In this document: positions 1-64,000 of the stretch, piece after piece
How positions within the stretch are numbered: position 1 is the first letter of the stretch
Layout: each line of letters starts with the position of its first letter
Assembly (NCBI GenBank): GCA_002269645.1
Contig: NIVC01000093.1
Location: forward strand, 186,001 to 250,000
Origin: Macrostomum lignano
Lineage: Eukaryota
Direction of reading: 5' to 3'
DNA: 64,000 bases
Notes under the pieces: generated by a model
What the model saw: the letters and a program-made list of their open reading frames with translations, nothing else
Database searches by the model: none
What the model was told of the DNA's origin: nothing
Made by a program: the position numbers and the translations under genes

Positions 1-200
<200 letters not shown>

Positions 201-307
201 GCTGCAAAAATGAAGCACGAAAGAAAAAAAGTATTCTTTAATAAACAATGAGTAACAACAATGAATCTCTTCTGGTAAAGAGGGGAGAAAGGCGGAGTAA
301 CTCCAGA

Positions 308-309
<2 letters not shown>

Positions 310-363
<54 letters not shown>
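310..363. repeat. (CT)n microsatellite
   Basis: Seen directly. Confidence 0.97.
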
Positions 364-367
<4 letters not shown>

Positions 368-721
368 TCTTGCTTGCTCCAAGAAGCGTGGCGTCTCCAG
401 GCCCAGCAAAAAATCCCACCACTAGTCCATGGACAGTCAATTGATTGATTGGCCTCAGACCCCAAGCAGTGGCTTGGAAATTATGAAAGAAGAGAAAATG
501 AAGAGAACGAGAGAGACACAGAGAGAATTACTTGATGAAGCTGAGAGGCTGACAGACTGGGCCCTCCTATACTGAAGATGTCGTTCCCCCGTAGACATCT
601 ATTGGAGCTGTAAAACAGTGAATCTGAGGATGTCATTGCAGATAGGACTGTAGATCTGTTGTATTAGATATTTCTATAGATCTAGCAGTACATGCAGATA
701 AATATATGGATCTAGCACTAA

Positions 722-1552
722 TCTATAGATCTGACAGTAGCTACACCTATAGATCTGACAGTAGCTATACCTATAGATCTGACAGTAGCTACACCTATAG
801 ATCTGGCAGTAGCTACACCTATAGATCTGACAGTAGCTACACCTATAGATCTGGCAGTAGCTACATCTGTAGATCTGACAGTAGCTACATCTATAGATCT
901 GGCAGCAGCTACCCTTATAGATCTGACAGTAGCTACATCTATAGATCTGACAGTAGCTACATCTATAGATCTGGCAGCAGCTACCCTTATAGATCTGACA
1001 GTAGCTACATCTATAGATCTGGCAGTAGCTACACCTATAGATCTGACAGTAGCTACACCTATAGATCTGGCAGTAGCTACATCTGTAGATCTGACAGTAG
1101 CTACATCTATAGATCTGGCAGCAGCTACCCTTATAGATCTGACAGTAGCTACATCTATAGATCTGACAGTAGCTACATCTATAGATCTGGCAGCAGCTAC
1201 CCTTATAGATCTGACAGTAGCTACATCTATAGATCTGGCAGCAGCTACCCTTATAGATCTGACAGTAGCTACACCTATAGATCTGACAGTAGCTACATCT
1301 ATAGATCTGGCAGCAGCTACCCTTATAGATCTGACAGTAGCTACACCTATAGATCTGACAGTAGCTACATCTATAGATCTGGCAGCAGCTACCCTTATAG
1401 ATCTGACAGTAGCTACATCTATAGATCTGGCAGCAGCTACCCTTATAGATCTGACAGTAGCTACACCTATAGATCTGACAGTAGCTACACCTATAGATCT
1501 GGCAGCAGCCACCTTTATAGATCTGGAACTAATTTATAGATCTGACAGTAGC
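722..1552. repeat. 24-bp minisatellite (CTATAGATCTG[A/G]CAG[T/C]AGCTAC[A/C]C)
   Basis: Period 24, about 34 copies; explains ORFs 706-1539 and 718-1512. Confidence 0.96.
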
Positions 1553-2362
1553 TGGTTTGATTGGCCTCAGACCCAAAGCAGTGACTTTAAAATTATGAAA
1601 GAAGAAAATAAAGACAGAGAGAGGGAGAACTACTTGATGAAGCTGGGAGGCTGACAGGCTGGCACCAGCATTCTCGTACAGAAGAAGTCGTCATAAAGTA
1701 GTTATCCAGGATCTCAAAAGCATTTACAAATATATAATTTTGTTGTCTCATTACAGCCAGTTGTCTCATTAATGTTATTCATTATCACGGGGAGCATATT
1801 TCTCGGTTGAATAGTTACCCTTTGAAGCCTTGTAGCAGAGTTAGGTCTGTAGTCTTTGTCTCCAGCGTCTCGCAAATTCTGAGCTCTGAGTCCAAATCTA
1901 GCTTTGTGTGTTCTGATTGATTTCTTACTCATACATACACTAGATTCCAGCTGAATTTTGCCTTAGTTTAGCAACATCGCCTCCCAAAGCATCTGATAGA
2001 TACTCAAAGACCACGAGACTTCCGCAATCAATGACCAAAATCCGGAGTCGCCGTCCACTTCGTGTTTCTTCCTGCTCTCTCGAGCAGTTTTCCCAAGTTG
2101 CAGAAAAATTAGGCTTGAAGAGGCACAGCGCGAGGGTTCGAACTGCAGGGGAGCAGGGAGGGCGACTTAGACAGCTTAGCCGGGATATAAAAGTCGATAT
2201 TTCTTCTCTCATCAAAGGATGAAGTTTACAGAATAGCATACAGAGGAAGAAGACCCGATGTCGGCTAAGAGCCCTCAGGCGAGTGTAGTGCCTGCATGGT
2301 TGGCGATATTGACTGTGTGCTGGGCCAGCCGCGAGCTTGTAAATGCATACAGATGTGCCGCA

Positions 2363-3880
<1,518 letters not shown>

Positions 3881-4469
3881 AATTAAGTTAAGAATCCCCT
3901 TTCGTGCCAGATTTCCCGATGAACTTTTTCCAACTCACTTTTATCTAGCAACCCTTTTTTCTTTTGAAACTTTTCTCCCGAAACCCGATACTCATGCCTC
4001 CCCTTGTTCCTCATCTCAACCCTCACGGATACAAAGGCATCCAAAGTTTCGCCCAGTCTGAACAAAGTTCTTCAACTATCACATCGTTTTGTGCCGCATT
4101 CGTTCGCTGCTCCCATTGGGGGACACTGCATCGAATAAAAGTGCAAGAATATTAACATTCCCAAAACACACACAGGAAGTCCAGTTTTGACATTTGATGA
4201 ACTTTTTCCCCTACTCAGTTGGATGTATGCTCTCTGGTTGACGGCCAATTAGAAATTGGGCCCACTTCCTCGTGGCTAAATGTTTTCATGGAAACTGGAT
4301 GGTTTAAAGATAAAAATTATCCTGCTTACATACACTACGGTGAACTTGCTTCACAAATTGGGGGTCCGGTTTGTGGACTCATGATGAAGTTTAACTTTTT
4401 TAATTTATTGCCCAATTGTGGTTTTCCGAGTAGATAGCTGTTGTGAGAATGATGAGACCGAATGAGAGA

Positions 4470-5632
4470 CAGTGCAGGACATGGTGGGCAGGGAGATGGT
4501 GGACAGGGAGATGGTGGGAAGGGAGATGGTAGACAGGGAGATGGTTGCAGGGAGATGATAGACAGGGAGATGGTGGGCAGGAAGTGACAGATATGGAGAG
4601 ACAGACAGGGAGAGACAGACAGACAGGGAGAGACAGACAGGGAGAGACAGACAGACAGGGAGAGACAGGCAAACAGGGGAAACAGACAGGGAGAGACGGA
4701 CAGACAGGGAGAGACAGACAGACAGGGAGAGACAGGCAAACAGGGGAAACAGACAGGGAGAGACAGACAGACAGGGAGAGACAGACAGGGAGAGACAGAC
4801 AGACAGGGAGAGACAGACAGACAGTGAGAGACAGACAGACAGGGAGAGACAGACAGGGACAGACAGACAGGGAGAGACAGACAGGGAGAGACAGGCAAAC
4901 AGGGGAAACAGACAGGGAGAGACAGACAGACAGGGAGAGACAGACAGACAGGGAGAGACAGGCAAACAGGGGAAACAGACAGGGAGAGACAGACAGGGAG
5001 AGACAGACAGGGAGAGACAGACAAGGAGAGACAGACAGGGAGAGACAGACAGACAGGGAGAGACAGACAGGGAGAGACAGACAGACAGGGAGAGACAGGC
5101 AAACAGGGGAAACAGACAGGGAGAGACGGACAGACAGGGAGAGACAGACAGACAGGGAGAGACAGGCAAACAGGGGAAACAGACAGGGAGAGACAGACAG
5201 ACAGGGATAGACAGACAGGGAGAGACAGACAGACAGGGAGAGACAGACAGACAGTGAGAGACAGACAGACAGGGAGAGACAGACAGGGACAGACAGACAG
5301 GGAGAGACAGACAGGGAGAGACAGGCAAACAGGGGAAACAGACAGGGAGAGACAGACAGACAGGGAGAGACAGACACACAGGGAGAGACAGACAGGGAGA
5401 GACAGACAGACAGGGAGAGACAGACAGACAGTGAGAGACAGACCGACAGGGAGAGACAGACTGGGACAGACAGACAGGGAGAGACAGACAGGGAGAGACA
5501 GACAAGGAGAGACAGACAGGGAGAGACAGACAGGGAGAGACAGACAGGGAGAGACAGACAGGGAGAGACAGACGGGGAGAGACAGACAGGGAGAGACAGA
5601 CACACAGGGAGAGACACACAGGGAGAGACAGG
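4470..5632. repeat. Purine-rich compound repeat (GACAGGGAGA/GACA units, preceded by a 20-bp GACAGGGAGATGGT unit)
   Basis: Seen directly; explains the low-complexity ORFs 4335-5732. Confidence 0.95.
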
Positions 5633-6223
5633 AAGAAACAAACTGACAAATCCGGTCAATAAATAGCTGAAAGAAGCCTATGGAACTCGAGTCCTTCACA
5701 GTATAATGAAGTTTCTCAGCTGAGGTTGCCACGGCAACTATCTAGGACAAGTACGCTCGAATCTGTAAGTAGCAGAGGGCCATTAAAGAGTTGGGTGCAC
5801 TTTTCAGATCTCAGCGTGGAGGAGATGATGAGATGGTAGCTAGTGCCCAGCTACTGAAATGATGGATGAATTGATGGTACCGAGTAGCGGGCCTCATTGA
5901 GCTGAGAGATTGGCGAATCAAATTACCATCGACTGGATGCCGCGCGGGTCGAGTACTCTCAAGTTTACTGGCGAGTTTCGAACGCGATTTTGCGTCACGT
6001 GACTGAGCCCGCTTGAAAGTCAAAGGCAGCCTGAAAAACAGCAAATTTGCACTGATTTGATAAGCACAGGAATTGGGAAAAACTTTTATGGTTGTAAACT
6101 TCTAGTTAGGATGAATAGACTGTTTTATTGATACAATTTATGACCCACTTTTACAGTCCACTGATGTACTTTAGTTCCGACTGATTTGGTCATTTGTTAT
6201 TTTAGTTTACTAATTCAATAATT

Positions 6224-6700
6224 TATGACCAACTTTGTGACCAAGTTTGTGACCAAGTTTGTGACCTACTTTGTGACCTACTTTGTGACCAAGTCTGTGA
6301 CCAAGTTTGTGACCAAGTTTGTGACCTACTTTGTGACCTACTTTGTGACCTACTTTGTGACCTATTTTGTGAACTACTTTGTGACCTACTTTGTGACCAA
6401 GTCTGTGACCAAGTTTGTGACCTACTTTGTGACCAAGTTTGTGACCCATTTTGTGGCCTACTTTGTGGCCCACTTTGTGACTTACTTAGTGACCCACTTT
6501 GTGACCTACTTTGTGACCTACTTTGTGACCTACTTTGTGACCTACTTTGTGACCTAATTTGTGGCCAAGTTTGTGACCAAGTTTGTGACCAAGTTTGTGA
6601 CCAAGTTTGTGACCCACTTTGTGACCTACTTTGTGACCCACTTTGTGATCTAGTTTGTGACCTACTTTTTGACCTACTTTTTGACCTACGTAGTGACCGA
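6224..6700. repeat. 12-bp minisatellite (TTTGTGACC[TAC/AAG])
   Basis: Period 12; ends about 25 bp before the 6726 acceptor. Confidence 0.95.
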
Positions 6701-6725
6701 ACTGTTTCACTCACTCCCGCCGCAG

Positions 6726-6944
6726 TCACCTGCCAGCCGTCGCCAGACTGCAGCGGTCACGGCCAGTGCCAGGCCGGCAGGTGCCGCTGCTTCTCCGGCT
6801 TCAGCGGCCCGGCCTGTGAGCGTCGCGAGGCCGCCTGCGAGCAGCCCAGGCCGCTGCTGCCCTGCTCCGGGCGGGGCCGGCTGCGGCTGGATGGCCGGTT
6901 CTGCGACTGCGACTCCGGTTACCATGGCAACCTGTGCCAGTTTG
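6726..6944 (+). CDS. TENM: Teneurin exon: EGF-like repeats 4-5
   Basis: AG/GT-bounded, phase 1-1. Translates TCQPSPDCSGHGQCQAGRCRCFSGFSGPAC...CSGRGRLRLDGRFCDCDSGYHGNLCQF, two tenascin-type EGF repeats; the second has only 5 Cys, like teneurin EGF5. Not recovered by the ORF track in this frame. Confidence 0.88.
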
Positions 6945-7009
6945 GTGAGTAAAAATTTTGTGAAAAAACCTCTGGTGGGATAGCTTGGGTGGAGAGTTTC
7001 TCCTCTTTA

Positions 7010-8065
7010 CCTCCCTCTCCCCTCTACGAGCTACCTACCTCTCCCCACAGCATCCCTCTCCCCTCTACCTACCTCTCCCCACAGCATCCCTCTCCCCTCT
7101 ACCTACCTCTCCCCACAGCATCCCTCTCCCCTCTACCTACCTCTCCCCTCTGCCTACCTCTCCCCTCTACCTACCTCTCCCCTCTGCCTACCTCTCCCCT
7201 GTGCCTCCCTCTCCCTCGTGCCTCCCTCTCCCTCTGCCTCCCTCTCCCTCGTGCCTCCCTCTCCCATCTGCCTCCCTCTCCTATCTGCCTCCCTCTCCCC
7301 TTTGCCTCCCTCTCCCCTCTGCCTCCCTATCCCCTCTACCTACCTCTCCCCTCTGCCTACCTCTCCCCTCTACCTACCTCTCCCCTCTGCCTACCTCTCC
7401 CCTGTGCCTCCCTCTCCCTCGTGCCTCCCTCTCCCTCTGCCTCCCTCTCCCTCGTGCCTCCCTCTCCCATCTGCCTCCCTCTCTCCTCTGCCTCCCTCTC
7501 CCCTGTGCCTCCCTCTCCCTCGTGCCTCCCTCTCCCTCTGCCTCCCTCTCCCTCGTGCCTCCCTCTCCCCTTTGCCTCCCTCTCCCATCTGCCTCCCTCT
7601 CCCCTTTGCCTCCCTCTCCCCTCTGCCTCCCTATCCCCTGTGCCTCCCTCTCCCCTCTGCCTCCCTATCCCCTGTGCCTCCCTCTCCCTCGTGCCTCCCT
7701 CTCCCATCTGCCTCCCTCTCCCCTCTGCCTCCCTCTCCCCTGTGCCTCCCTCTCCCTCGTGCCTCCCTCTCCCTCTGCCTCCCTCTCCCTCGTGCCTCCC
7801 TCTCCCATCTGCCTCCCTCTCCCATCTGCCTCCCTCTCCCCTTTGCCTCCCTCTCCCATCTGCCTCCCTATCCCCTGTGCCTCCCTCTCCCCTGTGCCTC
7901 CCTCTCCCCTCTGCCTCCCTCTCCCCTCTACCTACCTCTCCCATCTACCTACCTCTCCCCACTGCATCCCTCTCCCCTCTACCTACCTCTCCCATCTACC
8001 TACCTCTTTCCTCTACCTCCCTCTCCCCTCTGTCTCCCTCTCCCCTATGCCTCCCCTCTTCCTCT
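7010..8065. repeat. Intronic pyrimidine-rich 16-17-bp minisatellite (CCCTCTCCCCTCTGCCT-type)
   Basis: Seen directly; fills the intron between the EGF4-5 and EGF6-7 exons. Confidence 0.95.
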
Positions 8066-8166
8066 GCTTCTGGTCTAACTGTTTCTTTCCCCTTTCCCTC
8101 TATCTCTACACAGCCATCTTCAGGCTTTGTAACCAACCTCGCCGCTCATCTCAACCATCACAACAG

Positions 8167-8349
8167 AAACTTGCCTGTTCCCCTGCGACAACGGCGTCTG
8201 TGGCAACGGCACCTGCCAGTGCTACCCTGGCTGGTCCGGCCTTCGTTGCCATCTGCGCCAGTGCGACTCGCGCTGCAAACGCAACGGCGCCTGCGTCAAT
8301 GGGACCTGCGCCTGCAACAGAGGCTGGAATGGGCCCAGTTGCACTCTGG
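8167..8349 (+). CDS. TENM: Teneurin exon: EGF-like repeats 6-7
   Basis: caacag|...|gtgagt, 183 bp, phase 1-1. TCLFPCDNGVCGNGTCQCYPGWSGLRCHLRQCDSRCKRNGACVNGTCACNRGWNGPSCTL. Confidence 0.9.
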
Positions 8350-8659
8350 GTGAGTCTGGCGAACGCTTTGCTTTGAGGCTATTAGGCGAGTTTAGTTGAG
8401 TTCAGGTGAGTGTAGGTAAAGTTAAGCGTTTATTTAGGTGAAATCAGGTATGTTTAGGTGAATTTAGACAATTTAGGCGATTTTTGGTGAGTTTGGGTAA
8501 TTTTTTTAAATGAATTTAGCCAAATTTATGTAATTTCAGCTGAGTTTAAGCGAGCTTTACTAAATTTAAATTAGTTTATAGGTAGGCTTAGGCAATTTTA
8601 GGTGGAGTTTAGGCGAGTTTAGTTTAGTATTTTTAGATTATTTTAGGTTAGTTCCGTTT

Positions 8660-9410
8660 GAGTTCAGATGAAATTAGGTTGATTTCGGTAGAGTTTAGAT
8701 GATTTTAGGTTGTTTTCGGTAGAGTTTAGATGATTTTAGGTTGTTTTCGGTAGAGTTCAGATGAAATTAGGTTGATTTCGGTAGAGTTTAGATGATTTTA
8801 GGTTGTTTTCGGTAGAGTTTAGATGATTTTAGGTTGTTTTCGGCTGCGTTTAGAGGATTTTAGGTTGGTTTCGGTTGAGTTTAGATGATTTTAGGTTGGT
8901 TTCGGCTGGGTTTAGAGGATTTTAGGTTGGTTTCGGTTGAGTTTAGATGATTTTAGGTTGGTTTCGGTTGAGTTTAGATGATTTTAGGTTGGTTTCGGCT
9001 GAGTTTAGATGATTTTAGGTTGGTTTCGGTAGAGTTTAGATGATTTTAGGTTGTTTTCGGCTGGGTTTAGAGGATTTTAGGTTGGTTTCGGCTGAGTTTA
9101 GATGATTTTAGGTTGGTTTCGGTTGAGTTTAGATGATTTTAGGTTGGTTTCGGCTGGGTTTAGAGGATTTTAGGTTGGTTTCGGTTGAGTTTAGATGATT
9201 TTAGGTTGGTTTCGGTTGAGTTTAGATGATTTTAGGTTGGTTTCGGCTGAGTTTAGATGATTTTAGGTTGGTTTCGGTAGAGTTTAGATGATTTTAGGTT
9301 GTTTTCGGCTGGGTTTAGATGATTTTAGGTTGTTTTCGGCTGGGTTTAGAGGATTTTAGGTTGTTTTCGGTAGAGTTTAGATAATTTTAGGTTGGTTTTG
9401 GTAGAGGTGG
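8660..9410. repeat. Intronic 31-bp minisatellite (GAGTTTAGATGATTTTAGGTTG[G/T]TTTCGG..)
   Basis: Period 31 (8691, 8722...); a degenerate lead-in runs from about 8375. Confidence 0.93.
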
Positions 9411-9974
9411 ATTTAGGTCAGTTTAAAAGCAATTGAGTTTCGATGAGACATTGCAAAGTAATCGACAATAACAGGTAAATGTGTGTGTGTCAATGAGCTT
9501 TAACAAGAAGGAAACGAAGCAATTATTTACTCGCAACTCAGTGCGCCCATTAAAGAGTTTAACAATTCAAAGGACACAGTAATTCTTCCAATTTGCTTTG
9601 CTCAGAATTTCATAAACACTTGAAGGCAACAACAGTAAAGCTACACCAGTGTACGAGAGCTCCTGCCTTTAGCAGAGACTACTGAGTCAGCTTAGTTCAA
9701 TTCCCAAATGTCTTCCTCTATTTCTGTGCCTATGCAGCCCTAACTTCTTTGAATAGAGGCATTCCTGAAGGCTTTGCTATACGCTTGAATGAGCTCTGGG
9801 CAAAATATTGGGCGGGGCAGAGCCTTCTGCGCACTGCTCACTGAGTTTGGCAGACTCCTCTGCATTGTCTGACTTAACACTGAGATGCTGCTTGCCTGTC
9901 TTCTCTGCCCTGATGCGGGTGTCGCCTCTGTTTATTAACGTTCTCTGCTTTGGGCATGCTGTTGCACTCAGCTC

Positions 9975-12815
9975 TTCCTCTCTCTGCCCATCTCTCCTCT
10001 TCTCTACCCATCTCTCCCCATCTCTCCCCATCTCTCCCCTTCTCTCCCCTTCTCTCCCCATCTCTCCTCTTCTCTACCCATCTCTCCCCATCTCTCCCCT
10101 TCTCTCCCCTTCTCTCCCCTTCTCTCCCCATCTCTCCTCTTCTCTCCCCTTCTCTCCCCTTCTCTCCCCATCTCTCCCCTTCTCTCCCCATCTCTCCTCT
10201 TCTCTCCCCTTCTCTCCCCTTCTCTCCCCATCTCTCCTCTTCTCTCCCCTTCTCTCCCCTTCTCTCCCCATCTCTCCCCTTCTCTCCCCATCTCTCCTCT
10301 TCTCTCCCCATCTCTCCCCATCTCTCCCCTTCTCTCCCCTTCTCTCCCCATCTCTCCCCATCTCTCACCATCTCTCCCCATCTCTCCCCTTCTCTCCCCT
10401 TCTCTCCCCTTCTCTCCCCTTCTCTCCCCATCTCTCCTCTTCTCTCCCCTTCTCTCCCCTTCTCTCCCCATCTCTCCCTTCTCTCCCCATCTCTCCTCTT
10501 CTCTCCCCTTCTCTCCCCTTCTCTCCCCATCTCTCCTCTTCTCTCCCCTTCTCTCCCCTTCTCTCCCCATCTCTCCCCTTCTCTCCCCATCTCTCCTCTT
10601 CTCTCCCCATCTCTCCCCATCTCTCCCCTTCTCTCCCCTTCTCTCCCCATCTCTCCCCATCTCTCACCATCTCTCCCCATCTCTCCCCTTCTCTCCCCTT
10701 CTCTCCCCATCTCTCCTCTTCTCTCCACTTCTCTCCCCTTCTCTCCCCATCTCTCCCCTTCTCTCCCCTTCTCTCCCCTTCTCTCCCCATCTCTCCCCTT
10801 CTCTCCCCTTCTCTCCCCTTCTCTCCCCATCTCTCCCCTTCTCTCCCCATCTCTCCTCTTCTCTCCCCATCTCTCCCCATCTCTCCCCTTCTCTCCCCTT
10901 CTCTCCCCATCTCTCCTCTTCTCTCCCCATCTCTCCCCATCTCTCCTCTTCTCTCCCCTTCTCTCCCCATCTCTCCCCATCTCTCACCATCTCTCCCCAT
11001 CTCTCCCCTTCTCTCCCCATCTCTCCCCATCTCTCACCATCTCTCCCCATCTCTCCTCTTCTCTTCCCATCTCTCCCCTTCTCTCCCCATCTCTCCCCAT
11101 CTCTCCTCTTCTCTTCCCATCTCTCCGTCTCTCCCCTTCTCTCCCCATCTCTCCCCATCTCTCCTCTTCTCTTCCCATCTCTCCCCATCTCTCCCCATCT
11201 CTCCCCTTCTCTCCCCTTCTCTCCCCATCTCTCCCCATCTCTCCCCATCTCTCCCCTTCTCTCCCCTTCTCTCTCCATCTCTCCCCATCTCTCCTCTTCT
11301 CTTCCCATCTCTCCCCTTCTCTCCCCATCTCTCCCCATCTCTCACCATCTCTTCCCATCTCTCCGTCTCTCCCCTTCTCTCACCATCCCTCTCCGTCTCT
11401 CCCCTTCTCTCCTCATCTCTACTCAGCTCTACCCATCTCTCCCCATCTCTCCTCTTCTCTCCCCATCTCTCCCCATTTCTCCCCATCTCTCCCCATTTCT
11501 CCCCATCTCTTCCCTTCCCTTCTCTTCCCTTCTCTAACCATCTCTCCCCTTCTCTCCCCTTCTCTCCTCATCTCTACTCAGCTCTACCCATCTCTCCCCA
11601 TCTCTCCCCATCTCTCCCCATCTCTCCCCATTTCTCCCCATCTCTCCCCATCTCTCCTCTTCTCTTCCCATCTCTCCCCATTTCTCGCCATCTCTCCCCA
11701 TCTCTCACCATCTCTTCCCATCTCTCCGTCTCTCCCCTTCTCTCACCATCCCTCTCCGTCTCCCCCTTCTCTCCTCATCTCTACTCAGCTCTACCCATCT
11801 CTCCCCATCTCTCCCCATCTCTCCCCTTCTCTCCCCATCTCTCCTCTTCTCTCCCCATCTCTCCCCATCTCTCCCCTTCTCTCCCCTTCTCTCTCCATCT
11901 CTCCCCATCTCTCCTCTTCTCTTCCCATCTCTCCCCTTCTCTCCCCATCTCTCCCCATCTCTCACCATCTCTTCCCATCTCTCCGTCTCTCCCCTTCTCT
12001 CACCATCCCTCTCCGTCTCTCCCCTTCTCTCCTCATCTCTACTCAGCTCTACCCATCTCTCCCCATCTCTCCTCTTCTCTCCCCATCTCTCCCCATTTCT
12101 CCCCATCTCTCCCCATTTCTCCCCATCTCTCCCCATCTCTTCCCTTCCCTTCTCTTCCCTTCTCTCACCATCTCTCCCCTTCTCTCCCCTTCTCTCCTCA
12201 TCTCTACTCAGCTCTACCCATCTCTCCCCATCTCTCCCCATCTCTCCCCATCTCTCCCCATTTCTCCCCATCTCTCCCCATCTCTCCTCTTCTCTTCCCA
12301 TCTCTCCCCATTTCTCGCCATCTCTCCCCATCTCTCACCATCTCTTCCCATCTCTCCGTCTCTCCCCTTCTCTCACCATCCCTCTCCGTCTCCCCCCTTC
12401 TCTCCTCATCTCTACTCAGCTCTACCCATCTCTCCCCATCTCTCCTCTTCTCTCCCCATCTCTCCCCATTTCTCCCCATCTCTCCCCATTTCTCCCCATC
12501 TCTCCCCATCTCTTCCCTTCCCTTCTCTTCCCTTCTCTCACCATCTCTCCCCTTCTCTCCCCTTCTCTCCTCATCTCTACTCAGCTCTCCCCATTTCTCC
12601 CCATCTCTCCCCATCTCTCCCCATCTCTCCCCATTTCTCCCCATCTCTCCCCATCTCTCCCCATCTCTCCCCATTTCTCCCCATCTCTCCCCATCTCTTC
12701 CCTTCCCTTCTCTTCCCTTCTCTCACCATCTCTCCCCTTCTCTCCCCTTCTCTCCCCATCACTCCCCCTCTCATCCATCAATCCTCATCACTCCCCATCT
12801 CCCCTTCCCCTCTAC
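9975..12815. repeat. Intronic 2.8-kb polypyrimidine 10-bp satellite (TCTCTCCCC[A/T])
   Basis: Seen directly; explains the 977-aa and 1004-aa low-complexity ORFs. Confidence 0.97.
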
Positions 12816-13504
12816 ACCATGAGAGGTTATTTTTCCCTCTCATTCCCTTTTGTACCTACGGCAGCCTGAGATCAGTGCTATAGAAATAAAAACAAACAGA
12901 CATTTTGCTTTCTATAGGGAAATAAAATGCTTTAAAAGCTACCACTTATCAGAAAAATCTGATTAAAAAATAACAAATCTAAGAGACAGTTTTAACAATC
13001 AGGATCAGGATTTCTCTGGGGCATGCGCTTCTCAGAGCAATATTTTTGAGTAGCTGTAGTGTGTATGGGAACAAAATCGATTACTACATCGCATTGATCA
13101 GCATCGGATGAGGGCGCTAAAGGATTCTGGGGCGTGAGAGAATATTCCTAATCACGCTTGGTTGCCAACAGATAAAAGATAAAAAAGGTTTCCCGCTACA
13201 CCTGGATTAGCTAGTCATAAAACGCCCCAAGCTATTGCATCCTCACAAAGGATCCGGGAAGCCTAGCGGCTCTAGTGAGAACCGACAGGGTTGGGTGATT
13301 TTGGCGGGAACGATTTCCTAATAATTTGTTGTAATTTATGATTCACCAGAGGGTACACAACGCAGAGGGATCTTCGTTATTATTTGTCGCTAATAGAGTC
13401 GTTAGTCGAAAAGCAGCCTCTGAGCAGCCACTCACTCACACACACGGATGTGTACGCTGGTACACACGCTCACGCGGGGTGTACAGAGGCCCAGACTTGT
13501 CACT

Positions 13505-13940
13505 GGATAGTCAAATTGTCACTGGGTAGTCAAATTGTCACTGAGTAGTCAAATTTGTCACTGAGTAGTAAATTGTCACTGAGTAGTCGAATTGTCACTG
13601 AGTAGTCAAATTGTCACTGAGTAGTCAAATTGTCACTGAGTAGTCGAATTGTCACTGAGTAGTAAATTGTCACTGAGTAGTCAAATTGTCACTGGGTAGT
13701 CAAATTGTTACTGAGTAGTCAAATTGTCACTGAGTAGTCAAATTGTCACTGAGTAGTCAAATTGTCACTGAGTAGTAAATTGTCACTGAGTAGTCAAATT
13801 GTCACTGAGTAGTCAAATTGTCACTGAGTAGTCAAATTGTCACTGAGTAGTCAAATTGTCACTGAGTAGTCAAATTGTCACTGAGTAGTAAATTGTCACT
13901 GAGTAGTCAAATTGTCACTGAGTAGTCAAATTGTCACTGG
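13505..13940. repeat. Intronic 19-bp minisatellite (GTCACTGAGTAGTCAAATT)
   Basis: Period 19 (some 18); ends about 17 bp before the EGF8 acceptor. Confidence 0.95.
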
Positions 13941-13957
13941 TCTTATTTAATCCGCAG

Positions 13958-14116
13958 ACGGCTGCCCCAACGGCTGCAATAATCGAGGCAATTGCGAACG
14001 GAGCGGACCGAATGGCGACTGGCACTGCGTGTGCGTTGGCGGCGGCAAGTGGAGGGGCACCGCCTGCCAGTTCCCTGTGGAGGGCGACTGCAACGACGGA
14101 GTGGACAACGACGAAG
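13958..14116 (+). CDS. TENM: Teneurin exon: EGF-like repeat 8
   Basis: ccgcag|...|gtgaga. DGCPNGCNNRGNCERSGPNGDWHCVCVGGGKWRGTACQFPVEGDCNDGVDNDE matches the teneurin DGCP..C...E..C.D..DN signature. Confidence 0.92.
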
Positions 14117-14179
14117 GTGAGATCGGTGCCAAGGTGTGACCGAATTTGGAGTGTCAGGATATGGCTGACTTTGCGGTGT

Positions 14180-14665
14180 CAGGTGATGCTGTTGTGAGTC
14201 AGTTGATGCTGTTATGAGTCAGGTGTTGCCGTTGTGAGTCAGGTGATGCTGTTGTGATCAGTTGATGCTGTTGTGAGTCAGGTGTTGCCGTTGTGAGTCG
14301 GGTGTTGTTGTTGTGAGTCAGGTGTTGCCGTTGTGAGTCAGGTGTTGCCGTTGTGAGTCAGGTGTTGTTGTTGTGAGTCAGGTGTTGCCGTTGTGAGTCA
14401 GGTGATGCCGTTGTGAGGCAGGTGATGCTGTTGTGAGTCAGGTGATGCTGTTGTGAGTCAGGTGTTGTTGTTGTGAGTCAGGTGTTGTTGTTGTGAGTCA
14501 GGTGTTGTTGTTGTGAGTCAGGTGTTGCCGTTGTGAGTCAGGTGATGCTGTTGTGAGGCAGGTGATTTTTTTGTGAGTCAGGTGATGCTGTTGTGAGTCA
14601 GGTGTTGCCGTTGTGAGTCAGGTGATGCTGTTGTGAGTCAGGTGTTGCTGCTGTGAGTCAGTTGT
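14180..14665. repeat. Intronic 20-bp minisatellite (GTGAGTCAGGTG[A/T]TG[C/T][C/T]GTT)
   Basis: Period 20, about 24 copies. Confidence 0.95.
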
Positions 14666-14741
14666 GATAATAGTCTAATAGTCGACTGTTATCAATTTAG
14701 TAGCCAAGCTCTCAAGACGCATTTCCGCTATTATCTCGCAG

Positions 14742-14946
14742 ACGGCCTGATCGATTGCAACGACCCAGACTGCTGTCAGCAGCCGGCCTGCCGATCCGGC
14801 GACAGCTGCATCTCCGGCACCAATCCGCGCCAGGTGCTGCTGTCGGAGCCGCCGCTGCCTCTAGTCAGCAGTTTCGAGCGTCGGGTGAAATTTCTCATCG
14901 GCAAGGAGAGCGTGCAATTGTTCGCCAGCATTAGCTTCGATCCCAA
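14742..14946 (+). CDS. TENM: Teneurin exon: Cys-rich linker after the EGF array
   Basis: DGLIDCNDPDCCQQPAC...SFERRVKFLIGKESVQ, the hallmark teneurin DGL.DC.DPDCC motif; ends aa|gtaagc (phase 2). Confidence 0.93.
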
Positions 14947-14994
14947 GTAAGCTCTATTTTAGTAGATTGAGCTCCTGATATTAAAGAAGGTGTC

Positions 14995-15345
14995 TTGACA
15001 CTCAAGTAGACGTCCTGACACTCAAGTAGACGTCCTGGCACTCAAGTAGACGTCCTGACACTCAATTAGACATCCTGACACTCAAGTACCTGACACTCAA
15101 TTAGACATCCTGACACTCAAGTAGACATCCTGACACTCAAGTAGACGTTCTGCCACTCAAGTAGACGTTCTGCCACTCAATTAGACGTCCTGCCACTCAA
15201 TTAGACGTCCTGCCACTCAATAAGACGTCTTGACACTCAATTAGACGTCCTGCCACTCAATTAGACGTCCTGCCACTCAATAAGACGTCTTGACACTCAA
15301 TTAGATATCCCGACGCTTAAATAAGGTATCTTGACACTCGAGTTG
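14995..15345. repeat. Intronic 20-bp minisatellite (CTGACACTCAAGTAGACGTC)
   Basis: Period 20. Confidence 0.94.
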
Positions 15346-15413
15346 TCGATCTTACTCTTTAGTATTCATCCTGACACACAATCAAGCAATCAAATAAACT
15401 TCCTCCTACTCAG

Positions 15414-16156
15414 CTTCATGTCCGTGGTCGTTGGGCGCTTAATCCTCCCGGACGGCTCCTCGGTGATGGCGTGCAGAGTCTGGGACGAGCAGAACGCGCT
15501 TGTCGGCAACACGCTGTCCCGGTCGGACGGCACCTTTCTATTGGTGGTCGTCGGCGGAAAGGCTGTCAAGCTGAGTTTTGCTCGAGTTTTCAATCGCGAT
15601 CAAAACTTTAACTTGGCTATACCAATTTTTGTGCCGACAAATACGTTTCTACACTTGGGCACGGTAGTAATGAGTTCAAATCCTGGCTATAATCCGGACG
15701 AGTTGCCCCTAGGCGGACAGATGTACGCGCCAACCGCGGGTGTGCAGAGCTGTCTTAGTGGAGGCCACGATTACTATCGGCTCAGACCGCGCGTCCACGT
15801 CAGTTATCACGTCGACGAGCTTCCATCGGCTTGGTCGACTGTTTCTAGCAGCGCCGAGCCTCTGTCGAGCGTCTACTTGGAGAAACAGTCGCTCAGACTG
15901 CAAGTACCGGTACCCGATGCTCCGTTCAATCTAGTGTACGTGTCCACCAGATCGATCGGCTACCAAACTGTGTTGGATATTGAGCTCACTGGAGACAGCA
16001 TACCGGATAACCTAGCCGAGGTACTGTGCCACGTCAGCATCGGTGGCAGCATGTTCCGACGTCGTTTTGAGGCCAACACAAATTTGACGTACACTTTTCA
16101 ATGGGACAGGATGGACATGTTCGGCAGGCCCTACACAGGACTGGTCGAGGCCAGAG
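15414..16156 (+). CDS. TENM: Teneurin exon: TTR/carboxypeptidase-like and FN-plug region
   Basis: Within ORF 15331-16182; acceptor tcctactcag, donor ag|gtgagg. Contains RRRFEANTNLTYTFQWDRMDMFGRPYTGL, like teneurin F.WD..D.Y.Q.V.GL. Confidence 0.9.
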
Positions 16157-16541
16157 GTGAGGACACGTATTTTAATGCCTGATAACACTCACGAATTTAT
16201 TTTTAGATAGACCTGAGATCTGCAACGCTTAATTACATTTTTTACATCATTGTAAAAAGAAGAACGCCTCTCTTTGACGTTGACGTTGTTTCGTCACCTT
16301 TTTTTAAGGCAGCGACTGTGAGCGAGTGGAAAGTTAATCTTAGTTGACGACTTGAGCTGTCCTCCACCGTACAAGATGTACACAGCCCTCAGCTGAAATC
16401 ATAACCACATTTCACCAGGTCTGATCCCTAAGCCCTTATCCTTAGCAATAGATAGCCCTGATCCTACTGTAGCTGACTTTGAAAAGATACTATCCACGGT
16501 GTTTAACTAATGACACTGAACTCATACTTCACTCAAAATAG

Positions 16542-16682
16542 TCTCCGTGGGCTACAAGTACGCCAACTGTCCGGATATCGTGTGGGATTTCACCTCGGCC
16601 CAGATGTCGGGCATCGAACTGGTGCCGTCCAGGCTTGGTCAGTGGAGTCTCGACATTGTGCACGCCTACGATTTTGTCAAGG
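16542..16682 (+). CDS. TENM: Teneurin exon: FN-plug region
   Basis: VSVGYKYANCPDIVW...RLGQWSLDIVHAYDFVK, like teneurin VSVGY.Y..C...W...GGW.L..HH; ends g|gtaagt. Confidence 0.92.
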
Positions 16683-17730
16683 GTAAGTCTAGTCTTTTAA
16701 TAAACTCTCTGTATAAGGCACAAACTTTGCGGCCTAATATTTCCTAATTAATCACGAACTTGAGCTCTCTAGTTTGACAAAAAACCAGTACTTGACGAAG
16801 CCAGGACTACTAAGTTGGGCGTGACGGAGAGGACTCAAATTCAATCGAAATTGAGGTCTCTTATTTTCTATCAATTTTTTTCGACCTGGAGATCCAATTC
16901 CGAATTTCGATTTCCCTCTCCCTCTTTCTTTCCTCATCTCCAATCCTACTTGAGACTTTTTTGCGGCTAAGGAGACACAAGAGACGAAAATGAGATTGAA
17001 AAATGAAGAGCCTCTTGTCGCGTCACCTGCCTGACCCGCCATGCCGCGCGGTGTGACCTTAAAGGTTAAGAGGCTGCTTGCCAAAGCGAATCATCCAGAA
17101 GCTGTCTTGGCTCATGAGTGAGTTAGCTAGTTGCAAGGTGACGACGAAGGGTGAGGCGGAGCCAGGCAGGTAAGGGGGTTGAAGGCACACCAACACTCTC
17201 CCTAACCCCCTGAATTTTTTTTTTATACCCCACCCCTTGGCTTGGCGCGTGTCTCAGAGGATTTTTCTCCCACAGCTCTCTGATCGTCGTGTCACGCATT
17301 GCCTGTTCAGTTCAGGCAGCAGTTGGAAAGTGGGAGGCGCATGGAAACACGGAAAGCGCGAGCTCAAAGAGCGAGTCGAGTGTTGAGACCGATCTCAACA
17401 GAGACTACTGAGCCGCTGAATTAGAAATATAAAGTAGGAATTCTGGAGCAAAAAAAATATACATGTAGTTCCACTGTGCAGTGTCAAGCAGTCATAAGAG
17501 GATACTTACCAATGCTAAAGCGAGTTGCAATTTCTCAAGTGTTGAGAACTCCCAAAAAGTATCCACTTTGCCCCGGCTGTTGCTCCAGATTCTGGTCGCC
17601 AAAAGCTGGCACAGAAAATGCCAATGAGTTGAATAAACGGCACGGGAGGACGCAATTGTACCCATCGAGCTGCTCTTTAAGCTCTGAGCAGGATTATTTA
17701 CTAAACTGTCAACTTCACCCCGTTTTCAAG

Positions 17731-18971
17731 GTGTAATCCATCGGGGTGACGGTGGCACCGAGTACCTGAGCCAGCGACCATGGACAATTAGCACAGAAAC
17801 CGGCAACGGGGCCAAGCGTCCGCCAAACTGCGGCGCCGAATGCCGGCTGTCAGCTTCTTTGACATCGTCGTCCGACGGTGTCGAGTTGACCGCGGCCAGG
17901 CTGCTGTCGCCAGTGGCTCTCGCGGTGACAAACGCGGGGCATTTGGTCATTGGTGACGGCCGGTTCATCCGCGTGGCCGACTGGCCGGCAAACGCCGTCC
18001 CAGGCAAGCGGAGGTCCCGGCTTCGAACTCTGTACGAGCAGCCAATTGAATTGGACGCTACCGTCTACCACCTGGCCAACGACATTACTCAACGATCGGG
18101 TAGAGCCGCAGTGTTCATCAGCGACCCGTTCCGTCGCCAGATCTACCAGCTGCGATTTGGAGAACGAGACAGCGTCGAGCATCAGCTGATTGCCGGCAGC
18201 GGCGATGCCTGCCACGGCGATACGATGCTGTCCTGCGGCGACGGAGGCCCGGCGCGTGCTGCAAAGCTAATCGAGCCGAAAGGCTTGGCCATAGACAGGC
18301 GCGGAGTGCTCTACTTCGCCGATGGGTCAAACATCAGGCGCCTAGTGCCCAATGGGGATTCGAGCATCGATGATCGAGCCACGGTTGAGACGGTGGTTGG
18401 TCAAGGCAACTCTGTAATTGACTATTCCCCGTGGCCGTGCTACCGGATGGTCAGAGCCCGAGCAATCAAACTGCGATGGCCGTCAGCCTTGACCTACAAT
18501 CCGGTGGACGACAGTGTGTACTTTCTTGACGACCAGAGCGTGCTAAGACTAACACCGGACGGTTTTGTTCACGTAGTTGCTGGACGACCGCCGCATTGCC
18601 CTCAGCCACCTGATTCAACTTTCCGCCGGATAGCCGCTTTTGAAGAGAAGCTCCTGGAACCTAGCGGCATTGCGTTTAGCCATCGAGGCGAGCTGTACAT
18701 CACAGAGGCGATGATGGCGGGATCGACGCCGCGGGTTCGGGTCATGCGATCTGACGGTCGCTTGCATCCGTTCGCCGGCCAGGAGGCCAGCCCCGAGGAG
18801 CCCTTGGCTGGCGAGGTTCTGCTTGGCCCAGCGTCGCGTGCTCGATTCCGATCGCTCGGAGCTCTAGCGATTAGCCCGTTCGGCGAAGTGTTCCTAGCCG
18901 ATCGAGAGGCGGCGCGAGTCCACAGAGTACATCAGCAACTGCCCCTGCTGAGCGAGTCGCGCACCTATCAG
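17731..18971 (+). CDS. TENM: Teneurin exon: NHL-repeat beta-propeller
   Basis: GVIHRGDGG...LLSPVALAV...CGDGGPARAAKLIEPKGLAIDRRGVLYFADGSNIRRL...LRWPSALTYNPVDDSVYFLD; acceptor ttttcaag, donor cag|gtgggt. Confidence 0.95.
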
Positions 18972-19231
18972 GTGGGTACTTTTATAGTTTAACTATTGGT
19001 TGAAATAGATAAAAATGTACTTACGACGTCTTTTTAACCGAAAGCAACAATACGCTTTCACAATCTCATGAATATTCATAAGCTCGTATAAGACATCCAG
19101 CATTCTTGGTCATAGATATTTCACCCTCAGATCTGTCCAGCCCCTGCTTCAGCGGCGTCTCAGTCACTCTGAGCACGATACATCTCAATTATTATATACC
19201 AATCAATCAATTACTCGTGCTCTTATTCCAG

Positions 19232-19766
19232 GTGATGTCAGCCGATGCTACAGAGTTGTTCACTTTTAACTCGGACGGAAAACACGTCCTAACCGAAGAC
19301 ACCGCAACCGGGGTGGTGAAGTTCAACTTCTCGCACTCAAGCTTCGACAATAATCTCGGCGCTGCGGTGCTAGCAATTCACGTTGGCAGCAGAAAGTTCG
19401 ATTTTAATCATTCGCGCTCGGCCTGCGAGATTATCAACCCCAGCGGGCGTCGACTTCAGCTGACCTACGACGAGAATTTTGGCTACGTGAAGACAATCAA
19501 AGATCTCCAGGGTGGGCTCAACCTCTCGGCGACGTACGATCGGTTCTACACTCGATTTGGTGACTCGGTCGAGGCCAAATCGCGCGGTTACCTCACTGGC
19601 CTGGCAACTGGTGATGGTCGCGTCTGGCAGTTTGAGTACAACCAATTGGACTCAAGTACTGCGCCATCCGGGGACGGAAGCACCGAAGCTCTGGGCCACC
19701 TCACGGCTATGACTAGTCCGGATGGTCGAAGACACGTGCTACGACGTCGGATATTGCGGGAAAAAG
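19232..19766 (+). CDS. TENM: Teneurin exon: start of YD-repeat shell (3' boundary uncertain)
   Basis: VMSADATELFTFNSDGKHVLTEDTATG...; acceptor ttattccag. The phase-1 donor aaag|gtgtgc at 19766 keeps the frame with the next exon, but an earlier donor near 19725 cannot be excluded. Confidence 0.8.
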
Positions 19767-21808
19767 GTGTGCGCACAGATTGCATTGTCCATAGTGGTGG
19801 TGACAGCCTCGTACAATCGGGTGTGCCTGTTGCATCAGCCTCAGTCAGCGGGATGCATGACTCCAATACGGGCAAGTTTCACTCAGTTTAACAGTTCCCG
19901 AACTCGGGACCAAGTCGGCTTGTCGTCGTGATCGTCGTCGTCGTAGTTGTCGTCGTCTCTTTGTCTTTAGTATCGATGTTTTTGCAATTTCTCTTTTTCT
20001 TCTGGGTGTTGTTTCTGATTGTTTATTGCATGCGACACCTTATTACTATTACCTGCTAATCTGAATTCTTACAATTTCTTTTTAGTGGCGCAGCAAAAGC
20101 ATTACTAAGATATAACTTCTACGTTTCATAGTATTTTAGAGGAGCTTCCTGTTACGTAATAGGACTAGAAGAACCGACAAGAGGCTAGTAGTTAAAGCAA
20201 ATCGAAAGGTGATTTATCAAGACTGCGGTCGAGCACAGGTCGAGCTGCTCATTTCCTTCTTTATCGGTGGCATAGAGCTGCCAATAAACTATACATCAAG
20301 CATCATCAATATTGTACGGTCATTCTCCACTTCCTTTGTGTCTGCTTCCACAAATGCGTGCATTTTTGGCACTCATTTCTATAGCAGAAAGCGCTTGACT
20401 TTGTAAATTATTCAATAAAAAATCAGCTTCAATACTTAGTTAGCGATTGCTTCTACAAGGTGTAAACTTGTTGGAAGCCGTGTACCCAACGTGATCCAAT
20501 CAATCATCCAAGTCTACCTATAGAGGTGTAGAATTAGCCAAATGATATACTTCCTCTCTTTGCACAGAGTTCATGCTGCATTTGTTTCCGCCTCTCTCTC
20601 TCTCCCTCTCTCTCTCTCTCTTTTATTACTGCAGTGGAAATGGCTTTGCCTACGTGCCTATCAGCCTGTGATGCTGCAGGATGGAAGCCCAGTGGGGTAT
20701 CTGAGGCCATGAGAGAGAGGGACTGAATTCTAAGCGATGGAATTGACACAATTCTAAGAGGCGTGTTAAAACCCAGGTATTCCAAGATACGAGGTAGTGT
20801 TGGTACCGTAGTTACCTCTCGCTTCGCTTCTACCTATCCCACTTTTCCAGTCCTCGCAACCCTGTCATTAACCGCGCACTCGCACACTTAAGAAACTGTA
20901 GGACCCACCCAATACGCGCGACGCGCGAGGGACAAAAACCTGGGAGAATTCTCCTACTAAGGAGTTTCCCCCAATTATACAAGCACGCTTGTTGGAGGCG
21001 GAGCCATGCCCGCAGAGATTCCAAAAATCTTTGGGAATCTTCTTTCTTGTCTGTCAGGCACGCTTACACGCCGAGCCACATTCCACTATATCGGTGTGTT
21101 TCAGCAACAGCCAGATGCAGTCCTACAATCTGTGGTTGGATGCTACTTTTCCTACTAAAAGTCCCGCTAGTATAATAATGCCCAGCAGCTACTTGCATTA
21201 CTGGGTGGAGTTCATATCATGTTTCTCTGTGGTTGCCAAAAATAGACATCTTAGTCTAAGGAGGGGGAGCAACAGGATGTCAGAGCAGATGCCTAGAGCT
21301 GAAAATCGATTCATTTTCGGTGGGTGAAGCATGAAAGTTCTGCAGGAAAAAAACCGCACACACTCTCAGCAGTTCATCGAACTCAAACGCGCTAACCCAT
21401 ACCTGCCTATTTAGCTGCTTCTGCGAGAAAGCAACTATGTATTATTTAAGGTTGTCCACAGGTTTAAGGCGAAGTAGAACCCGGTAATTATGAGTGTTGG
21501 CACATCCTGCTTTTGGCTTATTTAGCGCGGTTCTCTCTACTCTATACTTAAATGCGCGCCGAGCGAGCAGGATGTGCTGAAATGCAGCTTCAGTGTTTCT
21601 TTTTGCGTGTGACATTCTTTATGAAACTTTAATATTGATGCCCAAATGAGGCAGAAAACTTATTGAGAAAGGTTTGCTGCAAATGAGTTTGCTTGGTACT
21701 TTGGCAACAAACTGATTAAACTATTGAAGCTTTTAATTAGGTTGTATCTATATTCAAATTTTGATTTCATTAGTACTTGTGTCTAGTTGACTTCAATGAT
21801 AAAAATCA

Positions 21809-21932
21809 GGTTGTGACTCCCCTGACACAGATTCCAACGCTACTGACACGGGTTGTGACACGCCTGACACAGATTCCAACGCTACTGACACGGGTTGTGA
21901 CACCCCTGACACACAGATTCCAAAGCCACTGA
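21809..21932. repeat. 42-bp tandem repeat, about 3 copies
   Basis: GGTTGTGA at 21809, 21851 and 21893. Confidence 0.85.
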
Positions 21933-22727
21933 AGCAGACAGACAGCAGTGACCGAAGTTTATCAGCCTACAAAGAAACAGTTTGACATTGCATCGATATG
22001 TCATTGCAAAATTTTCTCTAGTCCCATAAAAATGATAAAAAAACTCTTAGGAAATTCTTTAAAAGCCCCCTAACACTAGCTACAAATACTGATGCGATAA
22101 GAAGCTCCGACTTTGAAGCTAAGGACACCAAATCGTGATTGGACAAGCAGCAGCAAAAGCATCGACCAGGGAGCAGAGGGGATTAAGAAAAGAGGAAATT
22201 ACAATCTCTCGATTCCGCAATCGCAGTGCTCACTTGCCTCCCTCCCACCCTCTATTTGACTGTGGTAAGAAAGTCAGTTCACTTGAGTGACCAGTGAGTC
22301 ACACACACGCACTAGCTCACTAACTGTATTGGCAGGCAGTTGCCAAGGCCTATAGTTCGGGTCAGTGCAGAACGGGATTGCGATTCCCTGCGGGTAGGGG
22401 CGGTACAATCCTATATGGTCATCAATGAGGAGCTTGATGATTCTGTCTCGCGGTCTCAAGGCATCTAATCTTCGGGCCAAGCAACGAGCCCCCCCCCCAG
22501 GAGGCGTCACAAGCTTGCAGTTTTGGGGCACCCACAACTTTGCGGTACTTTCACCGCCTGTCATTCGATTTCATCTTACTCTCCGCGTAATCCCAAACTC
22601 GCTTGGGAATTCAGTTGACCTCAGGGCAGCGATTGCATTTGAAAGTCGTTGCATTATGCGTAGTAAACTAGCACATTGCGTTTAGAATTCCTCGTATAGT
22701 ATTGAGAGCTAGTGCTCGAGCATTATC

Positions 22728-25436
22728 GGGTGTTTTACACTACGGACAGCTAGTCTTCGTGTAACATTGGGTGTTTTACACTACGGACAGTTTTTCTTCG
22801 TGTAACATTGGGTGTTTTACACTACGGACAGCTTTTCTTCGTGTAACATTGGGTGTTTTACACTACGGACAGCTCGTCTTCGTGTAACATCGGGTGTTTT
22901 ACACTACGGATAGTTTTTCTTCGTGTAACATTGGGTGTTTTACACTACGGACAGCTCGTCTTCGTGTAACATTGGGTGTTTTACACTACGGACAGTTTTT
23001 CTTCGTGTAACATTGGGTGTTTTACACTGCGGACAGTTTTTCTTCGTGTAACATTGGGTGTTTTACACTACGGACAGCTCGTCTTCGTGTAACATTGGGT
23101 GTTTTACACTACGGACAGCTCGTCTTCGTGTAACATTGGGTGTTTTACACTACGGACAGTTTTTCTTCGTGTAACATTGGGTGTTTTACACTACGGATAG
23201 TTTTTCTTCGTGTAACATTGGGTGTTTTACACTACGGACAGCTCGTCTTCGTGTAACATTGGGTGTTTTACACTACGGACAGTTTTTCTTCGTGTAACAT
23301 TGGGTGTTTTACACTACGGACAGTTTTTCTTCGTGTAACATTGGGTGTTTTACACTACGGACAGCTCGTCTTCGTGTAACATTGGGTGTTTTACACTACG
23401 GACAGCTCGTCTTCGTGTAACATCGGGTGTTTTACACTACGGACAGCTCGTCTTCGTGTAACATTGGGTGTTTTACACTACGGACAGCTCGTCTTCGTGT
23501 AACATTGGGTGTTTTACACTACGGACAGCTCGTCTTCGTGTAACATCGGGTGTTTTACACTACGGATAGTTTTTCTTCGTGTAACATCGGGTGTTTTACA
23601 CTACGGACAGCTTTTCTTCGTGTAACATTGGGTGTTTTACACTACGGACAGCTCGTCTTCGTGTAACATCGGGTGTTTTACACTACGGATAGTTTTTCTT
23701 CGTGTAACATTGGGTGTTTTACACTACGGACAGCTCGTCTTCGTGTAACATTGGGTGTTTTACACTACGGACAGTTTTTCTTCGTGTAACATTGGGTGTT
23801 TTACACTACGGACAGCTCGTCTTCGTGTAACATTGGGTGTTTTACACTACGGACAGCTCGTCTTCGTGTAACATCGGGTGTTTTACACTACGGACAGTTT
23901 TTCTTCGTGTAACATTGGGTGTTTTACACTACGGACAGCTTTTCTTCGTGTAACATTGGGTGTTTTACACTACGGACAGCTCGTCTTCGTGTAACATCGG
24001 GTGTTTTACACTACGGATAGTTTTTCTTCGTGTAACATTGGGTGTTTTACACTACGGACAGCTCGTCTTCGTGTAAAATCGGGTGTTTTACACTACGGAC
24101 AGCTCGTCTTCGTGTAACATCGGGTGTTTTACACTACGGACAGTTTTTCTTCGTGTAACATTGGGTGTTTTACACTACGGACAGCTTTTCTTCGTGTAAC
24201 ATTGGGTGTTTTACACTACGGACAGCTCGTCTTCGTGTAACATCGGGTGTTTTACACTACGGATAGTTTTTCTTCGTGTAACATTGGGTGTTTTACACTA
24301 CGGACAGCTCGTCTTCGTGTAACATTGGGTGTTTTACACTACGGACAGCTCGTCTTCGTGTAACATCGGGTGTTTTACACTACGGACAGCTCGTCTTCGT
24401 GTAACATTGGGTGTTTTACACTACGGACAGCTCGTCTTCGTGTAACATTGGGTGTTTTACACTACGGACAGCTCGTCTTCGTGTAACATCGGGTGTTTTA
24501 CACTACGGATAGTTTTTCTTCGTGTAACATCGGGTGTTTTACACTACGGACAGCTTTTCTTCGTGTAACATTGGGTGTTTTACACTACGGACAGCTCGTC
24601 TTCGTGTAACATCGGGTGTTTTACACTACGGATAGTTTTTCTTCGTGTAACATTGGGTGTTTTACACTACGGACAGCTCGTCTTCGTGTAACATTGGGTG
24701 TTTTACACTACGGACAGTTTTTCTTCGTGTAACATTGGGTGTTTTACACTACGGACAGCTCGTCTTCGTGTAACATTGGGTGTTTTACACTACGGACAGC
24801 TCGTCTTCGTGTAACATCGGGTGTTTTACACTACGGACAGTTTTTCTTCGTGTAACATTGGGTGTTTTACACTACGGACAGCTTTTCTTCGTGTAACATT
24901 GGGTGTTTTACACTACGGACAGCTCGTCTTCGTGTAACATCGGGTGTTTTACACTACGGATAGTTTTTCTTCGTGTAACATTGTGTGTTTTACACTACGG
25001 ACAGCTCGTCTTCGTGTAAAATCGGGTGTTTTACACTACGGACAGCTCGTCTTCGTGTAACATTGGGTGTTTTACACTACGGACAGCTTTTCTTCGTGTA
25101 ACATTGGGTGTTTTACACTACGGACAGCTCGTCTTCGTGTAACATCGGGTGTTTTACACTACGGATAGTTTTTCTTCGTGTAACATTGGGTGTTTTACAC
25201 TACGGACAGCTCGTCTTCGTGTAAAATCGGGTGTTTTACACTACGGACAGTTTTTCTTCGTGTAACATTGGGTGTTTTACACTACGGACAGTTTTTCTTC
25301 GTGTAACATTGGGTGTTTACACTACGGATAGCTCGTCTTCGTGTAACATTGGGTGTTTTACACTACGGATAGCTCATCTTCGTGTAACATTGGGTGTTTT
25401 ACACTACGGATAGCTCATCTTCGTGTAACATTGGGA
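22728..25436. repeat. Intronic 41-bp satellite, about 66 copies, with higher-order structure
   Basis: Unit GGGTGTTTTACACTACGGA[CAGCTCGT/CAGTTTTT/CAGCTTTT/TAGTTTTT]CTTCGTGTAACAT[T/C]; period 41. Confidence 0.97.
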
Positions 25437-26299
25437 TTTTATATAATTAAAACCTTCACGTTAGATAAGATCTTTCCCATCTTTGACAGTTCATTCTACG
25501 AGTAGACAACTACTAGCGTACGTAGGAGCTTAGTTAAGTACGGAGCTTTAAGCTTTGATGATGCCTGCCGCAATTTATTTCGATTCTTTGATAGGCGTCT
25601 GAATGCGTCTCCCGTTTGCTATTTTTTCCTGCCGTCCAAATAAAAGATGAAAATGTCATTCAGATGGCAATCGGGAACTGGTGCAAATCTTTCCAAGCTT
25701 TTTCGGTGCCAGAGAATCCAGTTTCACTCCGATTCAATGTCGGGGACGTTAAATCTCTATAGCTGCTGCTTCTAATCTTGATGGCCGAAATAGTTGCATT
25801 CTTGCCAAGCAGAAAGAGTCTTTTGTGCATTGGCACTGAAGTACTATATTCTTCATACACCCTCTGAAAGAAAACTAAATAAAAAGGCTGCGCACGATTT
25901 TCGCTGCGTATAAAATGTCATGCTACCATATAGCTGTAGTTTTTATATTTTGTTCCGCATTTATTAATGTTGTCAATCGTATGTTGATTTTAAGCAGCTG
26001 AGTAGCCTTAATAAAGGTGTTTCAGGTTGACTTAAAGGGGTTGCTTAAAAGGATAAGAAACAATTGTCATTCTGAGTCAGAAGTTTGACCAGGTATTTTG
26101 TAGTCGGTTTTGCAGCCGGAAACCGACCTCCAGAGAAGTTAGCCTCAGTTGCAGGTGTCCGTCACCCTCATCGCTCTATTATGTTTTGGTTGTCCACGAT
26201 CCTTTAGTTGTCTGTAGGTGTAGAGAAGTTGAGTAAAGCTGAAATATTGTAATCGCAATGACTTTTAATCGCAATACATCGCACTCTACCCAAAATCAG

Positions 26300-26655
26300 G
26301 CGGCACATCGATCAGCTTCGACTTGTCTGACCTCGGTCGGGTTGCCGGTTTAGTTTCAACGCCGAATCGAGGCCAGATAACCACTCGGGTACAGTGGTTT
26401 CCTCGACTGGGTTACAGCCTTCAGCTATCGACTAGGCGATTAGTCAGCGTCTCATTGAATGGGTCGGGACCAGTTAGGGCCTGGCACAATGCCAGCTGGA
26501 GTCGGGTGGCGCTTCCAGCTCAATATCGATCGGTTATTGATGCCAATGTGGCCCTGATAGGGCACCATCCCGGCTTGACGACCCGGGGCGACCTCGAGGT
26601 TGTCCAGCACGGCAGTAGCTCGCCCATGCCGGGACTTCATCAGAAAGTTTTCAAG
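26300..26655 (+). CDS. TENM: Teneurin exon: YD-shell segment
   Basis: aaatcag|GC (phase 1), GTSISFDLSDLGRVAGL...PMPGLHQKVFK|gtaggt. Phases fit both neighbouring exons. Confidence 0.78.
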
Positions 26656-27986
26656 GTAGGTTGAACTTTGAACTTTTCTCATATAAATTTTTGTCTACAA
26701 AATCCTTTAAGCCAGGATTGGTCAGTCAAGCATTAAATATTTTTATTATTACGGCGCATCCTGTTTTCTTTACTTCACTTCATCGTGTCCAGAGAACCGG
26801 AAGGCAGCGCACAAAGGTCCAGAGAATTCTCTGGGACTCTGTCTGCCCGGCTGTCCGCGCTGTCACAATAATGGAAGATTCTCGTCAACTTAGGCCCATC
26901 GGCCTCCTCGCTTTTCCGTTTCTCACCCCGCCAGCCGCCGAGGGAGTGTCGGTCCGCTCAAAGCAAGGCAAATCTTCGTCTCTCGCTAGCCCCTAAAAAT
27001 CGTCTCGTTCTCAGCTTTGCAGCGTCTCTGATACGAGCAGAACGAGATAAACCCCTATTGAAATTGCAACGACTCGACAAGGACTCAACATTGGGCTGCG
27101 TCGTCCCTCGTCCTCCAGTTTCCGCATTGATCAATGAGCTCTATCCCCCTGCCCCATTCTCGTTGTAATCCGTCGGATTAGGCCTAGAGGGGATTTCAAA
27201 ATGCATACGACTGTTAAGCTTGGAAGGATTTTCCTCCCAATATCCCTAACTCAACCACGAGCCCTTGTCAGAGAGCCCCGGTCCAGTCAAACGAACTGAT
27301 CCGAAAGTGAAGCGGCTTGTTTGCCATTCCATTTCCGACTGGGAAATCCCGCGCGACACTCATCACCGCTGAGTAAAAGGCTTACCGCAGTGATGTAGTA
27401 GTAGTACTTACTGCTCAGCAAATAAAGTCCTGTTTGACAAGAGATTTCACCTCGAATAACCCAATATCTCTTCGCTCTTAACTATCTACCCTTGGTCTAT
27501 CGCTAGGATTTATCGAATTTTTTAAACGAGCTCATTTTTGGTTCATTTTCTAGGAATTAAGCTAGAAGTTTCTCTGGATTAGGGTGTTTTTGCCATCTTT
27601 GGCTTGCTTGTTTGCTTTAAAAAGCAAAAACGCTCCCGTACATGCGAGCACAACTGCACTCGTCAGTTCTGTCTCTTACCTCGCTAGTGCGCATTTGAAA
27701 GCGGAGACGTATAGTTCAATCACGCGCCCCATCAGCAGCCCCTAACAGATACAAGCGTAATATTTTCCATGACGATGATTACACTTAAGCTTTGCAATTA
27801 CGTTGTTAAGACAGGAGAATACTTTTGTACTTAATCTGGTAATTCCCTCCACCAACGAATAAACATGATGGACAAGAATAAGATAATCCTGCGCAGTCAT
27901 TCCAGCTAAACCCAACGCTTCAAAAATCAATGCAGCCATCGGCATTTCTGTCAAAATTCTTTCCATCTCGCCCCAATCAATGGCAG

Positions 27987-28186
27987 ATTAACAACCAACC
28001 AATTCTGCTGATCAGCTACCGGGTCTCGGATCGGACAGAGTCATATCACATTATCAATCGGAGATCGGCTGCCGCCACGTTTGATTTGCTGTTCAGCATT
28101 GCCTACAGCTCGACTGGCCTGCCTCTGACCGTGACTCCGAATCCGTTAGTTTGTCTCTATCGGTCTGTGAGATTCGACTACAGCAG
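27987..28186 (+). CDS. TENM: Teneurin exon: YD-shell segment
   Basis: INNQPILLISYRVSDRTESY...LLFSIAYSSTGLP, like teneurin VNG..LL...YD...TE....LL.I.YD..G.P; donor ag|gtgaga. Confidence 0.85.
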
Positions 28187-28429
28187 GTGAGACAATGGAG
28201 TCTCGCGTTGAGAGAATAAGGATAAGGGATGGAGAAAAATATCGAAGGAAAGAGATTTAATAAAAATAGAGAAGTAGGCAAGGATGGAGTGGATGGAGAG
28301 TGAGGAGACTCGAGAAACCTCAAAAGAGGAGTTGAGGGAATGTGGTGAGGAGGGAGAGAAGAGAAGAGAGGGGGGTTGGGAGGAGAGGGGAAGAGCAGAG
28401 GAGAAGCGAAGAGAGGGGGAGAAGTGAAA

Positions 28430-29290
28430 AGAAGGGAAGAGAGGGAAAGAGAAGGGGAGAGAGGGAGAGGGGAAAAGAGAAGGGGAGAGAGGGAGAGGGG
28501 AAAAGAGAAGGGGAGAGAGGGAGAGGGGAAAAGAGAAGGGGAGAGAGGGAGAGGGGAAAAGAGAAGGGGAGAGAGGGAGAGGGGAAAAGAGAAGGGGAGA
28601 GAGGGAGAGGGGAAAAGAGAAGGGGAAAGAGGGAGAGGGGAAAAGAGAAGGGGAGAGAGGGAGAGGGGAAAAGAGAAGGGGAGAGAGGGAGAGGGGAAAA
28701 GAGAAGGGGAGAGAGGGAGAGGGGAAAGAAGGGGAGAGAGGGAGAGGGGAAAAGAGAAGGGGAGAGAGGGAGAGGGGAAAAGAGAAGGGGAGAGAGGGAG
28801 AGGGGAAAAGAGAAGGGGAGAGAGGGAGAGGGGAAAGAAGGGGAGAGAGGGAGAGGGGAAAAGAGAAGGGGAGAGAGGGAGAGGGGAAAAGAGAAGGGGA
28901 GAGAGGGAGAGGGGAAAAGAGAAGGGGAGAGAGGGAGAGGGGAAAAGAGAAGGGGAGAGAGGGAGAGGGGAAAAGAGAAGGGGAGAGAGGGAGAGGGGAA
29001 AAGAGAAGGGGAGAGAGGGAGAGGGGAAAGAGAAGGGGAGAGAGGGAGAGGGGAAAGAAGGGGAGAGAGGGAGAGGGGAAAAGAGAAGGGGAGAGAGGGA
29101 GAGGGGAAAAGAGAAGGGGAGAGAGGGAGAGGGAAAAGAGAAGGGGAGAGAGGGAGAGGGAAAAGAGAAGGGGAGAGAGGGAGAGGGGAAAAGAGAAGGG
29201 GAGAGAGGGAGAGGGGAAAAGAGAAGGGGATAGAGGGAGAGGGGAAAAGAGAAGGGGAGAGGGGGAGAGGAGAAAAGAGAGGGAGGGGGG
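28430..29290. repeat. Intronic polypurine 28-bp minisatellite (AAAAGAGAAGGGGAGAGAGGGAGAGGGG)
   Basis: Period 28, almost purely A/G. Confidence 0.96.
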
Positions 29291-29558
29291 AGAGAGTGAT
29301 AGTGAGGAAGAGATTCAGAAGTAACGGAATGACATAAAAATTTTTGAAAGGCTGGAAATGAAGAGAACACTTTGCCATTGAGTACGGTAAAAATTCATAG
29401 ATTGAATACTAATATAGAATGATAAAAAAGTGTTTTAAATAAAATATGGAAGGCTGAGGGACATCAAATAATATTTTAACGCTTTATTTTCATTATTACG
29501 TTTTAAATATAAAAAACTTCAAACTATCACTCACTCTATTTATCAACCCTTCATTCAG

Positions 29559-29835
29559 CGACGGACAGCAACTGTCCGAGCTTGCTTGGTCCGACCGGCC
29601 TCGGACAGCGTCGGAGCAAACCGGACAGCGCGAGGCTCGACTTCTGTGGCGTTTCGACCAGCCTTCGTTGAGATCGAAAGCTTCACCGGGACGTCAGTTG
29701 GTGTTGGCGGCGCAGCAGCGCTACCCCAGGTCCGATGGCGGCGCCTCTGATGCTGAGGCTGGCGAAGAGGTTGCCGAGTATCGATTCGGCTATTCGGCTT
29801 CCGGCGGAAATGGCAACTGCACGGGGTCCAGCGCG
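29559..29835 (+). CDS. TENM: Teneurin exon: YD-shell segment (divergent)
   Basis: tcattcag acceptor (phase 2), gcg|gtgagt donor (phase 0), open frame DGQQLSELAWSD...EYRFGYS. Phase-compatible with both neighbours; sequence similarity is weak. Confidence 0.72.
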
Positions 29836-30059
29836 GTGAGTTGTCTGCTCATATTGTTGGCTATAGATCTAAAAAATGTCTCAGTGACTCTAGAACACGT
29901 AGATCATTGAACCAGTAAGATCGATAGACTAGATCTACTCTTGACCTCTACTCTTGACCTTCTAGGCTTGAAACTCTTTCACATCGAAGTCAAATGAGCC
30001 TTTAAAGCAACAAAAAGATGACTAGTTTCTTCATAGCAGACTCGCGATATGCAAATAAT

Positions 30060-30370
30060 AATAACTAATTTATTATTGATTACACCTGCCCTAATGGGCA
30101 GATGTGCAACCGACAGCTCAGCCGCAGCTATTGCGCGGTGCATCTGAAGGCTGCGTACGGCTGTTCAGTCCAACGGCTGTGGGAGGGGGGTCGCCACACA
30201 TACCCTCAATTACCCCAGCTAATGCTGGCACCCATTTTACAGCTGGGTGAACTGAAGCAATGCAGAGTTAAGTGTCTTGCTCAAGGACACGAATTGTCTC
30301 AGTGAGATCAGGAATCGAAACCCCGACCTTCAAGTCGTGAGTCCGAGGCTCTAACCACTAGACTACAACC
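30060..30370 (+). mobile_element. CORE-SINE / L2-type 3' fragment
   Basis: cccattttacagctgggtgaactgaagc (MIR/CORE-like), then aagtgtcttgctcaaggacac...ggaatcgaaacc..gacc...gtgagtccgaggctctaaccact, typical of L2-mobilised SINE tails. Confidence 0.55.
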
Positions 30371-31183
30371 CCCTATAGACCCGCATATATTAGCGAAAAT
30401 ATCCCCACGAAATTTTAAACAGGATTTTATTCCTAACCCCTACTTCTTTGGCGCGTGGCACCCCAATTCAGTTCTCTTAATAAGGAACCGCTTCTCCGCT
30501 TTTTTCCCATCGACTGTGTTTTGAGTTGATTGGGTTTTGAAACCAAATACGAATGTCAATAGTAGCAGGAAGACTTAGAAATGCTCGATTGGAGGACACA
30601 AGAGTGAGAAAATTCCCTTGGGCTGGAAGGGTTGGATTGAAATCGCAGGTGTTTGCCTTGGTCATCCAGCTCATTTAATTCGTCCCTCTTCTCTACGGGT
30701 TTTCCAACCGCACAGAGAAGTAAAAAATATTCCGGAGTGTTGGAGTTAATGCATACCTTCAAGCGTGAGGGAATTTAATTGCTTTCAGGGCCATATAGGA
30801 AGGAACTTTCATTTCTTGGCCTTGCTCACAGTCATTTCTAGCAGGTCGCCACGGCCAGGCAAGTGGGGCGGAGGCCGGTGAAAATGAAGTTTGTGGGCGA
30901 AAATCACTTCTGGATGAGGAGAGGGCGAGAGAGCAGCCGGACTGAAGGACTTTGCCAGAAATTAATTTCCTTCCAGCACGCCAGACTCCCGTCGCCAAGC
31001 GGGTTATTCCGCTTCCCTCTTCTCTTCTTCATTATATAATTTTGAGCAGTGCATCAAGACGTCAATCAGACGTCAAGGCAGGATGCAGTATGAGTAGTTG
31101 CTCTATATAGTTCAATAGACCGACTGGCATTCTTCAAATTCAAACAAAATTTAATGCCCCTCTTTGGTTGTCCTCAATTACAG

Positions 31184-32683
31184 CCGAGCACGATCGACAA
31201 TCCGCTTGGAGGTCGATTTCACTTCGCATGCGACTCCAGCGGAGGCTTGATGTCGCTCGGCACACCAGACGGCCGGCTGCATCGATTCCTAGCGAATTGG
31301 GGCCTGGCCACCAACCGTATTCTGTATTGGCCCTGCAAAGACTGCGTCAATCCGTTTGTATTCAACTACGAATCTGGGGATTACCTGCAGTCGTTGCACT
31401 ATCCCAGCCAGCTGCGTCGTTTGAGTTTTGCGCTAACAGCTGATAGAAGAGTGCGCCGAGTCGTTTCTGACCAAGCCTACACCGAGATAGCTTACAGTAG
31501 CGACAACAGCCGACTGCCCAGCGCGTTGCGTACGGTCTATTTTGACGAGACAAATACAAATGTCAGTCAGAGATACGATTATACTGGCGGCTTGCTGAGA
31601 AAACAAGTGATAACGTTCGACTGCGCGGGTGACGATCAACTGGCCAAAGCTAGTTACGTCTACCGCTACGATACCGAGCTGAGGATCGCGGGCATTGAGA
31701 CTGTCATCACCAGTAGGGATAGACAGCCGGTGACCTCTCTAGCGAATGTCACACGCGATCCGATTGGCGGCGGTGTCACTTTGTTGAACGACCTCAGCAT
31801 GGAGAGACGTGTCTCTCATCATGAACACTCGGTGAGACTGCGGGACTCTCACTGCACTCGACGCTTTCAGTTTGACAGTCTGGCCAGGCTGACGGAGAGC
31901 ACGCTGCACTGCGGCTCGGACAGCCGGCGCGCTTTCGTACTCTCGGTGCACGGGCACAGTCGGGGCCGCCTCCAAGAGCAAGTATACCGCATCGGAGAGT
32001 CTGACGGCTTGTCCGTAGCCTATCAGACCAATAAGCTTGGTCTAGTTGTTCGCGCCACCGCAGCTTCAGTCGCTGTAGCCGGCTCTCCAGTAAGAACCAC
32101 CGCGGACGAAGCGCTGGAGTACACGCTCGGCGGTCGAATCCACTGGCGATCGATTCGCAGCAGCTCTGTTGGAGCTCTTGAGAGGTTGAACTACACCTAC
32201 GACAGTCGCACTGGCCTGCCGAAAAGCGTCGGATCTGTCCAATACTCATTTGACGCGGATGGTTTTCTAGCGATGCGTCGACACCGCCTAAGCGCTGGAA
32301 GTGTAGAGAATTTTCGTTACGACGCCAAAGGTTTGGTACGTCGCGCCGAGGCTATTGACTCAAGCGGCCGTCGTCTTTACAGTCTGAGGTACGTTTATGA
32401 CGCCCAGGAGCGCCTACTAGCCAGAATAGATCGACTTCATCCGCAAAAAAGCACGCAGTTTCTTTACGCCGACCCCGAATACCCTCGACGCGTGACGCAC
32501 ATTCTGCCCGGCGCTGGTCGGTTTGAGCAGTCGGTGCTCACTTGCCGCTACGAGGATCGCACCGGTCAGCTAGTTGCCGTGGAAACTGGGGAGCCGCAGA
32601 AAATCGAAAGGTTCTACGTCGTTAGCGACTATTTCAGTTCCCCATTGGCTTTGCTTAATCAACAAGGCGAACTAGAGACACAG
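31184..32683 (+). CDS. TENM: Teneurin exon: YD/Rhs repeats
   Basis: 1500-bp exon in ORF 31154-32797 with many YD dipeptides (QRYDY, YRYDTE, YTYDS, FRYDAKG, YVYDAQER) and YVVSDYFSSPLALLN; ends cag|gtaagc. Confidence 0.95.
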
Positions 32684-32774
32684 GTAAGCAGGGCTAATCT
32701 AGACCAGCTTTTTATTTTAATAAATTTTACGAACCAATATATTATACCTAAACAAACTAAATCGATTATTTTAG

Positions 32775-33953
32775 CTAAGCTACAGTGCCACAGGTGAGCG
32801 CTCAGTAATTTCAAAACGGCCAACCGCTCCTTCGCTACCGTTCGGCTATCGATTGGGCCTGCAAGATCCCGACGCTGGTCTGGTATGGCTTAGTGGCAGT
32901 CGCACCTATGATCCTTACCTTGGCCAGTGGACTGGTCCCGATCCATTGGGCCTGTTCACCAGACTTTCAGCTGCACTTCAGACGCCTGAGTCGATTGACG
33001 GCTACATTTTTGACCACTTGTCAACGACTGAAAACGGTCCTTTGGTGTCCAACTATGAGGAAGTTAGTCGACCGGAATATTGGCTTAAGGCCTTCAACAT
33101 CGACGCAAAGCGACTGTTAAGAGCCACCAACATCGTTTCTATGGGTATAGGCCGTGAAGCTGAAGAAGGTCTGTTGCCAAGGCTGCACCAGAGTCCGCTA
33201 TCACCGAAATCAGTATCCGTTGAGTCCATTTTTGAAGCTGGTTTTCGTCGTCGCCTCGACAGTTTCCAGCGCATCATTGGAGCGTTTGACTTTGTGCAAC
33301 CTTCTTCGGCACCGGTAGCTCCACCTTTGGCATCGGCTCCGGCGTTCATCTACCCGGGATTGCGTCCGACATTTTCAGTCGACGGTAAAATATCCCTGAC
33401 CGGTTGGGAGGACAACTCGTTGGCCTTGCCCGATCGGGTTCGTCAACTGGCCGCATTGGTTTTCAACGGGTCTCGACTGCTGCCTCAGCAAGCCGAAACC
33501 ATAGCCAACGGTCATCGTTGGTTGCGGCTCTATCGCGAGGCTACGCCAGCCACAGAGTCGGCCGTTCGAGATCTCGAACAGTCTATTGCGCCAGCTGGTG
33601 CTGCATCAATCAGCATTAAACGCGATGGCGACGACAGCTGTCTCGAGGTTCGCGTCGACTCCGGCCTGCTGTCAGCTTCTCTTCGCTGCAGCCGTTCGTC
33701 ATTCGAGACCGAGGCGAATCAGCTAGCGACTACCGGACTGCGAATGGTTGCCACGCGATTGATGCGAGCAGAGGCTGCTTCGATCACCGCTGACGGCTAC
33801 GCAGCGACTCGGTTCGACTGGAGCAGGGTGGCCCAGCAGGAGCTACGTCAGAACGGCATCGCAGCCGGTTATCGACCAGCTAATGCTGGAAAAAACCACG
33901 ACCAACTGCTCTGGGACGATCCAGGCAGCGTGTACTTTGTACCGACTGCGTAG
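32775..33953 (+). CDS. TENM: Teneurin last exon: Rhs-core motif, ABD and Tox-GHH-like C-terminus
   Basis: ttttag|LSYSATGE...FGYRLGLQDPDAGLVWLSGSRTYDPYLGQWTGPDPLG...WSRVAQQELRQNG..AGY...DDPGSVYF, stop TAG at 33951-33953. The 13 exons join into one frame of about 2,310 codons. Confidence 0.95.
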   Translation, partial: LSYSATGERSVISKRPTAPSLPFGYRLGLQDPDAGLVWLSGSRTYDPYLGQWTGPDPLGLFTRLSAALQTPESIDGYIFDHLSTTENGPLVSNYEEVSRPEYWLKAFNIDAKRLLRATNIVSMGIGREAEEGLLPRLHQSPLSPKSVSVESIFEAGFRRRLDSFQRIIGAFDFVQPSSAPVAPPLASAPAFIYPGLRPTFSVDGKISLTGWEDNSLALPDRVRQLAALVFNGSRLLPQQAETIANGHRWLRLYREATPATESAVRDLEQSIAPAGAASISIKRDGDDSCLEVRVDSGLLSASLRCSRSSFETEANQLATTGLRMVATRLMRAEAASITADGYAATRFDWSRVAQQELRQNGIAAGYRPANAGKNHDQLLWDDPGSVYFVPTA

Positions 33954-35678
33954 TCTAGAGATGGCCTTCGTGTGGTACGAAGCACATTTCTTGAATCTGG
34001 TTGGCAAAAAACTTAATGATTGAAGCAAATGCCGCATGTAGCAGAAGACGACGCAATCTCTTTTGACTTTGTGTACGAGCGTACTTTAGCAATGCTCTTG
34101 TGTATTTTAAACGAGCACCAGCTGTCTTTCTTGTAAAGCACTCAAAAATCGTTTCTCTGGACCTGTTGTCAAGGTCTATTTAAAAAAAATGACAACCAAA
34201 CTGAGTCACACCATCGACTAGCTACGAGCTTGACGTACAGTTTATATTATTCTACTATGCATGATCCTGTCGTTTATATACTGCTAAAACATTTTTCTTC
34301 AGAACAAATCTGTCACCAATTAGACTGTGTCATCTAAGACAGCAGGTTTGCCTGTGAATTTACAGAGCTTCATTATTAAGGCTTTAATAGCTTTCAGTTT
34401 TTTGCATTATCCTTTGTACATGTACTCGTATATGCGACGCTGCAATTCAATCACAGTTACGCGCTTGTCTGCCGTGGTAGATAGCAAAAAATAAGCCGTT
34501 TATAATTATAATTAAGCCGTTTCAAATTAATCTGAGTCGATCATTGCGAACGTTTTTTTATCTTGCACTATCGATAAACCTATTATTGTCTCCTTTTGTC
34601 TGGTAAACTTTTTCTCAGACACATCATTTGTTTAATCTCATCTCATCCGCGATGTGTCAGCGACTGCGAGTTGTAAGTGATTAAATGTGCTTACTCTTTT
34701 ATTAAAAAAATGAAAACAGATTGCAATACAATAATAATACAATCTTACTTGCGCGACATACTACTTAATAAAATCGGTAGTAAAAGGCGCTTTTTTGCTA
34801 AAATATAAAAATATTTTCGTTTTGAAATTAATTATTTCAAGTAACCATTTATTGGAACAATCTGTTGAGTAGCTTTCTGAAATGGTTTTTCCTTAGTTGA
34901 CTACACTTAAATAAAGTAAATCTTGCCAAAATTCTGTTTCTATTCTTCAGTCAGGGCGTACTGCGATTTTCGTTTCGGCAGAAGCCTAGCCAGTGTCAGA
35001 GTCAATATTTTAGCCTCTTAATTGCGTTTCACACAATTGCTTGTATAGCTGTGCTTGTGACGTTTTTAGTTTGTCATGCTTTGCAGCGTGCGATTCTTCT
35101 GGCAAGAGCCACAATCAAGAGACATTAATCAGTAAATTACCCCCTATTATGCATTGCAACACGAACATACACTTGTATTAGCTCGGGTGCAGGTGGTTCA
35201 CCGGAAGCGCGCTGCAATTAAGACATTTTCTCCAACAGATTGTTTCTGTTTTATACAATTTTGAAATATACTGTGTTAGCTTCATGTAGTGTTCGTCAGA
35301 AAGTATCTGAAACAAAAAACAATGACGAAAAGCCAGTGCTTGCTAACAAAGGCAAGTTGCGAAAGGGTCCAGAAGCTCTGCCTAGGTGGTCGCCGAAGTC
35401 AGAGATGATTGAGACACATTTGGTCGATGTGCTGATGAAATTTGGAGGCTTGGCAAGGCTGCACTGAGGCGTAGTGCTTAATACACTGGCGCTAATAGGA
35501 AAAATCCGACTTTCTGCCAGAATCGTTGAATATCTCGAAGATCTGGAGAGCTGAAGTCTTGATTTGAGAAGGTGCAAAACAAAAATTCTGCGTGTCCATG
35601 GTTTGGTTCGTTTCGGCGTCGCAAAACAATTTGTCATAAAAAATTGACTGGATTGGTATTGCTTTTGTCAGCCTAACT

Positions 35679-36137
35679 GAGAATAAAGCCACCCAAAATG
35701 AGAATCCTGCCTACGCTGACTGCGAAGGGCCTGGCTGCGTGCAGCCTTAGTCTATGGGCCATAGACAATAAAGGACAAGCAAAGTGATAAAAAGCCATCC
35801 AATGTGAGAATCGATTGGTCTATGCGTCGTATTCTTTTATTTTTATACCTTCTGAGCCATATGACTAGCCAATAACTTGAACGGAATAACGGAAACAGGA
35901 ACACACTGGATGATGTCTTTTTCAAACTTTGCTTGTCCTTTATAGTCTATGGCTCATAGACTAGGCTGGACGCAGCTAGGCCCTTCGTATTCAGCGTAGG
36001 CAGGATTCTCACATTGGATGGCTTTTTATCACTTTGCTTATCCTTTATAGTCTATGGCCCATAGACTAAGGCTGCACGCAGCTAGGCCCTTCGCAGTCAG
36101 CGTAGGCAGGATTCTCACTTTGGATGGCTTTATTCTC
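35679..36137. mobile_element. Non-autonomous TIR element (MITE-like), about 135-bp inverted arms, 4-bp TSD AACT
   Basis: Left arm GAGAATAAAGCC...GTGAGAATC is the reverse complement of the right arm, with few mismatches. AACT is at 35675-35678 and 36138-36141. An extra tandem sub-repeat lies in the right half. Confidence 0.8.
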
Positions 36138-37354
36138 AACTCCTACTGTCGAATGCCGCAGAAAGAAATGCCAATCAACTTGTAATTCGTTGTGAAAAAC
36201 AGTTTGAGCAATAAAAACAAAAGCATGTTTACGCGCTTAACTTTGACGGAAATTCAGGCTGTGACATTTATTGTCACTAAGCCCAGTTGCACAATAGCAT
36301 CACGCTTCAACATCTTTACCAGTAAAAATATGAGCTACGATAAAAATCAACGAGTTCTAATCTCCAGGAGTTAAACTTCCGTTCATGCTCGCAAAGCATG
36401 GCACTGATGGACAATTTTTTGAGAGTTCAAAATTTCAAGGAAGCAAGTAACGATACGAGCGTAATTGTTATCTTAAATTATGTCTCATGCGCCATGGACA
36501 GATTTGCATAAGTGTAAAAACTAAGGAATCCCCAGAAGAATTTTCACCCAACTGCAAAGTGCACCCAACTGTAAATGTAGATGCGCTGTACGACTGCCGG
36601 ACGACAGGATAACGAGTACAGGTAACAAAAACAAAAATAATTTGTATCATGCATCGATGGTACATTAAACGGTAAGTTTAGTTAGTTTATATTAACATTT
36701 TATGTTGTTATATGCATATTTTACATGCTATTGCCTCGTACATGCAATCTGATAACGGCTTACATAGGCATACACTGTGCCTCTTAAAAATAAACGTTTA
36801 CTTTATTCGGGAAGAGGTCAAGAAGGTTAGTACAACTAAAAATTTTTGACGTAAGTTGGTATCCCACTGCTTTCTTGATAAGAATGCTACATATTCAAAA
36901 GCTTTTGCGAAAAGTGTGAAGGCTGTGAAAATGAGAGCAATAACAAACGATGTTGATGTGAAAGCTCAACGTGCCGATCTAGAAAGCTTAGAGCACAATA
37001 GTTGCTCCGAGTAGAATTAGAGATTGCGCTCTGGTTTTTGCACTGCAGTGCTTTTGTTCTGTAGCACGCTAGTCAGTATACGAACTCGTACAGTAACAAA
37101 TAAGCTGGCTAAGTGGAACATTCTAGAATTTTCCGTCCAATAGAAGAGGTTCAACGGGGTGAGAGCTTAATTTAGCCGCGTTTTGAAATCGGAAAACGTT
37201 GCGTAAACAAGAGCCTATAATTATTCGGACTTGGTTATCACCATCTGACTCAGCTAAAAATACGCATAAATACGAGAGGTTCTCGGCATTTTTCTATAAC
37301 AACCAGTCAGACTGGGACTACTTCTCACTACACAAATAAGTAGAGACACAAAAA

Positions 37355-38068
37355 ATGGCTGCGCTAATGAACGCTCTTCTGTGGCTTGTGTCTTCAATTT
37401 ACTTTGTCAGCGTGGTGACCGCCGTAAGCAGCAGCTGCGAGTCCAGATGCCCCGTCTACGTCAGAGCGCCGCCACCAGTCTGTGGCGACGGCAAGGAGTA
37501 CATGGACGAGTGTCGGGCCAAGTGCGCCGGAGCCAATGTCATAACCAAAGGCCCCTGTCCGACTATTAATCCGGCTTGTACCTGCTTGGCAGTCTACGAC
37601 CCGGTGTGCGGCGACGGCAAGGACTACGGCAACGAGTGCTTGGCTCGGTGCGCCGGCGCCAAAAAGATCGTCAAAGGAGCGTGCCCGACGAAAGCACCAC
37701 CGTGCATCTGTCCGCTTTACTACAAGCCAGTGTGCGGCGATGGCAAGACCTATTCAAACATATGCTTCGCCCGCTGTGCCGGAGCCAAGCGCATTTCTGA
37801 TGGGCCGTGCAAGTGCCCGTGTCCCAGGATCTACAAGCCTGTGTGCGGCAGCGACGGTGTCACCTATGCCAACAGGTGCTTGGCTCGCTGTTCTGGTGTC
37901 AAGCGAGCTACTCGAGGCCCCTGCTGCCCACCTTGCGCTGTTCGTTGCGCTGACATCTACGACCCAGTGTGCGCTGACGGAGTGACCTACAGGAATCGCT
38001 GCTCGACCATCTGTCTATGCCCGCAGCCCAAGTCCATTGTACCGGGAGAGTGCAGAAAGGGTCGCTAA
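37355..38068 (+). CDS. Secreted multi-Kazal serine protease inhibitor, 5 domains (Kazal gene 1), intronless
   Basis: Hydrophobic N-terminal signal; repeated C-x-C-P-x-I/Y-Y-x-P-V-C-G-(S)-D-G-x-x-Y-x-N-x-C-x-A-R-C-x-G, the non-classical LDTI-like Kazal pattern. Confidence 0.93.
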
Positions 38069-38709
38069 CGGAAAAAAATCTGATTGCGTACTTTTTTACC
38101 TATACCTCTGACTAGATCGTAAATATTCAGACAACATCGAACTTGCGTATTGTATTGTGCATCATTTTTATAACAAATATGACCATTATTCACTTAATAG
38201 CGAATATGGCACGAGTTCGATCCTGCAAAAAGACAATACACTGCAATAACGCTTTAAAAGTAGCTCATCCTACGCTCGTAATTTTTAAGAGACAGCTGCA
38301 CTGGCGCACTTAAAACTGTAAATTTGTCTCATAAGGAGGTAAACCAGCGAGAGAGAGGAAATAAGTATGATATTCGGTTAGCTCCTAAAAATCTCCTAAA
38401 AGCTACAGTTGTTACTCGTCTTGTCGGTATCACTCAATATTTTAATTGAACTCCAAATCTTCGCTCTAGCGACTGCAGGTGTTAATATTATGCATTAAAC
38501 AGGCGGGGAAGTAATCGGGTTAAAAGAATTAAAGATTAAAAAAGACAGCTGTAAAGAACGCATGATTGATTTTTGATACAGCTGTCACAACCCCTCTTCT
38601 GGGCATAAAACAAGCACTCACTGCGTAGAATTTTATTCCAATCTAAACGTTCGAATCATCAGCTCAGTTTAATTTAAAAGCGGTAAAGCAAAATAGCGCA
38701 AGCATTAAA

Positions 38710-41700
38710 ATGCTTTTTCTTGCACTTCCTCTCGCCGTAATTTTTCCTTGCTTAATCGCCACTGCAAACACTGGCTCAATGTGCAAGTCAAACTGCCCAG
38801 TTTACGTTCGGGCCCCTGATACTGTTTGCGGCGCTGACGGCAAACAGTACTACGACAAGTGTAGAGCAATGTGCGCAGGAGTCAAGGTGATACCATGCCC
38901 AAAAAAGCCACCGTGTATTTGTATAAAGATTTACAAGCCGGTGTGCGTTAAGGGAAAGAAAGAGTACGCTAACGCGTGCTTAGCTCGATGCGATGGTGCC
39001 AGAGCTAAGCATATCGTTGACGGTCCTTGTTCAAGACGACCGCCGTGCATCTGTGCCAATATATACAGCCCCGTGTGCGTTAAGGGAAAAGAGTACGGTA
39101 ACGCTTGCTTGGCTCGATGCGACGGTGCAAATCCGAACGACGTATATAAGGGACCGTGCTCGAATCCAAGGTCTTGCGTTTGCACTAAGATCTACCGACC
39201 CGTATGTGTCAAGGGCAAGAAGGAGTATGCCAACGCTTGTTTAGCTCGATGCGATGGTGCCAAAAGTAAATATATCGTCAACGGTCGTTGCAAGAAGCGA
39301 CCGCCTACCTGCGTTTGTACTAAGATCTACCGACCCGTATGTGTCAAAGGCAAGAAGGAGTATGCCAACGCTTGTTTAGCTCGATGCGATGGTGCCAAAA
39401 GTAAATATATCGTCAACGGTCGTTGCAAGAAGCGACCGCCTACCTGCGTTTGTACTAAGATCTACCGACCCGTATGTGTCAAGGGCAAGAAGGAGTATGC
39501 CAACGCTTGTTTAGCTCGATGCGATGGTGCCAAAAGTAAATATATCGTCAACGGTCGTTGCAAGAAGCGACCGCCTACCTGCGTTTGTACTAAGATCTAC
39601 CGACCCGTATGTGTCAAGGGCAAGAAGGAGTATGCCAACGCTTGTTTAGCTCGATGCGATGGTGCCAAAAGTAAATATATCGTCAACGGTCGTTGCAAGA
39701 GGCGACCGCCTACCTGCGTTTGCACTAAGATCTACCGACCCGTATGTGTCAAGGGCAAGAAGGAGTATGCCAACGCTTGTTTAGCTCGATGCGATGGTGC
39801 CAAAAGTAAATATATCGTCAACGGTCGTTGCAAGAAGCGACCGCCTACCTGCGTTTGTACTAAGATCTACCGACCCGTATGTGTCAAAGGCAAGAAGGAG
39901 TATGCCAACGCTTGTTTAGCTCGATGCGATGGTGCCAAAAGTAAATATATCGTCAACGGTCGTTGCAAGAAGCGACCGCCTACCTGCGTTTGTACTAAGA
40001 TCTACCGACCCGTATGTGTCAAAGGCAAGAAGGAGTATGCCAACGCTTGTTTAGCTCGATGCGATGGTGCCAAAAGTAAATATATCGTCAACGGTCGTTG
40101 CAAGAAGCGACCGCCTACCTGCGTTTGCACTAAGATCTACCGACCCGTATGTGTCAAAGGCAAGAAGGAGTATGCCAACGCTTGTTTCGCTCGATGCGAT
40201 GGTGCCAAAAGTAAATATATCGTCAACGGTCGTTGCAAGAAGCGACCGCCTACCTGCGTTTGTACTAAGATCTACCGACCCGTATGTGTCAAAGGCAAGA
40301 AGGAGTATGCCAACGCTTGTTTAGCTCGATGCGATGGTGCCAAAAGTAAATATATCGTCAACGGTCGTTGCAAGAAGCGACCGCCTACCTGCGTTTGTAC
40401 TAAGATCTACCGACCCGTATGTGTCAAAGGCAAGAAGGAGTATGCCAACGCTTGTTTAGCTCGATGCGATGGTGCCAAAAGTAAATATATCGTCAACGGT
40501 CGTTGCAAGAAGCGACCGCCTACCTGCGTTTGTACTAAGATCTACCGACCCGTATGTGTCAAAGGCAAGAAGGAGTATGCCAACGCTTGTTTAGCTCGAT
40601 GCGATGGTGCCAAAAGTAAATATATCGTCAACGGTCGTTGCAAGAAGCGACCGCCTACCTGCGTTTGTACTAAGATCTACCGACCCGTATGTGTCAAAGG
40701 CAAGAAGGAGTATGCCAACGCTTGTTTAGCTCGATGCGATGGTGCCAAAAGTAAATATATCGTCAACGGTCGTTGCAAGAAGCGACCGCCTACCTGCGTT
40801 TGTACTAAGATCTACCGACCCGTATGTGTCAAAGGCAAGAAGGAGTATGCCAACGCTTGTTTAGCTCGATGCGATGGTGCCAAAAGTAAATATATCGTCA
40901 ACGGTCGTTGCAAGAGGCGACCGCCTACCTGCGTTTGCACTAAGATCTACCGACCCGTATGTGTCAAGGGCAAGAAGGAGTATGCCAACGCTTGTTTAGC
41001 TCGATGCGATGGTGCCAAAAGTAAATATATCGTCAACGGTCGTTGCAAGAAGCGACCGCCTACCTGCGTTTGTACTAAGATCTACCGACCCGTATGTGTC
41101 AAGGGCAAGAAGGAGTATGCCAACGCTTGTTTAGCTCGATGCGATGGTGCCAAAAGTAAATATATCGTCAACGGTCGTTGCAAGAGGCGACCGCCTACCT
41201 GCGTTTGCACTAAGATCTACCGACCCGTATGTGTCAAGGGCAAGAAGGAGTATGCCAACGCTTGTTTAGCTCGATGCGATGGTGCCAAAAGTAAATATAT
41301 CGTCAACGGTCGTTGCAAGAAGCGACCGCCTACCTGCGTTTGTACTAAGATCTACCGACCCGTATGTGTCAAAGGCAAGAAGAATATGCCAACGCTTGTT
41401 TAGCTCGATGCGATGGTGCCAAAAGTAAATATATCGTCAACGGTCGTTGCAAGAAGCGACCGCCTACCTGCGTTTGTACTAAGATCTACCGACCCGTATG
41501 TGTCAAAGGCAAGAAGGAGTATGCCAACGCTTGTTTAGCTCGATGCGATGGTGCCAAAAGTAAATATATCGTCAACGGTCGTTGCAAGAAGCGACCGCCT
41601 ACCTGCGTTTGCACTAAGATCTACCGACCCGTATGTGTCAAAGGCAAGAAGGAGTATGCCAACGCTTGTTTCGCTCGATGCGATGGTGCCAAAAGTAAAT

Positions 41701-44261
41701 ATATCGTCAACGGTCGTTGCAAGAAGCGACCGCCTACCTGCGTTTGTACTAAGATCTACCGACCCGTATGTGTCAAAGGCAAGAAGGAGTATGCCAACGC
41801 TTGTTTAGCTCGATGCGATGGTGCCAAAAGTAAATATATCGTCAACGGTCGTTGCAAGAAGCGACCGCCTACCTGCGTTTGTACTAAGATCTACCGACCC
41901 GTATGTGTCAAAGGCAAGAAGGAGTATGCCAACGCTTGTTTAGCTCGATGCGATGGTGCCAAAAGTAAATATATCGTCAACGGTCGTTGCAAGAAGCGAC
42001 CGCCTACCTGCGTTTGTACTAAGATCTACCGACCCGTATGTGTCAAAGGCAAGAAGGAGTATGCCAACGCTTGTTTAGCTCGATGCGATGGTGCCAAAAG
42101 TAAATATATCGTCAACGGTCGTTGCAAGAAGCGACCGCCTACCTGCGTTTGTACTAAGATCTACCGACCCGTATGTGTCAAAGGCAAGAAGGAGTATGCC
42201 AACGCTTGTTTAGCTCGATGCGATGGTGCCAAAAGTAAATATATCGTCAACGGTCGTTGCAAGAAGCGACCGCCTACCTGCGTTTGTACTAAGATCTACC
42301 GACCCGTATGTGTCAAAGGCAAGAAGGAGTATGCCAACGCTTGTTTAGCTCGATGCGATGGTGCCAAAAGTAAATATATCGTCAACGGTCGTTGCAAGAA
42401 GCGACCGCCTACCTGCGTTTGTACTAAGATCTACCGACCCGTATGTGTCAAGGGCAAGAAGGAGTATGCCAACGCTTGTTTAGCTTGATGCGATGGTGCC
42501 AAAAGTAAATATATCGTCAACGGTCGTTGCAAGAAGCGACCGCCTACCTGCGTTTGCACTAAGATCTACCGACCCGTATGTGTCAAGGGCAAGAAGGAGT
42601 ATGCCAACGCTTGTTTAGCTCGATGCGATGGTGCCAAAAGTAAATATATCGTCAACGGTCGTTGCAAGAAGCGACCGCCTACCTGCGTTTGCACTAAGAT
42701 CTACCGACCCGTATGTGTCAAGGGCAAGAAGGAGTATGCCAACGCTTGTTTAGCTCGATGCGATGGTGCCAAAAGTAAATATATCGTCAACGGTCGTTGC
42801 AAGAAGCGACCGCCTACCTGCGTTTGTACTAAGATCTACCGACCCGTATGTGTCAAAGGCAAGAAGGAGTATGCCAACGCTTGTTTCGCTCGATGCGATG
42901 GTGCCAAAAGTAAATATATCGTCAACGGTCGTTGCAAGAAGCGACCGCCTACCTGCGTTTGTACTAAGATCTACCGACCCGTATGTGTCAAAGGCAAGAA
43001 GGAGTATGCCAACGCTTGTTTCGCTCGATGCGATGGTGCCAAAAGTAAATATATCGTCAACGGTCGTTGCAAGAAGCGACCGCCTACCTGCGTTTGTACT
43101 AAGATCTACCGACCCGTATGTGTCAAGGGCAAGAAGGAGTATGCCAACGCTTGTTTAGCTCGATGCGATGGTGCCAAAAGTAAATATATCGTCAACGGTC
43201 GTTGCAAGAAGCGACCGCCTACCTGCGTTTGTACTAAGATCTACCGACCCGTATGTGTCAAGGGCAAGAAGGAGTATGCCAACGCTTGTTTAGCTCGATG
43301 CGATGGTGCCAAAAGTAAATATATCGTCAACGGTCGTTGCAAGAAGCGACCGCCTACCTGCGTTTGTACTAAGATCTACCGACCCGTATGTGTCAAAGGC
43401 AAGAAGGAGTATGCCAACGCTTGTTTCGCTCGATGCGATGGTGCCAAAAGTAAATATATCGTCAACGGTCGTTGCAAGAAGCGACCGCCTACCTGCGTTT
43501 GTACTAAGATCTACCGACCCGTATGTGTCAAAGGCAAGAAGGAGTATGCCAACGCTTGTTTAGCTCGATGCGATGGTGCCAAAAGTAAATATATCGTCAA
43601 CGGTCGTTGCAAGAAGCGACCGCCTACCTGCGTTTGTACTAAGATCTACCGACCCGTATGTGTCAAAGGCAAGAAGGAGTATGCCAACGCTTGTTTCGCT
43701 CGATGCGATGGTGCCAAAAGTAAATATATCGTCAACGGTCGTTGCAAGAAGCGACCGCCTACCTGCGTTTGTACTAAGATCTACCGACCCGTATGTGTCA
43801 AGGGCAAGAAGGAGTATGCCAACGCTTGTTTCGCTCGATGCGATGGTGCTAATCCTAGGGATGTTGTCAAGGGACCCTGCTCGAAGAAACCACCGTGCAT
43901 CTGCCCGCTAATATACAAGCTAGTGTGTGGCGACAAAAAAACTTATTCTAACGCGTGCTTTGCCCGATGCGCTGGAGCCAAGCGCATTACTAATGGTCCC
44001 TGCTTATGTGCGTGTCCGAGAATCTACAGGCCAGTGTGTGGCAGTGACACTAAGACCTACGGCAATCTGTGTCTGGCTCGATGTGCTGGAATCAAGGAAG
44101 TCACTGAGGGGCCCTGCTGCAGGCCGTGCGCTGTCAGATGCGCCAACATATATAAGCCAGTATGCGCTGATGGAGTGACCTACAGGAATCGCTGCATGAC
44201 CGTCTGTCTGTGCCCGCAGCCGAAGTCTATCGTGCCTGGAGAGTGTCGAAAAGATTGCTAG
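38710..44261 (+). CDS. Giant secreted multi-Kazal protein, about 41 domains (Kazal gene 2); as assembled has a -1 frameshift near 41383 and a CGA>TGA stop at 42486-42488
   Basis: Signal peptide, 3 unique Kazal domains, 35 x 135-bp units (CVCTKIYRPVCVKGKKEYANACLARCDGAKSKYIVNGRCKKRPPT), then 3 unique domains ending [18 protein letters not shown]. ORFs 41364-42488 and 43923-44261 are in the same frame. Confidence 0.88.
39175..43848 (+). repeat. Coding tandem array: 35 copies of a 135-bp Kazal unit
   Basis: Unit starts at 39175, 39310 ... 43764 (34x135 minus the 1-bp deletion). Apart from the two lesions, copies differ only at about 4 sites (tgt/tgc, aaa/aag, L/F, K/R). Confidence 0.97.
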
Positions 44262-45027
44262 GGACGCTAAAATATATTTATAGCGACTTATTAGAAACGG
44301 ACTCAATATGACGGTAGTGGGGTTTAGGTAGTTTTTATTAAGGTGTCTTGGTAATCTTAAAATATACTTTCTCTCTGAAGCAAATTTATGCTTATATTAA
44401 GTGCAAAAAAATCCTCCATTTTTCCTCCATTTTTGTCTCAATTGGTGCCGTACTAAATAATTTACTCCATGATGGTTATAGACGCCTAATTCTCTACCTG
44501 GCTGCAACGTGTCAATGGGAAAGACTCTGTCGAATGCAAAGTAAAGACTGAGTGAGGTTCATCGACTTCAGTCAGTTCTTGTCACTGTCATTTTCTGAAA
44601 CTTTAGTCGATTTCAAGCGTTCAAGAAAAAATATTTTGCCAAAAATAACGCCGACTCAGCGGCCGCGATACCAACCCTGGTTTAAAACCAGTTAAAGTCA
44701 GTCACCTGCCTCAAACTGATGCAAAAAACTCAAGCAATCGAATCAAACAGCGATTCGGTTTTAGCTAGAGTCGGAAAAAATTAATCTAATTGCGAGCTCC
44801 TATGCTGAGAAATCGATAGCAAATTTTAGCAATGATATTTCCCTGTGCATGCGCTTTTATTTATTAAAGTGTTTTATTGAAGCAGTTGAAAAGAAAAACA
44901 CGTACTGAGGAGGCGACGCTGAGGCAGTATAGTTTAATTGTGAAAAAGTATTGAAGAATAAACTCAGCATAAAACTTTCTTCACGAGTTTGTTTCAGAAT
45001 TAAAAGTGGCGAATACTGGTGGGTGCA

Positions 45028-45864
45028 TTAATGAATTTCTGATTCAAGCTTGGCCTTGCACTCTCCCGGCACGATCGACTTTGGCCGCGGACACAGGCAG
45101 GTAGTCGAACAGCGATTCCTGTAGGTCATTCCATCAGCGCAGACTGGATCGTAGATGTTCGCGCATTTGACGGTGCACATTGGACAGCAGGCACCGCGGG
45201 TAACTCGCTTGACACCAGAGCAGCGAGCCAGGCACTTATTCGGATAGGTGACATTGTCACTGCCGCACACTGGCATGTAGGATCTGTGACAGCGACACTT
45301 ACATTGTCCGTTAGTAATGCGCTTAGCTCCTGCACATCGAGCAAAGCATTTATTCGAATACTTCTTGCCGTCGCCGCACACAGGCTTGTAGAAACTACGA
45401 CAGCGACACTTACATTGTCCGTTAGTAATGCGCTTAGCTCCTGCACATCGAGCAAAGCATTTGTTCGAATACTTCTTGCCGTCGCCGCACACAGGCTTGT
45501 AGACCAGCGGGCAGAAGCACTGGGGCTTTCTGTCTGGACAGCGACCGTCTTCGATCTTTTTGGCTCTCATGCAGCGAGCAAGGCACTTGTTATTGTAGTT
45601 TTTACCGTCCCCGCACACTGGAGCGTAGATTTCTGGACAGCCGTCAGAGCATGACTTTTTTTTCGGACATCGGCCCTTGGTAATAGCCTTGGCTCCGGCG
45701 CACTTGGCCCGACACTCGTCCATGTATAGTTTGCCGTCCCCGCATACAATTGGCGGCGTTGCAAAGTAGACCGGGCAGCGATAGTTGCAGCCTTGCTCGA
45801 TTGAAACTGCGCCAAAGTACAATGAAGAGAATACTAACATTATAATGGTCTGTAGCACAGCCAT
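45028..45864 (-). CDS. Secreted multi-Kazal inhibitor, 6 domains (Kazal gene 3), intronless
   Basis: Signal peptide MAVLQTIIMLVFSSLYFGA; six Kazal motifs including a near-perfect internal duplication ([32 protein letters not shown] twice); ends [14 protein letters not shown]. Confidence 0.93.
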   Translation of the reverse strand: MAVLQTIIMLVFSSLYFGAVSIEQGCNYRCPVYFATPPIVCGDGKLYMDECRAKCAGAKAITKGRCPKKKSCSDGCPEIYAPVCGDGKNYNNKCLARCMRAKKIEDGRCPDRKPQCFCPLVYKPVCGDGKKYSNKCFARCAGAKRITNGQCKCRCRSFYKPVCGDGKKYSNKCFARCAGAKRITNGQCKCRCHRSYMPVCGSDNVTYPNKCLARCSGVKRVTRGACCPMCTVKCANIYDPVCADGMTYRNRCSTTCLCPRPKSIVPGECKAKLESEIH

Positions 45865-46639
45865 TTTAAAATGGTAAAGCTTTTTATGGTTTAAAAAGAT
45901 GATATATTGTATAGCTTTGGTTTTGCTTGAGTCGAATTTCCAACCAATTTATATACATTTTATTGGTTAATTATGCAAGACCTTCCCGTTCTTGCAGCAA
46001 CGTGCTTAAACCGAAAATTTTGACACTCATATACGAGTACGTTTCTGTGCAGCAGATGGTGATACATGCAGTGCAATAAAACTTTCCTTTTTGACTTGAG
46101 CCCTAACACTAAGGTAGATAGCCTAATTTTTCAGGGTTTTCTAGGGCACGTGCAGTGTCTTGCTTTTAGTAACCGTGCATTTATTAAACAATCAATCAAA
46201 AAGCAAGCATGCAATATTATGTAACCGTTAGTCAGGGTCAGTAAAGTGCCAATGCTTTATGCGCATTATGTCGATTAACTATAGGCACGCATAAGCAGGA
46301 AACAGTGAAATATCAACAGATTTATTAATACTCAATGCGCACGCTCAGGGTAGATGAATACAGTAAAAATAATTACAAAAAGCTAGTGAATAATAATTCT
46401 ATTTTAATATACTATATTACTATAATATTAATTATTATTCGACGTAACGAGAATAAATATTTTTGAAGTCAATATCAAGCCTCACGGCAGATGCTTTCTG
46501 GTTTGTGTCGTGTCTTTGCTGAATTTTGTTAGAAGTTCCATTGTCTCTGTCTTCTTGAGTCATTAGGTAAAATACTTCATCCTCTGCAGTAATTTTTTTA
46601 ATTAAAAACTTTATCCAAGATTTCCCATTAAAATTTATC

Positions 46640-47180
46640 ACAGTTAGAACTGTAAAACTTCCAAGGACATTTAAACAGGAATTAATTGAACTTCATTTTC
46701 TACCCCCACATAGCACTTTGGGCAGGTCCCGTTCTCGTGAGGGATCTTTGGACTTGCAGTCCTCATTGTTTCGCAGGCCAGTTTATGATTTGCTAATCTA
46801 AACTGTGACAGGGGGGCGCTTTAATTCTGGATTGCAAATTTCTAGGACAATACTTCAAAGTACTTTTGGCTGACTTGTAGAATTGCCTGACAAGATCTGT
46901 AATTGATCCTCTCGATTACTAGACTTCGGTCCCAGGGTCCAAGGTTCCAGGAAATGAATGCCCCCCAGGCCTTAGAGGCGAAAAAACAGTGTCCTTTTAA
47001 CCATGGCTGTGCAAAAGAGAATGAGTTGACGGTGCTTTACTGTTCCAACACCAACTGATTTTCTTTGAAGCATTATGGGATAGCCGCACTTATTGCTAAT
47101 TCTACTGCGTGAGCATCCCTTCGTGTTCCGATGAAATCCCAGAAATTTCCACTCATGAACTGCTTCTAATACAGTTGGCC
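46640..47180 (-). mobile_element. Degenerate non-LTR retrotransposon (LINE) ORF2 3' end
   Basis: Minus strand reads LSQFRLANHKLACETMR...IPHENGTCPKC...ENEVQLIPV, the LINE C-terminal R.S.H.L..E.GR...R.C..C...EDE.H zinc-knuckle region; contains stops. Confidence 0.55.
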
Positions 47181-48900
47181 CTTTAGTTAGCTTTGTTTTC
47201 GGAAAGTTTATCTCCAGCTGTGATTCTGACAGAATTCAGATATGTGTCAGGGTTTTTTTCGGTAGCTCCACTAGGTCCCCACTGACTATGACCAGGCCAT
47301 CGTAGTATAGTAGATCGTTTACCTCCATTTGATTTACTTGACTTAGCTGCAGGGGGGTCCGAAGACGCAGCGGGGAGGCGAGCGTCGCCCATTCCGCTAA
47401 TCCCTGAAAAGCCCGCATAGGCTAGGGCGCGGGGCCGGTCAGGGAGGTCTGTCGGTCCTGTCTGCAGCGTTGCCTTCAGTGGGGAAGACGGAGGCTCGTT
47501 TGGTAGCCTGTAGGAACCGGATGAGCCGTGGGATGCTCTTGGGCCGGCAAGCGTCGTCCAGGGACGGGTTGGGCCCGAGGTAGTTGAGCCGGTCTCGGTT
47601 GAAGGCCGGACAGTAGCAGACAAAGTGCTCGGCGTCTTCGTTTTCGAGGTTGCAAAAGGGTTAGAGTTCGCTCTGGCGAACGCCTCGGAGGAAGCAGTGC
47701 CTGGCAAAGCAACCGAGACCTGTGAAGGTCATACTTTTACCTCCTCATTCATGATGAAAGTTTTTTTGTGGAGCAACCTTTAAACGCCGAGGGGAGTGAC
47801 CCTATTTGTAATAGTGCGTCCTGGAAGCTGTCCACTCATATTTTGACTTGAAACTTTGCCTCTGAGTACATACCGTCTATTACATGAATGATTACTAACT
47901 AACATTGAGGTCTTTAAGTCTTCAAGTGACGTATCTACGATTACAGTAAGTTGACAATTTAAATCTGCCGCTTCAGTGGAGATACTGGTCCCGCGATTTT
48001 CGGGATAAGAAAACTTGCTTGGGAGGTAGCTCTAAGACCATTTTCCCGAGAAAAACTAGGAAATTCAAACCAAGAACTAAGATTTGCTTAATTAATTTAT
48101 TTATTAGATATGATCCTTGTTTAAAAGGTAATACTGCTGTTGCTTGGTTAAAACTGTCGGTTAGAACCATAAACCTGTCTCGTAAACGTTACTTTTACAT
48201 CGGATTCCATGGCTACATTGCGATCCGTATTTTTACTATAAAAAATCGATAGGCACTTGGCGGGCCAGAGGCAGCCCTCCCCGCATTAAATAAAGGCCAC
48301 CGAAACAACGGGCACGTGACCTAGGACCGGCCAACCACCACCTAACCAAGCTACGCCGGGTCGGACCAATAGAACTGAGGTCTCAGGAAAATTCAAACGG
48401 ACATGCCAATCAAAAAAAAGATTTAAAATGCGCAATGAAGGGGCTCTTGAGTCCAACAGCTAGACAGTTGCAGTAACGCAGTTTTCCAATTATTCAATTC
48501 AAGATTTGGGTCTTTGTTTTCGTTTAAACACAATTATTTTTCAATATAGAAAAACATAAATTGTGTTGTTAGGTACGTAGTGCTCTATATGCTATTAAAA
48601 GCTATTTTAAGCAGTTTTGTTTTTTTGCCAATTCAGAAAAACCCAAGCTCCATCTGGGTGTTCTGTGTTCTGCTTACTCATTGTCTTTTTAGAGCACGTT
48701 CACACATACTCGCAGTAATTTTGTTGCCTGCCAAAATACCGCAATACAGATGACAAGAAAATATTTAAAATTGTTAGCGAAGAAAACATGTTTACCCGCA
48801 TTGAAAACTATATATACGCGACTGAAAATGGGGTAAAGAATAAGACATCGAGACGCAAAATTGCAAAGACTGATTTCGTACCAATTTATTTAAAAAAACC

Positions 48901-50415
48901 ATGATTCGACTCGTCCCAGTTCTGCTGGGCCTGCTGTTCATCTTCCAGAGCTCCGAGGCTCAAACAAAGCCTTCGTGCGAGTCAAGCTGTCCAGTGTACG
49001 TTCGAGCTCCCGACCCCGTATGCGGGGCCGACGGAAGAAAGTACTACGACGAGTGCCACGCCAAGTGCGCTGGCGTTGAGGTTGTCCCTTGTCCGACGAC
49101 AACGACTAGGCCAACGCATATTCCGCCGCCCAAAACGACTAGGCCAACGCGTATTCCGCCGCCCAAGACGACTAGGCCAACGCGTATTCCGCCGCCCAAG
49201 ACGACTAGGCCAACGCGTATTCCACCGCCTAAGCCAACGACTAGGCCAACGCGTATTCCACCGCCCAAGACGACTAGGCCAACGCGTATTCCACCGCCCA
49301 AGACGACTAGGCCAACGCATATTCCGCCGCCCAAAACGGCTAGGCCAACGCGTATTCCGCCGCCCAAAACGACTAGGCCAACGCGTATTCCACCGCCCAA
49401 GACGACTAGGCCAACGCATATTCCGCCGCCCAAAACGGCTAGGCCAACGCGTATTCCGCCGCCCAAAACGACTATGCCAACGCATATTCCACCGCCTAAG
49501 CGAACGACTAGGCCAACGCGTATTCCACCGCCCAAGACGACTAGGCCAACGCGTATTCCACCGCCCAAGACGACTAGGCCAACGCGTATTCCACCGCCTA
49601 AGCCAACGACTAGACCAACGCGTATGCCAAAGCTTACACCGACAACTACACGAAGGTCATCGTGCGAGTCGAGCTGTCCCGTCTACGTTCGAGCTCCCGA
49701 CCCCGTCTGCGGCTCCGATGGCAAAAAGTACTACGACGAATGTCGCGCCAAGTGCGCTGGCATCAAGGTCGTTTCTTGTCCGACTCCGGAACCCTGCATT
49801 TGCACGATGATCTACAAGCCTGTGTGTGGAGACGGCAAGGACTACGGCAACGAGTGCATGGCTCGTTGCGACGGGGCCGTAGATATTGTCGACGGCCACT
49901 GCCCGACTAAGAAACCGCCCTGCATATGCACGAAGATCTACAAGCCTGTGTGCGGAGACGGCAAAGACTACGGCAACGAGTGCATGGCTCGTTGCGACGG
50001 GGCCGTAGATATTGTCGACGGTCCGTGCCCGACAAAGAAGCCGCCGTGTCTCTGCCCACTAATTTACAAGCCTGTGTGCGGAGACGGCAAAGACTACGGA
50101 AACGAGTGCATGGCCCGCTGTGCAGGAGCCGAGGAAATCGTTGATGGGCCATGTCTGTGCTCCTGTCCGAGGTACTATCTGCCTGTCTGCGGAAGCGATG
50201 GTGTCACTTACAGCAACATGTGCTTCGCTAGGTGCGCCGGAGTCACCTGCACATCGCGCGGGCCCTGCTGTCCGAAGCGGTGCCCAGTCTGTGCCGACGT
50301 CTATAAACCGGTGTGCGTTAATGGCGAGAAAACGTACAAAAACAGATGCATGACCCTCTGCCTTTGCCCGAAGCCGAAGTCAGTCGTACCTGGAGAGTGT
50401 CCGAGAAAAGGATGA
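48901..50415 (+). CDS. Secreted multi-Kazal protein, 7 domains with a Pro/Thr/Arg-rich stalk (Kazal gene 4), intronless
   Basis: Signal peptide, Kazal domain, 15 x TTRPT(R/H)IPPPK repeats, a second copy of the N-terminal-type Kazal, then five more domains. Confidence 0.93.
   Translation: MIRLVPVLLGLLFIFQSSEAQTKPSCESSCPVYVRAPDPVCGADGRKYYDECHAKCAGVEVVPCPTTTTRPTHIPPPKTTRPTRIPPPKTTRPTRIPPPKTTRPTRIPPPKPTTRPTRIPPPKTTRPTRIPPPKTTRPTHIPPPKTARPTRIPPPKTTRPTRIPPPKTTRPTHIPPPKTARPTRIPPPKTTMPTHIPPPKRTTRPTRIPPPKTTRPTRIPPPKTTRPTRIPPPKPTTRPTRMPKLTPTTTRRSSCESSCPVYVRAPDPVCGSDGKKYYDECRAKCAGIKVVSCPTPEPCICTMIYKPVCGDGKDYGNECMARCDGAVDIVDGHCPTKKPPCICTKIYKPVCGDGKDYGNECMARCDGAVDIVDGPCPTKKPPCLCPLIYKPVCGDGKDYGNECMARCAGAEEIVDGPCLCSCPRYYLPVCGSDGVTYSNMCFARCAGVTCTSRGPCCPKRCPVCADVYKPVCVNGEKTYKNRCMTLCLCPKPKSVVPGECPRKG
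49100..49625 (+). repeat. Coding 33/36-bp tandem repeat (TTRPTRIPPPK x15) in Kazal gene 4
   Basis: Seen directly. Confidence 0.95.
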
Positions 50416-52102
50416 AGGGGAGACACCTGACCAAAATGAACTTTTGGAAATTGTTTTTAATACTCATGAGTGTCTCATGTACATTTACATTTACATTAAA
50501 CTGGCCAATTCATATCCATCTGTAACTATGTCTTCCATTATATTTTATTTTCTACAACCGTACAGGGTAATTGTAACCGACGACGAGCTATTGTTTTTAA
50601 TCTGAGAGTAAATTTGGGAATTTTTCGGAATACGATCTGAAAATGTTTGCTTAAAAATCAAATTTTCTGGGGAATCGTTAATAAACTGCTTATCGAACTA
50701 TTTCAAGAGCTTTGTGAAGCTTTGTGAAACTTCAATATGGACTTCATGATTACTCGTACCAATGTAGTGACTGTTGAGGGGAATTGTTGAGATGTCAAGG
50801 CTTACGAAATTTCAAAGCTGACAGAGGAAATTGCTGCCATGTCAAGGCTAAGAGGTCAAAACCTACATGAACTCTTAGTTTATTCAAAACATTTAGTCCA
50901 TTCTTTTTTTGTGTCCACAGCGGGGGCGCTGAGCGCAATTCCAATATACTAAAAATGATTTTACTCTATCTAGGTAGGTATTTATTTCTTTAGTTGCAGA
51001 AAAAACGGCTCAACCGATTTTCTACACCCTTTGATCAGAAATTTTCCCATGACGGAACGGTAGATGTTTACTGGCTGAATTGACTCCGACTTGAATAGCG
51101 TCAAAGTGTTGAAAACACAATGTGGAAGCAAAGCACAAGACTTGATTGGAATTGCGTAACCATATTATAAACTTTTATGAAAGCTGATACTGACTGACTG
51201 GGAAATCGATTACATCATAACTGCTTTCTGTGACTTTTACTCTAACCGTCTTATTGTGAGTGTTGAATTATAAGTGCCAAGATTTAAGCCATCAGTTGGA
51301 TGAGAGCTGGCCTACACGTGAACAGACTGAACTGCTGATGCAGCGACCCGGGCTCGAATTTTGAGAGTGTAATCTTTTTTATTTAAAGCTTTTTGAATAT
51401 GAAGCAAACTCAAAGAAAGAAAAACGTAAAAGAGGCGTCATGTCAAACTTAAAAGATTAATTGGGGAATTCCTAAGATGTTAGGGCTTATGGGAAATTCT
51501 GAGATGTCAAGGCTGACAGGGGAATAGCTGCGATGTTAAGGCTGAAAGGTCAGAGGCGACATATGTATAGTTTAGTCAAAAAAATTATTCCATTCTTTGT
51601 TGCCTCCCCCACGCTGATTGCTGGTAAACAAGTAAATATGCTAGTGAATCAAGCTTGAATGGCAGTTGACAGTAATAGATGTAAAAATATTTTTCAAAAA
51701 CAGTAATTCGTTTTTCTGTTTATTTTCTAAATTTTTCTCTTAGAAAAGCTGCATCAATAGCGTGCAAAAATAGCATACAAGTATAATAGCTAAGCACTGC
51801 AACCTGTGATATGAGTCGATAAAGGTGCAGTTTAACTTTTATGAGTAGATGCTTAGAATAGGTAGGTGCACAATCTGGATAAAATGGGTTGAGTACTCAG
51901 GTGGTAGAGATGAGAGAAGAGGAGAGAAAGAAAGGCCAGGCCAGCGTACTGAGTCGCCTGGTTTACTGGCCACATCCACACCCAGTTGCAATGGGAAGGT
52001 CACTGTCCCATTAGATTATATATACTCGTATATTAGAGGTTATGCCCACAATAGCATCTTCTACCAACTGCATCTATAATTCAGCATTAAAAACGGATAG
52101 TG

Positions 52103-52921
52103 ATGTCGATTCCAGCCTCCATCTCTATGCTTCTTGTTCTAACTGGCACCTGCTTGAATCTGCCTGACGCTGCCGCTGCGCCAACAAGCTGCGAGTCCAG
52201 CTGCCCGGTCTACGTCAGAGAGCCAACACCAGTCTGTGGCGACGGCAAGGAGTACATGGACGAGTGTCGGGCCAAGTGCGCCGGAGCCAAGGTCATCACC
52301 AAAGGCCCCTGTCCGACTATTAATCCGGCTTGTACCTGCTTGGCAATCTACGAGCCGGTGTGCGGAGACGGCAAGGACTACGGCAACGAGTGCTTGGCTC
52401 GGTGCACCGGCGCCAAGGTCATCTCAAAAGGCCCCTGTCCGACTCCGAAGCCGTGTGTCTGTCCGGAAATTTACCAGCCGGTTTGCGGCGACGGCAAGGA
52501 CTACAGCAACGAATGCTTGGCTCGGTGCGCCGGCGCCAAGGTCATCTCGTCTGGCATCTGTCCGACTGAGTCACCTGGCTGCATCTGCCCCATGATCTAC
52601 GACCCTGTCTGCGGCTCTGACGGTCGCACCTATTCAAATGGTTGCGCAGCCTCTTGCGCCGGTGTTAAAGTGGTCTCCAAGGGCCGTTGTGAGTGTCGGA
52701 ACTGTCCGAAAATCTACAAGCCAGTGTGCGGCAGCGATGGCGAGACCTACCAGAACGCTTGCCAGGCCAAGTGCTCCGGCGTGAAGAAAATCTCTCAGGG
52801 CACCTGCGGCTGCGTTTGCCCGCTAGTCTACGCGCCAGTGTGCGCCGATGGCAAGACCTACGACAACGAGTGCGAGGCCAACTGCGCCGGAGTGAAGAAT
52901 GCCAACCCGGGCGAGTGCTAA
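52103..52921 (+). CDS. Secreted multi-Kazal inhibitor, 6 domains (Kazal gene 5), intronless
   Basis: ATG at 52103, signal peptide [18 protein letters not shown], six Kazal motifs, stop TAA. Confidence 0.93.
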
Positions 52922-53832
52922 ATCGTGGATTCTTGTTTCCAGGAAGCACTGCTACGAGCGTACACTATCTCTTGCAATGCACTTATAAATCTTGAAGGTA
53001 GAAAGAAGCGAATGTTCTATTTTTTCAAAATCTATTTTTTTAACTTAATAATCGGTGAATACAGACTAAAAAATAAATGCCTGCCTGCAAAACCATACCC
53101 GTAAAAGGAGAATATTAATTTAAATATGGTAATCTAGCACATTTATCAAATACAACCATCGATAATAGCTACATATATGAACATAAATGTACCATTAATG
53201 TAGACCCAGATGCAGTTCTTGTATCCAAATATCAAAATAGCTTTTTCAGATTAGTAGCTTTGTACATACTTTATAATACGAGCTACAAACTGTTGTATTA
53301 TTGAACACATATTTCTTACGTGCCACTTTAATAAACACTTGAGACTTATTATTACTGAACAAAAGCAAAACGAAAAATAAATAAGTCCATAATGAAGTTC
53401 AAGAGTTTCTCAAAGCTCCTGAAACCGTTAGAAAAGTTTATTTACGATGCTTCAAATTATTTGGATTTTCAAACGTTTTTACCTACCTTTCACATTAATT
53501 GCCAATAAAGTCGCAAACCGCCTCAAATTAATAGCAAGAGCTTGTCGCAAGGTTATAATTAACTTGTATGGTCACTATAGAAAAATATGATAAGAAGAAA
53601 CTTGCATTTTAGATCAATAAAATTTGGCCAGCTTTATACGAATGTACAGTGCATGAGACACGAGATACTTGTGATTATTAAAAAACAGTTTGAAAAAGTT
53701 CATTTTGGTCAGGTGTCTCCCCTTCATCCTTTCCTCAGACACTCTCCAGGTACGACTGACTTCGGCTTCGGGCAAAGGCAGAGGGTCATGCATCTGTTTT
53801 TGTACGTTTTCTCGCCATTAACGCACACCGGT

Positions 53833-54927
53833 TTATGGATGACAGCAGGGCCCGTGCGATGTACAGGTGACTCCGGCGCACCTAGCGAAGCACATATTGC
53901 TGTAGGTGACACCATCGCTTCCGCAGACCGGGAGATAGTCCCTCGGACAGGAGCACAGACATGGCGGCCCATCAACGATTTCCTCGGCTCCTGCACAGCA
54001 GGCCAAGCACTCGTTTCCGTAGTCTTTGCCGTCTCCGCACACAGGCTTGTAAATTAGTGGGCAAAGACACGGAGGCTTCTCGGTTGGGCAAGGACCGTCG
54101 ACAATATCTACGGCCCCGTCGCAACGAGCCATGCACTCGTTGCCGTAATCCTTGCCGTCTCCGCACACAGGCTTGTAGATCTTCGTGCAGATGCAGGGCG
54201 GTTTCTTTGTCGGGCAAGGACCGTCGACAATATCTACGGCCCCGTCGCAACGAGCCATGCACTCGTTGCCGTAGTCCTTGCCGTCTCCGCACACAGGCTT
54301 GTAGATCTTCGTGCAGATGCAGGGCGGTTTCTTTGTCGGGCAAGGACCGTCGACAATATCTACGGCCCCGTCGCAACGAGCCATGCACTCGTTGCCGTAG
54401 TCCTTGCCGTCTCCGCACACAGGCTTGTAGATCTTCGTGCAGATGCAGGGCGGTTTCTTTGTCCGACAGGGGCCATCGACAATATCTACGGCCCCGTCGC
54501 AATGAGCCATGCACTCGTTGCCGTAGTCCTTGCCGTCTCCGCACACAGGCTTGTAGATCTTCGTGCAGATGCAGGGCGGTTTCTTTGTCCGACAGGGGCC
54601 ATCGACAATATCTACGGCCCCGTCGCAATGAGCCATGCACTCGTTGCCGTAGTCCTTGCCGTCTCCGCACACAGGCTTGTAGATTTCCGGACAGACGCAC
54701 GGCGTCTTCTTCGTTGGCCTCGTCGTTGTCGTCGGACAAGGGACAACCTCAACGCCAGCGCACTTGGCGTGGCACTCGTCGTAGTACTTTCTTCCGTCGG
54801 CCCCGCATACGGGATCAGGAGCTCGAACGTACACTGGACAGCTTGACTCGCACGAAGGCTTTGTTTGAGCCTCGGAGCTCTGGCAGATGAACAAAAGACC
54901 CAGCAGAACTGGGACGAGTCGAATCAT
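53833..54927 (-). CDS. Secreted multi-Kazal inhibitor, 8 intact domains, last domain frameshifted (Kazal gene 6; inverted paralogue of gene 4)
   Basis: [37 protein letters not shown] is nearly identical to gene 4. Has 126-bp internal repeats. The rest of the ninth domain (KPVCVNGEKTYKNRC...PGECLRKG*) lies out of frame down to 53724. Confidence 0.9.
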   Translation of the reverse strand: MIRLVPVLLGLLFICQSSEAQTKPSCESSCPVYVRAPDPVCGADGRKYYDECHAKCAGVEVVPCPTTTTRPTKKTPCVCPEIYKPVCGDGKDYGNECMAHCDGAVDIVDGPCRTKKPPCICTKIYKPVCGDGKDYGNECMAHCDGAVDIVDGPCRTKKPPCICTKIYKPVCGDGKDYGNECMARCDGAVDIVDGPCPTKKPPCICTKIYKPVCGDGKDYGNECMARCDGAVDIVDGPCPTKKPPCICTKIYKPVCGDGKDYGNECMARCDGAVDIVDGPCPTEKPPCLCPLIYKPVCGDGKDYGNECLACCAGAEEIVDGPPCLCSCPRDYLPVCGSDGVTYSNMCFARCAGVTCTSHGPCCHP

Positions 54928-55498
54928 TGGCATTCGAAAAATAATTGTCACGAGTTTAGTCTTGGCAATTTTTTTCCGCGTCCCGATGTCTTATTTTTTA
55001 CCCTATTGTCAGTCACGTATATATAGTTTTCAATGCGGGTAAACATGTTTTGGTAAAATTTTGGAATGTTTTCTTGTCACCCGTTTGGCGTTGTTTTGGT
55101 AGACAGTTAAAATTACAAGCGGAGCTAGGGTTCGGCCTGCCGTGCTTGCTTTTCGGACATGGGACCGAAGTCGCAAAACAATAGCTTGAAACATGCAGCT
55201 TCTTGCAAGTAAAATTCTTGTTTTTTTCGGTTATGCATAACAGAATCCATTGTTCTGTTTGAGGCTGTACTTAGATAACCCGAAAGTTAGATAAGGTAGA
55301 GTTTGGGGTTAGGGTCTACGACTAGTTATCTTTGAAGCTGAGTTTATGTTCGTGCCTTCATTTCGACTAAAAATAGAATCTTAACGAAGGATTGAGAAGC
55401 AAGTGACTGCATATTAAAAAGCAGTGCAAAACAATACAGCGAGTCACATCTAAAACTCAACTATCCTTCTCAAACTGTTCCACCTGTTGGATTGCAAT

Positions 55499-57786
55499 AT
55501 GCTACCCGCGGCACTGGAAGCTCACGTGTATCGGCAGCGGTTCTGTTGACCATTTGTTACTTTCAGCTGATGCTGCATCCATGGCGGTCTACCGTAGCCC
55601 TTGTAGCATCTACAGCAGATCTGACTACCATGAACTTTCCCATCCTACCCTTAGTAGGGCCTATAAAGTTAAATGAGTCAAAAACTACGATTGATTCTGT
55701 GCATTTTTACAGGACATCATTAACTATATCGTGTGTGCGGCATTGCAGACAGTCACTACACCTGTCCCCGGTTCAGATCTGGTGAATTGCACAATGCCAC
55801 TGTGTTAGCACAGGCTTTAGGCTATCTGGATGGCCCAGATAGCAGTGCAGTAAATGCAAAGACGCGTAAGTGGACGAAGCAATTTAGCGAGCCTTGACTG
55901 TTTTTAATTGTCGGGCATGTGTAGACACTCATGAGTTTCCTCTTTGTGCAGCTCCCTCCTTTGCAAAGGTTTATTTTAGTATTCAGTAAACAATCTTGAT
56001 TATTAGTTAGGGTTTAATACGATTCAAAGCACTTGTATTACGAGTATTTAAAATCGGTTCCAGTGGTGTCTTATGTGGCTTCTATGCCCTTGACGGGCTC
56101 CAACGTGACCTGTCGTTGACATGACCAACGTGACATGTAGAGTGGCCAGCTTCCAACACATCGGGTGTTACATACCAGCTAGACGGCGACTCTCGAATAC
56201 AATCAGAGTGATTTCGGGCTCCTGCTGTGGTCTGCAATCAGGAGAGAATCGCACTACAGACCGACAGGCAGTCCCACTTGATGCGGCCACAAGCGATTGG
56301 ACTTGGTAATGCGTTTGGGAGAGAGCGGACTGCAGCTGAGACCTGGTGGCGTCGAGGTTGTCCTTAGGAGGCTCAAGCAGGCCACTGACAGTGTCGATGA
56401 GAACGGCCAGGTAGACCAGCCTGGTGCACGGCGCCACCACCTTGCTTCAATTGATGGAGAAGCCAAGCTGTCATAGCAGGTTCAGCATGGTATTGAGGGC
56501 GAGCTGGCAAACGTCCTTGCTAGGCGCGGCCACAGTAAAGTCGTCAAGGTAACAGCCAATGTTGTGGCAGCCCCCGTCTTTGCATCATGGCATCATGAGC
56601 TTAACGGCCTGGCTGAGACAATAAAATAATTCCACTGAAAAGGGGAGCCGCGTATTGCAGAGGTACACCGGGTTCCACAGGTCATCCTATATTCACTCTG
56701 ATCCGCTGAGCCGAAAGTGTAGCGCGGGCTGATTTCGTCGCTCTGGTAGGAGTTAGCGAGGTCGACTTTGGCCATAAAAACCCTAATAGAAGAAGGGTAG
56801 AAACTCGGGTAGTAAACTTACTGACAGTCTCAAACTTGATTTGCCTGGAAGGGTCAACTGAGATCCTTCTATCTTTGTCGAAAAGGGTCGGTGGTACAGC
56901 GGTGAGTTGATCCTCTGCCTGTGGGCTCCTTTTCCCTTCCCCCCTGATCCATCTTGCCAGGACCACTGTCCAAGGACCACTGTAGTATATCAAGGCGTAA
57001 AACTCTAAGAGCTAGTCATTTTTGGAGGCCTGAAAAATACAATGCGGAGATAGGAAAAACCATTTTTTTTCACATCAAAATCAATTATTGCATTTGATCG
57101 AGGGCAGCGAAGATCACCATTCCTTTAATTTAGCAAGCAAAACATGTTACTCTGTTGTATTTTATATTGTAGTGCAGTGAAATTCTCATTTTTATATTGT
57201 TTTTTATTTCATAAACAGAAGCCACATTTAAAAATACCCACAAATGAATTTTTTGTTTTGTTCCTTCTTGAATCAACTATATGTCGTGTAAGTGTTGCAA
57301 GCATATACTCTTAGCCTGAAGCTAAGCTTTAGCTAAGAAATTGATAGGTTTCTAAAGGCTAGGTCAACAACAATATGAAAAATGATATCTGTAAACATTG
57401 TCTACATTTAGTTATTTAGACAAGTGTTAAATTGATTTGAGCCATGTGGACCTTAAGCTTCTACTTAGACAGAAAATAAATGGATAACTCAGAAAATGCA
57501 GACTATGCTAGGAATTTTACGCAACGAAGGTGTGGAAAATTCTTACAGCCTAAGGAGTGTCAAGGCAGGTGAGCGGAGGGTTGCTGGGCGCAGAGCAGAG
57601 GGGCTGTCTTTGGGGTCGGTGTTGAAGGCCAATTCGTAGATGCCGACTGTCCATCGCTCTGATTTCGCAGCAAACCGACGGTGCGGCCTTTGCATTAGCT
57701 TTACAAGCGTTAATCTGCGTGAGACACGTCTTGTCTTTGATCACTTTCACCTTTAATCTATTCCAGTGGTCGCTCCCGTGGCTTCT
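55499..57786 (+). pseudogene. Decayed paralogue of the downstream FN3-repeat gene (exon-1 homologue about 55499-55865, exon-2 homologue 56064-56258, exon stub 57767-57786)
   Basis: SSRVSAAVLLTIC...PILPLVGPIKLNESKTTIDSVHF and IADSHYTCPRFRSGELHNATVLAQALGYLDGPDSSAVNAKT|gtaagt align with exon 1 at 58890, with frameshifts. 56064 carries VEWPASNTSGVTYQL...SGSCCGLQSGEN. 57767 begins ccag|tggtcgctcccgtggcttct, identical to the start of exon 61398. Confidence 0.75.
56259..56930 (-). mobile_element. Degenerate DIRS/Ngaro-type retrotransposon reverse transcriptase fragment
   Basis: Minus-strand translation gives MAKVDLANSY (motif A), GCYLDDFTV (YLDD at 56540-56551) and LGFSIN*SKVVAPCTRLVYLAVLIDTVSG.L..PKDNL, typical of YR-retrotransposon RT; contains stops and frameshifts. 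Confidence 0.72.
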
Positions 57787-57796
57787 GGGGGTGGAG

Positions 57797-57928
57797 ATCT
57801 AGGAGTGGGGATCTGGGAGTGGGGATCTGGGAGTGGGGATCTGGGAGTGGGGATCTGGGAGTGGGGATCTGGGAGTGGGGATCTGGGAGTGGGGATCTGG
57901 GAGTGGGGATCTGGGAGTGGGGATCTAG
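57797..57928. repeat. G-rich 14-bp tandem repeat (CTGGGAGTGGGGAT)
   Basis: About 9 copies. Confidence 0.95.
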
Positions 57929-58349
57929 GATGTTAGGACTTAGGATTTTTAGGATTTAGGATTTTTCTAAGTTCAATAGAAAGCCTTGAGCAGCAAAACA
58001 ACAATTATTTGCATACAAATTTTCATACCATATTAAAGAATTCAGTGATTCATTATCACATTTTATTAACATTGTTGATAGTTTAGAATGAATAGTAACG
58101 TATCTATTATTATAAATTCAGATATAAAGGTCATCGACTCACATTTTCAATTTGAAGGTTGTTCTGAAAGGTCCTCTTCAACTGGGGCTTGCATACGCTA
58201 TTTCGATTAAGCATGAGCTATCCAGACTCCGCAGTGAGGCTCGGCTACCTCACAACTGTTTGTAATTTTTGTGTTAGACATGCAAGCATCGGTGTTAAAT
58301 TGGCTAACTGTACTTCATTTGTATACGACTGGACATAATTCAATCAGTG

Positions 58350-58510
58350 GTGCTCAGGACCAGAGTCTGAGGCTCTGGGTGATGGCACCAGGGCTCTACT
58401 GTTTCGAGTAGTCGTTGAGACCGTTCTGCTCCACGTGAACGCGGCGACATGGACCCTGACGGATGCCTTGGAGAAGCGTGGTGCTCTGGTTGAGCGCGTA
58501 CAGACGGAGG
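58350..58510 (+). mobile_element. RTE-like non-LTR retrotransposon ORF2 fragment
   Basis: ALLFRVVVETVLLHVNAATWTLTDALEKR resembles the post-RT motif (LFRATVESVLLYG.ETWTLT..LEK) of RTE-clade LINEs. Confidence 0.5.
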
Positions 58511-58655
58511 TAGCCCCCCCCCCCCCTAATTCACGCGGGCCAATTAGGTTTTCTGTAGCCCACCTCATCCAGTTTCCGCACTGCACTCTCTTTCGCTGCC
58601 GTAAGAAGAGAATCGCACTAAATAAAAAACTGACGCAGAACTTCGACTGCACTAT

Positions 58656-58688
<33 letters not shown>

Positions 58689-58889
58689 TTCGCCTCTCTC
58701 ATATGACTTAGTTATATTCTAGCACCGCGTTTCCGTGTTGATAAGAATTTTAGAAATTGCGGTTTTTCCTTTAACCCCCCTTTGTTGTGCTTAAGTTTTT
58801 TTACCAAAAATCTTTGCAGCAATAGCAAAGGTATCTTGGTGGTTTGCCAACGGAAGACGCACTTTCCAGATTCTCCCTTCTCTGTTGCT

Positions 58890-59304
58890 ATGCCAACTCC
58901 TTCCAGTAGTTCGCGGGCGTCAGCAGTGCTGCTTCTGCTGACAGTCTGCAGTTTGCCGGTCCTGCAGTTGGCGAAAGCGTCGACAACGGACGCACCAGCG
59001 ACAACTATGGAGGCGCCTACGGCAGCTCCGACAACGCCAATTCCAACTCTACCGTCGGTGACCGATCTCAAACCGGATGCGGCAAGAGCCACGGTAGATT
59101 CGGTGTATTTTTCATGGACGCCTGTGTCAGGAGCAGGCGCCTCATACTGTGTCAACTGCTCGGGAAAGCCTGTTGAATGCAACATCACCGCCAGCAGCTA
59201 CACCTGTACCGGTTTGAGCTCCGGCGCAGAGCACAGCGTGACAGTCGTAGCACAAGCTCCAGGACATCTGGACAGCCCGCCCAGCAGCGCCACAGGCAAA
59301 ACTC
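58890..59304 (+). CDS. FN3-repeat secreted or cell-surface protein, exon 1 (signal peptide, Thr/Pro/Ala linker, FN3 domain 1)
   Basis: MPTPSSSSRASAVLLLLTVCSLPVLQLAKA signal; VYFSWTPV...Y.V...YTCTGLSSGAEHSVTVVA FN3 pattern; donor c|gtgagt (phase 1). Confidence 0.85.
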
Positions 59305-59476
59305 GTGAGTGAAGCTTCTGGGTCAAACACTTGGAAACAGCGCTGACATCAATTGTAGTTGGCTCATCTCAGACACCTTTTCTCTTGGAGCTTTTGAAAC
59401 TCAGCAACCCCATTTTTGAGCAAATGTCTTCCTATGACAGATGTGTTAAAACAGAACGGCTCACTAAGAGAAACGC

Positions 59477-60073
59477 AAAGACACTGTGACACACTAAGAC
59501 AGACACTGTGACACACTAAGACAGGCACTGTGACACACTAAGACAGACACTGTGACACACTAAGACAGACACTGTGACACACTAAGACAGACACTGTGAC
59601 ACACTAAGACAGACACTGTGACACACTAAGACAGACACTGTGACACACTAATACAGACACTGTGACACACTAAGACAGACAACTGTGACACACTAAGACA
59701 GACACTGTGACACACTAAGACAGACACTGTGACACACTAAGACAGACACTGTGACACACTAAGACAGACACTGTGACACACTAAGAAAGACACTGTGACA
59801 CACTAAGACAGACACTGTGACACACTAAGACAGACACTGTGACACACTAATACAGACACTGTGACACACTAAGACAGACAACTGTGACACACTAAGACAG
59901 ACACTGTGACACACTAAGACAGACAACTGTGACACACAAAGACAGACACTGTGACACACTAAGACAGACACTGTGACACACTAAGACAGACAACTGTGAC
60001 ACACTAAGACAGACACTGTGACACACTAAGACAGACACTGTGACACACTAAGACAGACACTGTGACACACTGT
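59477..60073. repeat. Intronic 22-bp minisatellite (GACACTGTGACACACTAAGACA)
   Basis: About 27 copies in intron 1 of the FN3 gene. Confidence 0.96.
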
Positions 60074-60505
60074 GAAATTTTCCAAAGAACCTGCATTTCG
60101 AGTCATCGACAGCTTTGTTATACTCCGATTTTGTGTTTGCAACTCTGTCAGGTTTTGATGCTAAAAGCTGCTTCAAAACTTTTTAATTTTGTTTAGAATT
60201 TACAGTTAAATACTTGAATAGTTTGACAGCATTTTTTATTTAACGCCTTGTTATCTTTTTTTACCAATAGTACATGTAAGATGAAATGGAATGATGATGA
60301 AGATAGCAGGTTGTGATTCTGATTACTAAGGAGCGTAAGATGTACAGACTGTCTGTATAAGATTGCTGCTGCTTTCGGAATGACTGCATGTTGTGAGCTG
60401 AGTTTACACCTTTCTACAGTTTGTAACAGTAAATAATTATTAGCAGTATCTGCTATCGCTGTATTTTTAAATATGCATTGAACACCTTGTTTGATTTGCT
60501 TCTAG

Positions 60506-60757
60506 TGGTCGCTCCAGTGCCTTCTGTCACCGTGTCGGGCTCCAACGAGACCTGTCTGGATGTAGAGTGGCCAGCCTCCAGCACATCACGTGTGACATAC
60601 CAGATAACCTGTGGCTCCAATTCTCTGATTGATGTTGGCAGAGAGCTGAAAGGCAGTTGCTGCGGTCTGCAGTCGGGAGAGAACCACACAGCAACTGTTG
60701 TTGTGGTTAAGCCTGGCTTTAACGACAGCTCTCCCGCCAGTACAGTGGGACGGACTC
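60506..60757 (+). CDS. FN3-repeat gene exon 2 (one FN3-like domain)
   Basis: 252 bp, phase 1-1, tctag|...c|gtgagt. VAPVPSVTV...CLDVEWP...VTYQITC...SCCGLQSGENHTATVVVV. Confidence 0.87.
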
Positions 60758-61397
60758 GTGAGTTCAGCAGCTCTGTTTGCTCAGATGAGCTGCTCTGAGT
60801 CAGATGGCTTTGTTGCTGTGATGCTTTGCGGCTTTTAGGGATGTTGATTGACGGGGCTGAGCTTTGACTGATGGCTTTGATTTTTTGTATAAATTACTCG
60901 TAAATTCCTCCGCAAAGCAGAATGTAAGTTGACGACAGTTTTTGCCAGGTAGCGAGTTCACCCATGCTTATAGCTGATCTGACGCAGGCTTGTAATTCAA
61001 TTTTCAAAGTGTTGAAAAAATTGCTGTGGATGTGGTGCAACTTTAAGGCCAATACAAAAGCCTTTTTACTGCAGTGATGTCACCAATGTAGAAATTTTTT
61101 AAGTTTCAGTTGCGTGGCCTTTAACACAAATATTCAAATTTTACTGCTTTCCATCGCTCTGATTTTGCAGCAGAAATGATTGCAGCAGCTGATGCAGCTT
61201 GAGCGACAGCTCCGCCTTTGCCTTTTTTCTGAGTTTAAAATTTTTGTAGAGTTGTATTGGTACAGTTTGCATCCGATAGTTATTAACTTACTATACCGGA
61301 ACTGAAGACACTGCAGTCAGTGAATAAGTATGAGCTGTATCAGCTATCGCTGTATTTAAAAATGCACATTTGTACACCTTGTTTGATTTGCTTCCAG

Positions 61398-61649
61398 TGG
61401 TCGCTCCCGTGGCTTCTGTCACCGTGACGAAATCCAATGTGACCTGTCTTGATGTAGACTGGCCAGCCTCCAACACGTCAGGTGTGACGTACCAGCTCAC
61501 CTGTGGCTCCAATCCTCCGATTGATGTTGGCAGAGAGCTGAAAGGCAGTTGCTGCGGTCTGCAGTCAGGAGAGAACCACACAGCAACTGTTGTTGTGGTT
61601 AAGCCTGGCTTTAACGACAGCTCTCCCGCCAGTACAGTGGGACGGACTC
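61398..61649 (+). CDS. FN3-repeat gene exon 3
   Basis: 252 bp, phase 1-1; copy of exon 2 at an 892-bp offset. Confidence 0.87.
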
Positions 61650-62289
61650 GTGAGTTCAGCAGCTCTGTGTGCTCAGATGAGCTGCTCTGAGTCAGATGGC
61701 TTTGTTGCTGTGATGCTTTGCGGCTTTTAGGGATGTTGATTGACGGGGCTGAGCTTTGACTGATGGCTTAGATTTTTTGTATAAATTACTCGTAAATTCC
61801 TCCGCAAAGCAGAATGTAAGTTGACGACAGTTTTTGCCAGGTAGCGAGTTCACCCATGCTTATAGCTGATCTGACGCAGGCTTGTAATTCAATTTTCAAA
61901 GTGTTGAAAAAATTGCTGTGGATGTGGTGCAACTTTAAGGCCAATACAAAAGCCTTTTTACTGCAGTGATGTCACCAATGTAGAAATTTTTTAAGTTTCA
62001 GTTGCGTGGCCTTTAACACAAATTTTCAAATTTTACTGCTTTCCATCGCTCTGATTTTGCAGCAGAAATGATTGCAGCAGCTGATGCAGCTTGAGCGACA
62101 GCTCCGCCTTTGCCTTTTTTCTGAGTTTAAAATTTTTGTAGAGTTGTATTGGTACAGTTTGCATCCGATAGTTATTAACTTACTATACCGGAACTGAAGA
62201 CACTGCAGTCAGTGAATAAGTATGAGCTGTATCAGCTATCGCTGTATTTAAAAATGCACATTTGTACACCTTGTTTGATTTGCTTCCAG

Positions 62290-62541
62290 TGGTCGCTCCC
62301 GTGGCTTCTGTCACCGTGACGAAATCCAATGTGACCTGTCTTGATGTAGACTGGCCAGCCTCCAACACGTCAGGTGTGACGTACCAGCTCACCTGTGGCT
62401 CCAATCCTCCGATTGATGTTGGCAGAGAGCTGAAAGGCAGCTGCTGCGGTCTGCAGTCGGGAGAGAACCACACAGCAACTGTTGTTGTGGTTAAGCCTGG
62501 CTTTAACGACAGCTCTCCCGCCAGTACAGTGGGACAGACTC
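62290..62541 (+). CDS. FN3-repeat gene exon 4
   Basis: 252 bp, phase 1-1; nearly identical to exon 3 at an 892-bp offset. Confidence 0.87.
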
Positions 62542-62972
62542 GTGAGTTTTCACAGCTGATGTTTCTGAGTTTCTTGCCTCATTGCCGTGGCATTTTTGAT
62601 TCGAACTGTCAAGTTGAACCCAGCAAAGGCTTTGCAGTTAGTCTGTAGAAATCGAAATTTAAACTCAAGGAAAGTTTCAACGAGTGCAATCAGGGCAAAA
62701 GAGTGCATTGTATTCATCCACATGTTTCATTGGTATTTTTTGTGACCTGGCTTCTTCGATATTGCCGTGAGGCTTCCAACGTGCATGTGACTTACTGTCA
62801 TTTTACAGGGCACTTATGAAGGTTTAATTATTGACATGAATGTCCCAACTTACTAGGGATCTTTTAAATAGTATTTGGTATGTATTTTAAAAACTGCTAG
62901 CCTTTATCGACACAGGATTCGATCTCTTCTAACTGACCTTCTTTGTCACATGAACTGCAACCCCGGTTTCAG

Positions 62973-63221
62973 TGGTGTCACCCGTGGCTTCTGTCACCGT
63001 GACGGGCTCCAACGAGACCTGTCTTGATGTAGACTGGCCAGCCTCCAATACATCGAATGTGACATACCAGCTTGACTGTGGGTCAGGTGCAATTGGAGTG
63101 GACTCAGGAACCTCAGGATCCTGCTGCGGTCTGCAGTCGGGAAAGAGACACACAGTGACTGTTGCTGTTGTCAAGGCTGGTTTTGCCAAGAGCTCTGCCG
63201 CGAGCACAGTCGGGCAGACGC
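62973..63221 (+). CDS. FN3-repeat gene exon 5 (gene continues beyond the window)
   Basis: 249 bp, phase 1-1, tttcag|...c|gtgagt; same domain pattern; no stop codon reached. Confidence 0.85.
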
Positions 63222-63503
63222 GTGAGTATCTTTGATACTTGAAAAATAAACTAGTTTTCGCATTGACTCAGGGCTGAGAAAGGCGGTAGCTAGCTATTCA
63301 GAGTTACCTACCAAAATGTTAGAACTTATTGTATGTTATATCTAGAGATCGGATATAAAATGGGTATTGAAATTATGTTTTTTACAAATTTATCTTATCT
63401 AGTTTTATAACTCACAGAATTTCACCGTAAGAGCAATGTGTTCTGTCAGAAGGCGGTAACTATTTTGCTCCAGAATTAACCGTTTTTTAGATTACATTTT
63501 AAA

Positions 63504-63570
63504 GGGGACCGTAGCCCAGTGGTCCAGCGCGGCGTTCTGATGTGCCAGCGGCCCAGGCTCGATTCCAAGT
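63504..63570 (+). mobile_element. tRNA-derived SINE head (Pol III A/B boxes)
   Basis: A box TAGCCCAGTGG and B-box-like GGCTCGATTCC at tRNA spacing, but no pairing acceptor stem. Confidence 0.45.
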
Positions 63571-64000
63571 GCAGTCACATTAATTTGAGGATAAATTTAA
63601 ATATCGGCTTGGGTCTGCTTGTACAATTAACATTAAACAATCGCCTAACGATAAATAAAGTTAGAGCCGCTGTGCACTCCTCTGTGAGTGTGTGCCTGTG
63701 CGTATGACTGCGTACGTATCCGCACGCTTTGTGTGCCTGCTCAGAGGAGTCGGGGGAATGGGCAGTAATGCCTGTCGCCGGTTGTGTGACAATGTCGCTT
63801 GAAGTTCTTAAAGGGTGCACACGACCGCTCTGCCTCTAATACAAAAATTACATGCTATACAGATTAATACAGAGAACTATCATAAATTAGCATTTTGCCA
63901 CAAGCAGGTAGATTTTGAATGAGTAACACTTCGAAAAAAGAATACGTTTTGATGAAAACAATTTAATCTCGTTGTTCATTCTGTTTTCAAAACGCGAATA

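Follow-up and report, generated by a model that had tools for sequence, protein, structure and literature searches.

The window, the whole 64,000-nucleotide stretch of Macrostomum lignano DNA analysed here, holds a tandem cluster of six paralogues that probably descend from one ancestor of fixed domain order, encoding predicted multi-headed Kazal inhibitors and expanded by duplication of interior units. The cluster spans positions 37355–54927, and a tblastn search of the window with every domain type locates Kazal-coding DNA in exactly these six genes, bearing out the six-gene cluster proposed in an initial annotation of this DNA. All are intronless, single-exon genes. Pfam Kazal_1 and Kazal_2 match 6/6 (E-values 1e-10 to 1e-39), with whole proteins scoring 39–133 bits against Kazal (PF00050/PF07648) cut-offs of 21 and 22.8. 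We term the atypical first domain the N-cap and the eight-Cys last domain the C-cap.

g1, 37355–38068, + strand: predicted secreted protein of 237 aa with 5 Kazal domains; N-cap 37436–37558, C-cap 37925–38053
g2, 38710–44261, + strand: 41 Kazal units; N-cap 38782–38898, C-cap 44118–44246
g2 tandem array, 39175–43849, + strand: 135-bp unit × 34.6, 99% identity
g3, 45028–45864, − strand: 278 aa, 6 domains; N-cap 45667–45789, C-cap 45058–45186
g4, 48901–50415, + strand: 504 aa, 7 domains; N-cap 48976–49092, C-cap 50269–50400
g4 linker repeat, 49101–49629, + strand: 33 bp × 15.8, coding a TTRPTRIPPPK-type Pro/Thr-rich linker
g5, 52103–52921, + strand: 272 aa, 6 domains; N-cap 52190–52312, last domain 52811–52918
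g6, 53833–54927, − strand: 364-aa ORF, 8 domains; N-cap 54736–54852
g6 C-cap remnant (HKPVC...CLCPKPKSVVPGEC...stop), 53724–53837, − strand: out of frame, after a 26-bp deletion; ~97% identical to g4

Domain number rises from 5 (g1) through 6 (g3 and g5), 7 (g4) and 8 (g6) to 41 (g2), and the internal count, 3 to 39, agrees with the earlier estimate of 3 to about 39. NCBI record NIVC01000093.1 carries the exact g5 product as a called gene; exact look-up of g1, g3, g4, g6 and the first g2 piece returned no recorded match. Four genes have a TATA-like box between −86 and −98. The window gave no match in Rfam or tRNA scans, and papers and supplements yielded nothing on Kazal genes of Macrostomum, their expression or activity.

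Domain architecture and relation to known Kazal inhibitors

All interior domains have six Cys, spaced as 1-5/2-4/3-6 pairing would allow, and a C2-x7-C3 segment, and score 24–45 bits singly against Pfam Kazal. The Asn of the Kazal Tyr-x-x-Asn is kept in every interior, penultimate and C-cap domain. An AlphaFold model of g1 gives a strand-strand-helix-strand (E-E-H-E) order in each domain (10-residue-block pLDDT ~65–88 across domains), with a pTM of 0.29 for the whole chain. Foldseek matches comprise rhodniin, LDTI (65% identity over 37 aa), CrSPI-1 and the infestins (probability ~1.0); these, with the crustacean and insect multi-Kazal proteins (MEROPS I1), are the best structural and sequence matches. 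The cluster shares with such non-classical inhibitors its six Cys, short C1–C2 segment, PVCG-x-DG-x-TY-x-N-x-C core, short linkers and a P1 that differs per domain. It departs from them in that its proteins are at most 45% identical to any database protein, most domains carry GDG for GSDG (one residue shorter), and there are up to 41 domains per gene and two unusual end subtypes. We infer that the cluster encodes secreted, multi-headed, non-classical Kazal-type serine-protease inhibitors, their secretion, activity and targets being predicted; such a family could matter in M. lignano gut, mucus, reproductive or adhesive secretions.

By inspection, the N-termini are hydrophobic over 20–27 residues. 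Followed by 5–41 Kazal units per protein, they give the architecture of SCREPs: a signal peptide, then tandem, independently folded, disulfide-rich domains, with multivalency through domain duplication. The SCREP idea grew mainly out of work on two-domain venom peptides (PMC6262176), whereas the present genes carry 5 to 41 domains and belong to a non-venomous flatworm.

Vertebrate ovomucoid, ovoinhibitor and LEKTI (SPINK5) resemble the cluster in a domain order inherited by descent, in specificity set per position and in some positions that depart from the canonical Cys pattern. Their genes have introns, typically splitting each domain. Unlike the cluster, they are not known as tandem sets of intronless paralogues with recent, 99%-identical interior arrays.

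Position-specific domains and a proposed ancestral order

The domains cluster by position, not by gene, and the family would therefore trace to a five-domain ancestor. Bootstrap values are highest for the two ends (C-cap clade 99/100, N-cap clade 91/100), which speaks against chance resemblance. The two domains before the C-cap, with P1 Leu and then P1 Arg, are likewise fixed in position, a point absent from the initial annotation; the former (CPL) groups at 73/100, and the penultimate (CPR) clade is weak at 25/100. We propose an ancestor with at least five domains in order: an N-cap with a long loop, P1 Val and Asp for Asn; a domain with variable P1; the CPL domain with P1 Leu; a CPR...GSDG domain with P1 Arg; and a terminal domain bearing, in most copies, two extra Cys. 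Whole-gene duplication and inversion would have copied this order, with purifying selection thereafter keeping the positions distinct. Each protein would be a string of independent inhibitor heads with differing P1 (by position: Val; Ala/Glu/Lys/Met/Asn; Leu; Arg; Asp/Asn).

Divergence between paralogues (dS ~0.7–1.5) and omega values of 0.06–0.13 for the C-cap, 0.09–0.16 for CPL, 0.00–0.37 for the N-cap and 0.10–0.45 for position 2, noisy over domains of 36–41 codons, point to old paralogues under constraint, with the C-cap under strong purifying selection.

Interior expansion, exchange and lesions

The interior, which the initial annotation had read as an expandable cassette driven by recombination, behaves as such, with near-identical in-frame tandem units in g2–g6 and exchange between paralogues. 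Besides the g2 array, in-frame tandem units measure 126 bp × 5.4 at 95% in g6, 126 bp × 2.6 in g4, 111 bp × 2.2 in g3 (duplicating the antepenultimate domain) and 123 bp × 2.2 in g5. Exchange is visible in the DNA identity of g1 and g5, which is 94% between their N-caps and 59–67% across the 3′ domains; g1 thus combines gene-5-like with gene-3-like parts in a mosaic. In the mechanism that we propose, domain number would be altered only by in-frame tandem duplication of interior units (unequal crossing-over or slippage), and these units would homogenise within each gene. Edge domains would be barred from register-shifted exchange, in which the signal peptide or stop codon would be lost, and end modules would move between paralogues by gene conversion. 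In an unrelated Kazal array (P0133), too, ~21 interior units are identical and the end domains differ from them; unique ends therefore seem a general by-product of tandem expansion. So understood, the cluster would be a clean example of how a multi-domain inhibitor gene grows, with ends frozen by descent and selection and interior copies expanding and homogenising while paralogues swap modules, and no new mechanism revealed.

The 135-bp unit of g2 corresponds to one P1-Lys Kazal domain plus linker, with no Kazal consensus residue lost and a reactive loop (C-T-K-I-Y-R-P-V-C) of canonical form (interior clade bootstrap 83/100). Besides two lesions, the array has only four polymorphic sites. Repeat unit 17, which starts at 41335, contains a frame change, and unit 25 an in-frame stop at 42486, so that g2 reads in three pieces (38710–41400, 41349–42485 and 42489–44258); the initial annotation mentions neither lesion. 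The assembly (Mlig_3_7, GCA_002269645.1) was built with Canu plus Pilon (PMC5730564), a combination unable to polish a 4.7-kb array of 99% identity, and the lesions may be assembly errors; if they are real, g2 would be a young pseudogene or yield a truncated product of 897 aa. If intact, g2 would display ~36 identical Lys heads; it adds a 41-domain Kazal gene to the catalogue.

The order in g4 is N-cap, the Pro/Thr-rich 11-aa repeat, a second N-cap copy (49663–49779), three interior domains, penultimate domain and C-cap. The linker looks mucin-like, and g6 has one 33-bp unit of this type. The two genes are highly similar at both ends, and their interior domains form a clade (70/100). Relative to g4, a 26-bp deletion in g6 takes away the start of the C-cap: the ORF stops after ...GPCCHP, where the C-cap would begin, and the surviving tail (TYKNRC...PGEC) is out of frame as a consequence. 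Both g2 and g6 may be pseudogenes.

The N-cap

In the six-frame translation, a regular expression written for the N-cap has exactly seven matches, one per gene plus the second, internal copy in g4. The domain has six Cys and the loop consensus CPVY[VF]-x2-P-x2-VCG, with 10 residues between C2 and C3 where the other domains have 7. All seven copies, and no other domain, carry Asp at the site of the Kazal Asn, and P2-P1-P1′ is invariantly Pro-Val-Tyr. Scored singly against Pfam Kazal, type B reaches 29.9 bits and type A 21.0, just under 22.8. The initial annotation had described a shared, atypical opening domain with a long loop and Asp for Asn; all six genes have it, with a loop one residue shorter than was written. 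The annotation called it a fixed N-cap; g4 has it a second time, internally. As a caveat for reading the N-cap as an inhibitor, the Asn that it lacks is the loop-supporting one.

Related domains occur elsewhere. A profile search through a word index gave three candidates, none significant; relatives were recovered through local rescoring of earlier matches and a DNA-pattern scan. Two unrelated environmental, eukaryote-like proteins (P0095 and L002) contain N-cap-like domains with C-E-x-x-C-P-[VI]-Y-x-R ... Y-x-D-x-C-R-A-[KQ]-C, the lengthened C2–C3 loop and Asp for Asn, at 46–53% identity. Unlike the N-cap, the domain is repeated internally in them, 3–4 times per protein, each copy being followed by an extra Cys-rich hairpin, and is not restricted to the N terminus. 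For the N-cap, these two proteins provide what the initial annotation said would refute its proposal, a module in unrelated contexts and free of positional constraint. They also place it in a small Kazal subtype of environmental sequence that is as yet undescribed.

The C-cap

The C-cap is intact, with eight Cys, in g1, g2, g3 and g4. The terminal extra-Cys module, reported earlier in five of the six genes with a break in g6, is thereby confirmed in four, g6 retaining the out-of-frame remnant and g5 having a six-Cys relative: its terminal domain is an ordinary Kazal domain whose grouping with the C-cap clade is weak (60/100 bootstraps). Of the two extra Cys, one precedes C1 by three to four residues and the other follows C5 by two; the C-cap ends 4–9 residues past C6. 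Most likely the two form a fourth disulfide inside the domain. Modelled alone (AlphaFold), the C-cap has a pLDDT of 56, which is low confidence.

Scored singly, C-caps give 17.8–18.9 bits, under the Pfam Kazal cut-off of 21. Their best-conserved part is not the reactive loop but the C5–C6 segment (CLCPxPKSxVPGEC), of which 12/14 residues are invariant across C-caps; P1, P1′ and P3′ vary. P1 is Asp or Asn, residues reportedly poor at P1 for most serine proteases in OMTKY3 studies. Given this conservation and these P1 residues, the C-cap may not be an inhibitor head at all.

A C-cap profile run against 1.84 billion representatives returned 1023 matches, whose ranking reflected the scores that ordinary multi-Kazal proteins accumulate over their domains. 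The C5-x-C pattern occurred in 0/274 proteins rescored per domain (the best 150 of the 1023 plus matches of the other searches; maximum 38.5 bits), and scans of JGI metagenomes and GTDB genomes gave ordinary Kazal domains only. The 8-Cys C-cap is apparently a lineage-specific Kazal variant. The initial annotation had not recognised the capped proteins as a named family; both caps are in fact divergent Kazal domains, and the part of that impression that stands is the 8-Cys C-cap, which was without a match in the searches made.

We considered two known eight- and ten-Cys classes. Greglin, conkazal-M1 and schistosomin have eight Cys on a Kazal core, as does the C-cap; there the fourth bridge holds down a C-terminal extension that includes an extra helix (PMC13101452). 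The C-cap has no C-terminal extension, and its extra Cys fall before C1 and just after C5; homology with these four-disulfide variants is not indicated. We rejected a follistatin-like module on Cys count and Pfam results: such a module has ten Cys, its Kazal part being preceded by an EGF-like hairpin with two disulfides, against eight in the C-cap with one extra before C1, and Pfam at E ≤ 10 gives Kazal_1 and Kazal_2 only, with no follistatin-type family. Foldseek matches to follistatin (TM-score 0.11–0.16 on query, 0.12–0.23 on target) reflect several Kazal units.

Alternative roles for the end domains and arrays

The initial annotation had proposed that the caps are dedicated modules for fold nucleation, oligomerisation or cross-linking via spare Cys, in the manner of LRRNT/LRRCT, which we now regard as highly improbable. 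The N-cap and C-cap are indeed the best-supported domain clades, dN/dS is lowest for the C-cap, the last residue of g2 is an additional, unpaired Cys (RKDC) and the Cys total of g4 is odd. However, Cys totals are even in mature g1 (32), g3 (38) and g5 (36), which therefore have no spare Cys; the C-cap itself has eight, and the odd Cys of g4 sits in the penultimate domain, outside the caps. Kazal domains fold independently, and the g1 domains are individually confident at a pTM of only 0.29, so there is no packed array in need of capping but rather beads on a string. The resemblance to LRR proteins, in having distinct first and last modules around a variable number of repeats, is superficial: in LRR proteins the caps cover a hydrophobic core that the continuous solenoid leaves exposed, and Kazal units, being separate globules, leave nothing to cap. 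Nor are the caps indispensable at fixed ends and absent internally, as LRR-type capping would have them, given the N-cap copy inside g4, the repeats in P0095 and L002, the missing 8-Cys form in g5 and the loss of the C-cap from g6, which has kept a long ORF. An unlikely reading, confined to the C-cap, makes it an ex-inhibitor docking or stabilising module whose invariant C5–C6 face would engage matrix, glycocalyx or some other secreted protein as its partner, or would shield the C terminus from exopeptidases, inhibition being left to the other domains. The near-invariant C5–C6 segment beside a varying P1, P1′ and P3′, the Asp or Asn at P1, the low omega, the sub-threshold Pfam score and the absence of the extra-Cys pattern from the best matches among the 1.84 billion representatives and from both DNA collections would all suit it; g5 and g6, however, do without the module, and the isolated-cap model is of low confidence. 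Slightly less likely still, each end domain would be a new Kazal subtype serving its own function, with an undescribed N-cap subfamily shared with environmental eukaryotes and a Macrostomum-specific docking or anchoring C-cap. The invariant Pro-Val-Tyr of the N-cap would then point to one conserved target, and the C-cap would position the inhibitor chain on matrix or cell surface, a modular "anchor plus variable warhead array" whose warhead number shifts fast between individuals.

The arrays invite a different reading, which we hold to be very improbable, namely that the products of g2 and g4 are secreted polymers with a mainly structural part in mucus, egg shell, ejaculate or adhesive, their Kazal units being robust, basic, disulfide-rich building blocks rather than inhibitors. 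The g2 pieces contain ~25% Lys plus Arg, with a 3.6–5.4-fold excess of basic over acidic residues, g4 has its mucin-like Pro/Thr repeat, and M. lignano offers a precedent in Mlig-ap1 and Mlig-ap2, which are secretory and combine very large internal repeats with stretches rich in Lys/Arg (PMC6410801). Yet a canonical reactive loop and the Kazal consensus persist in the repeated unit, Mlig-ap1 and Mlig-ap2 are without Kazal domains, which go unreported in the adhesion paper (PMC6410801), and g2 is perhaps broken. We therefore retain the fixed-order family of multi-headed inhibitors, expanded from within, as the probable account.

Near the cluster lies a teneurin-like exon, a distant teneurin closest to Drosophila Ten-m by PDB comparison; a word-based search with it matched mostly bacterial NHL proteins.

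A lineage-specific cluster of Kazal genes

The cluster at 37355–54927 consists of six single-exon ORFs, each encoding a hydrophobic N-terminus followed exclusively by Kazal domains, in the orientations + + − + + −.

37355–38068, +, g1, 5 Kazal domains
38710–44261, +, g2, 41 Kazal domains
45028–45864, −, g3, 6 Kazal domains
48901–50415, +, g4, 7 Kazal domains
52103–52921, +, g5, 6 Kazal domains
53833–54927, −, g6, 8 Kazal domains

These counts bear out the range of 3 to 39 internal domains given in the initial annotation, whose observation is confirmed with corrections. A tblastn search with every domain type as query turned up no Kazal sequence elsewhere in the 64 kb. A TATA-like box precedes the ATG by 86–98 bp in four of the six genes, and NCBI record NIVC01000093.1 (assembly GCA_002269645.1) has a called gene with exactly the g5 product. 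As Kazal-type multi-domain inhibitor genes the six form a new set specific to their lineage; of the two unusual domain subtypes that they contain, one is apparently new. Ordinary processes account for the architecture of the cluster: duplication, unequal exchange, gene conversion and purifying selection.

Divergent Kazal domains at both ends

The first domain (N-cap) is a divergent Kazal domain, with C1-x3-C2 spacing (C1-x1-C2 in other domains), a C2–C3 loop of 10 residues rather than 7, and Asp at the Kazal Asn position, which is Asn in every other domain. Its signature occurs exactly seven times: at all six gene starts, as originally claimed, and again in g4, 3′ of a Pro/Thr-rich repeat. There are two subtypes, GDGK.YMDEC...ITKG.C (g1, g3, g5) and G[AS]DG..YYD.C with a shorter C5–C6 segment (g2, g4, g6). 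The signature also appears, at 46–53% identity and in 3–4 internal copies, in P0095 (from an ENA metagenome contig) and L002 (an ORF of 456 aa from a JGI metagenome contig). N-cap-type domains are thus internal elsewhere, and the N-cap does not hold up as a position-bound cap.

ENA ERZ27265937 contig, 218–1219, L001
JGI Ga0075158_10107706, 96–1466, L002

Each of these two metagenome loci encodes a Lys/Asn-rich secreted protein with 3–4 N-cap-like Kazal variants, an extra Cys hairpin after every variant, and ordinary Kazal domains at the end. This variant is an undescribed Kazal subtype.

The terminal domain (C-cap) is likewise a divergent Kazal domain, with the pattern Ca-x2/3-Cb-x2/3-C2-x7-C3-x9/10-C4-x3-C5-x-Cx-x10-C6. 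An extra-Cys terminal module had been assigned to five of the six genes, broken in g6; it is intact in g1, g2, g3 and g4, and in g6 a deletion of 26 bp, compared with g4, takes away the first part and shifts the frame, leaving an out-of-frame remainder ~97% identical to g4. The assignment fails for g5, whose last domain is an ordinary six-Cys one (ending ...PGEC-stop) that joins the C-cap clade weakly (60/100 bootstraps).

None of 274 proteins rescored per domain, including the best 150 of 1023 matches from 1.84 billion representatives, has the extra-Cys pattern, the best score against the C-cap profile (38.5 bits) belonging to an ordinary six-Cys domain; nor is there a counterpart in JGI metagenomes or GTDB genomes, searches that speak for sequences outside Macrostomum, as the protein sets apparently hold no M. 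lignano copies. The nearest PDB sequence is domain 2 of CrSPI-1 (31.7 bits). With eight Cys in the C-cap and even totals in g1 (32), g3 (38) and g5 (36), no thiol is left over; g4 has its odd Cys in the penultimate domain, and in g2 the odd Cys is the very last residue. The economical reading is a putative fourth intradomain disulfide, Ca–Cx. In the four-disulfide Kazal variants greglin, conkazal-M1 and schistosomin the extra bridge sits on a C-terminal extension (PMC13101452), whereas the C-cap has no such extension.

Ancestry and exchange among paralogues

When all domain types are placed in one neighbour-joining tree, domains cluster by position, not by gene. Positional groups comprise the N-cap (91/100 bootstraps), the C-cap (99/100), the antepenultimate CPL domains of g1, g2 and g3 (73/100) and, more weakly, the penultimate CPR...GSDG group (25/100); interior domains cluster by gene (g2, 83/100; g4 with g6, 70/100). 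Positional conservation, missed by the initial annotation beyond the ends, therefore extends to the CPL and, more weakly, CPR domains. The simplest reading is duplication, as a whole, of an ancestral gene that had at least five distinct domains. Purifying selection also acts on the domains: at dS ~0.7–1.5, omega between paralogues is 0.06–0.13 (C-cap), 0.09–0.16 (CPL), 0.00–0.37 (N-cap) and 0.10–0.45 (position 2, after the N-cap), values that are noisy because domains span only 36–41 codons.

Two gene pairs are mosaic.

37433–37797 versus 52187–52548, g1/g5 high-identity tract (N-cap and second domain)
48715–50757 versus 55116–53370, g4/g6 inverted duplicate pair, taking in ~190 bp upstream and ~340 bp downstream

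DNA identity between g1 and g5 is 94% for the N-cap and 88% for the domain after it, compared with 48% in the signal peptide and 59–67% in the last three domains, which in g1 are closest to g3 and g2 (79–84%). The tract points to gene conversion or exchange, making g1 a chimaera of g5-like and g3-like parts. Similarly, g4 and g6 are more alike at their ends (N-cap 98%, C-cap remnant ~97%) than at position 2 (83%). Judged by these mosaic identities, gene conversion or exchange among paralogues is active.

Expansion of the interior

Interior units recur in frame in five genes, and g4 also carries a linker repeat.

g2, 135 bp × 34.6
g6, 126 bp × 5.4
g4, 126 bp × 2.6
g3, 111 bp × 2.2
g5, 123 bp × 2.2
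49101–49629, g4, Pro/Thr-rich linker repeat, 33 bp × 15.8

Domain number shifts by in-frame tandem duplication of such units. In the last g2 unit, the head of an array unit is joined to a tail (DGANPRDVVKGPC) like that of the domain just 5′ of the array (DGANPNDVYKGPC), a hybrid of the kind to be expected from unequal exchange that breaks within a domain. The proposed expandable interior is supported. Out-of-register exchange of end domains would cost the signal peptide or the stop codon; barred from it, the ends stay unique. The same layout recurs in P0133 (1233 aa), an unrelated Kazal protein from the database, in which distinct first and last domains flank ~21 interior units that are identical to one another.

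The g2 array has 35 units with only four polymorphic sites among them. Unit 17 is one base short, changing the frame, and unit 25 contains an in-frame stop; we analysed g2 as three separate pieces. The assembly was built from PacBio reads with Canu and polished with short reads by Pilon (PMC5730564). Such sequence is not trustworthy within a 4.7-kb array at 99% identity, and the lesions may therefore be either assembly error or the mark of a young pseudogene.

The g4 33-bp repeat also stays open over long stretches in three further frames and on the other strand; the resulting ORFs (48982–49485, 49044–49568 and 49076–49810) are artefacts of the repeat.

Predicted function

The AlphaFold model of g1 consists of confident, separate Kazal-like units (10-residue-block pLDDT ~65–88 over domains; pTM 0.29), predicting beads on a string. 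Its best structural neighbours, all non-classical invertebrate inhibitors, are rhodniin, LDTI (65% identity over 37 residues), CrSPI-1 and the infestins. In standard Kazal numbering, P1 is the second residue after C2. By position it is Val in the N-cap (P2-P1-P1′ Pro-Val-Tyr, unvarying in 7/7 copies), Ala, Glu, Lys, Met or Asn in the interior, Leu in the antepenultimate, Arg in the penultimate and Asp or Asn in the C-cap domain. Given these different heads along each protein, the products are most likely secreted multi-headed serine-protease inhibitors, for which we infer activity, targets and tissue; an intact g2 would make a very basic chain with ~36 predicted Lys heads. Literature and supplements yielded no expression data for Macrostomum Kazal genes.

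The C-cap leaves room for the main rival, a non-inhibitory docking or stabilising module: its C5–C6 segment, CLCPxPKSxVPGEC, is invariant while reactive-loop positions vary. The suggestion that both ends are capping or cross-linking modules is not supported, given the lack of spare Cys in g1, g3 and g5, the beads-on-a-string model and the internal N-cap-type domains elsewhere.

The best database matches to g1, P0001 and P0004, are multi-Kazal proteins from the annotation of two Claviceps sp. genomes; as fungi do not usually have Kazal arrays, horizontal transfer or contamination may lie behind them.

Surroundings of the cluster

The window is eukaryotic.

1–14700, 22728–25435 and 28378–29294, very dense micro-/minisatellites
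9981–12801, satellite (TCTCTCCCCA) × 285
15331–33953, +, teneurin-like gene exons (TTR, FN-plug, NHL, RHS and YD-shell domains), upstream of the Kazal cluster
22728–25435, 41-bp unit × 66
47183–47707, −, 174-aa Ser/Pro/Thr-rich ORF between g3 and g4, no Pfam match
58782–59312, +, ORF weakly matching fibronectin type III (E = 6e-4, short of the cut-off)

The teneurin-like gene, its introns packed with micro- and minisatellites, is distant from solved teneurins, Drosophila Ten-m matching best and vertebrate teneurins more weakly. The dense satellites give rise to spurious long ORFs and to extreme GC skew, and their density fits the 15% of simple and tandem repeats reported for the M. lignano genome (PMC5730564). 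The ORF at 58782–59312 may belong, as an exon, to a downstream gene.

What the first reader, a model, noticed from the sequence alone, without database searches (positions are those of the whole stretch)
38710..44261. Giant (about 1,850 aa, about 41-domain) secreted Kazal polymer with 35 nearly identical, strongly cationic, Tyr/Lys-rich units
Seen: a signal peptide, then 35 copies of a 45-aa unit with 6 Cys, 8 Lys, 4 Arg, 3 Tyr and only 2 acidic residues (net about +10 per unit). The canonical Kazal GSDG turn is replaced by VKGKK. Known: the C-x-C...C-x3-C spacing is the non-classical leech LDTI/bdellin type, and P1=Lys (C-T-K-I) predicts trypsin-like specificity. Familiar multi-Kazal proteins are shorter (LEKTI has 15 domains) and usually have diverged domains. 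Inference: 35 identical binding loops on a polycationic chain suggest a structural, adhesive, mucus/eggshell or antimicrobial polymer with built-in protease resistance, not a simple inhibitor. Mussel foot protein 2 (tandem Cys-rich EGF modules, Lys- and DOPA-rich) is a conceptual analogue.
Basis: partly seen in the sequence, partly recalled or inferred. Interest (0 to 1): 0.82.

Follow-up and report, generated by a model that had tools for sequence, protein, structure and literature searches.

The report
Amplified cationic Kazal inhibitor gene, frame broken
A flatworm (Macrostomum lignano) gene for a secreted protease inhibitor has very recently amplified one small, strongly positively charged trypsin-inhibitor module 35 times, which would make a record 41-module protein, but in this assembly a frameshift and a stop codon cut it to 897 residues.

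Summary
The repeat is real: 35 copies of a 135-bp/45-aa unit (99% identical) at 39175-43895, behind a signal-peptide-like leader. It is a non-classical Kazal domain: Pfam Kazal_1, nearest solved structure the leech tryptase inhibitor LDTI, reactive site C-T-K|I.

The claimed 1,850-aa reading frame is not continuous. Unit 17 is 134 bp, so the frame shifts and stops at 41401-41403. Unit 25 carries CGA>TGA at 42486. As assembled, the ORF is 897 aa.

The window is Macrostomum lignano Mlig_3_7 (NIVC01000093.1:186001-250000). This is a PacBio-CLR/Canu/Pilon assembly, so the two lesions may be consensus errors or real. The gene sits in a cluster of six intronless secreted multi-Kazal paralogues, and one of them is also truncated.

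My best reading is a very recently amplified polyvalent inhibitor of trypsin-like proteases, whose non-contact surface was recharged from 0 to +10 so that it sticks to anionic matrices. I found no support for a DOPA/adhesive role. No expression evidence could be obtained.

One uncharacterised protein elsewhere has 22 Kazal domains, 19 of them identical, so the polymer idea is not unique. This is a new variant of a known kind, of moderate interest.

The parts
38710..38778 (+). Start codon and signal-peptide-like hydrophobic leader (MLFLALPLAVIFPCLIATANTGS)
   Evidence: ORF start. 12-aa GRAVY is 2.78, and all five paralogues have comparable leaders directly before the first Kazal domain. No signal-peptide predictor was available, so the cleavage site is inferred.
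38779..39174 (+). Three diverged N-terminal Kazal domains: d1 (CKSNCPVYV...), d2 (38914-39045, net +7, VKGKK type) and d3 (39046-39174, net +2)
   Evidence: Pfam Kazal_1/Kazal_2 hits, domain alignment, charges.
39175..41334 (+). Units 1-16 of the 135-bp/45-aa cationic Kazal repeat, intact and in frame with the ATG
   Evidence: The only variants are two synonymous changes (unit positions 9 and 39) and two conservative changes (L>F at 69, K>R at 122).
41335..41468 (+). Unit 17, 134 bp. GGAGT>GAAT at about 41382-41384 shifts the frame, and a premature stop at 41401-41403 ends the 897-aa ORF.
41469..42413 (+). Units 18-24, intact Kazal units but in the shifted frame. They are untranslated unless the unit-17 lesion is an assembly error.
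   Evidence: Units 15-23 repeat the variant pattern of units 4-12 (block duplication at an offset of 11 units).
42414..42548 (+). Unit 25, with the in-frame nonsense change CGA>TGA at 42486-42488
42549..43895 (+). Units 26-34, plus unit 35 (43764-43895), whose 3' half is diverged (…DGANPRDVVKGPCSKKPP, net +7)
43896..44261 (+). Three conserved C-terminal Kazal-like domains shared with paralogues G1, G3 and G4, then the stop codon at 44259-44261
   Evidence: Pfam. dN/dS against G1 and G3 is 0.15-0.20 with dS>1, so this part was translated and constrained for most of its history.
37355..38068 (+). Paralogue G1, 237-aa secreted multi-Kazal gene, 640 bp upstream of the array gene
45028..45864 (-). 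Paralogue G3, 278 aa, convergent with the array gene. It has cationic domains of +7 to +9.
48901..50415 (+). Paralogue G4, 504 aa, with a mucin-like PT-rich 33-bp array and charge-neutral [17 protein letters not shown]... units
52103..52921 (+). Paralogue G5, 272 aa. This is the only cluster member with a called gene on record, and it identified the contig.
53833..54951 (-). Paralogue G6, with 5.4 copies of a 126-bp neutral P1-Lys unit. Its last domain is disrupted by a deletion of about 26 bp.

Best explanation
[quoted passage not shown] It is one of six clustered genes for secreted multi-domain Kazal-type serine-protease inhibitors.

Origin. One LDTI-like domain of this gene was amplified to 35 near-identical copies by recent unequal crossing-over. 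This included a duplication of a block of at least 9 units.

Each unit looks like a working inhibitor (inferred).
- The canonical substrate-like binding loop is intact: C-T-K|I-Y-R-P-V-C, with P1 Lys and P1' Ile as in LDTI.
- The scaffold Tyr and Asn are present.
- Each unit should therefore act as a tight-binding standard-mechanism inhibitor of trypsin-like proteases.

The surface was recharged.
- Away from the loop, the net charge went from 0 in the sister unit of paralogues G4/G6 to +10.
- This gives about +0.2 charge per residue along a flexible beads-on-a-string chain.
- Such a polycation should bind anionic matrices such as mucus or glycocalyx glycans, egg or sperm surfaces, or microbial envelopes. 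It would hold a very high local density of inhibitor sites there (inferred).

What this sequence actually encodes. A frameshift in unit 17 and a nonsense codon in unit 25 limit the product to 897 aa (3 + 16 whole domains, net +179). The full 41-domain protein exists only if both lesions are consensus errors of the CLR assembly.
For: Array and composition.

Kazal identity:
- Pfam.
- PDB sequence search puts LDTI first at E=1.1e-6, with unit K5-I6 aligned to K8-I9.
- The AF2 unit model has pLDDT 79.7, and Foldseek ranks the three LDTI entries first (prob 1.00, TM up to 0.76).

Scaffold and P1 variation:
- The six Cys are conserved (five invariant; the first is C4, in at least 90% of domains), and Y10, Y21 and N23 are invariant across all 24 family domains.
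- P1 varies among the domains (K, R, L, M, A, E, N), as expected of active inhibitors.

Directional charge change: 10 replacements raise the charge and 1 lowers it against the G4/G6 unit (sign test p=0.006).

Chain geometry: in the three-unit model the domains have pLDDT 75-88, the linkers are below 50, and pTM is 0.33.

Secretion: hydrophobic leaders in all six genes.

Past constraint on the part beyond the lesions: dN/dS 0.15-0.20 against G1 and G3.

Species and contig:
- The neighbouring teneurin is 97% identical to an M. lignano UniRef entry.
- G5 is on record in GCA_002269645.1 contig NIVC01000093.1.
- 4819 of 4819 bases are identical between that record and the window.
- The accession NIVC is Mlig_3_7 (PMC5730564).

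Recency: units differ at 0.9-1.7 positions per 135 bp, with the minimum at an offset of 11 units.
Against: - The frame is broken twice. The only two singleton changes in the 4.7-kb array are both disabling, which fits either a dying gene or an imperfect consensus.
- A sister gene (G6) is also truncated, by a deletion of about 26 bp, so real decay does occur in this cluster.
- There is no expression evidence. The gene has no entry in the protein collections. No Kazal gene is mentioned in the Macrostomum papers or supplements I searched. Its tryptic peptides are absent from the footprint and tail proteomics supplements of PMC6410801.
- With units this similar, selection on the array itself cannot be measured.
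- The target protease and the anionic partner are unknown.
- Full occupancy of adjacent 45-aa units by 24-kDa proteases is sterically doubtful (inference).
Confidence: 0.5

Rival explanations
1. Young pseudogene or neutral runaway minisatellite. The gene has lost, or is losing, its function. The 135-bp array expanded because this genome is prone to tandem-repeat expansion, and it stays 'in frame' only because the unit is a whole number of codons.
For: - A frameshift and a nonsense codon are present, and they are the only singleton changes in the array. Only 6.4% of random substitutions would give a stop.
- The window holds more than 20 other tandem arrays, and 15% of the genome is simple or tandem repeats (PMC5730564).
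- Paralogue G6 carries a real truncating deletion.
- G2's post-array domains replace otherwise conserved residues, for example YKLVC for YKPVC and GDKK for GDGK.
- No gene is on record for this locus.
Against: - The C-terminal domains beyond the lesions show dN/dS of 0.15-0.20, so any loss of function is recent.
- The upstream 897-aa ORF, with leader and 19 whole domains, is intact and could still be a working protein.
- The lesions lie in a place where Pilon polishing of a CLR consensus is unreliable.
- The other arrays in the window have short periods and are non-coding.
Confidence: 0.25
2. Polyprotein precursor. The chain is cut in the flexible tribasic linkers (…C-K-K-R-P-P-T-C…) to release about 35 copies of one 45-aa cationic inhibitor or antimicrobial peptide. 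Repetition would then serve dosage, as in LEKTI, Pot-II inhibitor precursors and nematode polyprotein antigens (comparisons from my own knowledge).
For: - The units are identical and each is followed by KKR or KRR.
- The linkers are predicted to be disordered (pLDDT below 50).
- The single unit has the size and charge of LDTI (46 aa, net +5).
Against: - There is no R-x-K/R-R furin consensus, because position P4 is the disulfide-bonded Cys.
- Pro follows the Arg, which disfavours convertase and trypsin cleavage (established enzymology, not tested here).
- The paralogues have similar P-T-K-K-P-P linkers without amplification.
Confidence: 0.15
3. Structural, adhesive or egg-coat polymer. Lys and Tyr/DOPA chemistry and charge give cohesion or surface binding, and the Kazal fold serves mainly as a protease-resistant brick.
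For: - Charge density is extreme (+179 over 897 aa).
- M. lignano adhesion relies on Lys/Arg-rich regions of Mlig-ap1 binding anionic glycans (PMC6410801).
- Kazal domains are among the commonest domains in limpet adhesive mucus proteins, and a 10-Kazal protein is up-regulated in an anemone pedal disc (PMC7333891 and PMC6626399).
Against: - Tyr is 6.7%, and two of the three Tyr are invariant Kazal core residues.
- The reactive loop is kept in optimal inhibitor form.
- The gene is not among the reported adhesive or prostate transcripts, and its peptides are absent from the footprint supplements.
- There is no similarity in domain make-up to Mlig-ap1 or Mlig-ap2 as described.
Confidence: 0.15
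4. The copy number is an assembly artefact: a shorter array was over-expanded by Canu.
For: - The assembly comes from PacBio CLR reads only, with short-read polishing.
- A block of at least 9 units is repeated with an identical variant pattern. This could be either a real duplication or a mis-join.
Against: - The units carry a non-periodic mosaic of four shared variants, not a simple reiteration.
- The array is only 4.7 kb, which is within single CLR read length (my own knowledge of the technology).
- An intact array of 19.8 copies of a 165-bp Kazal unit exists in a contig with hifiasm-style naming from another organism, so such arrays do occur.
Confidence: 0.1

Closest known systems
Leech-derived tryptase inhibitor (LDTI; PDB 1AN1, 1LDT, 2KMO), a non-classical single-domain Kazal inhibitor
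   Same: - Same Cys framework: C-x-C-x7-C-x10-C-x3-C.
- Same reactive site, K|I.
- About 45% identity over 32-40 residues.
- Best sequence and fold match.
- Also cationic, at +5.
   Different: - LDTI is a single 46-residue domain, whereas here one domain is repeated 35 times within a 41-domain gene.
- GSDGRTY is replaced by VKGKKEY.
- The net charge is doubled.
Multi-domain Kazal inhibitors: LEKTI/SPINK5 (15 domains), ovoinhibitor and ovomucoid, and insect dipetalogastin, infestin and rhodniin (from my own knowledge)
   Same: Secreted chains of tandem Kazal domains, each with its own reactive site. LEKTI is processed in its linkers.
   Different: - Their domains are diverged and have different P1 residues, whereas here 35 units are 99% identical.
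- This gene has no furin consensus in its linkers.
- It would have far more domains, but only if the frame is really intact.
P0020, an uncharacterised 1233-aa ORF on ENA ERZ19610909 contig ptg000545l
   Same: - A polymer of near-identical non-classical Kazal units: 165 bp x 19.8 copies at 99% identity, 22 domains with 19 identical.
- It is the top hit of the unit in 1.84 billion representatives.
   Different: - Its units carry an 18-residue Pro/Ala/Gln-rich spacer.
- Its net charge is about 0.
- Its P1 is Met (C-A-M-T).
- The organism is unknown.
- Its reading frame is intact.
Paralogues G4 and G6 in the same window
   Same: The same unit ancestry (CICTKIYKPVC…ARCDGA…, P1 Lys) and the same mode of growth by whole-domain tandem duplication, 126 bp x 2.6 and x 5.4.
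   Different: Their units are charge-neutral, have only 3-6 copies, and are older (89-95% identity).
Mussel foot protein 2 and the Mlig-ap1 KR-regions (adhesive polycations)
   Same: Secreted, Cys-rich and/or strongly cationic repetitive proteins. Mlig-ap1 comes from the same species and binds anionic sugars.
   Different: - There is no EGF domain, no KR low-complexity region, and no high Tyr or DOPA content.
- The resemblance rests on charge only, and no homology was found.

Membership tests
Kazal-type serine protease inhibitor domain (Pfam PF00050/PF07648; MEROPS I1) | Profile match above the curated threshold | tested here: met
   - A single 45-aa unit scores 25.3 bits against Kazal_1 (cutoff 21, E=1.6e-5).
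- The 897-aa ORF scores 194 bits over 16 stretches.
- The N- and C-terminal parts also match.
Kazal-type serine protease inhibitor domain | Six Cys in Kazal spacing (C3-x10-C4-x2/3-C5), plus the conserved Tyr-x-Asn-x-Cys scaffold | tested here: met
   - The unit has C-x-C-x7-C-x10-C-x3-C-x12-C.
- The Cys are conserved across the 24 domains of the cluster (five invariant; the first, C4, in at least 90%), and Y21 and N23 are invariant.
- Disulfide connectivity itself was not determined.
Kazal-type serine protease inhibitor domain | Kazal fold (short three-stranded sheet plus one helix) | tested here: met
   - The AF2 model has pLDDT 79.7 with the element order E-E-H-E.
- Nearly all of the top 40 Foldseek hits are Kazal domains.
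- LDTI is first, with prob 1.00 and TM 0.63-0.76. E-values are weak (0.04) because the domain is so small.
Kazal-type serine protease inhibitor domain | Canonical reactive-site loop after the second Cys, and actual inhibition of a serine protease | not testable with these tools
   The loop C-T-K-I-Y-R-P-V-C aligns without gaps to LDTI C-P-K-I-L-K-P-V-C and to ovomucoid residues 15-36. Inhibition needs an enzyme assay.
Non-classical (LDTI / bdellin / rhodniin-type) Kazal subgroup | Only 1-2 residues between the first and second Cys, and a short N-terminal segment | tested here: met
   C-V-C in every unit. The best PDB matches are all non-classical members: LDTI, CrSPI-1, AaTI and infestin.
Processed multi-Kazal precursors (LEKTI-like) | Furin-type R-x-K/R-R sites in the inter-domain linkers | tested here: not met
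   The linker is C-K-K-R-P-P-T-C, so P4 is Cys and P1' is Pro. The linkers are predicted to be flexible, so cleavage by another protease cannot be excluded.
DOPA/Tyr-Lys adhesive or eggshell proteins (mfp-like, flatworm eggshell precursors) | High Tyr content (10% or more) available for DOPA formation | tested here: not met
   There are 3 Tyr in 45 residues (6.7%). Two of them are invariant core residues of every Kazal domain in the cluster. DOPA itself cannot be tested here.
Intact protein-coding gene of about 1,850 aa | One uninterrupted reading frame from 38710 to 44261 | tested here: not met
   The length is 5552 bp, there is a frameshift at about 41382 and a TGA at 42486. Whether these lesions are real needs read-level data.

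The most novel reading that the evidence does not exclude
The two lesions are consensus errors, and M. lignano makes a roughly 200-kDa, 41-domain, about +370-charged 'inhibitor polyelectrolyte'. This would be a secreted chain that coats anionic mucus, glycocalyx, egg or adhesive material. There it would work both as a cohesive or antimicrobial polycation and as a dense, immobilised array of trypsin-inhibitor sites. That combination of a charge-driven matrix protein with a polyvalent Kazal inhibitor has not been described.
Probability: 0.2. Interest if true: 0.7.

Novelty: new variant of a known kind. Interest (0 to 1): 0.45.

Why it matters
If the full chain is made, it would have the most Kazal domains seen in this search: 41, against at most 22 among the 150 best hits in 1.84 billion representatives. 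It would also be the most cationic, at +0.20 per residue against at most +0.12.

It would be a clean natural example of two things. The first is whole-domain amplification caught within about 1% divergence. The second is surface recharging of an inhibitor scaffold without touching its binding loop.

M. lignano offers RNAi, in situ hybridisation and transgenesis, and its adhesion is known to be charge-driven. The role of a polycationic inhibitor in mucus, adhesion, egg protection or immunity is therefore directly testable there.

If the lesions are real, the locus instead documents birth-and-death turnover in a rapidly evolving, still unannotated inhibitor cluster. It also shows how tandem arrays in CLR assemblies can mislead ORF reading.

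Tried and rejected
- Homologue search with the 897-aa ORF gave only 7 hits, at 34% identity or less, and none from this species.
- Exact look-ups of G1, the 897-aa G2 ORF, G3 and G4 found nothing on record. Only G5 was found, and it is the only called gene within 20 kb.
- A first attempt to identify the species from the teneurin NHL exon returned only distant hits. A longer concatenated teneurin query succeeded.
- Rfam found nothing in the window.
- Literature:
  - No paper links Macrostomum with Kazal genes.
  - Searches on planarian Kazal and on large multi-Kazal proteins returned nothing relevant.
  - The seminal-fluid candidate table has no Kazal or inhibitor entry.
  - The positional RNA-seq, adhesion and genome-paper supplements have none either.
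  - The unit's tryptic peptides (EYANACLAR, YIVNGR, IYRPVCVK) are absent from the adhesion paper's supplements.
- Upstream regions of the six paralogues do not align, apart from G4 with G6, so no shared promoter motif could be defined.
- Poly(A)-signal scanning was uninformative.
- An intron that skips both lesions was considered and rejected as unsupported. All paralogues are single-exon, and any splice signal would recur in every identical unit.
- Programmed frameshifting was considered and rejected, because it would not bypass the later nonsense codon.
- A selection test on the array itself is impossible, because there are only six variable positions.

Full report
**1. What is in the sequence**

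Tandem Repeats Finder reports one array at 39175-43849 with a 135-bp period, 34.6 copies, 99% matches, no indels and score 9112. Anchoring on the unit start gives 35 units.

The consensus unit translates to CVCTKIYRPVCVKGKKEYANACLARCDGAKSKYIVNGRCKKRPPT. It has 6 Cys, 8 Lys, 4 Arg, 3 Tyr, 1 Asp and 1 Glu, net +10 and pI 9.7.

The ATG at 38710 opens a hydrophobic leader (12-aa GRAVY 2.78). Three diverged Kazal domains follow, then the array. After the array come three further Kazal-like domains and a stop at 44259-44261. The total is 41 domains.

**2. The reading frame is not continuous**

The interval 38710-44261 is 5552 bp, which is not a multiple of three.

- Unit 17 (41335-41468) is 134 bp. 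GGAGT has become GAAT at about 41382-41384. The frame that starts at the ATG then stops at 41401-41403, giving an 897-aa ORF.
- In the shifted frame, unit 25 carries CGA>TGA at 42486-42488.
- Only after that is the Kazal frame open to 44261.

The sequence as given therefore encodes a leader, 3 + 16 whole domains and a truncated 17th unit. That is about 99 kDa with net charge +179, not 1,850 aa.

These two lesions are the only singleton changes in the whole 4.7-kb array. The other variable positions are two synonymous and two conservative changes shared among several units. Only 6.4% of random substitutions in the unit would create a stop.

**3. Where the window comes from**

- The teneurin exons at 15331-19891 are 97% identical to a UniRef protein of Macrostomum lignano.
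- Paralogue G5 is on record in GCA_002269645.1, contig NIVC01000093.1.
- The fetched locus matches the window at 4819 of 4819 bases. This places the window at 186001-250000 of that contig.
- NIVC01 is the Mlig_3_7 assembly. It was built from PacBio CLR reads with Canu 1.4, then polished with Pilon using Illumina and RNA-seq reads. Simple and tandem repeats make up 15% of the genome (PMC5730564).

Short-read polishing is unreliable inside 35 near-identical 135-bp units. This is my inference from how short reads map to repeats. The two lesions may therefore be consensus errors.

Real decay also occurs in this cluster. Paralogue G6 lacks about 26 bp in its last domain compared with G4 and is truncated. 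I cannot decide between the two readings without the reads.

**4. What the unit is**

- A single unit passes the Pfam Kazal_1 threshold (25.3 bits against 21), and the 897-aa ORF scores 194 bits over 16 stretches.
- The closest solved structure by sequence is the leech-derived tryptase inhibitor (E=1.1e-6). The alignment is ungapped, CVCTKIYRPVC against CACPKILKPVC.
- This puts unit K5-I6 on LDTI K8-I9, which I know to be its reactive-site bond.
- The same search aligns unit residues 2-23 to ovomucoid third-domain residues 15-36. K5 therefore falls on residue 18, the classical P1 position (my knowledge of that numbering).
- An AlphaFold model of the unit has pLDDT 79.7. Its best fold matches are the three LDTI entries (prob 1.00, TM 0.63-0.76), followed almost only by other Kazal inhibitors.
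- In an alignment of all 24 distinct Kazal domains of the cluster, the Cys framework is conserved (five of the six Cys invariant; the first in at least 90% of domains) and the scaffold residues Y10, Y21 and N23 are invariant.
- P1 varies across those domains (K, R, L, M, A, E, N). This is the pattern expected of working inhibitors.

**5. Context: a gene family that grows by domain duplication**

Six single-exon genes with hydrophobic leaders and multiple Kazal domains lie between 37.3 and 55 kb. Synonymous divergence between them is saturated (dS>1), and dN/dS is 0.1-0.4.

Several paralogues contain their own whole-domain tandem arrays of different ages:

| Gene | Period | Copies | Identity |
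|---|---|---|---|
| G3 | 111 bp | 2.2 | 94% |
| G5 | 123 bp | 2.2 | 84% |
| G4 | 126 bp | 2.6 | 89% |
| G6 | 126 bp | 5.4 | 95% |

The 35-copy array is the extreme and youngest case of a recurrent process. Within it, mismatches between units are fewest at an offset of 11 units. Units 15-23 reproduce the variant pattern of units 4-12 apart from the frameshift lesion. This indicates a block duplication that predates the lesion.

The three C-terminal domains lie beyond both lesions. They show dN/dS of 0.15-0.20 against G1 and G3, so they were translated and constrained for most of the gene's history. Any loss of function is recent.

**6. The charge is a derived feature**

- The sister unit in G4 and G6 ([42 protein letters not shown]) has the same loop and net charge 0.
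- Of 20 differences between the two units, 10 raise the charge and 1 lowers it (sign test p=0.006).
- The changes lie outside the binding loop. GDG-KD has become VKGKKE, AVD has become AKSKY, and the linker has changed.
- Domains in the cluster range from -3 to +10, and G3 has domains of +7 to +9.
The 897-aa ORF has +0.20.

'Tyr-rich' is not a special feature. Two of the three Tyr are the invariant Kazal core residues.

**7. Chain geometry**

A three-unit AlphaFold model gives three separately folded domains (pLDDT 75-88). The R-P-P linker segments are below 50 and pTM is 0.33. This is a flexible beads-on-a-string chain with exposed tribasic linkers.

**8. Most likely mechanism**

What is shown: a secreted-type leader, canonical Kazal domains, a P1 Lys loop, extreme derived positive charge, flexible linkers and very recent amplification.

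What I infer:

- Each unit is a standard-mechanism inhibitor of trypsin-like proteases.
- The polycationic chain binds anionic matrices and concentrates inhibitor sites there.
- This would protect a secretion or surface from proteolysis, with a possible antimicrobial side effect.

Kazal domains are common in invertebrate adhesive mucus proteins (PMC7333891 and PMC6626399). M. lignano adhesion itself uses Lys/Arg-rich regions binding anionic sugars (PMC6410801). An association with mucus or adhesive material is therefore plausible.

I found no direct link, however. No Kazal entry appears in the prostate, positional or adhesion data sets searched, and the unit's tryptic peptides are absent from the adhesion paper's supplements.

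The rivals are a young pseudogene or neutral minisatellite, a polyprotein precursor, a structural or adhesive polymer, and array over-expansion. They are set out with their tests in the rival section.

**9. Comparison with what is known**

- At the domain level, the unit is a clear member of the non-classical Kazal family.
- At the protein level, it resembles multi-Kazal inhibitors such as LEKTI. It differs in unit identity and unit number, and it lacks furin sites.
- A search of 1.84 billion representative proteins with the unit gave 1235 hits. The largest number of matched stretches among the best 150 was 22.
- That top hit, P0020, is itself a polymer of near-identical Kazal units: 165 bp x 19.8 copies at 99% identity, an intact 1233-aa ORF on ENA ERZ19610909 contig ptg000545l.
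- Identical-unit Kazal polymers therefore exist elsewhere. P0020 is uncharacterised, has net charge about 0, and carries P1 Met.
- No close relative of the M. lignano cluster is present in the protein collections. Only G5 has a called gene on record, so the cluster is essentially unannotated.

**10. Verdict**

The domain-level interpretation is right. The 'structural, not inhibitor' inference is unsupported but not excluded.

The locus is a new variant of a known kind: an extreme, very recent, cationic amplification within a multi-Kazal inhibitor gene. It is of moderate interest, pending read-level confirmation and expression data.

Noticed in passing
window 48901-50415 (+), array at 49101-49629: Paralogue G4 carries a mucin-like Pro/Thr-rich 33-bp x 15.8 array (TTRPTRIPPPK) between its first Kazal domain and the remaining Kazal domains. 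This suggests a glycosylated spacer in a sister inhibitor.
   Followed up: partly
window 53833-54951 (-): Paralogue G6 has 5.4 copies of a 126-bp charge-neutral P1-Lys unit (95% identical). A deletion of about 26 bp in its last domain, relative to G4, shifts the frame and truncates it.
   Followed up: yes
window 15331-33953 (+): Exons of a teneurin-like gene (FN-plug, NHL, YD-shell and a C-terminal region). They are 97% identical to M. lignano UniRef A0A1I8GZX1 and include an intron of about 11 kb that holds tandem arrays.
   Followed up: partly
window 1-15305 and 21809-29294: Very dense non-coding tandem arrays with strong strand skew. Examples are 10 bp x 285 at 9981-12801, 41 bp x 66 at 22728-25435, and 28 bp x 31 at 28433-29294.
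   Followed up: no
window 60478-62648 (+): Three near-identical ORFs (about 106 aa, '...VTVTKSNVTCLDVDWPASNTSGVTYQLTCGS...', which look like FN3 domains to me but were not scanned) recur every 892 bp. This looks like a recent tandem duplication of an exon plus its intron.
   Followed up: no
window 42103-62921 (locus L002): Only G5 has a called gene on record for this stretch of NIVC01000093.1. G3, G4, G6 and the neighbouring gene at 58.7-62.6 kb (the repeated ORFs noted above) are not on record, so the Kazal cluster appears largely unannotated.
   Followed up: partly
L003 3001-6702 (ENA ERZ19610909, ptg000545l): An intact 1233-aa ORF from an unknown organism, made of a 165-bp x 19.8 array of near-identical Kazal-plus-linker units (P1 Met). 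This is an independent example of a Kazal polymer.
   Followed up: partly
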